Shown piece by piece: positions 1 through 32,000 of a stretch of DNA of 32,000 bases. The translations under genes were made by a program, and so were the position numbers. The DNA lies in NCBI RefSeq assembly GCF_000283555.1, contig NC_016012.1, positions 870,001 to 902,000 on the forward strand, given 5' to 3'. The number at the start of each line of letters is the position of its first letter. Within the stretch, counting starts at the first letter, position 1. This DNA comes from Candidatus Arthromitus sp. SFB-rat-Yit. Lineage in GTDB: Bacteria > Bacillota > Clostridia > Clostridiales > Clostridiaceae. Below the pieces are notes generated by a model, which saw only the letters and a program-made list of their open reading frames with translations, did not search any database and was not told the origin of the DNA.

Positions 1-585
1 ATCATACATAAGTTCAATCCCCGTGAGACCTCTTCCATCAATATCAGTTGATCCAAGTACATGAGATAAATACGCATTGTTTGGATAATATCTTTTTGTA
101 TCAGGTGAAACAATTATTCCTGATATGTTAAGCTCTTGAACTTTATCTACTTTTTGCTTTTCAACCCTTCTTATCAAATAAGCTGAACCTGCTGGATTAC
201 CTTTACTATCTTTGGTATTTAATACTCTTAAAACTTTTTGCTCATCCATTTCTAAAGAAGCAGCTATTTTAGGTGCAATATCTTCATATGTTAAAGAATT
301 TTTTTCCAAATATTCACGTATAGTTTTTAAATCTAAATCTACACGGTAAACATTAGCACTAACAGCCAACTCTTTTAAATTTCTATCTAAAATCGCCCCT
401 CTCCTCGCTTGAATTTTCACTGAACTAGTCCATTGATTTTCTGCTATTGCGTAATATTCATCACCTTTTATAATCATAACCCTAAAAAGATTCACTAAAA
501 TGACTAATATCAAAAAGTAAAATATAAACATAGTCACTAATGCCCTTTTCTTCATCATGAATCTATCAGTAAACTTATGTTTCAT
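1..585 (-). CDS. Penicillin-binding protein / FtsI-type transpeptidase, N-terminal part (gene continues past the left edge)
   Basis: Not in the ORF track. My translation from the ATG at 585..583 (GAGGTG RBS just upstream) gives MKHKFTDRFMMKKRALVTMFIFYFLILVILVNLF... This is an N-terminal membrane anchor followed by ...ARRGAILDRNLKELAVSANVYRVDLD..., the RGxIxDRN motif of the PBP dimerisation domain. It sits directly downstream of rsmH-ftsL, as in dcw clusters. Confidence 0.75.
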   Translation of the reverse strand, partial: MKHKFTDRFMMKKRALVTMFIFYFLILVILVNLFRVMIIKGDEYYAIAENQWTSSVKIQARRGAILDRNLKELAVSANVYRVDLDLKTIREYLEKNSLTYEDIAPKIAASLEMDEQKVLRVLNTKDSKGNPAGSAYLIRRVEKQKVDKVQELNISGIIVSPDTKRYYPNNAYLSHVLGSTDIDGRGLTGIELMYD

Positions 586-623
586 GTCTCACCTCTGTAA
601 AAATAAAGAATCTAGATGCTCCT

Positions 624-1046
624 TTAATTCTTTCCCGTTAATTTATCATACAGCTTAATAAGAAATGGTCTATCTGGTTCTTCTTTTACTTCAACATCAA
701 AATTATCTTTGTTCAAATCAACAATCACAAAATCTCCAAGTTTAGGTGGCGTCATTCCCAAAAATTCTGCATACTCCATAACCTTATCAAAGCCTTTTAA
801 ATTTAAAATCTCAAGTTGTAAACTTTCAAGCTCCTCCGTCAGATTACTAATTTGAGATTTCAAAACATTAACTTCCCTTTGTTTCTTATAAACCTTCGAA
901 CTTCCATTAATAAGAAAAGCACCACAAATAATAAAACATATAAACACGTAAAAAAAACTTCGTCTAACATAAATATTAAAGGAACGTTTCTTTACAAACA
1001 TCACCTCTTCTTCTTGATTATTAAAAATTTTTCTATTTTCTTCCAT
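624..1046 (-). CDS. ftsL: FtsL-like cell division protein
   Basis: 140 aa with one TM helix (FFYVFICFIICGAFLI) followed by a coiled-coil/leucine-zipper stretch (LKSQISNLTEELESLQLEILNLK). It lies between rsmH and the PBP gene. ATG is preceded by GGTGAG. Confidence 0.7.
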   Translation of the reverse strand: MEENRKIFNNQEEEVMFVKKRSFNIYVRRSFFYVFICFIICGAFLINGSSKVYKKQREVNVLKSQISNLTEELESLQLEILNLKGFDKVMEYAEFLGMTPPKLGDFVIVDLNKDNFDVEVKEEPDRPFLIKLYDKLTGKN

Positions 1047-1080
1047 GTTTACTCACCTTTTAAGAAATTTATTACTTATT

Positions 1081-2019
1081 TTAATAAATTAATTTTTCTG
1101 CCACCCTCAATTTGGCCGAAGATGAACGTGAATTTTTGGAAATCTCTAAGCTTGATGGCAAAATAGGTTTCCTAGTTATGATTGATATTTCTTTTTTCTT
1201 TTCACATTTACAAATAGGAAAATCTTTTGGGCAAATACACTCAGTTGCCAAATAATTAAACGTGTTTTTCACTATCCTATCTTCTAAAGAATGGAAAGTT
1301 ATAATAGCAATGCGTCCCCCAATTTTCAAATTATTCACAGAATCAACTATTGTATTTTCTAATATTTCAAGTTCCCCATTGACCTCTATACGAAGTGCCT
1401 GAAAAACTTTTTTAGAAAGATGACCTCTCTTTTTTATTTCAAATCTTGGTATAGTATCGTCAATTAATTTAACTAAATCATGTGTTGTAGATATCTTGTT
1501 TAATTTTCTTGATTCAACGATTTTACGAGCTATTTTTTTATGATACTTTTCTTCTCCATAAACCCTAAATATGTGACTAAGTTTTTCTTCATCATACTCA
1601 TTTATGATATCATAAGCCGAAAAAGTTTGAGATGTATTCATTCTCATATCGAGCTTACCATTTCTTATATAACTAAATCCCCTTTCATCTGTATCAATTT
1701 GATATGAAGATACACCTAAATCCATTAAAATTCCATCGACCTTTTCTATTTCAAGAGTTTTAAGTATTAGATCAATATTTTTAAAATTATCCTGTACAAA
1801 ATTTATGTTGGTATGATTCGAAAATTTTTGTTTGCAATAATCAATTGCATACTGATCTTGATCTATCGCTATAAGTCTTCCCGTACTATGTAATCTATGT
1901 AAAATTTCCGCTGAATGTCCACCGCCTCCAAGGGTGCAATCAACATAAATTCCTTCCTTTTTTATATTAAGAGCATGGATACTTTCGTCAAGCATTACCG
2001 AAAAGTGATTGAACTGCAA
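1081..2019 (-). CDS. rsmH: 16S rRNA (cytosine1402-N4)-methyltransferase RsmH (MraW)
   Basis: 312 aa. The N-terminus FNHFSVMLDESIHALNIKKEGIYVDCTLGGGGHS matches the RsmH SAM-binding signature, and SLEDR and SAKLRVAEK motifs are present. TTG start at 2019 is preceded by GGGGA. Confidence 0.95.
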   Translation of the reverse strand: MQFNHFSVMLDESIHALNIKKEGIYVDCTLGGGGHSAEILHRLHSTGRLIAIDQDQYAIDYCKQKFSNHTNINFVQDNFKNIDLILKTLEIEKVDGILMDLGVSSYQIDTDERGFSYIRNGKLDMRMNTSQTFSAYDIINEYDEEKLSHIFRVYGEEKYHKKIARKIVESRKLNKISTTHDLVKLIDDTIPRFEIKKRGHLSKKVFQALRIEVNGELEILENTIVDSVNNLKIGGRIAIITFHSLEDRIVKNTFNYLATECICPKDFPICKCEKKKEISIITRKPILPSSLEISKNSRSSSAKLRVAEKLIY

Positions 2020-2105
2020 AATTTTTCCCCATTTCTATTTTTAACTAATTGTATATATTTTACTTAATTATATAAAAACCTTCTATAATCTTCAAAGTTT
2101 TTAAT

Positions 2106-2144
2106 TAATAAAACAAAAGCCGAACCGAATAAATAGGTTCAGCT
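2106..2144 (-). terminator. Rho-independent terminator downstream of the M16 peptidase operon
   Basis: On the minus strand: AGCTGAACC-(9 nt loop)-GGTTCGGCT followed by TTTTGTTTTATT. The 9-bp stem includes one G:U pair. Confidence 0.7.
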
Positions 2145-2150
2145 AAATTC

Positions 2151-3407
2151 TTAAACTACTCTGGAATATACCATGTTAACTTCTTTAAAAATACTTTTAA
2201 ATTCAAATATAACATCATCGAGTGTAACTTTATTTAATTCATCAAAATAATCAAAGATATTCAAATTATTTTTTATAAGTTTAATCATAAGTTGCGAAAT
2301 ATGATCAATGTTGTTAAATAAATTAATATAATTCCCGTACATAGCTTTCTTAACTCGATCAAAAACAATCTTATCTTTTGAAAAATCATAATTATTATAA
2401 TGGTCAAACAAAATTTCTGGAAGATTTTTGAACAAATCACCATCACCACCAAATAAATAATGACCATACTCATTTTCGTTTATATAATCTGTATAATAGC
2501 TTCCGTTTATTATCCCATCTTTATAAATCTTTTCATAAAAGTTTGATGTCGCTCTAAAAAACATTCTATGTATCATCTCAAAAATTATAAATTTCTTAAC
2601 ATAATTTGTAGATCTAGTCACATCTTTAAATCCTATTAGATTCGTAGGCACGCTCATTTTCATATCCTGCTCTACATAATGCTTACTAATTTCATCAAAC
2701 ATATCAAATTTTTGTCTAACTATATTTTTACTAAATTTGTTTACAATGAATCTCTCTAGCATCTCTTTACACTCTTCTGCCTTAACATTACCGACCAAAA
2801 CTAAAAACATATTATTATTTGAATAAAATGTATTATAACAATCTTCCAAGTGACTCTTTTCTATAAGTTTTATTGTATTAACATCTCCGCCTATATCAAA
2901 TCTAACAGGATGATTATTATACATTGCAGAAAGTAAATTTCTATAAACTCTATTGTATGGATCATCGTCATACATTTTAAGTTCCTGTTCAATAATAGGC
3001 TTTTCTTTATCAACTCTCTCAGTTGTTAACTTTAAGTTGTAAATCATATCGCAAAGATACTCGAGCGACTTTTCAAAATTGTTGATAGTGCTAAAATAAT
3101 AATTCGTAATATTATTTGATGTATAAGCATTAACATCTGCACCAATATCCGAAAATTTTTTAAATACCTCATCATCACCCATACCATCAAACATTTTATG
3201 TTCCAAAAAATGAGCAATTCCCAATGGATATCTCTTAAATTCCTTTTCATCATTAAACTTAAATGAAATATCATTTGAACCATACTTTATAACAAAATAA
3301 GCTGATGCAATGGAAAATTCATTTTTTTCCATGACATAAACTTTAAGTCCATTTATCTCAAAACTTTTTACAGACTCCTTTAGTAAATCATTTTTCAAAA
3401 TTTTCAT
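2151..3407 (-). CDS. M16 (pitrilysin/insulinase) family zinc peptidase, catalytic-type subunit
   Basis: 418 aa carrying the inverted zinc motif HxxEH (GIAHFLEHKMFDG). ATGA overlap with the upstream partner gene. Confidence 0.85.
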   Translation of the reverse strand: MKILKNDLLKESVKSFEINGLKVYVMEKNEFSIASAYFVIKYGSNDISFKFNDEKEFKRYPLGIAHFLEHKMFDGMGDDEVFKKFSDIGADVNAYTSNNITNYYFSTINNFEKSLEYLCDMIYNLKLTTERVDKEKPIIEQELKMYDDDPYNRVYRNLLSAMYNNHPVRFDIGGDVNTIKLIEKSHLEDCYNTFYSNNNMFLVLVGNVKAEECKEMLERFIVNKFSKNIVRQKFDMFDEISKHYVEQDMKMSVPTNLIGFKDVTRSTNYVKKFIIFEMIHRMFFRATSNFYEKIYKDGIINGSYYTDYINENEYGHYLFGGDGDLFKNLPEILFDHYNNYDFSKDKIVFDRVKKAMYGNYINLFNNIDHISQLMIKLIKNNLNIFDYFDELNKVTLDDVIFEFKSIFKEVNMVYSRVV

Positions 3408-4636
3408 TCATTCATCTCCCCACAAGGTCTAACAGAAAATATCGCCGATTTAAATATTCTTTTTGAAACTTCTATTATTCTCCCTTTATCAACCTTATCT
3501 ATATTGTCTATAAATTCATCTACACCTATGTATTTATCAAAAATATATAACGGTGCAATAAATGCATGTATAGCAGAAATTCTATCATAAATGGACATCA
3601 AAATACGCCTTATTGTCATTTTAGCATTTTCTATTTCTAAATCCGTAATCTCTCCACTCTGCATACTCTCAATTTCTTTTAAAATAATTTCTTTTGTATA
3701 ATCCAAATTTTTATCATCAATTCCGCATTCAATTGAAATTAAACCTTTAAACTTTTCATAATAAGAATTTATATAATAAACAAGACTTTGTTTCTGACGA
3801 ACTTCTCTATAAAGTTTTGAATATCCACCACCCAAAATACAATTAAACACAAAAAAGGCATAATAATCACCGTTAAAAATCGTGATATCAGTTTTAAAGT
3901 TTATAACTAACTTTGTTTGTGTAACTTCATGGTTTTCAAATTCTTCAACAAAAGGAGTTTCTATAAATTTATTATTGTTTGTTGAAAACCTTTTTTGGAT
4001 ATTATCTCCAAATCTATCGCTGAGCATACTCTTTATTTTTTCTTCATCAAAATCGCCCATAACAATAAAATAATATGGAAGAGTCTTCAAATTTTCATAA
4101 TACTCATAGAGATTAAATTCATCAATTTTATCGAGACTCTCAATACTTCCATAAAAATGGTTTGCATATGGCTCATTTTTAGTAGATAACTGTTCGCATT
4201 TTATGTACGCATAATAACCCTTTGAGTCTACAATACTCAAAATATTTGAACGAAGATTTTCCTTCTCTATATCGAGGAAATCCTTTTTAAAACAATTTCC
4301 ATCATTTAAAGTGTTATAAAAAATTTCATATAAAAAATCAATCACATCTTCCCAAAGTGAAATATTTTCTATGATATATTTATCTTTCAAAAAACTTATG
4401 TAAATTGTAAATACAGCAACCTCTCCATATTTATTAAGATAACAATCAAATTGGGCTCCATACATCTCTTGAAGTTTGCTATAAAGTTTTTTGAATGAAT
4501 CGTACTTCTTTGATCCTACCTTAATCATTTCCGCTATCAAATTTAGATCCGTAATCTTTTCATCTAAATCAATTGGGATATTCAAACTAATGCTATTGGA
4601 CTTAAATTTATCATTTTTAATAAATTTTATGTTCAT
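3404..4636 (-). CDS. M16 family peptidase-like protein lacking the HxxEH motif (probable non-catalytic partner)
   Basis: 410 aa, of similar size to the downstream M16 gene and translationally coupled to it (ATGA overlap). I see no HxxEH in the sequence. The pairing resembles the YmfF/YmfH arrangement. Confidence 0.65.
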   Translation of the reverse strand: MNIKFIKNDKFKSNSISLNIPIDLDEKITDLNLIAEMIKVGSKKYDSFKKLYSKLQEMYGAQFDCYLNKYGEVAVFTIYISFLKDKYIIENISLWEDVIDFLYEIFYNTLNDGNCFKKDFLDIEKENLRSNILSIVDSKGYYAYIKCEQLSTKNEPYANHFYGSIESLDKIDEFNLYEYYENLKTLPYYFIVMGDFDEEKIKSMLSDRFGDNIQKRFSTNNNKFIETPFVEEFENHEVTQTKLVINFKTDITIFNGDYYAFFVFNCILGGGYSKLYREVRQKQSLVYYINSYYEKFKGLISIECGIDDKNLDYTKEIILKEIESMQSGEITDLEIENAKMTIRRILMSIYDRISAIHAFIAPLYIFDKYIGVDEFIDNIDKVDKGRIIEVSKRIFKSAIFSVRPCGEMNE

Positions 4637-4667
4637 AAAAACAGAAACCTCGCTAACATTATTAAAT

Positions 4668-4696
4668 TTGACACAACAAAATTAATCATCTATAAT
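4668..4696 (+). promoter_or_regulatory. Consensus sigma-A promoter for tRNA-Sec
   Basis: TTGACA (4668..4673), a 17-nt spacer, then TATAAT (4691..4696). It lies about 15 nt upstream of the tRNA 5' end. Confidence 0.7.
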
Positions 4697-4710
4697 ATCT
4701 AATATATCTT

Positions 4711-4807
4711 GGGGGTAGATGAGTTCTGGTGGACTTGCAAGTCTTCAAAACTATGTTATCGTGCTAATACCACGATAGGTGGGTTCGATTCCTACATACT
4801 CCCGCCA
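4711..4807 (+). tRNA. selC: tRNA-Sec (selenocysteine), anticodon UCA
   Basis: 97 nt, folded by hand. Acceptor arm is GGGGGTAG/ATACTCCC (7 bp plus 1 mismatch). D arm has a 6-bp stem (GAGTTC/GGACTT) and a 4-nt loop (TGGT), typical of tRNA-Sec. Anticodon loop is CTTCAAA, giving UCA. The long variable arm has a 7-bp stem (TATCGTG/CACGATA). T arm is GTGGG-TTCGATT-CCTAC. Discriminator is G and CCA is encoded. Confidence 0.85.
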
Positions 4808-4818
4808 CTAATTGCAAT

Positions 4819-4849
4819 AAAAAGGCATATCTCACGATATGCCTTTTTT
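4819..4849. terminator. Bidirectional rho-independent terminator (selC on +, paralog P1 on -)
   Basis: A5 - GGCATATC - tcac - GATATGCC - T6. The symmetric A/T flanks let it work on both strands. Confidence 0.75.
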
Positions 4850-4886
4850 ATTGAAAAAATATAACATATAAAATAAAATAAATCAA

Positions 4887-5534
4887 TTATCTTTTTTGAT
4901 ATACAACTGTTGAAGTTCCACCATTACCTTCATAAGTTTTAGTGATACTATTGCCATCTTCAAGCACAGTAATCTTTGTTGTTGTATTATTCTTAGAGTC
5001 AGTTGTTTTAACCTCTTTTTTAAATTGTGATCCATCTTTAGTATTAGTAACTGTTACTTTCTTAGTTTTAGTTCCTCCGTCAATAGTATTATTACTAGTT
5101 AAAATTGTTGTACTATTACCTTGTTGATTTACAAATATATTTTTAGGAAGTCCATCTTTTGTCTTTGTTTCTATTTTAATCTGTCCTCCTAAGGGCACAC
5201 GAACAATTGTATATGGGCCATTATTAGGATTAATATTTTTTATAATACCATCTCTAGTTATTGTAGTAACATTAGATCCTGGTCTTACATTAAGAGTCTC
5301 GTCTCCCCCAGTACCACCTGTAAATTTTACTTTTACAGCATAACCTCCAAATGTATCTCCATTAATAAAAGGTGATTTACCTAAACCCTGTTTTACACCT
5401 GTCATTAATCTAAGCATAATCTGAGTAACTCCAACCTTCAGACTAGCCTGAGCTTCAACTTTAGTAAACAAACTAAAACAAGACGCTAATCCCACTACTC
5501 CTAAACAACTACCTAAATATTTTTTGTTCATCAT
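4887..5534 (-). CDS. Secreted Thr/Gly/Asn-rich protein of unknown function, paralog P1
   Basis: 215 aa. Signal peptide MMNKKYLGSCLGVVGLASCFSLFTKVEAQA. It shares ordered motifs with P2-P4 (FGG, LNVRPGS, GGQIKIETKTKDGLPK, TTD..NNTTT, C-terminal VVYQKR). GGAG RBS lies 10 nt upstream. There are only 40 bp to P2, so it is probably co-transcribed. Confidence 0.8.
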   Translation of the reverse strand: MMNKKYLGSCLGVVGLASCFSLFTKVEAQASLKVGVTQIMLRLMTGVKQGLGKSPFINGDTFGGYAVKVKFTGGTGGDETLNVRPGSNVTTITRDGIIKNINPNNGPYTIVRVPLGGQIKIETKTKDGLPKNIFVNQQGNSTTILTSNNTIDGGTKTKKVTVTNTKDGSQFKKEVKTTDSKNNTTTKITVLEDGNSITKTYEGNGGTSTVVYQKR

Positions 5535-5574
5535 ATTATGTCAACTCCTATATCCGATTAATAAAATGAGCTAA

Positions 5575-6249
5575 TTAATTATTTTCGTATATGATTACCG
5601 TCTTATCTCCACCATGATATTTAGTAGTAGTACCTTCAGGATTTCTAGTTACAGAACGAGCCGTAAGAGAATTTGAATCTCCAAGTGTCATAGTTACAAC
5701 AAGTGTTGTAGTTGAATCTTTTGTAGGATCAGTTGTTCTAACAGTTTTTGTGAGTTTTGACCCATTTCCACTACCAGTCACCTCATAAAATTTAAACTTA
5801 CTTCCCCCACCTACAGTAGTCTTATAAGTTGAAGCATCTACTGAACCATCACCATTTGGTTTTATAAGCATCGTCTTAGGAGAACCATTACTCGTAGTCG
5901 TATCTATCTTCAATTGACCTCCTGCAGGTAACATAATAGTTTTAGGTCCATTCCCAGTAACATTAATAGGAATATTATCACCATTTCCATTTATCAAAGT
6001 ATATTTAGATCCCGGTCTTAAATTAAGAGCAGAAGTATTATTTCCACTATCGTTCCCAACGAGCGTCTTAATAGAACTTCCTCCAAATACATTCTTTGTT
6101 ATAAATGAATTTCCATTACCCAAACCATATTTAGTCAAAGTGGAAAGAAGAGTAGGTCTAGCCTGAGCTTTAGTTCCAGGCAGAAGGCTACTAACAGCTG
6201 CTACCCCCCCCCATACTCCTAAACAGATTCCCAAATATTTTTTCTTCAT
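5575..6249 (-). CDS. Secreted Thr/Gly/Asn-rich protein of unknown function, paralog P2 (contains the G9 tract)
   Basis: I trimmed the track ORF (5575..6303) to the ATG at 6249, which gives MKKKYLGICLG... and is preceded by GAGGT. The 18 upstream codons fall inside the conserved promoter/leader. Signal peptide ends ...TKAQA. Family motifs are FGG, LNLRPGS, GGQLKID, PKTML, RTTD..STTT, NSLTARSVT and IIYENN. Confidence 0.8.
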   Translation of the reverse strand: MKKKYLGICLGVWGGVAAVSSLLPGTKAQARPTLLSTLTKYGLGNGNSFITKNVFGGSSIKTLVGNDSGNNTSALNLRPGSKYTLINGNGDNIPINVTGNGPKTIMLPAGGQLKIDTTTSNGSPKTMLIKPNGDGSVDASTYKTTVGGGSKFKFYEVTGSGNGSKLTKTVRTTDPTKDSTTTLVVTMTLGDSNSLTARSVTRNPEGTTTKYHGGDKTVIIYENN

Positions 6250-6320
6250 ATGTACTTTAACCTCAATACTTAAATTTTTATTTATTAATAAATTGTAACA
6301 CACTAATGAACAATTTTAAA
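6250..6320 (-). promoter_or_regulatory. Conserved promoter plus 5' leader cassette, copy A (upstream of P2)
   Basis: The minus strand reads ...TTCATTAGTGTGTTACAATTTATTAATAAATAAAAATTTAAGTATTGAGGTTAAAGTACAT-ATG. Extended -10 TGTTACAAT is at 6292..6300 and RBS GAGG at 6261..6264. It is near-identical to 7031..7103. Confidence 0.65.
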
Positions 6321-6355
6321 CCAAAACACCAAAATTAAATAATAAAATAAATCCA

Positions 6356-7030
6356 TTAACTATTTTCATATATAATTGTCATATTAATTCCATCGCTATA
6401 TCTTGTAATCCTCTCTTCTGGAGTTACGGTCACAGAACGAGCTGTACTGTTTGGATTTTCACTACCTCCCGTTACTATAGTAGTTGTTGTCGTTGAATTG
6501 TTCCGATCGTCTGTCTCTCTAATTATTTTTTCCATTTTTGAATCCACTCCCGTACCAGTCACAGTTAAGAACTTAATCTTAAATCCTCCATTATCATTTC
6601 GTTTTGAAGTTGTAAGAGTTACGCTATCAAAGCCAGTTTCTAATAACATAGTCTTAGGCATTCCATCCTTAGTTTTCGTATTTAATTGAACTTTTGAATC
6701 ATTCTGAGTGTTTAAATACATCAACGATCCTTCACCAGCTAAATCCATACTCGTTCTTGTTCCATCTTTATCTATTACAATTACCTTAGTTCCTACTCTC
6801 ACATTAAGAGCCGAAGGATCTCCTCCAGAATTTCCTACACGTATTTTATAAACATTCCCTCCAAATGGACCTCTAGTTAAAAAACCTCTAGACCCACCCA
6901 TCATAAGTTTTACCATACTAGATGTTGCTCCAAGTTTTGGAATAGCTTTAACATCAACTTTTGTCAAAAAACTAAACAAGGACACTATACCCAATGTACT
7001 CAGACAAGTGCCCAAATATTTTTTATTCAT
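6356..7030 (-). CDS. Secreted Thr/Gly/Asn-rich protein of unknown function, paralog P3
   Basis: I trimmed the track ORF (6356..7048) to the ATG at 7030 (MNKKYLGTCLS...), which has the same GAGGT-N10-ATG context as P2. Signal peptide ends ...VDVKA. Motifs are FGG, SALNVRVG, KTKDGMPKTML, RETD..STTTT, NSTARSVT and IIYENS. Confidence 0.8.
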   Translation of the reverse strand: MNKKYLGTCLSTLGIVSLFSFLTKVDVKAIPKLGATSSMVKLMMGGSRGFLTRGPFGGNVYKIRVGNSGGDPSALNVRVGTKVIVIDKDGTRTSMDLAGEGSLMYLNTQNDSKVQLNTKTKDGMPKTMLLETGFDSVTLTTSKRNDNGGFKIKFLTVTGTGVDSKMEKIIRETDDRNNSTTTTTIVTGGSENPNSTARSVTVTPEERITRYSDGINMTIIYENS

Positions 7031-7103
7031 ATGTACTTTAAACCTCAATACTTAAAATATTTTTATTTGTTAATAGATTGTAACACACTAATGAATAAAT
7101 TTA
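7031..7103 (-). promoter_or_regulatory. Conserved promoter plus 5' leader cassette, copy B (upstream of P3)
   Basis: Extended -10 TGTTACAAT is at 7077..7085. The sequence catatgtactttaaacctcaatacttaaaatatttttatttgttaatagattgtaacacactaatgaa aligns with 6247..6310 with only a few substitutions or indels. Confidence 0.65.
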
Positions 7104-7143
7104 AATAAAAATAATAAAAGCATTTTTATTTTGATAATTTGTT

Positions 7144-7152
7144 TGGTATAAT
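7144..7152 (+). promoter_or_regulatory. Candidate extended -10 promoter for P4 (divergent from P3)
   Basis: TGGTATAAT (TGnTATAAT) lies about 42 nt upstream of the P4 ATG. The -35 is weak (TTTTAT). Confidence 0.45.
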
Positions 7153-7193
7153 TTACTTAAAAATTTAAATTTTAAGGATAAAGATAGAATTAT

Positions 7194-8111
7194 ATGAACA
7201 AGTATTATTTAAAAACTTATATAGCTACATTTGGAGTAATGTCATCTTTTTGTTTTTTACCAAGCATCACTTCTAAAGCCACACCTTTAAGATCTACATC
7301 CAGAATTTTTAATGCTCTTTTAAGATTAGGTACTTCAAACGAATCGTTTGTAAAAAGATTAGGAGGCGGACGAGCTATCCTCACTCTAGATTACTCAGGT
7401 AATGGAAGCGGAAGAGGAATACCTGTACCGCCAAATTCCCTCGTCTTTATTGAAACTAAAGACGGGGTTAAATTAACTTCAACTACCACAAACGAAAAAA
7501 GTAAAAATATTTTATTAGATAGTGGTAGCTTCATCTATTACACTAAATTAAGTAAAAATGGTCAACCTTACAAAACTAAAGTAACAGTTGGGAGCAATTC
7601 CGTTACAGTCACTACACTTAAAAAAACTATTGACGGCTCAACAGTCAAAAAAGTCACAAAATTAACCGAGTCTTCTAATAAATATCCAGCAGGAAAAGTT
7701 CAACAAGACATTCACATGACTCCTTATCAAGGTAATTCTCTTACACATCGTTCGTATCAAAAATTAGATCTACATAATGAAAACAACTATACAAAATATG
7801 AAGAAACCAAAACCCCCGTTCACTTCACATCCAAATATGAAGATCCAAATAAATTAATTACAACAGAAAAACTTCCTGGATTTGATTATAAAAATACATT
7901 AATTAAAGCCACAGGTGAAACTCAAATCCAAGCTACAAATAAATTTGGAAGTGTAGTTACTACTACAAAAGGTGGTATAACTACAATACATAAATTTAAT
8001 ACAAATGGTGATCTAACTAAAGTATCTACTAAATCTCCTTCTGGACGTTCAGAAACAATATATAACTCTAGCGGAGCTATTGAATCTGGATACAAAATAA
8101 CTCACCATTAA
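7194..8111 (+). CDS. Secreted protein, divergent longer paralog P4 of the P1-P3 family with a C-terminal extension
   Basis: 305 aa. Signal peptide MNKYYLKTYIATFGVMSSFCFLPSITSKA. It keeps a recognisable family motif order (LGGG, IETKDG, KTKVTVG.., GNSLTHRSYQ, NYTKYEE), then adds about 75 extra residues with YD-repeat-like beta-hairpin patterns. Confidence 0.75.
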   Translation: MNKYYLKTYIATFGVMSSFCFLPSITSKATPLRSTSRIFNALLRLGTSNESFVKRLGGGRAILTLDYSGNGSGRGIPVPPNSLVFIETKDGVKLTSTTTNEKSKNILLDSGSFIYYTKLSKNGQPYKTKVTVGSNSVTVTTLKKTIDGSTVKKVTKLTESSNKYPAGKVQQDIHMTPYQGNSLTHRSYQKLDLHNENNYTKYEETKTPVHFTSKYEDPNKLITTEKLPGFDYKNTLIKATGETQIQATNKFGSVVTTTKGGITTIHKFNTNGDLTKVSTKSPSGRSETIYNSSGAIESGYKITHH

Positions 8112-8119
8112 ACAAAAAC

Positions 8120-8150
8120 AAAAAGCAAGTACGATATGTACTTGCTTTTT
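8120..8150. terminator. Bidirectional terminator between P4 (+) and the ABC exporter operon (-)
   Basis: AAAA - AGCAAGTAC - gatat - GTACTTGCT - TTTT. Confidence 0.75.
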
Positions 8151-8163
8151 ATATCTTTGAGCT

Positions 8164-9975
8164 TTAAGCATTCTCCTCAAACTGACTATTATAAAGATCA
8201 GCATAAGAACCATTTTGAGCCATAAGCTCATCATGATTACCATGTTCAATTATATTACCTTGTTTCATTACAAGTATTAAATCAGAATCTTTTATTGTTG
8301 AAAGTCTGTGAGCAATAACAAAGCTTGTTCTACCTTCCATAAGATTCCTCATAGCTTTTTGAATTAACGCTTCCGTTCTTGTATCTACGTTACTTGTAGC
8401 CTCATCAAGAATAAGAATCTTCGGATCAGCAACAATCGCTCTAGCAATAGTTAAAAGTTGCTTTTGACCTTGTGATATATTTGACGCATCCTCATTTAAT
8501 ACTGTATCATACCCATTTTCAAACAATCTTATAAAATCATCCGTATGTGCTGCCTTAGATGACTCTATTATTCGTTCATCTGTCGCACCATCCAAACTAT
8601 AAGATAAATTTTCTTTTATGGTACCATTAAAAAGCCAAGTATCTTGAAGAACCATTCCAAAGTTACTTCTCAAATAATCCCTGGTCATGTCATTAATATC
8701 TACTCCATCAATCTTAATACTTCCACCATTTATATCATAAAAACGCATTAAAAGATTTATAAGAGTTGTCTTACCTGCACCAGTATGACCAACAATAGCT
8801 ACTTTTTGCCCTGGCTTAACCTCAAAACTAATATTATTCATAAGAGGTTTATCTGGATTGTATCCAAATTTAACATTTTCAAAAACAACTCTACCATGAA
8901 CATCTGGTATCCTAGCATCTTTAGTAGACTCTGGAGTAAGTTCTTCTTCGTCTAAAAATTCAAATACCCTTTCTGCAGCTGCTAAAGTTGATTGAAATAA
9001 ACTTGCAATACTTGCAATTTGGTTTATTGGCATTCCAAACTGTCTTGAATATTGAATAAATGCTTGAATATCACCTATTCCAATCTTCCCTATTATGCTG
9101 AAGTATCCTCCAATTATAGCTATAATAATATAGTTTATGTTATTAATAAACATCATTACAGGCATTATAATTCCAGATATAAATTGAGCTTTCCAACCGC
9201 TTTCATATAAACTTTCATTAATTTCATCAAATCTTTTAACATTATTTGGCTCACGTCCAAAAGCTTTCACAACATTATGTCCAGAATACATCTCTTCAAT
9301 GTATCCATTAAGCTCACCTACGGTCTTTTGCTGGCTCTTAAAATATTTTTGTGACTTGCCAACTAAAGGTTTTATAAGATTAGTCCCAATAAACAAAATT
9401 AAAATAGTAAGTATCGTCATTATAGGACTTATCGTTATCATAGCAATTATAACTCCAACTATAGTTATAACCGAAGAAATAAATTGAGTTAAGTTCTCTT
9501 GAAGTGTTGTCGCAATTAACTCTATGTCATTAGTCAAACGACTTAAAATTTCTCCATGTGTTTTGGTATCATAATAATTCAAAGGAATTCTAGAAATCTT
9601 TAGATCCACATCTTTCCTCAAATCATACATAGTACTTTGTCCAAAACCAGCCATTATATAGTTCTGCAAATAAGTAAATAAACATCCTAAAGAATAAAGG
9701 ACAATAAGTATTAGAATTATCTTCCCTATAAATTGAAAATCAATACCACCCATGCCTGTTGCTATTCTAATAGCACCATCAAACACTTCATTTATAGCCT
9801 TACCCATAATTTTTGGACCAACAATATTAAATACTTGACCTATTATAGCAAAAACAATAATCACTATTAAAATCCACAATCTAGGTTTAAAATATCCAAA
9901 TAATCTCTTAGCAGTTCCTTTAGATGGTTTAGATTTTTTAATTTCCGAGAAATGTCCTACATCTTGTTTCCTCAT
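8164..9975 (-). CDS. ABC exporter, fused permease/ATPase; subunit with canonical catalytic residues and a degenerate signature motif
   Basis: 603 aa with an N-terminal 6-TM domain. Walker A is GHTGAGKTT, Walker B with catalytic Glu is ILILDEATS, and the H-loop is VIAHRLST. The signature is ISQGQ instead of LSGGQ. ATGA overlap with the upstream partner. Confidence 0.9.
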   Translation of the reverse strand: MRKQDVGHFSEIKKSKPSKGTAKRLFGYFKPRLWILIVIIVFAIIGQVFNIVGPKIMGKAINEVFDGAIRIATGMGGIDFQFIGKIILILIVLYSLGCLFTYLQNYIMAGFGQSTMYDLRKDVDLKISRIPLNYYDTKTHGEILSRLTNDIELIATTLQENLTQFISSVITIVGVIIAMITISPIMTILTILILFIGTNLIKPLVGKSQKYFKSQQKTVGELNGYIEEMYSGHNVVKAFGREPNNVKRFDEINESLYESGWKAQFISGIIMPVMMFINNINYIIIAIIGGYFSIIGKIGIGDIQAFIQYSRQFGMPINQIASIASLFQSTLAAAERVFEFLDEEELTPESTKDARIPDVHGRVVFENVKFGYNPDKPLMNNISFEVKPGQKVAIVGHTGAGKTTLINLLMRFYDINGGSIKIDGVDINDMTRDYLRSNFGMVLQDTWLFNGTIKENLSYSLDGATDERIIESSKAAHTDDFIRLFENGYDTVLNEDASNISQGQKQLLTIARAIVADPKILILDEATSNVDTRTEALIQKAMRNLMEGRTSFVIAHRLSTIKDSDLILVMKQGNIIEHGNHDELMAQNGSYADLYNSQFEENA

Positions 9976-11702
9976 GACAATTCCTCCTCTGATAATTGAG
10001 ATTTTGCGATTTCTCTATATACTTCACAATTATTAAGTAATTCTTTGTGCGTACCTATTCCAACAACTCTACCATTATCCATTACAATAATTTTATCTGA
10101 ATGCATTACGGAAGTTACTCTTTGCCCTACAATTAAAATGATTGCATTTTTTATATTCTCTTTAAGAGCAGCTCTCAATTTAGAATCTGTTTTAAAATCC
10201 AATGCAGAGAAACTATCATCAAACATATAAATTTTTGAATCTCTAACCAAAGCTCTTGCTATTGACAATCTCTGTTTCTGTCCTCCAGAAAAATTAGTTC
10301 CACCTTGAGCTACATAAGAATCAATTCCATCTTCAAGATTACTAACAAACTCATGAGCTTGAGCAATCTTAAGAGCCCTCTCGAATCTTTCATCTGTCGC
10401 AGATTCATCACCATATTTCAAGTTAGATCTTATAGTACCAGAAAATAATACTGCCTTTTGGGGCACATATCCTATACTTTCCCTCAATTCTTTCTGAGTT
10501 ATATCTTTAATATCAACTCCATTTAAAAGTATTTTACCTTTAGTAACTTCATAAAATCTTGAAATAAGATTTAATATAGTACTTTTACCCGATCCTGTAC
10601 CCCCAATTATCGCAACTGTATCACCTGACTTACATTCAAAATCTATATTTTCAAGATCATATTCTCCAGTATTATTATAAGAAAAACTAACATTATCAAA
10701 TTTTAAAGTAACCTCATTTGAATCACTTAGTTTCTTAACATTCTCTATATCATTTATAGAAAAATCTGTTTCTAAAACTTCATTTATACGTTTTGCAGAA
10801 GAAATAGCTTTCGGTATCATCGCAAAAAGCATGAAAAATATCATAAGTGAAATCATAATCTGATTTGAATATTGTATAAATGCAATTAAATCTCCAACCA
10901 TAAGAGTACTATCAGCAACTCTATAACTTCCAAACCAAACAACAGCTAAAGAGTTAAAATAAAATATGAGAAACATTATTGGTATTAACTTTGCAAAAAT
11001 ACGATATGCCTTCGTAACCGAATTACTCAAATCCCTATTTGCATCATCAAATCTATTTTCTTCATATTTTTGCTTATTAAAAGCTCTAATAACTCTTATC
11101 CCCGTTAAATTTTCTCTCGAAATCAAATTAACTTTATCAAGTTTCTTTTGTATTTTAGAAAATAACTTAATCGCCTTTTTCCCTATCATAAATACAACTA
11201 TAAAAAGTATCGGTATTGATATCAAAAGTATGATTGATAATTTAATATCTGTATACATTGAAACAATCAAACCACCTATAGCAGTCATAGGTCCAAGTAT
11301 CATCATTCTTAACATCAATAATGTCATATTCTGAACCTGAGTTATATCATTAGTTGTTCTAGTTATAAGTGATGCAACTCCAAACTTATCTACTTCTTTA
11401 GAAGAAAAACTTTGAACTTTAATAAATACCCTTCTTCTTATTTCTTGTCCAAATTTAACAGAAATTCTAGATGACAATAGTATTGATAATAAAGATACTA
11501 TAATAGAAATCGAAATAACCACTAACATTTTCAATGCCTGAATGCCTATGATTCCCATATCTTTATTTACTATTCCTTCATCTACAACCTTTGACATTAT
11601 ATTTGGTAGCAATAATTCCATCATCGATTGTGCGAAAATAAGAAAAAATATAAGTAAAATCATGAACTTATATTTTTTAAGATATTTAAACAAAGATAAC
11701 AT
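9972..11702 (-). CDS. ABC exporter, fused permease/ATPase; subunit with degenerate Walker B and H-loop and a canonical signature
   Basis: 576 aa. Walker A is GGTGSGKST and the signature is FSGGQKQR. Walker B is IYMFDDS, with Asp in place of the catalytic Glu. The H-loop is VGQRVTS, with Gln in place of His. GGAGGGTG RBS. Confidence 0.9.
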   Translation of the reverse strand: MLSLFKYLKKYKFMILLIFFLIFAQSMMELLLPNIMSKVVDEGIVNKDMGIIGIQALKMLVVISISIIVSLLSILLSSRISVKFGQEIRRRVFIKVQSFSSKEVDKFGVASLITRTTNDITQVQNMTLLMLRMMILGPMTAIGGLIVSMYTDIKLSIILLISIPILFIVVFMIGKKAIKLFSKIQKKLDKVNLISRENLTGIRVIRAFNKQKYEENRFDDANRDLSNSVTKAYRIFAKLIPIMFLIFYFNSLAVVWFGSYRVADSTLMVGDLIAFIQYSNQIMISLMIFFMLFAMIPKAISSAKRINEVLETDFSINDIENVKKLSDSNEVTLKFDNVSFSYNNTGEYDLENIDFECKSGDTVAIIGGTGSGKSTILNLISRFYEVTKGKILLNGVDIKDITQKELRESIGYVPQKAVLFSGTIRSNLKYGDESATDERFERALKIAQAHEFVSNLEDGIDSYVAQGGTNFSGGQKQRLSIARALVRDSKIYMFDDSFSALDFKTDSKLRAALKENIKNAIILIVGQRVTSVMHSDKIIVMDNGRVVGIGTHKELLNNCEVYREIAKSQLSEEELS

Positions 11703-11745
11703 TTTTTCACCCTCCTTAATCTTAATAATTTATAGCAATTAGACT

Positions 11746-11754
11746 ATTATATCA
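11746..11754 (-). promoter_or_regulatory. Candidate extended -10 promoter of the ABC exporter operon
   Basis: The minus strand reads TGATATAAT (TGnTATAAT) about 45 nt upstream of the ATG at 11702. Confidence 0.5.
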
Positions 11755-12099
11755 ATTTAAAAATAAAATTTGGTTTCAAATAGGTTAAATTTATTTATTA
11801 ACCAAAAATTTTTAACTTTATTCAAACATGTAAAATCTTTTCTACTAATAACGCAAAAAACATTTTTTATGTAAAAAATTTATCTAAGTTAATTAAAACG
11901 AAATTTCATTTATTTTATGTGAATCAGGAAATTTATTTTTTAGCACAAATTTATTTAATTCCATCAGTTTTATTTTTGGCAATTTCGAATTCACGTAAAA
12001 TATTTGAGATTTTGTTTTAAATTAAATTTTTTATGATGATGTAATCGTTAAACTAAACCATAAATTTCACATATTTTTAATGATAGTTTTTTAAAAATA

Positions 12100-12108
12100 T
12101 GTTAAAAT
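12100..12108 (+). promoter_or_regulatory. Candidate extended -10 promoter of hydA
   Basis: TGTTAAAAT lies about 57 nt upstream of the hydA ATG. It is embedded in an imperfect palindrome, ATGTTAAAATTAAAACAT (12099..12116). Confidence 0.45.
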
Positions 12109-12164
12109 TAAAACATAATATTGGATAAATTTTGATGTATACTTAAGGTTTTGGAGGTAATTTA

Positions 12165-13901
12165 ATGATTGAGGTAATTATAAATGATAAAAAAATATCA
12201 TCTGAAAAAGGAAAAACCATTTTGCAAATAGCTAAAGATAATAATATAGAAATTAAAACATTGTGTTTTCTAGAGGATTGTCTAAATGTAAATCGTTGTG
12301 GTACTTGTATGGTTGAAATTGAAGGAAGTGGGGATGTCGTTCATGCTTGCTCAACTCTAGCTGAAGATGGAATGTCAATAAGAACAGACAGCGAAAAAGT
12401 GTCCGAAAAAATAAAAGAGAATATATCAAAAATTCTCGATTCTCATAACTTTACTTGTGGTAAATGTAAACGTCGTGAAACTTGTGAACTCTTACCTTTG
12501 GTTGTTCAAACCAAAGCTAGAGCATCCAAACCATTTATTGTAAAAAATCATGAAGAATACATAGACAATAGAAGTAAATCTATAGTTTTAGATAGATCAA
12601 GATGTATAAAATGCGGAAGATGTGTTGCAACTTGTAAAGAACGAGTTGGAACTGATTCAATAATTTTTCATGATGTAAATGGTGAAATTGTTGTTGGTCC
12701 ACAACATTTAGATTGTTTTGATGATACAAACTGTATACTTTGTGGACAGTGCGTAAATATTTGCCCTGTTGATGCTCTATATGAAAAATCACACATTGAA
12801 AGAGTAAAGGAGGCTCTTGAAAATCCAGATATTCATGTTATAGCAGCTATGGCCCCATCCGTTAGAACTTCTTTAGGTGAATTATTTAAGATGGATTACG
12901 GAATAGATGTTACAAATAAAATTTACACTGCTTTAAGAAAAATTGGATTCGATAAAATATTTGATATAAATTTCGGTGCAGATTTAACTATAATGGAGGA
13001 AGCAACAGAATTTGCAAACAAAATAAGAAGTAACAATACAAATTTCCCAATGTTTACATCCTGCTGTCCTGCTTGGGTAAGACTCGCTGAAAATCATTTT
13101 CCAGAACTTTTGGATAATCTTTCTTCAACAAAATCACCTCAACAAATTTTCGGTGCTGCAAGTAAGTCATACTACCCTTCAATAGAAAATCTTGATCCAA
13201 AAAAAGTATTTACTGTAACTATAATGCCTTGTACTGCTAAGAAATTTGAGGCAGATAGACCTGAGATGATTAATAACGGAGTGCGAAATATTGATGCTGT
13301 TATAACTACTCGTGAGTTTGGAAGAATGTTAAAAGAATTAAAAATAGATTTCGCATCTCTTGAAGATGGAGAATTAGATGAGGCTATGGGACTTTATACC
13401 GGTGCTGGAGCAATCTTTGGAGTTACTGGTGGAGTTATGGAAGCAGCCTTAAGAAGTGCGAAAGATATGCTTGAAAATAAAGATCTTGATAAAATTGAAT
13501 ATAAAGATGTTCGTGGATTCGAAGGAATTAAAGAAGCAACTGTTGAAATTAACAATAAAGAATATAACGTAGCCGTTGTTAATGGTGCATCTAACTTCTT
13601 CAAAATGATGAAAGACAATCTTCTTGATAAAAAACAATATCACTTTATCGAAGTCATGGCTTGTTATGGTGGATGTATAAATGGTGGAGGGCAACCTTAT
13701 GTTACACCTAAAATGAGAAACAAAATTGATTACAAAAAATTACGTGGAAATGTCCTATATAATCAAGACAAAAATTTAAAATATAGAAAATCACACCAAA
13801 ACCCTGCCTTATTAAAAATGTATAAAACTTACATGGGAACACCTGGTGAAGGATTAGCACACGAAATATTGCACCAAAAATACAAAAAGAAAGAGAATTA
13901 A
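12165..13901 (+). CDS. hydA: [FeFe]-hydrogenase, CpI-type (M3 architecture)
   Basis: 578 aa. N-terminal 2Fe-2S ferredoxin-like Cys pattern. His-ligated cluster motif HNFTCGKCKRRETC. Two 4Fe-4S motifs, CIKCGRCVATC and CILCGQCVNICP. H-cluster signatures are TSCCPAW, MPCTAKKFE and EVMACYGGCINGGGQP. GGAGG RBS lies 7 nt upstream. Confidence 0.95.
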   Translation: MIEVIINDKKISSEKGKTILQIAKDNNIEIKTLCFLEDCLNVNRCGTCMVEIEGSGDVVHACSTLAEDGMSIRTDSEKVSEKIKENISKILDSHNFTCGKCKRRETCELLPLVVQTKARASKPFIVKNHEEYIDNRSKSIVLDRSRCIKCGRCVATCKERVGTDSIIFHDVNGEIVVGPQHLDCFDDTNCILCGQCVNICPVDALYEKSHIERVKEALENPDIHVIAAMAPSVRTSLGELFKMDYGIDVTNKIYTALRKIGFDKIFDINFGADLTIMEEATEFANKIRSNNTNFPMFTSCCPAWVRLAENHFPELLDNLSSTKSPQQIFGAASKSYYPSIENLDPKKVFTVTIMPCTAKKFEADRPEMINNGVRNIDAVITTREFGRMLKELKIDFASLEDGELDEAMGLYTGAGAIFGVTGGVMEAALRSAKDMLENKDLDKIEYKDVRGFEGIKEATVEINNKEYNVAVVNGASNFFKMMKDNLLDKKQYHFIEVMACYGGCINGGGQPYVTPKMRNKIDYKKLRGNVLYNQDKNLKYRKSHQNPALLKMYKTYMGTPGEGLAHEILHQKYKKKEN

Positions 13902-13918
13902 ATATTCTCTTTCTTTTT
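13884..13918. terminator. 15-bp perfect inverted repeat spanning the overlapping hydA and hydF stop codons (probable bidirectional terminator)
   Basis: AAAAAGAAAGAGAAT (13884..13898), loop TAAAT, then ATTCTCTTTCTTTTT (13904..13918). I checked this base by base. hydA TAA is at 13899..13901 and hydF TAA (reverse complement) is at 13898..13900. Confidence 0.6.
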
Positions 13919-15100
13919 AAATATCTCTATCGCTCTATCAAGTATTCCAGTCAAATAGGCTATTACAACTCCATAATTTGTGATACTAATCCCTTTCTCT
14001 CCACAAAAATTAACACGATTAATAACACTTTTCCTATTTATCATACAGGCACCGCAATGTATAACCAAATCATACTCATCAAGATTATCAGGAAAATCAT
14101 TACCAACATAAAAATCATATTTTAATTCATAACCAACATGCTTATTTAACAATTTTGGGATTTTAAACCTCCCAATATCTTCATGTGAAACATTATGACT
14201 ACAACTCTCTGCAATCAATATTTTTGAATCTTTGTTCAATTCTTCAATCTTTCTAACTCCATCAACAAAACTTTTTAAATTCCCTTTATGCCTTGCAAAC
14301 AAAATTGAAAAACTGGTTAAAGGTATATTTTTTGGCACAACTTCCGAAACTTTTTTAAAAACTTGAGAATCTGTTATAACAAGATCAATATCTTTCAAAT
14401 CCTTCAGTCCATCTTCAAGTTCTGTATCTCTTAAAACATAGCTTTTTATCCCATGATCCAAACAATCACGAATACATTGAACTTGTGGAAGAATTATTCT
14501 ACCCTTTGGTGCCTCGGAATCTATAGGTACAACCATAACAACCTTACTATTATAAGGAAGAATATCTCCAATTATTGGAATTTCATACTCAGATTCACTA
14601 AAAATTTGGATAATTCTATTTTTTAAATTTTCAATACCTTCACCACTCTCGGTTGATACAAATATAAAATCATTAAAATCTTTAGAAATCTCTTCACGAT
14701 CCGAATCTTTTAATAAATCAGCTTTATTTATAACAACAATATGAGGAACATTAAATTTTTTAAAATTAATCCTCATTTTCTCATACGAATCTTTATCCAA
14801 ATCCATACAATCAAAAACATATATAGAAAGATCTACTCTCTTTAAAGTATCATATGTTTTGTTAAATCTTAAACTCCCAAGTTCACTATCATCGTCACTC
14901 CCAGCTGTATCTATAAATAAAACAGGCCCTATCGGTATAAATTCCATTGGTTTTGAAACTGGATCTGTCGTAGTGCCACCTATTGGTGAAACAATGGAAA
15001 CATTTTGATCCATAATTTTATTAATTAAAGAAGATTTTCCAACATTTGTTTTCCCATAAATCCCAATGTGCTTTCTATTAGCATTCGGAGTACTAAACAT
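13898..15100 (-). CDS. hydF: [FeFe]-hydrogenase maturation GTPase HydF
   Basis: 400 aa. G1 motif GKTNVGKSSLIN and NKAD G4 motif. C-terminal cluster-binding pattern is ESCSHNVSH...VIHCGACM (CxH...HCxxC). 8-bp overlap with the hydG stop. Confidence 0.9.
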   Translation of the reverse strand: MFSTPNANRKHIGIYGKTNVGKSSLINKIMDQNVSIVSPIGGTTTDPVSKPMEFIPIGPVLFIDTAGSDDDSELGSLRFNKTYDTLKRVDLSIYVFDCMDLDKDSYEKMRINFKKFNVPHIVVINKADLLKDSDREEISKDFNDFIFVSTESGEGIENLKNRIIQIFSESEYEIPIIGDILPYNSKVVMVVPIDSEAPKGRIILPQVQCIRDCLDHGIKSYVLRDTELEDGLKDLKDIDLVITDSQVFKKVSEVVPKNIPLTSFSILFARHKGNLKSFVDGVRKIEELNKDSKILIAESCSHNVSHEDIGRFKIPKLLNKHVGYELKYDFYVGNDFPDNLDEYDLVIHCGACMINRKSVINRVNFCGEKGISITNYGVVIAYLTGILDRAIEIFKKKENI

Positions 15101-16469
15101 ATAAATCTCTTTCTCCCTTCCTTAATCTATCTATCCTATCTTCAACCATATCACGCACATGCTTCTTTTCAAAATCATTTTTAATATTATCAATAAGTCC
15201 ATTAACTTGATTCATAATCTCATCATCACCATAATCAAGTGCATATTCTACTAAACTCATCAAAGCATTCGGTTCACAAACATTTTGTATTTGCCCAGTC
15301 TTAGCAAGACTCATAAATCTTTCACCAGTTCTACCCTTTCTATAACAAGCAGTACAATAACTAGGAATGTAACCATCATTCACAAGTTCCTTTAAAACTT
15401 CGAGAGGACTTCTATCATCACAAGTTTCAAACTGGTTAACATTTTTTCTATCCTCTTTTTCTTTATATCCACCAACTCCTGTTACAGAACCTGCACTAAT
15501 TTGAGAAACACCATATCTAAGAAGTTCTCTCCTCATTTCCTTATTTTCCCTAGTAGACAGAATTATACCAGTAAACGGAACAGCTATCCTTATGACCGCA
15601 ACAATTTTTTTGAAAGTTTCGTCATCTAAAACATTTGGAAAATCCTCGAGATTCATTCCTTCAGCCTTTTTAAGACGTGGTACAGAGATTGTATGAAAAC
15701 CTACTTTAAACTTTTCTTCCAAATACTCATTATGTAACATAAGTGCCAAAACCTCAAATTTAGGATCAGCTAAACCAAATAAAACCCCCGCACCAACATC
15801 ATCAATTCCTGCTTCCATAGCTCTGTCAAATGAATTCAAATGATAATTATAATCTCCCTTTATTGATTTCGGATGCATCTTTTCATATGTTGGCTTGTGA
15901 TAAGTTTCTTGAAACAATATATAAGTTCCTATGTTCGCATCTTTCAACTTTCTATAATTTTCAACAGTAGTAGCTGCAATATTTACATTTATACGTCTAA
16001 TCTCTCCATTATCATTTTGAGTTTTATAAATAGTATCAATACATTCTAAAATATAATCAATAGGAACATTTATAGGATCTTCTCCAACTTCAAGTGCAAG
16101 CCTTTTATGCCCCATACTCTCTAAAATCTTAACTTCATTCCTAATCTCATCTTGAGTTAATTTTCTTCTCTCAAATTTGTTATCTCTCCTATAACCACAA
16201 TACAAACAGTTATTAACACAATGATTACTAACATACAACGGAGCAAACATAACTATTCTCTTACCATAAATAGACTCCTTTATCCCTCCTGCAATTTTAT
16301 AAATACTTTCTAATTGATTCTTATCTTCAACCTGAAGAAGTATTGCAACTTCCTTATGATTAAGTCCTTCTTTCTTTTTAGCCTTATCAATTACAAATTG
16401 AACATCATCTTTTGATGCGGATTTGCTTTCATTTAAAATTTTTTCTATATAATCATGATCAATGAACAT
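15093..16469 (-). CDS. hydG: [FeFe]-hydrogenase maturase HydG (radical SAM tyrosine lyase)
   Basis: Radical-SAM motif CVNNCLYCGY and C-terminal auxiliary-cluster motif CTACYRKGRTGERF. I moved the start from the track's 16502 to the ATG at 16469 (MFIDHDYIEKIL...), which is preceded by GGAGGAG. Confidence 0.9.
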   Translation of the reverse strand: MFIDHDYIEKILNESKSASKDDVQFVIDKAKKKEGLNHKEVAILLQVEDKNQLESIYKIAGGIKESIYGKRIVMFAPLYVSNHCVNNCLYCGYRRDNKFERRKLTQDEIRNEVKILESMGHKRLALEVGEDPINVPIDYILECIDTIYKTQNDNGEIRRINVNIAATTVENYRKLKDANIGTYILFQETYHKPTYEKMHPKSIKGDYNYHLNSFDRAMEAGIDDVGAGVLFGLADPKFEVLALMLHNEYLEEKFKVGFHTISVPRLKKAEGMNLEDFPNVLDDETFKKIVAVIRIAVPFTGIILSTRENKEMRRELLRYGVSQISAGSVTGVGGYKEKEDRKNVNQFETCDDRSPLEVLKELVNDGYIPSYCTACYRKGRTGERFMSLAKTGQIQNVCEPNALMSLVEYALDYGDDEIMNQVNGLIDNIKNDFEKKHVRDMVEDRIDRLRKGERDLYV

Positions 16470-16491
16470 AACTACTCCTCCTAAATAAAAA

Positions 16492-17601
16492 TTAAAATCC
16501 AAGTATACTATTTATAGAAACTTGTTGTTCATCATACTGTTTAACATCTGGATTATCATGACTCCACTTTACATTGTCACCCCTAGTTATTGCAACCTCA
16601 AAACCCGCATTATTAATTCTTCTCTCTATACATTTTCTACATTCTGCTGCTTCATCACCAGTACAAATTTTACCATCATAAAGAGCATATTTTTCTCTAA
16701 CATTTGTAGGAGATAAATTCGGCATAACAACATTTCCTCCAGCCTTTATTCCCTTTTCTCTTCCTAACTTATCAATACTTCCAAGAGCTGTTGTTGCAGG
16801 TAATAAAACATTAGGTAAAAGCAATCTAACAAGTGCAAGCATAATCACTGTATCTTCCAAAGTTCCAGCTGGATATTCACCAAGAGATGTCTCTTTTTGA
16901 GGTATAAACGGACCAATGCCACACATATGAGGCTCAATTTCCTTAACAAATCTTAAATCCTTAACTAAATCTCTTTTTGTTTGCCTAGGTAATCCAACCA
17001 TAAATCCAGCACCAAACTGATACCCTATCTCTTTAAGATTATAAAGACACTTTATTCTATCTCCAAAAATTTCTCCAGGATGAAGCCACTCATACAATTC
17101 TTTTGAAGCAGTTTCATGCCTTAACAAATATCTATCTGCCCCAGCATCAAACATTTTTTTATAAGAATCATAACTTCTTTCACCTAAAGATAACGTTATT
17201 GCATTATTAGGAAACATTTCCTTAATTCCTCTTATGATTTCAATCATTCTTTCATCAGTAAAATAAGGATCTTCCCCTCCTTGCAACACATAAGTTTTAT
17301 ATCCAAGCCTATCTCCAATAACCGCACACTCCATTATTTGATCATAGGTAAGCCTATATCTATCTGCATTTTTATTTTTACCTTGTATACCACAATACTC
17401 ACAATTTTTCTTACAATAATTCGTAAATTCAATAAGACCTCTCATAAAAACTTTATTCCCATAAGTTCTCATTCTAGTTTCATGTGACTTTTCTATCAAA
17501 TATTCTTTACTATCCTCATCAATATTTTCCAAAATATATAAAAGCTTCTCGTCTGAGAGATTATTAAATTCAAACAACTCATCAATATATCCTTTAATCA
17601 C
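16492..17601 (-). CDS. hydE: [FeFe]-hydrogenase maturase HydE (radical SAM)
   Basis: 369 aa with CKKNCEYCGI (CxxxCxxC), BioB-like, first gene of the hydE-hydG-hydF operon. GTG start is preceded by AAGGAGAG. Confidence 0.9.
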   Translation of the reverse strand: MIKGYIDELFEFNNLSDEKLLYILENIDEDSKEYLIEKSHETRMRTYGNKVFMRGLIEFTNYCKKNCEYCGIQGKNKNADRYRLTYDQIMECAVIGDRLGYKTYVLQGGEDPYFTDERMIEIIRGIKEMFPNNAITLSLGERSYDSYKKMFDAGADRYLLRHETASKELYEWLHPGEIFGDRIKCLYNLKEIGYQFGAGFMVGLPRQTKRDLVKDLRFVKEIEPHMCGIGPFIPQKETSLGEYPAGTLEDTVIMLALVRLLLPNVLLPATTALGSIDKLGREKGIKAGGNVVMPNLSPTNVREKYALYDGKICTGDEAAECRKCIERRINNAGFEVAITRGDNVKWSHDNPDVKQYDEQQVSINSILGF

Positions 17602-17660
17602 AACAACTCTCCTTAAAATAAAATACTTTAATTTAATTATACATAATATAAACTTTCACT

Positions 17661-17694
17661 TAAATAAAAATAAAGGTTATCCTTAAGATAACCT
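17661..17694 (-). terminator. Rho-independent terminator after ychF
   Basis: On the minus strand: AGGTTATC - ttaag - GATAACCT followed by TTATTTTTATTTA. Confidence 0.6.
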
Positions 17695-17710
17695 CAAATA
17701 AAAATTTAAA

Positions 17711-18805
17711 CTACACATTAAATCTAAAATTTATGATGTCCCCGTCTCTAACTACATATTCTTTTCCTTCTAAACGATAATATCCTTTTTCTTTCGCAAC
17801 AACCTCACTTTTACATTCGATCATCTTGTCGTATGATATAACTTCAGCACGTATAAACCCACGTTCAATATCTGAGTGAATTTTCCCTGCTGCTTGAGGT
17901 GCTTTAGTTCCTTCCGTTATAGTCCAAGCTCTAACTTCCTGAATCCCAGCAGTTAAATAACTTATAAGTCCAAGCAAACTATAACTCTTAACAATCAATT
18001 GATCCAATCCAGACTTTTTAATATCATACTCTTCCATCATTTGGGATCTGTCTACATCATCAAGTGAAGATAACTCCTCCTCAAATTTTGCACAAAGAGT
18101 AATTGCCTCAGATTTCTCACTCAAAGCAAATTCTTTAACCTTCTTAACCATAGCATTTTCTACTTTATCAACAAACTCATCTTCTGATATATTGCAAGCA
18201 TAAAGAGTTTTCTTATTAGTTATTAAAAAATATTTTTTAACTCTTTCCTCTTCTTCCTTAGTTAAATCCATGCTCCTAACCATCTTACCCTGTTCCAAAT
18301 GACTCTTAACCCTTTCAAGAATATCAAGCTCTATCTTAGAATCTTTATCTCCAGATCTTGCAAGTTTTATAATTTTATCTATCCTTCTCTGAACAATTTC
18401 CAAATCTGATAAAATCAATTCAAAATTTATAACCTCTATATCATCAAGTGGATTAACCTGACCACTAACATGAACAATATTACTATCTTCAAAACACCTT
18501 ACAACATGTACTATCGCTTCAACTTCACGAATATGGGATAAAAATTTATTTCCAAGCCCCTCTCCCTTACTCGCTCCTTTAACCAATCCAGCAATATCAT
18601 AAAATTCAATTGAAGCATAAACTTTTTTCTTCGTATTATATATCTTCTCCAATTCATCCAACCTATTATCAGGTACAGTAACAATACCAACATTAGGCTC
18701 TATAGTACAAAATGGGTAATTTGCCGATTCTGCTCCTGCCTTAGTAATAGCATTAAATAAAGTACTTTTACCAACGTTTGGTAACCCAACAATCCCTAAC
18801 TTCAT
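17711..18805 (-). CDS. ychF: Ribosome-binding ATPase YchF (Obg-family)
   Basis: 364 aa. [20 protein letters not shown]-loop, a coiled-coil insertion and a C-terminal TGS domain ([11 protein letters not shown]). Confidence 0.95.
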
Positions 18806-18916
18806 AAAAAACTACCTTTCTATATTAATTTTTAACATATATTTACACTTATTTATCAAATAAAATAAAGACATACTAAAATAATAAAATTTAAATTATT
18901 AAATGGAGGATTAAAA

Positions 18917-19720
18917 ATGAAAAAAAGCATCATCGCTTCACTACTAATATTAACTACTTCACTGTCAACAAACTTCGTTCCCATCCAATCAAAAACATCA
19001 TACATCACCACAAACAACTTTACAAATTCAAATACTCAAGAACTTGATTGGTACATAGTCCCAAACAAAGAAAATAAACCTCCTGAACCAAACAAAAATG
19101 CAATCCCAATATTAAATAACTTCTCAGGGTATTATCTGGGAGATACCGAAAAAAAAGTACTCTACCTAACATTTGATGAAGGATACGAAAACGGATACAC
19201 TTCAAAAATACTCGATATATTGAAAAAACAAAATGTCCCAGCTGCATTTTTCGTTGTAAAACCTTACCTTAAAACAAATAAAGATCTAATATTAAGAATG
19301 GTAAATGAAGGTCATTTAGTTTGTAATCATTCCTCTTCACATCCATCAATGGCAAAAATAACAGATCCTAACAAATTTAAAAAAGAATTCACAGATGTAG
19401 AAGAAGAATACAAAAAAATAACAAACTCTGATATGCCCAAATATTTCCGACCACCTATGGGCAAATTTAGTGAATACTCTATGAAGCTTACAAATGAACT
19501 CGGATACAAAAGTATATTTTGGAGTTTAGCTTATAAGGATTTTGATGTCAAAAATCAACCATCAAAAGAAACTGCCAAAGATAAAATTTTAAGCAGAATA
19601 CACAATGGATCTATAATACTATTACACGCAGTATCAAAAACCAACACTGAAATATTAGAAGAAATACTGATCGAATTAAAATCTCAAGGATATGAATTCA
19701 GAACTCTAACAGATTTTTAA
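18917..19720 (+). CDS. pdaA: Polysaccharide deacetylase (NodB domain), PdaA-like delta-lactam-biosynthetic de-N-acetylase family
   Basis: 267 aa with a signal peptide. YLTFDEGYENGYT...AAFFV...GHLVCNHSSSHP...YFRPPMGKFSE...FWSLAYKDF...ILLHAVS is colinear with my recollection of B. subtilis PdaA. Confidence 0.75.
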   Translation: MKKSIIASLLILTTSLSTNFVPIQSKTSYITTNNFTNSNTQELDWYIVPNKENKPPEPNKNAIPILNNFSGYYLGDTEKKVLYLTFDEGYENGYTSKILDILKKQNVPAAFFVVKPYLKTNKDLILRMVNEGHLVCNHSSSHPSMAKITDPNKFKKEFTDVEEEYKKITNSDMPKYFRPPMGKFSEYSMKLTNELGYKSIFWSLAYKDFDVKNQPSKETAKDKILSRIHNGSIILLHAVSKTNTEILEEILIELKSQGYEFRTLTDF

Positions 19721-19721
19721 T

Positions 19722-20954
19722 TTATGATTCATCCTTAACATATCCCATAATTATCCAAAATATAATTCCAATTAAACTTGGTGTATAGACCAACACAGAT
19801 TCAAACATACCTATAAACAAAAAACTAAGTACAGCAGAATACAAAACTATGTAATTAAATTTATCTATGTTTTTTCTCAATATTTTGTAGATTCTTATAA
19901 GATAGACGACTATAAACGAAACAAACAATACTAATGCCACACTACCATAAGATAATAAAATATCAAGAAAAGTATTATGAGTTCCTCCCTCTTTTACTCC
20001 AGATAAAAATCTTATAGTGCTATTATCTAAAACATTTATAGAGTGCGTCTTAGAATATCCAAATAAAATGTTATTTTTAATAATTGTTAAAACTTGCTCC
20101 CAAATTTCATATCTTCCATTCAATAACTTAACCAACAAAGTATTGTTAATTAACAAATATATCGAAAATAAACAACACCCTACAAAAAACGTTATAACTA
20201 TCCACTTCTTTTTAAACGTTATCGCTGTAAACACAAAACAAAATACTAAAAATGCAATAACAGCACTACGTGCACTAACCAAAAACAACATTATAATCGA
20301 CAATATAACATTAATTATCGCTATCTTCTTAAACAAAATTTCTTTATAATAATTCAAAAATATAAACGAGAATACAATACCAATAAAACAAATTATACCT
20401 AAAATATTTTCATTATCGTAAATACCCGTAAAAGATCCATCAAAATGAAATCCATAAACCTTAGTTAAAACAAACCTAACCTTAAATATGTAAAAAATTA
20501 TACTAAATATATGTGATATAAAACAAACACCCAATATAACTGTGGAGAGTATTTTTAATTTAATATCCTTATTTTTATTAATAACATTAAAAAATATAAA
20601 AAATTGAAACATTCCTAATAAAATAAGCTTTATTTCATTTATATACTCACCAAAACTATACGAATTTAAATACATGCTAACAACCGTAGAAAATAAAAAC
20701 AATATAAATACACAATTATAAAAAGTGAATTCAAACTTGTTTTTGTATACAGAATAAACAAATATCAAAATAAATACTACGTAAAATAAATAATTTAATA
20801 TACTCACAATATGTGACAATTCACCTATTATACTGACATAAGAAAAATTAAATATCAAATATACCAATGTTATATAAAATTTAACCATATCAAAATCTAA
20901 TTTAAGTCTGTCCCCTGCTGGCTGTAAATCTTTTGATTCTAATCTTTTAAACAC
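19722..20954 (-). CDS. O-antigen ligase / Wzy-type polymerase-like polytopic membrane protein
   Basis: 410 aa with about 10 or more hydrophobic helices and a larger loop (NSTIRFLSGVKEGGTHNTFLDILLSYG) typical of the Wzy_C/O-antigen ligase family. It is the last gene of the glycan cluster. The start is uncertain: a Met at codon 23 is an alternative. Confidence 0.6.
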   Translation of the reverse strand: MFKRLESKDLQPAGDRLKLDFDMVKFYITLVYLIFNFSYVSIIGELSHIVSILNYLFYVVFILIFVYSVYKNKFEFTFYNCVFILFLFSTVVSMYLNSYSFGEYINEIKLILLGMFQFFIFFNVINKNKDIKLKILSTVILGVCFISHIFSIIFYIFKVRFVLTKVYGFHFDGSFTGIYDNENILGIICFIGIVFSFIFLNYYKEILFKKIAIINVILSIIMLFLVSARSAVIAFLVFCFVFTAITFKKKWIVITFFVGCCLFSIYLLINNTLLVKLLNGRYEIWEQVLTIIKNNILFGYSKTHSINVLDNSTIRFLSGVKEGGTHNTFLDILLSYGSVALVLFVSFIVVYLIRIYKILRKNIDKFNYIVLYSAVLSFLFIGMFESVLVYTPSLIGIIFWIIMGYVKDES

Positions 20955-22093
20955 GTTACATACACGTCCTTTAATTTATCTATGATAATACTTTTTTCGA
21001 AATTATTTAAGAAATAACTATGTATAGTTGTATAATTATATTTATTAATATTAAGAATCATTTGTACTATAGCTTTAGATAAATTCTCCTTACTGTTTGT
21101 ATCTACTAATATGCCAACATCATCTATAATAATATCCTCAGCTCCTCCATTTTTTACTCCTATAACTGGTTTCCCACAAGCCAAAGCTTCTATATATACA
21201 ACACCAAAAGTTTCATACGAAGATGCCAAAATAAACGCATCACATTTATTCATATAAAATGCAACTTCATCTCTACTAAGAATTCCCAAAAGCTTAACAT
21301 AATTATGCAATTTTTTATCATTAATTTTCTTCTCTAATTCATCTCTTAAATATCCGTCTCCACCTATTTCTAATACAAAATCATATCCTATATCAATTAG
21401 ATATCCGCAAGAATCTATTAAATTTTCGAACCCTTTACCCCTAACCAAAAAACCTAACGTAAAAAATGTAAATCTAAGATTGCGGTGCATTTCTTTTAAA
21501 ATTTTAAACTTATTTCCATCAATAAAATTATGTATAACACTTATATCATTTTTTACAAACTTCCCTAACTCTTTTTTCAAAGAATTACTCACACTTACCA
21601 ATCTGTCTGCACTATTGTACGAGTCATAAATATATTTCAAATAACTTTTCTTAATATTACTTGCATAACTTATACCAGTATGCTCAGTTAAAACATATGG
21701 TATATTAAATTTTTCCTTTATATACGGAGCACATATACCTGCCCAAAAACAAGAATGAAAATGAAATACATCTATTTTACCTTTATCAGCAATAACTCTA
21801 TTTATTAATTTTTCAATCCTCTTGGCAAATACATTAAATCTCATACTACTATGTAATAAATAATTAAAATTTTTGTATCTGTATGTATCTAATCCATCCT
21901 CAATATCAAATGTTATCTTTTTACTAAATATTGTCTTAAATTCATCATAACAATATATCGGCAAAATTTCATTATAACAAATAGTAATATTTTCACCATG
22001 CTCTTTAAGTGCCTGTGCCTGTTCTTTAAAGAAACTACCTAAAACTTTATTTTTCCTGTTTGAATACCATGACGGTATAACCACAATATGCAT
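20939..22093 (-). CDS. Glycosyltransferase family 4 (GT-B, retaining)
   Basis: 384 aa. The C-terminal region ETFGVVYIEALACGKPVIGVKNGGAEDII fits the E-x7-E motif of GT4 enzymes. Confidence 0.8.
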   Translation of the reverse strand: MHIVVIPSWYSNRKNKVLGSFFKEQAQALKEHGENITICYNEILPIYCYDEFKTIFSKKITFDIEDGLDTYRYKNFNYLLHSSMRFNVFAKRIEKLINRVIADKGKIDVFHFHSCFWAGICAPYIKEKFNIPYVLTEHTGISYASNIKKSYLKYIYDSYNSADRLVSVSNSLKKELGKFVKNDISVIHNFIDGNKFKILKEMHRNLRFTFFTLGFLVRGKGFENLIDSCGYLIDIGYDFVLEIGGDGYLRDELEKKINDKKLHNYVKLLGILSRDEVAFYMNKCDAFILASSYETFGVVYIEALACGKPVIGVKNGGAEDIIIDDVGILVDTNSKENLSKAIVQMILNINKYNYTTIHSYFLNNFEKSIIIDKLKDVYVTCLKD

Positions 22094-22105
22094 AGATAAA
22101 CTCCG

Positions 22106-23371
22106 CTAAATATTTAAAAATTTAGATAACCTTGATAAAACCATGCTACTATTAAACTCATCTCTATTAAACTCAATACCTCTATTAAAATTCTTCAAAA
22201 TATTAACCATAATTTTCGTTATATCTTCACATTTATTAAGACAACAATATACTCCATCTACCTTATTAGATAATTTATACAACGGATCATCATAATCTTC
22301 AAGTATTACTAAGATAATCGCATTCGAACCCATATAATCATAAATCTTAGCTGGTATTTGTGAAAATTCTTTATTGCCAAATACAAGAAGTATATCTGCA
22401 TTAACAATCATATTTATAATTTCAATGTATGAAACACGTGATTTCAATCTTATAATACTTTTATTAACTAATTCCTTTTGATCTACATCATTTATACTTC
22501 CAACAAAATTTACATTTAAACTTTCAAACACACCTAAAGAACTTTTTTGTATTAATTTCAATGCTTTAACAAACTCGTTTACATTTCTTACACCTTTGAC
22601 AATATCGCCAGCATACAATATATTAATTTTATCAAATTCGAATTCAACAGGATAATTTTTTTTGGAATCAGCATATAATTTCTTATCAAATCCTCTATGG
22701 ATTATCTCCATAGATTTTGGCATTAAGCCATATTCTTCTCTATAATATTCCATATTATTTTCAGTTACAAACAGAAACCTATCACTGTTATTCACTATCT
22801 TATTCTCAATTATTTTGTTAAAAATTTTTGGAATAATACCTCTATTTCTTCTACTTATCTCATTGCAATAAGGATCACTAAAGTATGATACAAGTCGCAC
22901 ATTTTTATTATACTTCTTAACTATTTTTTTAATTTTATACGCACAAATCAAACTAGATGGAGGTTCATGCATACCAATAATAATATCAAAATTTATATCA
23001 CTTAAATATTTTTTAAAATATTTACAAGCATTATTAATCCAAGAAGTATATGGATCGACAATAACAATTTTATTTTTAATCCAAATTAAACGCTTAGATT
23101 TCTTATGTGTTTCATTTTCAGAAATCTTTTTTTTAGGTAGCATCTTATTTAATATAAAACTTCCATTGACTCTATGTACAACCACATCTTTATTTACAAA
23201 CTTGGATAGTTCACTATCATAGTAAATACTATTACTAGGAAAATCTAAAGTTAAAAGATGTATTTTAACTTTCTTGTTACTAGCAAGTAAATTCATATAA
23301 TAAACAAGCTCTATGCTGGCAGAATTGTTTATATCAACTGAGTAACAAGAAACAAATAAAATATTACTCAT
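22106..23371 (-). CDS. Hypothetical protein, possibly a divergent GT-B-fold glycosyl/glycerophosphotransferase
   Basis: 421 aa and soluble. It is embedded between tagA-family and GT4 genes, with an 8-bp overlap with the upstream gene. I recognise no diagnostic motif. The functional call rests on context only. Confidence 0.35.
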   Translation of the reverse strand: MSNILFVSCYSVDINNSASIELVYYMNLLASNKKVKIHLLTLDFPSNSIYYDSELSKFVNKDVVVHRVNGSFILNKMLPKKKISENETHKKSKRLIWIKNKIVIVDPYTSWINNACKYFKKYLSDINFDIIIGMHEPPSSLICAYKIKKIVKKYNKNVRLVSYFSDPYCNEISRRNRGIIPKIFNKIIENKIVNNSDRFLFVTENNMEYYREEYGLMPKSMEIIHRGFDKKLYADSKKNYPVEFEFDKINILYAGDIVKGVRNVNEFVKALKLIQKSSLGVFESLNVNFVGSINDVDQKELVNKSIIRLKSRVSYIEIINMIVNADILLVFGNKEFSQIPAKIYDYMGSNAIILVILEDYDDPLYKLSNKVDGVYCCLNKCEDITKIMVNILKNFNRGIEFNRDEFNSSMVLSRLSKFLNI

Positions 23372-24104
23372 TACTACCTTTAAAATGATATTTAAAACTT
23401 CGTATCATAAATTTAGGTATGCTAATTAATCGTACTATTCTCACTGGCTCTTTCGATACTCTATAAAGCCACTCCAATCCCAAATTTATCATTATTTTTG
23501 GAGCTCTATTAAGCTTTCCAGCATACAAATCAAAACTACCTCCAACTCCCATAAATAATTTGCAATTGAACAAATCTATATATTTATTTATAAAAACATC
23601 TTGGCGTGGACTACCCATAGCAACAAGTACAACATGTGGTTCGCTTTTCATTATTCTTTGAGAAACACCATCTGAATCATTCCCAAAATACCCATCATCA
23701 TATCCAGCAATTTTTATATTAGGATATTTTTTTGATATATTATTAACAGCTAATAATATATTTTCGTTCGTGCTGCCTACAAAATAAATTTTCAATAATT
23801 GTTCGTTGCAAATTTTTAAAACTTCATCCATTATATCAATCCCAGCAATCTTAGAAATCCTTATTTTATTTAATATCTTTAAGAGCATCGTTATACCCAC
23901 ACCATCCGGTATAATAATACTATCATCTCTACAAAAATACTTTTTAAGAGAACTATCATTCAATCCATTAAATAAGACCTCCGGATTACCAGAAACTATG
24001 TTTAATTTTTGATTTCCATTTGACAATAAATGTTTTCGTATTATATGTACCAAGTCATTTTTACTTCCTGTGTATATTTTGTATCCCGTTAAGTTTGTAT
24101 ACAT
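23364..24104 (-). CDS. tagA: WecB/TagA/CpsF-family glycosyltransferase (N-acetylmannosaminyltransferase-like)
   Basis: 246 aa. VLVAMGSPRQDVFI...FMGVGGSFDLYAGKLNRAPK...GLEWLYRVSKEP matches family signature blocks. Confidence 0.8.
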   Translation of the reverse strand: MYTNLTGYKIYTGSKNDLVHIIRKHLLSNGNQKLNIVSGNPEVLFNGLNDSSLKKYFCRDDSIIIPDGVGITMLLKILNKIRISKIAGIDIMDEVLKICNEQLLKIYFVGSTNENILLAVNNISKKYPNIKIAGYDDGYFGNDSDGVSQRIMKSEPHVVLVAMGSPRQDVFINKYIDLFNCKLFMGVGGSFDLYAGKLNRAPKIMINLGLEWLYRVSKEPVRIVRLISIPKFMIRSFKYHFKGSNE

Positions 24105-24112
24105 AATTCAAC

Positions 24113-25177
24113 TTATAAAATTAACTTTTCTAACTCCTTTAAAATTTCATCATTCTTGTTTATTCCACGAGCTATTTCAAAATATTTTTTAACATTCTCC
24201 ATATCATTCAATTTTAAATAACTCATTATCATATTTGTACAAGATTCTATCGAATTTGTAACTTTAAATACTTTCTCAAAATATCTTATAGCATGAGAAT
24301 ACATTCCAAGAGCTGCATAATTCAATCCCAATTCATTTACGACCTCAACAATATCGCTATCTATTCTCCTAGAATTCTCTAAATAATAAATTGCTTGTTG
24401 ATGCATATTTAGTTTCCTGTGTGCTACAGCAATATAGTAATATATTAAAGCATCATTTTTAAACATATCAATTAATGGAATTAATTTTTCTAATGCTTCT
24501 TTAGGTGAAGAATATATTTTTTCTTTACCATCCTGATAATTTTTGCATGACATTAGATGCTCTTTAAATTCTTTTACTCCTTTCTCATCTTGATCTTTAT
24601 ATTTTCCTATGCTTTCAAGTGCAAGTACATAGTTTCCCTCATCTCTTTCAATCATTGCCTTATATAAATATACCTTATTAAATGTTCTATAATTTTTTAT
24701 TGCATCATCAATATGAAATTTTAATTCTGAATTAAAAAATTCATCCTTGTCTTTTAAATTTATCAAAACTACTATTAACTTTTCCTTGTACTCATCATTA
24801 AAATAAATTTTGCACAATCCCTTTAACATTATGTAAGCTTCAAATAATTCATCTTTTTGAATTAATGAATATATGTACCCCTTATAAAACTCCTGACTAT
24901 TGTCAAAATTTAATATTATTTCTTCATAGTAATTATTGTATATAAAATTTTCATTTCCCCCGATGCATAAGAGCATTCCTACAAAAAACTTATCCATAGT
25001 AAGCTCACTACTCTTAGGATTATTTTTATCTGTTATAAGTTTTAAGTCTACAGGGAAAAGCACATCTTTACCCTGTAACTCTTTATACAAATAAGGACTT
25101 ATTTTGTCTAAAATTTTCAAATCTTTTAACTCAATAAATATTAAATTCGAAAGTCTTTCATTAATATTATAACCCAT
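24113..25177 (-). CDS. TPR-repeat protein
   Basis: Repeated 34-aa A/Y/L-pattern helices, for example ALIYYYIAVAHRKLNMHQQAIYYLENSRRID and ELGLNYAALGMYSHAIRYFEKVFKV. I moved the start from 25204 to the ATG at 25177 (GGAG RBS 5 nt upstream), which removes the overlap with pgcA. Confidence 0.7.
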   Translation of the reverse strand: MGYNINERLSNLIFIELKDLKILDKISPYLYKELQGKDVLFPVDLKLITDKNNPKSSELTMDKFFVGMLLCIGGNENFIYNNYYEEIILNFDNSQEFYKGYIYSLIQKDELFEAYIMLKGLCKIYFNDEYKEKLIVVLINLKDKDEFFNSELKFHIDDAIKNYRTFNKVYLYKAMIERDEGNYVLALESIGKYKDQDEKGVKEFKEHLMSCKNYQDGKEKIYSSPKEALEKLIPLIDMFKNDALIYYYIAVAHRKLNMHQQAIYYLENSRRIDSDIVEVVNELGLNYAALGMYSHAIRYFEKVFKVTNSIESCTNMIMSYLKLNDMENVKKYFEIARGINKNDEILKELEKLIL

Positions 25178-25191
25178 GTTTACTCCTAATT

Positions 25192-26928
25192 TTAATCCAT
25201 ACATTTCTTTATTAAATTTAATACATTTTCTTCAAACTCTTCCATCTTAGCAGATATATCTTCCTTACTATTACTTCTAACGCTCATATAAAATTTAATC
25301 TTCGGTTCCGTTCCCGAAGGTCTAGCTGCAAACCAACTTCCATCTCCAAACAAAACTTTCAAAACATTCGATGAAGGTAAATCTATTTTACTTTTTATAT
25401 TATTTATCACATCTTTTTCCACTCCACATTTATAATCTTGGACCTTAACTGTAATCATATTTTCAATATCAATTCGATCCATCCTTCTCAATTTTTCCAG
25501 ACAATTAGAGATCTTATCTTGCCCTTCTTTACCACTCAACTCCATAGAAACTAATTTTTCAAGCGAGAAACCATATTTACTATATAAACATTCCAAAGCA
25601 TCACATAAAGTTTTTCCATTCTTTTTATAATACAACGTCATCTCTGCTATAATATTCGTTGCAATAACAGCATCTTTATCTCTCACAAAATCCCCTAGTA
25701 AATATCCATAACTCTCTTCAAATCCAAAAATATATTCTCCGCTATTATCACTTTCAAACTCTTTTATCTTTTCTCCTATATATTTAAAACCAGTTAATAC
25801 CTCAATTAAATTAACCCCATAACAACTACAAATATTTTTAATAACGTCAGTTGTTACAATAGTTTTAATAATAGTAGATTTGTTATTAAGTTTTCCTTGC
25901 TCCTTCAAAGAACACAATATATACTCAGATAATAAAATTCCTATTTGATTACCCGTAAAAAATTTATACTCACCATTTTTATCTCTAGATACAACTCCTA
26001 CTCTATCGCAATCTGGATCAGTTGCTAAAATCAAATCGCTATTATTTTGATTAGCTAATTTTATAGATAAATCAAACACATCCTCAAGTTCAGGGTTCGG
26101 ATATGATACAGTAGGAAAATTTCCATCAGGATTACTTTGTTCTTTTACAACTTCAACATTAATATACCCTAATTCATCTAGAACTTTTGTAACTGGAACA
26201 AGACCAGATCCATGAAGTGGGGTATACACTATTTTTAATTCTTGGCTATGATTCTTAACCAAATCTTTTCTTATAACCAAGCTTTTAACTTTATCAAAAT
26301 ATTTCCTATCTATTTCTTCCCCTATATACTCAAGTTTAAGTTCATTAATAGCTTCATCTTCTCTTAAAATATTTATATCTTCAAATATGTCAACCTCACA
26401 TATTTTTTCATAAACTTCATTCGCTAGCTCATCTGTTAATTGACCTCCATCCTCTCCATAAACCTTATAACCATTATATTCCTTAGGATTATGTGAGGCT
26501 GTTATAACAACCCCTCCCTTACACTTAAGTTCCCTAAGTGCAAAAGAAAGCATAGGAGTTGGTCTCAAACTTTCATACAAATAAACTTTTATACCATTAG
26601 TCGCAAAAATAAGTCCCGCCCTTTTCGCAAACTCACTAGATTTATTTCTTGAATCATATGCTATAGCCACACTTATATCTTGATTCTTATATTTATCTTT
26701 CAAAAAATTTGCATACCCTTGTGTAACCTTACCTACTGTGTAAATATTAATCCGATTTATACCAGATCCAATTATACTTCTAAGTCCACCTGTTCCAAAT
26801 TCTAACTCTTTATAAAATCTATCTTCTAATTCCTTTTCGTCTAAATCATATATTTCTTTTTTATAATCTTCGCTAATATTATTAGATGACAACCACTTAT
26901 CTGCCAACTTTTTATACAAAATTACCAC
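25192..26928 (-). CDS. pgcA: Phosphoglucomutase / phosphomannomutase (alpha-D-phosphohexomutase family, PgcA-like)
   Basis: 578 aa with active-site loop TASHNPKEYNGYK and metal-binding ATDPDCDRVG. The codon at 26928 is GTG. A TTG at 26919 with GAGGTG 6 nt upstream is an equally plausible start. Confidence 0.9.
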   Translation of the reverse strand: MVILYKKLADKWLSSNNISEDYKKEIYDLDEKELEDRFYKELEFGTGGLRSIIGSGINRINIYTVGKVTQGYANFLKDKYKNQDISVAIAYDSRNKSSEFAKRAGLIFATNGIKVYLYESLRPTPMLSFALRELKCKGGVVITASHNPKEYNGYKVYGEDGGQLTDELANEVYEKICEVDIFEDINILREDEAINELKLEYIGEEIDRKYFDKVKSLVIRKDLVKNHSQELKIVYTPLHGSGLVPVTKVLDELGYINVEVVKEQSNPDGNFPTVSYPNPELEDVFDLSIKLANQNNSDLILATDPDCDRVGVVSRDKNGEYKFFTGNQIGILLSEYILCSLKEQGKLNNKSTIIKTIVTTDVIKNICSCYGVNLIEVLTGFKYIGEKIKEFESDNSGEYIFGFEESYGYLLGDFVRDKDAVIATNIIAEMTLYYKKNGKTLCDALECLYSKYGFSLEKLVSMELSGKEGQDKISNCLEKLRRMDRIDIENMITVKVQDYKCGVEKDVINNIKSKIDLPSSNVLKVLFGDGSWFAARPSGTEPKIKFYMSVRSNSKEDISAKMEEFEENVLNLIKKCMD

Positions 26929-26979
26929 CTCATCAAGATAACATTAATTAATATCTTGATTATACTACATCCATGGGAA

Positions 26980-27020
26980 TATATAAATATAACAGTACAA
27001 ACAAGACGATTTGTACTGTT
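26980..27020 (-). terminator. Rho-independent terminator after the bL25/ctc gene
   Basis: AACAGTACAAA - 8 nt loop - TTTGTACTGTT, followed on the minus strand by ATATTTATATATT. Confidence 0.6.
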
Positions 27021-27031
27021 ATATAACACAA

Positions 27032-27625
27032 TTAATTAATCCCCGATTCAGTTGGTGGTATAACTTCACTCGAATCATCAACAACATTTTTAGCAAAATT
27101 TATCGAAGCTACTACAGATTCTAAACTATCCAATATAGTTATTTCATCTCCTATTTCCATATCAGAAATCCTAACAGCGTGTCCTAACATCTGTTCCTTT
27201 ATAACCAAATCAATTTTATCCGGTATTTTACTTGCCTTACATCTAACCTTTATGCTACTTTTTTCCTTTTGTATAAATGCACCGTTTTTAGTTGCCACAA
27301 ATTCATTAATATAATTAACTGGAATTTCTGCATTAATTACTTTATCCCCATTAAAACATTCAAAATCAACATGTAAAATATTATTTGTAATATGACATTT
27401 CTGAATTTCCTTGATTATTGCGTTGTATTTCTTACCTTCAACATTTACCTCTACAGTATTATGTTCACACCCATGAGCAATTAATTCTTCCACATCTCTT
27501 TTATTTAAAACTATTTTAGTCGATGGAATATCCGTCCCATAAATATTGCCAACAACCTTACCTTCTTTTCTTAATCTTTTAGTTGATCCTTTTGTTGTCC
27601 CATTATTAATCATTGCGTTTATCAT
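27032..27625 (-). CDS. ctc: 50S ribosomal protein bL25 / general stress protein Ctc
   Basis: KRLRKEGKVVGNIYG is the N-terminal L25 motif, followed by a two-domain Ctc-length protein. I moved the start from 27655 to the ATG at 27625 (GGGAG RBS 8 nt upstream). Confidence 0.85.
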   Translation of the reverse strand: MINAMINNGTTKGSTKRLRKEGKVVGNIYGTDIPSTKIVLNKRDVEELIAHGCEHNTVEVNVEGKKYNAIIKEIQKCHITNNILHVDFECFNGDKVINAEIPVNYINEFVATKNGAFIQKEKSSIKVRCKASKIPDKIDLVIKEQMLGHAVRISDMEIGDEITILDSLESVVASINFAKNVVDDSSEVIPPTESGIN

Positions 27626-27760
27626 TTTATCAACTCCCTTTGTCTGTATTATCACACTTTTAAATATTTCTTATACAACTTTTTTAACTTGTAGAAAATT
27701 TCTTCAATGTTATTGTAGAAATTATAATTTGTGTTATTATAACCATTAGTAATTGATATT

Positions 27761-29239
27761 TTGAAAGGATGGTTTAAAACTTTGTATAAACTAGATCAAA
27801 ACAAAACACCAATTTTCGATTCACTAATGAATTATGTATATAATGACACGGTTCCATTCCACGTTCCTGGACATAAAAAAGGAATTGGTATACCTAATGA
27901 ATTTAAAAATTTTATTGGACAAAACGCATTTAAGATAGATGTTACAGTATTTAAATCAGTCGATAGTTTGCATCATCCTACATCGTCTATAAAAGAAGCA
28001 GAAGAATTAGTCGCAGATGCATATAATTCCGATCATTCATTTTTCTGTATAAACGGAACCACCGTTGCAATACAGGCAATGATAATGTCTTCAGTATCTA
28101 ATGGCGATAAAATATTAATCCCTAGGAATATCCATAAATCAATAACAGCTGGCATTATTTTAAGCGGTGCAATACCTATATACATGAATCCAGATATTGA
28201 TGAATTTCTTTCTATTTCACACGGAATATCGTTCAATACAGTAAAAGAATCTCTAGAAAATAATCCTGATGTTAAAGCAGTTTTATTAATAAATCCAACA
28301 TATTACGGAGTTTCAACTGATATTAAAAAGATCGCTGAACTCGTTCATTCATACAATATTCCATTACTTGTGGATGAAGCTCACGGTCCCCATTTAATTT
28401 TTAATGATAAATTGCCAATATGTGCCATGGATGCTGGAGCTGATATATGTGCTCAAAGTACTCACAAGATAACTTCTTCACTAACACAAGGATCATTCCT
28501 GCATGTAAAATCAAAATATATCGAATCATCAAGGGTAAGACAAAATTTGAATTTATTACAGACAACATCCCCATCATATATAATACTCGCATCTCTTGAC
28601 TGTACAAGAAAACAACTTGTATTTTCTGGAAGAGAATTACTAAATCATTCAATTGAACTTGCAAATTATGCAAGAAAAGAAATAAACAAAATAGACTCTT
28701 TCTACTGTTTTGGTGAAGAATTAAAGAATGATGAAGGATTTTTCACATTTGATCCAACAAAAATCACAATTAATTGTAGAAAACTTGGAATGAGTGGATA
28801 CGAACTTGAAAAAATACTTGCATCAAAATATAAGATTCAATTAGAAATGGCTGACGCATACAACGCATTAGCTGTTGGATCTTTCGGAGATACAAAAGAA
28901 AATATAGATAAATTAATAAATGCTCTCAAAGACATAAGAACAAATACTGAAAAAACAAAAACAAACACCTTTTCAATAACTGTACCTAAAATTCCTAAAC
29001 AAATTTATTCTCCAAGAGAAGCGTTTCAAGCAAATAAAACATCAGTTAAACTTAAAGAAAGTGTAGGAAAAATTAGTGGAGAATTTCTACTTGCATATCC
29101 TCCTGGAATTCCTGTTCTATGTCCAGGTGAAATAATTACAGACGAGATAATTGAATATATCGAACATATCAAATCTTTAGGCTTATTTGTTCAAGGCACT
29201 GAAGACCCTAAAATCGAAAATATCAAAATATTAAATTAA
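27761..29239 (+). CDS. PLP-dependent Orn/Lys/Arg decarboxylase family protein (YaaO/SpeA-like)
   Basis: 492 aa with VPFHVPGHKKG near the N-terminus, PLP-lysine motif STHKITSSLTQGS, and a C-terminal OKR_DC_1_C-like region (YPPGIPVLCPGE). The start is ambiguous: TTG at 27761 has no obvious RBS, and TTG at 27782 follows AAAGGA. Confidence 0.85.
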   Translation: MKGWFKTLYKLDQNKTPIFDSLMNYVYNDTVPFHVPGHKKGIGIPNEFKNFIGQNAFKIDVTVFKSVDSLHHPTSSIKEAEELVADAYNSDHSFFCINGTTVAIQAMIMSSVSNGDKILIPRNIHKSITAGIILSGAIPIYMNPDIDEFLSISHGISFNTVKESLENNPDVKAVLLINPTYYGVSTDIKKIAELVHSYNIPLLVDEAHGPHLIFNDKLPICAMDAGADICAQSTHKITSSLTQGSFLHVKSKYIESSRVRQNLNLLQTTSPSYIILASLDCTRKQLVFSGRELLNHSIELANYARKEINKIDSFYCFGEELKNDEGFFTFDPTKITINCRKLGMSGYELEKILASKYKIQLEMADAYNALAVGSFGDTKENIDKLINALKDIRTNTEKTKTNTFSITVPKIPKQIYSPREAFQANKTSVKLKESVGKISGEFLLAYPPGIPVLCPGEIITDEIIEYIEHIKSLGLFVQGTEDPKIENIKILN

Positions 29240-29240
29240 A

Positions 29241-29283
29241 AAATTAAAAGAGTCACATTTATCAAATGTGACTCTAAATTTTC
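29241..29283. terminator. Bidirectional terminator (decarboxylase on +, rpsU on -)
   Basis: AGAGTCACATTT - atca - AAATGTGACTCT, a 12-bp perfect stem flanked by A/T runs. Confidence 0.7.
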
Positions 29284-29431
29284 ACTTTCAAACAATCACT
29301 TACCCTTAAAACTATTATTTAAAAAATAATTTAAAACTAAAATTTATAACTTAATTTGCAGCTCATCGAGGAGGGTGTAACCACCACAAAATATAACAAT
29401 TAATAACTGCTATTCCTCTATATATAATTTG

Positions 29432-29608
29432 CTATTTAAATTTTCTCTTTCTTGCGGCTTCAGATTTTTTCTTTCTCTTAACGCTTGGTTTAACATAATG
29501 TTCTCTTTTTTTAACTTCAGACAAAACCCCAGCTCTTGCACACTTTCTCTTAAATCTTTTTAATGCACTTTCCAAAGACTCATTTTCTCCAACTTTTATT
29601 TCAGACAT
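29432..29608 (-). CDS. rpsU: 30S ribosomal protein bS21
   Basis: [58 protein letters not shown], 58 aa. I trimmed the track ORF to the ATG at 29608, which is preceded by GGAGGGAGGG. Confidence 0.95.
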
Positions 29609-29811
29609 ATATTTCCCTCCCTCCGCTAGTACAAAATACAAACCTTATACTCATTTTGGGTTAGCGATTTCATCTAGAATTATACAATAAATAGTTTTTT
29701 ATGTCAATAAAGAAAACTTCAAGTATAAATCAGTTTTCAAAACTATATTAAATGATTTAGGCTATAATTAATTATGTACTTTTTTTAAATTAATTATTAC
29801 ATTTATTAAAA

Positions 29812-30939
29812 TTATTTTTGAGAATTTAAAACATCTATTGGATTAAAATTATATGTTGCAGATGGATTGGAAAATATGAAATAAAATTCTTTAGATCCAT
29901 CAACAATATATTTCGCAATATTTACACCATCAACGTTTGACATATTCCTCGTCCTTCCGAGTTTTACAATTATATCAAAGAAATTCATACCACTTTTTAT
30001 TTCAGATAATTGAGATGAAGTTATAGCTCTAATTTTATTCCCTTTAGTTAATAACTCCGAATAAAATAAATTTAAATCAATCTTCTTGAAAATTATATTC
30101 ATTCCTTTAATTCTATCTAAAAATTCTGTATTGTCAGCAATATTCAAAACTATATTAACCATTCTTTGAGTTGTCTTATCTTTTTGATATAGAGAATTCC
30201 AGTAATTGAGTCCATCAGAATCAGCTTCTCTATTAAATAATACCTTATATATTTCACCAATAAATTGTTTATCAGAAAGCTTTCTAGCCTTAAATTCATC
30301 TAATTTTATAAATTCATTTATTAAATCTATTGCTCCTTTATCATGTGACGTCAATTGACCTTTCCAGTAATTAAATCCTTCGCTATCATAATTTCTTCCT
30401 AAAAGATACTTATATGCATCACTTATAAATTCCTCAAGATCACTTAACTTTTCTGGCTGTACTACGATCTCCTGCTTAAATTTTTTAAATAAAATTCCTA
30501 AATTATTTATCTCACTCATAAATTCTTCACTATGAGCCATATCATTAATCAATTTTAATCTTTCACTTTTTGATTCACTATCTCCCAATACAGAAACCCA
30601 ATAATCAAATCCATCTTGATCAGCTTCTCTATTTAATAACAACTCATAATTTTTATTTATAAATTCCTCATTAGACACATTAAGTTCATCAAACTCAGGC
30701 TGATCCAAAATTTGATTTAATAAATCCAAAACACCAATTTCTTCATTTAGTACCTTGTTTATCCAATAATATTTTCCTTCTTCATCAGCCTCTCTATTGA
30801 AAATTATTGAATATATATTTTCAACAATTTTATATAAATAATCTTCTTTTGTTTGAGCAAATGATGTGGTCGATCCTAAACATATTGATATTGATAGTAA
30901 ACTACCAAAAATAATTTTTTTAATATTATTCTTTCTCAT
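29812..30939 (-). CDS. Secreted protein with four DUF4214-type repeats
   Basis: Signal peptide MRKNNIKKIIFGSLLSISICLGSTTSFAQ. There are four copies of the [IL]-[FL]-N/G-R-x-x-D-x-x-G-x-x-Y-W motif (NREADEEGKYYW, NREADQDGFDYW, GRNYDSEGFNYW, NREADSDGLNYW). Start set at the ATG at 30939 (AAAGGG RBS). Confidence 0.75.
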   Translation of the reverse strand: MRKNNIKKIIFGSLLSISICLGSTTSFAQTKEDYLYKIVENIYSIIFNREADEEGKYYWINKVLNEEIGVLDLLNQILDQPEFDELNVSNEEFINKNYELLLNREADQDGFDYWVSVLGDSESKSERLKLINDMAHSEEFMSEINNLGILFKKFKQEIVVQPEKLSDLEEFISDAYKYLLGRNYDSEGFNYWKGQLTSHDKGAIDLINEFIKLDEFKARKLSDKQFIGEIYKVLFNREADSDGLNYWNSLYQKDKTTQRMVNIVLNIADNTEFLDRIKGMNIIFKKIDLNLFYSELLTKGNKIRAITSSQLSEIKSGMNFFDIIVKLGRTRNMSNVDGVNIAKYIVDGSKEFYFIFSNPSATYNFNPIDVLNSQK

Positions 30940-30966
30940 ATTTAACCCTTTCAAACTTGATGTCTA

Positions 30967-31308
30967 TTAACAAAATGTCGGTGAAAGCTCTTCTCCTCCA
31001 ACAATATGAAAATGTAAATGTTTTACAGATTGGAAAGCATGTCCTCCACAATTATTTACAACCCTGTATCCTGTTTCTTCTATATTAAGAATCTTAACTA
31101 TTTTCTTTATTGCCAGAAAAATATTCTCAATATATGAAATATTATTTTCATCAACATCATTTAAACTTTGAATATGTATCTTAGGAATCACAAGCACATG
31201 ATTAGCTGCAGAAGGGTAAATATCCTCAAATGCAATTACAAAATCATTTTCATAAATTATTTTACACGGAACTTCGCCTTGAATTATTTTACAAAATATA
31301 CATTCCAT
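30967..31308 (-). CDS. HIT-family (histidine triad) nucleotide hydrolase
   Basis: 113 aa. N-terminal CIFCKII and histidine triad HLHFHIVGG. Confidence 0.9.
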   Translation of the reverse strand: MECIFCKIIQGEVPCKIIYENDFVIAFEDIYPSAANHVLVIPKIHIQSLNDVDENNISYIENIFLAIKKIVKILNIEETGYRVVNNCGGHAFQSVKHLHFHIVGGEELSPTFC

Positions 31309-31322
31309 ATTTATATATCCTC

Positions 31323-32000
31323 CTATTTTAAATGTTGTCCAATAAGATAATCATCTTTTAAATCAATGATATGTGTTGATACAATTTCCCCTAAATATTC
31401 TTTACCAGCATTTAAAACAACTTTTGTATAATTTTTTGTATATCCATAAACTCCACTACCATCTGAAATGGATGTACAATATAATACATCTAATGTTTGT
31501 CCTAAGTATTTCTTTTGAAAACCAAACTTGTTTACTTTATTAAGTTCTATAAGCTTTTTGCTTCTTTCATCTTTTATCCGTTCATCAACTTGGTTTTCCA
31601 TCTCAGCTGCCTTTGTTCCACTTCTTTTGCTATATTTAAACACATGCATATCTTGAAGTTTTATATTTTTCAAAAACTCATATGTTTCATTAAATTCACT
31701 ATCAGTTTCAGCTGGAAATCCAACTATAATATCAGTTGTTATACTAACATCATTAATTTCTCTTCTAAGATCTTCCACAACTCTCTTATAAAGAGCAACA
31801 TCATACTTCCGCCTCATTCTCTTTAATACTGAATCACATCCACTCTGGAGTGATAAATGAAAATGTGGCATAAATTTTTTAATTTTGCTGATTCTTACAA
31901 TAATTTCTGTCGTAAAAAATTCTGGATCAACTGATCCAACTCTAATTCTTTCAAGTCCATCTATCTCATCAAGCAGTTCTATTAAACTAACCAAATTAAT
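31323..32000 (-). CDS. mtaB: tRNA t6A37 methylthiotransferase MtaB (MiaB-like radical SAM), C-terminal part; gene continues past the right edge
   Basis: The reading frame is open to the window edge, and the track's M at 31994 is a TTG Leu codon. The sequence covers the radical-SAM barrel distal half (RIRVGS..P, HLSLQSG, GFPAETD) plus a C-terminal TRAM-like domain. Its position upstream of rpsU matches Bacillus yqeV. Confidence 0.8.
   Translation of the reverse strand: MNLVSLIELLDEIDGLERIRVGSVDPEFFTTEIIVRISKIKKFMPHFHLSLQSGCDSVLKRMRRKYDVALYKRVVEDLRREINDVSITTDIIVGFPAETDSEFNETYEFLKNIKLQDMHVFKYSKRSGTKAAEMENQVDERIKDERSKKLIELNKVNKFGFQKKYLGQTLDVLYCTSISDGSGVYGYTKNYTKVVLNAGKEYLGEIVSTHIIDLKDDYLIGQHLK

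Follow-up and report, generated by a model that had tools for sequence, protein, structure and literature searches.

The question raised by this locus is what is encoded by four neighbouring genes of Candidatus Arthromitus sp. SFB-rat-Yit, all annotated 'hypothetical protein' in databases (BAK81327-BAK81330), and what role their products play. They lie in the window, i.e. the whole stretch of 32,000 nucleotides analysed (contig NC_016012.1, positions 870,001 to 902,000). The answer argued for here, which we hold to be probable, is that P1-P4 are exported, envelope-associated or released host-interface proteins that diversify and whose cassette is swapped by homologous recombination. The four genes occupy positions 4887-8111, with P1-P3 in tandem on the minus strand and P4 divergent, and they are located, as an earlier note on this DNA had placed them, between selC and an ABC exporter. 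The features of the region are as follows.

4668..4696, plus strand: promoter-like site 5′ of selC, TTGACA-17-TATAAT with 12/12 matches (consensus scan)
4711..4807, plus strand: selC (tRNA-Sec), found by ARAGORN and as Rfam RF01852 (59.5 bits)
4819..4849, no strand assigned: hairpin GGCATATC-tcac-GATATGCC with A-run and T-run flanks, read by eye
4887-5534, minus strand: P1, 215 aa (BAK81327.1 / WP_014094787.1), short-type member closest to selC; mature protein ~19.7 kDa, pI 10.0
5575-6249, minus strand: P2, 224 aa from the conserved ATG (BAK81328.1 / WP_014094788.1), short-type; signal site AQA↓R, mature protein 20.2 kDa, pI 9.8
6292..6320, minus strand: promoter-like site of P2 with extended -10 (TG-n-TACAAT)
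6356-7030, minus strand: P3, 224 aa (RATSFB_0767), short-type; signal site VKA↓I, mature protein 21.0 kDa
7077..7105, minus strand: promoter-like site of P3 with extended -10, homologous to the P2 site
7144..7152, plus strand: extended -10 element of P4, TGGTATAAT, ~40 nt 5′ of the start codon, read by eye
7194-8111, plus strand: P4, 305 aa (BAK81330.1 / WP_014094790.1), long-type, in which the domain that it shares with P1-P3 is extended at the C-terminus by beta-hairpins; mature protein 30.3 kDa, signal site SKA↓T
7878..8108, plus strand: P4 codons 229-305, hotspot of amino-acid replacement
8118..8152, no strand assigned: terminator-like bidirectional hairpin in the interval between P4 and the ABC exporter gene (consensus scan)
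8164..11702, minus strand: heterodimeric ABC exporter pair, ABC_membrane and ABC_tran on each protein

Database calls for P3 differ (186 aa for BAK81329.1, 224 aa for WP_044035546.1). The paralogy that the earlier note had claimed is far above chance: in pairwise comparison, P2 and P3 match with E=4e-39 and 39% identity, and P4 matches P1 at 8e-9 and P3 at 2e-11. The long type represented by P4 is apparently the ancestral form. The short motifs that had been listed as shared by all four (FGG, ALN[VL]R[PV]G[ST], GGQ[IL]KI, TKTKDG.PK, GG.K.KF..VTG, R.TD..STTT, NS.TARSVT and IIYEN) are seen in the alignment and are strong in P1-P3, but they are weak in P4. The Thr/Gly/Asn/Lys-rich composition is borne out (T 14-17%, G 9-14%), with pI values of 9.5-10 and mature parts devoid of Cys and Trp. 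As expected from the claim that no named domain is recognisable, searches of Pfam, NCBIfam, PHROGs, PADLOC and PDB sequences returned no match, and no characterised family was hit with confidence.

Predicted promoters and ribosome-binding sites are present for the cluster genes. The P2 promoter-like site falls within a 5′ block that is duplicated between P2 and P3 (7011-7119 for P3 and 6230-6334 for P2, 87% identical). P2 is followed after 40 nt by P1, and the two are probably co-transcribed. The hairpin at 4819..4849 looks like a bidirectional terminator serving both selC and the P2-P1 transcript; it is absent from the consensus-scan list, as the P4 extended -10 element is from the list of the two-hexamer promoter scan.

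Of nine matches from an exhaustive profile search among 1.84 billion representatives, seven are real, and every real match with a retrieved contig sits in the same slot between selC and the ABC genes. BLAST links all 18 slot occupants, from seven lineages, into one family, which is found only within the clade of segmented filamentous bacteria (SFB); no mention of any member was found in the literature, and P1-P4 constitute an undescribed protein family of that clade. In nine lineages compared, the slot has 0-5 copies, being empty in two (L006 and L017) and holding 2-5 family genes in others, so that the locus is indeed accessory, as had been proposed, and not a ubiquitous single-copy core locus. 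Rat and mouse SFB each have one long and three short paralogues, the third mouse paralogue being fragmented. The left border of this variable slot is selC, with its 3′ end towards the cluster; it is retained beside the slot in L001, L005 and L006.

The cluster lies directly against the 3′ end of selC, where genomic islands classically insert, and its G+C content (33-34%) is slightly above that of neighbouring DNA. It could therefore be taken for a foreign island that a site-specific recombinase had integrated at tRNA-Sec. This is very improbable. No integrase gene is present, a second copy of the selC 3′ end was not found, and no flanking direct repeats were seen other than those due to paralogy. 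Moreover, wherever the slot is filled in SFB, it is filled by this family, and no member turned up beyond the clade, which points to vertical inheritance and in-place diversification.

The ABC pair forms the conserved right border. Physical adjacency to its two genes might suggest that P1-P4 are cargo of the exporter, as bacteriocin-like or dedicated substrates, but this reading is disfavoured and can hardly be credited: the pair and its neighbours are the same in lineages with an empty slot, its proteins have only ABC_membrane and ABC_tran and no C39 peptidase, the signals on P1-P4 are by sequence rules of the Sec type and not double-glycine leaders, and a predicted terminator separates P4 from ABC2. 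Since it is present unchanged beside empty slots, the pair is not part of the system; it adjoins the cluster as a conserved neighbour without being its functional partner. The wider surroundings do not fully fit the earlier description of an otherwise housekeeping window, as at ~19.7-25.2 kb there is a locus for surface glycopolymer (Wzy-like protein, glycosyltransferases, TagA/WecG).

Export signals were judged by sequence rules (charge, hydropathy, cleavage motif, lipobox). Each of the four proteins starts with 2-3 K/R followed by a 12-residue stretch of mean Kyte-Doolittle hydropathy 1.7-2.1 and a cleavage site, which is AQA↓S in P1. The claim of a type I signal with an AxA-like site on all four is thus upheld as far as export is concerned, but P1 may be a lipoprotein: it also has a rule-conforming lipobox, L-A-S-C (Cys19), so that type I and type II signals are equally likely for it. 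In mouse SFB, too, the gene next to selC carries a lipobox (LISC, compared with LASC in rat). Two orthologues (L010_325/L014_325) are without signal peptide.

The suggested all-beta fold agrees with AlphaFold models obtained from shallow alignments, in which an N-terminal helix precedes 15 antiparallel beta-strands in P3 and 21 in P4 (pLDDT 76 and 86, pTM 0.72 and 0.78, respectively). The P3 model gave no match in fold searches. For P4, the best 45 matches in the PDB are all Borrelia OspA (E 2e-4, probability 1.0, ~240 aligned columns), the sole significant fold match there, although TM-scores are only 0.2-0.3 and the likeness is one of architecture, without sequence-level support. Beta-strand order and the N-terminal motif are conserved across the family, and family-wide conservation is confined to the segment of ~20 residues that directly follows the cleavage site.

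A specific version of our explanation takes P1-P4 as structural subunits of the SFB hair-like layer, of the tip hair-like structures or of an S-layer. Thin rod-like beta-sheet molecules, possibly placed end to end with lipidated P1 as base, would assemble into hairs 1.3-1.4 nm wide and 28-34 nm long, or into a lattice with a spacing of 8 nm. These layers, conserved in rat and mouse SFB, are of unidentified composition and have small spacings of 5 and 8 nm (PMC12780176). The set of one long and three short paralogues in both hosts, the shared lipobox on the selC-proximal gene, a conserved N-terminal segment that could serve for docking, and a predicted elongated OspA-like meander (a single beta-sheet being ~1 nm thick) would all suit such a role. 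We nevertheless regard it as unlikely. A molecule of 15-21 strands would be only ~7-10 nm long, its rod shape would follow solely from the secondary-structure string and the OspA matches, and loss from some lineages or decay in mouse SFB would be surprising for a major coat protein. The prior is also low because SFB encode ~60 hypothetical exported proteins (PMC7474095).

Between rat and mouse SFB, flanking proteins are 84-92% identical and the cluster ~32%, against a genome-wide mean protein identity of 83.4% (PMC3371716). Within the mouse SFB population, 19% of sites are variable versus 2.7% in a neighbouring gene, with 43 variable sites spread along 224 residues. The inference of cassette exchange is based on metagenome-assembled contigs without assigned host: between rat-Yit and the rat-like sister lineage L018, dS drops from a background of 0.2-0.3 to 0.007-0.025 across the cassette (hydA 0.25, ABC1 0.19, ABC2 0.078; P4 0.025, P3 0.013, P2 0.025, P1 0.007; M16a 0.46, M16b 0.58, mraW 0.29, ftsL 0.25). 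Omega in this comparison is 0.6-2.7 for the cluster genes, against 0.02-0.12 for those around them. Pooled N:S counts are 53:12 for the cluster and 119:231 for its flanks (Fisher p=1e-12). In P4, replacements are concentrated in a C-terminal hotspot: codons 229-305 have three alleles in three close strains, with Nd 26.5 versus Sd 3.5 against a strain 99.1% identical over a 15.5-kb overlap, while in the same imported tract ABC2 shows N:S of 7:29.

Values of omega >1 are not individually significant versus neutrality (binomial p=0.14-0.56), so that relaxed constraint is conceivable. P1-P4 might then be dispensable and drifting in a recombination-prone spot, variability reflecting decay and not selection, in line with omega near 1, the fragmented mouse paralogue, the two empty slots and the orthologues lacking a signal peptide. 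We doubt this reading, however. No fewer than 18 ORFs have stayed intact in lineages that share only 62-74% identity in their housekeeping proteins, a distance at which neutral sequence would long since have been frame-broken; strand order, N-terminal motif, promoters and ribosome-binding sites are all conserved, the AlphaFold folds are confident, and the cassette recently moved across lineages is still intact.

On another reading, P1-P4 would be host-specificity determinants, secreted adhesins or host-directed effectors that bind an epithelial or mucus ligand of the host, and cassette type would track host species. SFB attachment is host-specific, through factors still unidentified (PMC7474095, PMC13153320). 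The extreme rat/mouse divergence fits, and so does the same cassette (dS 0.01-0.02) in two rat-type lineages with genome dS of 0.2-0.3, as expected if the cassette is tied to the host. OspA, moreover, is a gut-epithelium adhesin in the tick. We hold this to be rather unlikely, as the sister-lineage contigs come without an assigned host, no binding domain is recognisable, and receptor binders usually keep a conserved surface, whereas variable sites here are widely scattered. Diversification as receptors or decoys under phage pressure, and not host immunity, is distinctly improbable. The signature is that of phage-receptor loci (replacement hotspots, cassette exchange, copy-number change), but matches in the viral fold library, to tail-fibre and beta-hairpin-repeat proteins, are weak and not significant (E>1e-3), no phage or defence genes are nearby, and we know of no SFB phage biology.

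The family thus keeps to one fixed place in the genome, itself highly changeable, and its evolution resembles that of a host-exposed antigen; to judge from sequence, its role is most likely at the host interface. In the scheme that we favour, each gene would be driven by its own promoter, P1 probably on the transcript of P2, and the products would be exported via Sec and cut by signal peptidase I after AxA, VKA or SKA, with lipidation at Cys19 as the alternative for P1. The mature proteins (20-30 kDa, basic, Cys-free) are predicted to fold into a long antiparallel beta-meander like that of OspA, preceded by an N-terminal helix. The conserved segment and/or positive charge may hold them at the anionic envelope or on a partner, leaving the variable beta-sheet body exposed to host-driven selection. 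Comparative data show that this body gathers replacements and that genes duplicate and decay in place, and they indicate that whole cassettes move via conserved flanks, selC/M16 on one side and ABC2 on the other. SFB are without sortase and SLH domains, and their surface make-up and adhesion factors have not been identified (PMC12780176, PMC7474095); the usual wall-binding domains are lacking in SFB. Due to their fixed, changeable site and antigen-like evolution, P1-P4 are candidates for these surface structures or host-specificity factors.

Among known systems, Borrelia OspA/OspB (Pfam PF00820) share with P4 ~21 antiparallel beta-strands joined by short turns, and with all four proteins a richness in Lys, Thr, Gly and Ser and an origin from tandem paralogous genes; P1 shares the lipobox of OspA, whereas P2-P4 lack one and have sites for signal peptidase I. 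OspA/OspB act as surface antigen and gut-epithelium adhesin in their own system. They show no sequence or profile similarity to P1-P4, TM-scores to P4 are low, the helix is C-terminal in OspA and N-terminal in the P3 and P4 models, and OspA belongs to the linear plasmid of a spirochaete, not to a chromosomal, selC-adjacent slot of a monoderm Firmicute. The P4-type extension, with a hairpin period of ~10-12 residues (…F-N-x-x-G-x-[IL]…), recalls Rhs/YD-repeat and MORN-type proteins; its weak matches to Rhs cores, the teneurin YD shell and viral MORN proteins are not significant (E 2-3 by sequence, >=1e-2 by fold), P1-P4 have no Pfam RHS_repeat or MORN match, and the family has neither a toxin domain nor a shell-sized repeat array. 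In the S-layer (slpA) cassette of Clostridioides difficile, deeply divergent, host-exposed alleles between conserved flanks are exchanged by homologous recombination. P1-P4 would resemble it in their divergent alleles between conserved flanks, in cassette exchange and in a product exposed to the host, but they are small (20-30 kDa), without CWB2 and SLH, present as 0-5 tandem paralogues, and only putatively part of a surface layer. Within SFB itself, the DUF4214 proteins (Cluster.1/3 of Pamp et al.) include the Th17 antigen P3340 and the CD8 antigen SFBNYU_003240. Unlike P1-P4, they are large (113.8 kDa for the Th17 antigen), have as their defining feature a C-terminal DUF4214 anchor motif, which a domain search found in none of P1-P4 and their relatives, and are ~75% identical between rat and mouse SFB, compared with ~32%. 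Like P1-P4, they are SFB-restricted, predicted to be exported, more divergent from host to host than the proteome average, and proposed as surface components (PMC3371716, PMC7474095).

Four open reading frames make up the cluster, lie where the earlier note had placed them and are each deposited as a "hypothetical protein":

4887-5534, minus strand, P1 (BAK81327.1)
5575-6249, minus strand, P2 (BAK81328.1)
6356-7030, minus strand, P3 (BAK81329.1, RATSFB_0767; re-called as WP_044035546.1)
7194-8111, plus strand, P4 (BAK81330.1)

Their paralogy is real, with P2 and P3 matching each other at E=4e-39 (39% identity) and P4 matching P1 and P3 at 8e-9 and 2e-11, respectively, and the ordered motifs by which the family had been recognized reappear in the alignment, strong in P1-P3 and weak in P4. 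P2, P3 and P4 are each preceded by a Shine-Dalgarno sequence and a promoter element of the extended -10 type, the spacing from P2 to P1 is 40 nt, both cluster ends are closed by terminator-like hairpins and, judged by their sequence, the genes look functional. The 5′ blocks of P2 and P3 (6230-6334 and 7011-7119 in the window, covering promoter, 5′-UTR and signal peptide) are 87% identical in DNA, contrasting with only 39% protein identity in the mature regions, which suggests gene conversion or a strong constraint on the 5′ ends. P3 was first deposited with 186 aa (BAK81329.1) and later with 224 aa (WP_044035546.1), the signal peptide being present in the longer call only. The window belongs to Candidatus Arthromitus sp. 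SFB-rat-Yit, a protein of which matches the product of the adjacent M16-type gene at 100% identity. Assemblies of run DRR001117 match the window at 99.99-100% identity; in the Logan assembly of this run P4 is split into ORFs of 131 aa and 107 aa (L012 7425-8341), probably by a read-error frameshift, and it is intact in the finished genome.

Export is predicted for all four proteins, which carry at the N-terminus two to three lysines, a hydrophobic core and a cleavage-type site (AQA/S, AQA/R, VKA/I and SKA/T in P1-P4, the slash marking the predicted cut). The type I signal originally ascribed to each of them is less clear-cut for P1, which also bears a lipobox, L-A-S-C (Cys19), fitting the pattern [LVI][ASTVI][GAS]C; no sequence of this pattern is present in P2-P4. 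The selC-proximal paralogue of mouse SFB (segmented filamentous bacteria) has L-I-S-C. For P1, lipoprotein and type I signals are equally plausible, and lipidation of this protein is predicted. The mature proteins (19.7-21.0 kDa for P1-P3 and 30.3 kDa for P4) are basic (pI 9.5-10), contain neither Cys nor Trp, show the expected richness in Thr (14-17%) and Gly (9-14%), and end in …VVYQKR, …IIYENN, …IIYENS and …YKITHH. As anticipated, no named domain emerged from Pfam, NCBIfam, PHROGs, PADLOC or the PDB sequences: P1-P4 and six distant members lack any Pfam match at E<=1, scans of P1-P4 and distant members against PHROGs, PADLOC, NCBIfam and Pfam stayed at noise level, and neither of two family profiles had a significant match among the PDB sequences. 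In Rfam, tRNA-Sec was the sole match.

An all-beta fold had been proposed from composition, and AlphaFold2 models, built from very shallow alignments and judged usable, agree with it. In the predicted mature P3 (pLDDT 75.8, pTM 0.72), 15 strands come after a helix that spans residues 4-14. In the predicted mature P4 (pLDDT 86.4, pTM 0.78), the helix spans residues 8-18 and precedes 21 strands, which are linked by turns of 2-6 residues; the C-terminal hundred residues of this model reach a pLDDT of ~95. Foldseek against the PDB found no match for the P3 model; for the P4 model the best 45 matches are all Borrelia OspA (E 2e-4, probability 1.0), with alignments of ~240 columns, 14-16% identity, TM 0.19-0.30 and rmsd 13-16 Å. 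This predicted likeness is read as a shared architecture, that of a long antiparallel beta-meander, rather than as demonstrated homology. The viral fold library gave nothing below E 1e-3 in Foldseek, and the C-terminal extension of the P4 type has weak, non-significant matches to Rhs cores, the teneurin YD shell and viral MORN-repeat proteins. The part best conserved across the family is a segment of ~20 residues directly after the signal cleavage site, with F50 and G57 invariant in the family alignment (A3).

The family is restricted to one clade and to one slot between selC (tRNA-Sec) and an ABC-exporter gene pair. An exhaustive search of 1.84 billion representative proteins with a profile of the four mature proteins yielded nine matches, comprising four orthologues from the rat-like sister lineage, three distant relatives and two false positives. 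These last two, the eukaryotic ankyrin-repeat protein P0005 and the repeat protein P0007, were discarded because their matches are compositional. A second large profile search, with A3, was dominated by an included Dwaynia-type sequence and missed known members, so its E-values are little informative for P1-P4. All distant relatives with retrieved contigs lie between a heterodimeric ABC-exporter pair and selC-M16-M16-mraW-ftsL-PBP-murE. When slot occupancy was sampled regardless of content, with the conserved M16 neighbour as bait, nought to five family genes were found across nine lineages, and the description of the locus as accessory, for which a copy-number scan had been proposed, is confirmed.

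Family genes in the slot of each sampled lineage
L006 (Ca. Arthromitus MAG): 0
L017: 0
L010: 2
L014: 2
L016: 2
Rat SFB (window): 4
Rat-like sister lineage (L001/L018): 4
Mouse SFB (L009): 4, one in fragments
Turkey/chicken-type lineage (L015): 5

L009 represents mouse SFB: its M16 gene and a 224-aa slot protein share 90%-identity clusters with SFBmNL_00981 and SFBmNL_00982. All slot occupants (18/18) join in one BLAST-connected family. The long P4 type, an N-domain plus a C-terminal hairpin extension, is found in every occupied slot, and the short P1-P3 type is confined to rodent SFB. Paralogues are closer within one genome than to members from other lineages, a sign of recurrent duplication at the locus, of gene conversion or of both.

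Individual occupants vary in form. The third short paralogue of mouse SFB is broken into 81+56 aa (L009 8447-8976) or 112+116 aa (L008 1452-2147) and is apparently a decaying copy. L010_325 and L014_325 (L010 9002-9979 and L014 3471-4448) are orthologous long-type members, 49% identical, that begin exactly at the conserved N-terminal segment and have a promoter and a ribosome-binding site without a signal peptide. P0017, a Dwaynia-type protein of 579 aa from ENA contigs, contains the N-domain twice in tandem by internal duplication, and a long ORF resembling it seems to end in L015_355. In the more distant SFB lineages, the ABC pair and the slot are separated by a gene encoding a small membrane protein with an RDD domain (L010 11095-11565; L015 1484-1969; L016 4243-4689; L014 2157-2369); it is reduced to a 70-aa remnant in L014 and is absent from rodent SFB.

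The position beside a tRNA gene raises the question of an integrase-type genomic island. This candidate was rejected: there is no integrase-sized ORF between selC and ABC2, the selC 3′ end has no second copy in the window with <=3 mismatches allowed, hence no tRNA 3′-end direct repeat at the far border, and the only flanking repeats are those from paralogy. Together these results argue for a slot that is passed on vertically and diversifies in situ, and not for a foreign island. A bacteriocin-type cargo of the ABC exporter was likewise rejected, because the signals of P1-P4 are of the Sec type and not double-glycine, the ABC proteins consist of ABC_membrane and ABC_tran only, with no C39 or other peptidase domain, and the pair persists unchanged where the slot is empty; the exporter is therefore a neighbour and not a partner.

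The wider surroundings had been described as otherwise housekeeping, but they are not purely so: the window also includes a surface-glycopolymer locus (18917-25204) encoding a polysaccharide deacetylase, a Wzy_C O-antigen-ligase-like protein, GT1/GT4 glycosyltransferases and a WecG/TagA-family transferase. The ABC pair is adjoined by genes for an [FeFe]-hydrogenase and its maturases HydF, HydG and HydE (12165-17601), in a synteny that is kept across SFB lineages. On the other side lie M16b and M16a (2151-4636), the latter named 'EF-P 5-aminopentanol modification-associated protein YfmF' by NCBI, and a perfect TTGACA-17-TATAAT promoter-like site (4668-4696) upstream of selC.

Three comparisons between strains agree in showing an unusual mode of evolution. 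Between rat and mouse SFB, the flanking proteins are 84-92% identical and the cluster proteins ~32%; the proteome mean is 83.4%, with ~75% for SFB-specific secreted proteins (PMC3371716). The second comparison, of rat-Yit with the rat-like sister lineage (L001/L018), is given gene by gene.

Silent divergence (dS) and, for the cluster, omega (dN/dS), rat-Yit versus L001/L018
hydA: dS 0.25
ABC1: dS 0.19
ABC2: dS 0.078
P4: dS 0.025, omega 1.41
P3: dS 0.013, omega 2.70
P2: dS 0.025, omega 0.72
P1: dS 0.007, omega 0.59
M16a: dS 0.46
M16b: dS 0.58
mraW: dS 0.29
ftsL: dS 0.25

The trough of 0.007-0.025, against 0.2-0.6 around it, indicates that the cassette was shared far more recently than the genomes diverged. 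Since then it has gained mostly amino-acid changes: replacing and silent differences number 53:12 in the cluster versus 119:231 in the flanks (pooled, Fisher p=1e-12), where omega is 0.02-0.12 throughout. Purifying selection is completely lost in the cluster relative to the neighbouring genes. No single omega is significantly above 1 (binomial p 0.14-0.56), and positive selection is likely, though unproven. The dS of M16a and M16b (0.46-0.58), about twice the background of 0.19-0.29, would fit an origin of this block in a more remote donor.

Recombination is also visible at closer range. Strain L011 is 99.1% identical to rat-Yit over a 15.5-kb overlap, and the 134 differences are patchy, with none in P1-P3, 30 in the last ~200 nt of P4, 36 in ABC2, 25 in M16a and 11 just downstream of selC. 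The C-terminal 77 codons of P4 show Nd 26.5 and Sd 3.5 (omega 2.5), and ABC2 shows 7 replacement versus 29 silent differences (omega 0.06); the two look like parts of one imported tract with a dS of 0.07-0.08. Three close strains have three different P4 C-terminal alleles. In mouse SFB, the SFBmNL_00982-type protein is variable at 19% of sites (15 variants) and the adjoining M16 protein at 2.7%.

These data lend overall support to the earlier interpretation of the locus, and we hold with moderate confidence that P1-P4 are variable host-interface proteins encoded by a recombining cassette. They would be exported and either envelope-associated or released at the SFB-host interface, the conserved N-terminal segment may dock or retain the protein while the OspA-like beta-sheet body varies, and the genes themselves duplicate and decay, the whole cassette being exchanged by homologous recombination in which the conserved flanks take part. 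Paralogy, the confinement to clade and slot, the variation in copy number, the recombination mosaic and the bias of the divergence towards replacements are demonstrated, and export, fold and P1 lipidation are predictions, whereas the surface location, the retention mechanism and the selective agent are what we infer. The fragmented mouse paralogue, the two family-less lineages and the signal-less L010_325 and L014_325 fit this proposal poorly. Pure drift of dispensable genes would be another explanation of the divergence, but it is unlikely because intact ORFs, strand order, N-terminal motif and expression signals have all been kept in lineages so far apart that their housekeeping proteins share only 62-74% identity.

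SFB are model commensals that drive the maturation of gut Th17 and IgA responses, for which host-specific attachment is a precondition. Three surface structures, of composition stated to be unknown, were distinguished by cryo-electron tomography in rat and mouse SFB: the S-layer of unicellular offspring (8 nm spacing), the hair-like layer of filaments (5 nm spacing, hairs 1.4 nm wide and 28 nm long) and, at the tip, disordered hairs with a length of 34 nm and a width of 1.3 nm (PMC12780176). The molecules of the surface layers, tip hairs, attachment and host specificity have not been identified (PMC12780176, PMC7474095). It is conceivable, though improbable, that the family builds the hairs of the filament layer, the tip or both: thin OspA-like beta-sheet rods might use the conserved N-terminal segment for docking, with a lipid-anchored protein of the P1 type perhaps serving as the base, and, the cassette being radically different in rat and mouse SFB, would also contribute to host-specific attachment. 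Against this, a single molecule would be only ~7-10 nm long.

Under the favoured reading of variable host-interface proteins, the locus provides a short list of candidates for SFB surface and specificity functions, RATSFB_0767 with BAK81327, BAK81328 and BAK81330 in rat and SFBmNL_00982 with its neighbours in mouse. They are set apart by a distinctive, predicted rod-like fold, by the most extreme rat-mouse divergence seen within a fully conserved neighbourhood, and by direct evidence that the cassette is exchanged and evolves with a bias towards replacements. At a fine scale, homologous recombination is seen here to shape SFB genomes. While the genes themselves have database entries, the family appears undescribed, as do its fixed hypervariable slot, the OspA-like architecture and the cassette-exchange evolution, and none of the papers found in the literature search mentions the family or its locus tags.

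Among known systems, the SFB surface proteins of Cluster.1/3 (Pamp et al.) are defined by a C-terminal DUF4214 motif (PMC3371716), and the known T-cell antigens SFBNYU_003340, SFBNYU_004940 and SFBNYU_003240 are large DUF4214 proteins; P1-P4 have no DUF4214 (PF13946) match in Pfam, and both membership of Cluster.1/3 and identity with these antigens were rejected. P1-P4 also differ from Firmicutes S-layer and cell-wall-binding proteins in having no SLH, CWB2, LysM, SH3 or choline-binding domain in Pfam or NCBIfam, such wall-binding domains being largely missing from SFB (PMC12780176), and from sortase-anchored adhesins and pilins in having no LPXTG motif with hydrophobic tail at their C-termini, sortase, like SLH domains, being absent from SFB (PMC7474095). 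Rhs/YD-repeat proteins gave no Pfam match, and Rhs core chains appeared at E=2.2-2.8 only. As for OspA/OspB (PF00820, Lipoprotein_1), no Pfam match at E<=1 was obtained with P1-P4 and six distant members, nor is any OspA chain among the PDB sequence matches at E<=10 with either family profile; as regards a lipoprotein signal, a lipobox is seen in P1 (LASC) and the selC-proximal mouse paralogue (LISC) and not in P2-P4. The OspA fold is one of ~21 antiparallel strands with a single-layer central sheet; the P4 model has 21 strands and matches OspA with TM values of 0.19-0.30, and the P3 model is without a match. If the modelled likeness holds, the small set of OspA-like beta-meanders gains a Gram-positive family without a consistent lipobox. 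There is a parallel with recombining variable surface-antigen cassettes, whose deeply divergent alleles between conserved flanks, flank-breaking recombination tracts and excess of replacement changes all recur here. The locus can be placed with those that encode variable proteins, exported or at the surface, in host-associated bacteria, P1-P4 being putatively surface-exposed.

Follow-up and report, generated by a model that had tools for sequence, protein, structure and literature searches.

A nine-G tract in the signal-peptide codons of a secreted SFB protein: slippage-prone and strain-variable, but probably incidental

Does a run of nine identical bases near the start of a gene for a secreted protein act as a switch of that gene in segmented filamentous bacteria (SFB)? 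Intragenic poly-G tracts close to the 5' end of genes for exported proteins are a well-known kind, and the locus described here, which lies within a stretch of 32,000 nucleotides of the SFB-rat-Yit genome (the window, to which all coordinates refer), had been predicted to be a candidate slipped-strand switch. Direct reading confirmed nine consecutive C residues on the plus strand at 6204-6212, which are G9 on the minus strand, the coding strand of the gene P2. Codons 12-16 of P2 are GTA-TGG-GGG-GGG-GTA (V12-W13-G14-G15-V16), as had been described, while the position of the tract within the reading frame, given as nucleotides 37-45, was off by one and is nucleotides 38-46. The tract is a real, evolutionarily young, and strain-specific homopolymer. 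It appears not to be maintained by selection as a contingency switch, and we regard it as probable that it is an incidental, transient slippery site in a gene that is kept ON by purifying selection. The features of P2 are as follows.

5575..6249, minus strand: P2 coding sequence, ATG at 6249..6247 and stop at 5575, 224 amino acids plus stop
6160..6249, minus strand: putative Sec-type signal peptide, P2 codons 1-30, from sequence inspection
6204..6212, minus strand: G9 homopolymer, P2 nucleotides 38-46, consisting of the last G of TGG (Trp13), GGG (Gly14), GGG (Gly15), and the first G of GTA (Val16)
6292..6320, minus strand: promoter-like site upstream of P2, TTTAAA-17-TACAAT with a TG extension, a consensus match only
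7077-7105: near copy of this promoter-like site upstream of P3, a consensus match

The start codon of P2 has a GAGG 11 nt upstream. The N terminus consists of the MKKK n-region and the hydrophobic YLGICLGVWGGVAAVSSLL, followed by PGTKAQA-R with A-Q-A (residues 28-30) before the predicted cleavage site. By inspection P2 has a basic n-region, a hydrophobic h-region, and small residues at -3/-1; Ala30 is nearly invariant in the alignment of the family, and residues 10-30 have pLDDT values below 50 in the AlphaFold model. This points to a Sec-type (signal peptidase I) signal peptide and supports the placement of the tract within signal-peptide codons of a secreted protein. The AF2 model of P2 is all-beta (pLDDT 80, pTM 0.77), and a Foldseek search with it against the PDB gave no match above a TM score of 0.3. 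P2 is taken to be an exported, beta-rich protein of a single clade, the SFB. The regions upstream of P2 and P3 (6230-6334 and 7011-7119) are about 87% identical over about 109 bp and each contain a TG-extended TACAAT -10-like element, and each of the two paralogs seems to have its own, duplicated promoter. P2 has three paralogs in the window.

4887..5534, minus strand: paralog P1, 215 amino acids, signal-peptide codons without homopolymer
6356..7030, minus strand: paralog P3, 224 amino acids from its ATG, signal-peptide codons without homopolymer
7194..8111, plus strand: paralog P4, 305 amino acids, divergently oriented, with a C-terminal extension

P1 and P3 are about 40% and P4 is 27% identical to P2. 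The original prediction had noted that P1 and P3 do without a homopolymer in the equivalent stretch of the signal peptide, which is correct and holds for P4 as well. A profile of the family found 11 proteins in few clusters among 1.84 billion representative proteins, and the credible matches among these 11 are all small secreted proteins of the P2 type. The weak profile matches to SprB and to the ankyrin-repeat giants (P0013, P0016) were judged to be compositional, and these proteins are not regarded as relatives. A scan of genome contigs with the N-terminal motif of the family alignment gave no match. The secreted SFB proteins assigned to Cluster.1 and Cluster.3 by Pamp et al. 2012 have C-terminal conserved regions similar to PF13946 (DUF4214) (PMC3371716). 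P1-P4 are not counted among them, as no Pfam match was found for any of the four at E<=0.01, and they are treated as a separate family. By sequence comparison P1-P4 thus appear as a four-gene family of small secreted proteins restricted to SFB.

The cluster of the four genes sits between a pair of ABC-transporter genes and two M16 peptidase genes. The ABC transporter is 77% identical to that of Candidatus Dwaynia gallinarum and 72% to that of a Candidatus Arthromitus MAG. In a distant Arthromitus MAG (L004 11800-12071) the ABC and M16 neighbours abut and the family cluster is absent. A mouse-like SFB (L049 3279-6675) has a rearranged and highly diverged family cluster at the syntenic locus, with members of 308, 206, and 224 amino acids and two small ORFs, between neighbours whose proteins are 84-89% identical. 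Most likely, the cluster is a lineage-specific island of fast turnover at a conserved site. At this locus the signal-peptide codons of the family members of the mouse-like SFB are free of homopolymers. A perfect hairpin of 14-15 bp with T runs on both sides (8118-8152) separates the converging genes for the ABC transporter and P4 and is likely a bidirectional terminator. Further away, the window contains an [FeFe]-hydrogenase gene adjoining maturase genes (HydF and HydG/HydE-like radical SAM proteins; 12165-17601) and a cell-envelope glycosyltransferase/Wzy cluster (19722-25204), both of which are ordinary housekeeping context.

How unusual is such a tract? No other G/C homopolymer in the window, which has a GC content of 28.9%, exceeds five bases, and order-0 and order-1 models predict 0.007-0.016 C/G runs of at least nine per 32 kb. 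Scaled to the genome of 1.516 Mb, the same models predict about 0.35-0.7 such runs, and G9 is therefore unusual locally but no outlier genome-wide. The rarity that had been claimed for the tract thus applies to the window, whereas at the scale of the genome a tract of this kind is expected by chance about once in every one or two genomes. This bears on the reading that G9 is a strain-specific phase-variable allele by which a secreted, host-exposed protein is reversibly turned ON and OFF, with G4AG4 being the locked-ON form elsewhere as in gonococcal pgtA, which we consider possible but doubtful. Against it stand the chance expectation and the lack of a second tract, both in the 32 kb and in the homologues from another SFB. 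The run exists because the adjacent codons for Gly14 and Gly15, which lie in the hydrophobic core of the signal peptide, are both GGG in some rat-SFB lineages. GGG accounts for 12.6% of the Gly codons and GGA for 49%. Mutation bias in AT-rich genomes favours changes from G to A.

Slippage by one unit would have immediate consequences for the reading frame.

6201..6203, minus strand: TAG directly after the tract, enters the frame with one G lost (G8), stop at codon 16, product of 15 amino acids
6191..6193, minus strand: TAG, enters the frame with one G gained (G10), stop at codon 20, product of 19 amino acids

Early truncation by a slip of one base in either direction, as had been predicted, was thereby reproduced in silico, and this immediate stop is a point in favour of phase variation. 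Changes of three keep the frame, and G6, G9, and G12 all give the full-length protein in silico. A one-unit change in length would turn P2 off, presumably in a reversible manner. In Neisseria, poly-G/C tracts of at least seven are taken as capable of phase variation (PMC2193922), and G9, lying inside the ORF, is above this threshold. In Campylobacter jejuni, tracts of G8-G11 switch at 1e-4 to 4e-3 per division, and G9 at 2e-4 to 1.2e-3 (PMC3401435). By analogy to these tracts, and because a slip of one base truncates P2, OFF cells should arise at an elevated rate in G9 populations, and G9 would be expected to yield OFF cells and revertants far above the rate of base substitution, at a rate that depends on mismatch repair. 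C. jejuni is generally regarded as lacking mismatch repair. For SFB we found no literature report of repeat-mediated phase variation and nothing relevant on mismatch repair. ON/OFF switching is accordingly to be seen as mechanically possible in those strains that have G9, and the capability is not conserved among strains.

The frameshifts have one further consequence. In G8 or G11 the ATG within GT-ATG-G (6212-6225) joins the frame of the P2 body, and translation from it would give a product of 212-213 amino acids without the n-region of the signal peptide. The AGGAG upstream of this ATG is 1 nt away, too close for normal initiation, and the internal ATG is probably irrelevant. Two other roles of the tract were dropped: an intramolecular G-quadruplex needs more than one G9 run, and programmed transcriptional slippage would lead into a second frame that encodes nothing.

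Genomes of the period in which SFB-rat-Yit was sequenced were often determined by pyrosequencing. It could be supposed that G9 is an artefact of sequencing or assembly and that the true sequence has another length or is interrupted. The Logan assembly of DRR001117, which is from the strain of the window, differs from the window by a single base in 11.4 kb, and this base is in another homopolymer: at 7495-7500 in P4 (plus strand) the window has A6 and the Logan assembly A5. Calls of homopolymer lengths in these data are thus not fully reliable. With A5, P4 is broken up into two ORFs of 107 and 131 amino acids, and the other strains have A6 and the intact P4 of 305 residues; the difference reflects either an error in sequencing the homopolymer or true heterogeneity of a second family member. 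At the P2 tract, however, the Logan assembly has G9 like the window, and G9 keeps the ORF in frame and gives a product that is collinear with all orthologues. G9 is also found in ERZ27288293, ERZ27288302, and ERR2167783, which come from other sources and have a divergent haplotype, and an artefact of a single assembly cannot account for its presence in independent assemblies of such a haplotype. We regard an artefact as extremely improbable.

The comparison of tract lengths among strains included 14 public assemblies that span the tract, collected from contigs encoding members of the 90% P2 cluster and from contigs found via P3 and P1. They have three tract states, all in frame.

G9, five assemblies, two haplotypes: the window; DRR001117 (same strain); ERZ27288293; ERZ27288302; ERR2167783
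G6, one assembly: SRR19621095 (L032), V-W-G-V, one Gly codon less, in frame
G4AG4, eight assemblies, three haplotypes: JGI 3300013414; six SRR159705xx runs; SRR30814247; W-G-G-V kept with Gly14 as GGA (synonymous GGG>GGA)

The length of the tract is therefore not invariant. What had been predicted as a variable tract is variable insofar as G9 and G6 differ in length and G4AG4 is broken, but an out-of-frame length is found in none of the 14 assemblies. Because G4AG4 is present in eight of the 14 assemblies and three of the five divergent haplotypes, the uninterrupted homopolymer is not maintained, and a tract that is broken in most haplotypes speaks against phase variation. The orthologues that write W-G-G-V with GGA also bear out the claim that the tract is dispensable for the protein sequence.

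The strain with G6 provides the best indication that the tract is mutable. Over the block of P3, P2, and P1 including the spacers (2,147 bp, 4887-7033), SRR19621095 and the window are 100% identical without a single mismatch except for the loss of three bases in the tract, while the flanks (ABC, P4, and M16) are 1.4-4.4% different. With G6 as the sole change in an otherwise identical block, the tract has to mutate much faster than ordinary sites there, and the comparison of G6 with G9 bears the signature of slipped-strand mutability. Such a difference in length between near-identical strains is what phase variation would leave. On the other side, it is the only length change seen and it is a multiple of three. 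The route from G9 to G6 could have led via OFF intermediates, which counts against the tract being merely incidental. Among the ACA-ACA-ACA repeat of P1 (a Thr run), an in-frame indel of 3 nt at 4983-4985 distinguishes the strains and is a second small polymorphism of the slippage type in the cluster.

The distribution of G9 over the haplotypes can be read either way. The three assemblies ERZ27288293, ERZ27288302, and ERR2167783 (L037-L039) share a common haplotype, which differs from the window by 23 nt in P2. In a four-point test the window groups with L001 and L033 groups with L037, and G9 and G4AG4 do not sort with this haplotype tree. The middle base of the tract must therefore have changed at least twice or have been moved by recombination. 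In addition, the two G9 haplotypes are not sisters and have different 5' variants beside the tract, so that G9 has either originated or been retained on more than one occasion. The presence of G9 in two divergent, non-sister haplotypes supports phase variation and counts against an incidental run.

If the tract was switching, OFF alleles might be expected, and from a frameshifted allele gene prediction would be expected to list an ORF of reduced length. No out-of-frame length was found in any of the six uninterrupted tracts, a small sample of consensus sequences from about three to four independent sources. A word-indexed search of 5.8 billion proteins retrieved a single 90% cluster of P2 with seven members, all of full length, and no truncated variants of P2. 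For the two G9 haplotypes the ORF products of the G7, G8, G10, and G11 versions were built, and none of these eight predicted out-of-frame products was present among about 15 billion proteins. Scans of metagenome contigs with a DNA pattern allowing any tract length and with the P2 protein gave no match from either. The absence of OFF alleles and products from the assemblies and from the protein collection weighs against phase variation; as consensus assemblies would leave a minority of OFF cells invisible, the result means that in none of the sampled hosts do OFF cells form the majority.

P2 is nevertheless the kind of gene in which a switch could be expected. Between strains, pN/pS is 0.7-2.8 for P2-P4, whereas the ABC and M16 genes on either side have values of 0.03-0.15; the counts are small, but the direction is consistent. 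This suggests relaxed or diversifying selection on P2-P4, as expected for host-exposed proteins, and fast-evolving host-exposed proteins are the gene class where contingency switches evolve. Values around or above 1 would be compatible with immune pressure, under which bet-hedging pays, and are thus in favour of phase variation. The synonymous churn at the Gly codon, in turn, fits fast-evolving exposed proteins. In other strains the synonymous divergence is 0.30-0.46 in the M16 genes and 0.01-0.03 in the P block, and the cluster seems to have been exchanged among rat-SFB lineages by recombination.

Alternatively, selection might act on the protein or its translation, on a kink formed by the two Gly residues or a pause at rare codons within the signal peptide, and the mutability of the DNA would be beside the point. 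W-G-G-V is conserved in all alleles of nine nucleotides, Gly15 is nearly invariant across the family, and GGG is a rare codon. However, Gly14 is encoded by GGA in most strains, so that the pair of rare codons is not conserved, and the strain with G6 drops a Gly altogether. The P2 orthologues with the stretch of nine nucleotides (6204-6214) are one residue longer (W-G-G) than every other family member, which also speaks against selection at this level. Such a role is therefore very unlikely. The G6 allele brings back the signal-peptide length that is typical of the family, and the extra Gly of P2 may have arisen by a +3 slip.

We thus return to G9 as an incidental slippery site. In most lineages GGA at the first Gly breaks the run into G4AG4, and where the run is uninterrupted it would be a hot spot for slipped-strand mutation. 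In one strain the run would have contracted to G6 with the loss of one Gly from the signal peptide and an intact frame. A gain or loss of one G is expected to stop translation at codon 16 or 20, and selection, as far as it is visible at the consensus level, would keep P2 ON, a rapidly evolving and probably host-exposed protein. This account is favoured by the fact that most haplotypes, the paralogs, and the homologues of a mouse-like SFB lack the tract, by GGG being a disfavoured codon, and by the sole fixed change in length being one that keeps the frame. Counting against it, G9 is the modal length of proven phase-variable tracts in the AT-rich C. jejuni (PMC3401435), and the dimorphism of poly-G and interrupted alleles is like that in the proven phase-variable pgtA of gonococci (PMC2193922). 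The prediction of a slipped-strand switch therefore stands in part: the tract is slippage-prone and variable among strains and a slip of one base truncates P2, but the 14 assemblies have no out-of-frame allele, the tract is not conserved, and there is no other in the window. That P2 is a phase-variable secreted antigen in some rat-SFB lineages, with G4AG4 locking it ON in sister lineages, we consider unlikely.

As commensals that induce Th17 and IgA responses in the intestine, SFB are the textbook example, and we know of nothing that has been described on stochastic switching of antigens in these bacteria. If P2 were phase variable, segmented filamentous bacteria would have their first repeat-mediated contingency locus, and P2 would belong to a family with pN/pS above 1 that is presumably under host immune pressure. 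A non-culturable commensal attached to the epithelium would then share the bet-hedging trick of mucosal pathogens, and the slippery and the locked form would constitute a natural pair of alleles for mono-associated rats. As the evidence stands, the context of the tract is more useful: P1-P4 evolve fast at non-synonymous sites compared to their neighbours and seem to have been exchanged between strains, and in this setting the poly-G run is one short-lived product of mutation.

Among the known systems, the opa genes of Neisseria have pentamer CTCTT repeats in the signal-peptide region, present in every member of the family. They are like P2 in that the repeat is in leader-peptide codons within a paralogous family of exposed proteins. 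P2, in contrast, has a mononucleotide run, in one of four paralogs and in some strains only. With respect to the position of the tract the closest likeness is pilC of Neisseria gonorrhoeae, in which, as far as Jonsson et al. 1991 is cited in PMC2193922, a G homopolymer is in the signal-peptide codons of an exported or surface protein, and slippage by one base puts translation out of frame and ends it close to the N terminus. This likeness is an argument for phase variation of P2. According to the same citation, however, there is experimental proof that pilC switches and many isolates have out-of-frame lengths, while P2 has none among the 14 assemblies; and unlike the host of pilC, SFB are Gram-positive, AT-rich commensals. 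Gonococcal pgtA resembles P2 in its dimorphism within the species, an uninterrupted G tract versus a stretch broken by substitution with frame and protein kept, the poly-G allele being phase variable and the GGGAGCGGGG allele constitutive (PMC2193922). In pgtA, though, isolates have 9 to 20 G including OFF lengths, reporter fusions showed switching, and the type of allele correlates with the form of disease (PMC2193922), whereas P2 has only 9 and 6, both ON, and its interruption is, unlike that of pgtA, a single synonymous A. The likenesses to pgtA and pilC thus indicate how the P2 tract could work and are no evidence that it does. Finally, Campylobacter jejuni is similarly AT-rich (about 30% GC) and has intragenic G tracts with a modal length of nine, the length of the P2 tract, in genes for surface determinants (PMC3401435, PMC4965091). 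Strain NCTC11168 has 29 poly-G/C loci, which are conserved between strains and variable in phase (PMC3401435, PMC4965091), whereas SFB have a single tract in 32 kb that is at about the number expected by chance per genome and is not conserved.
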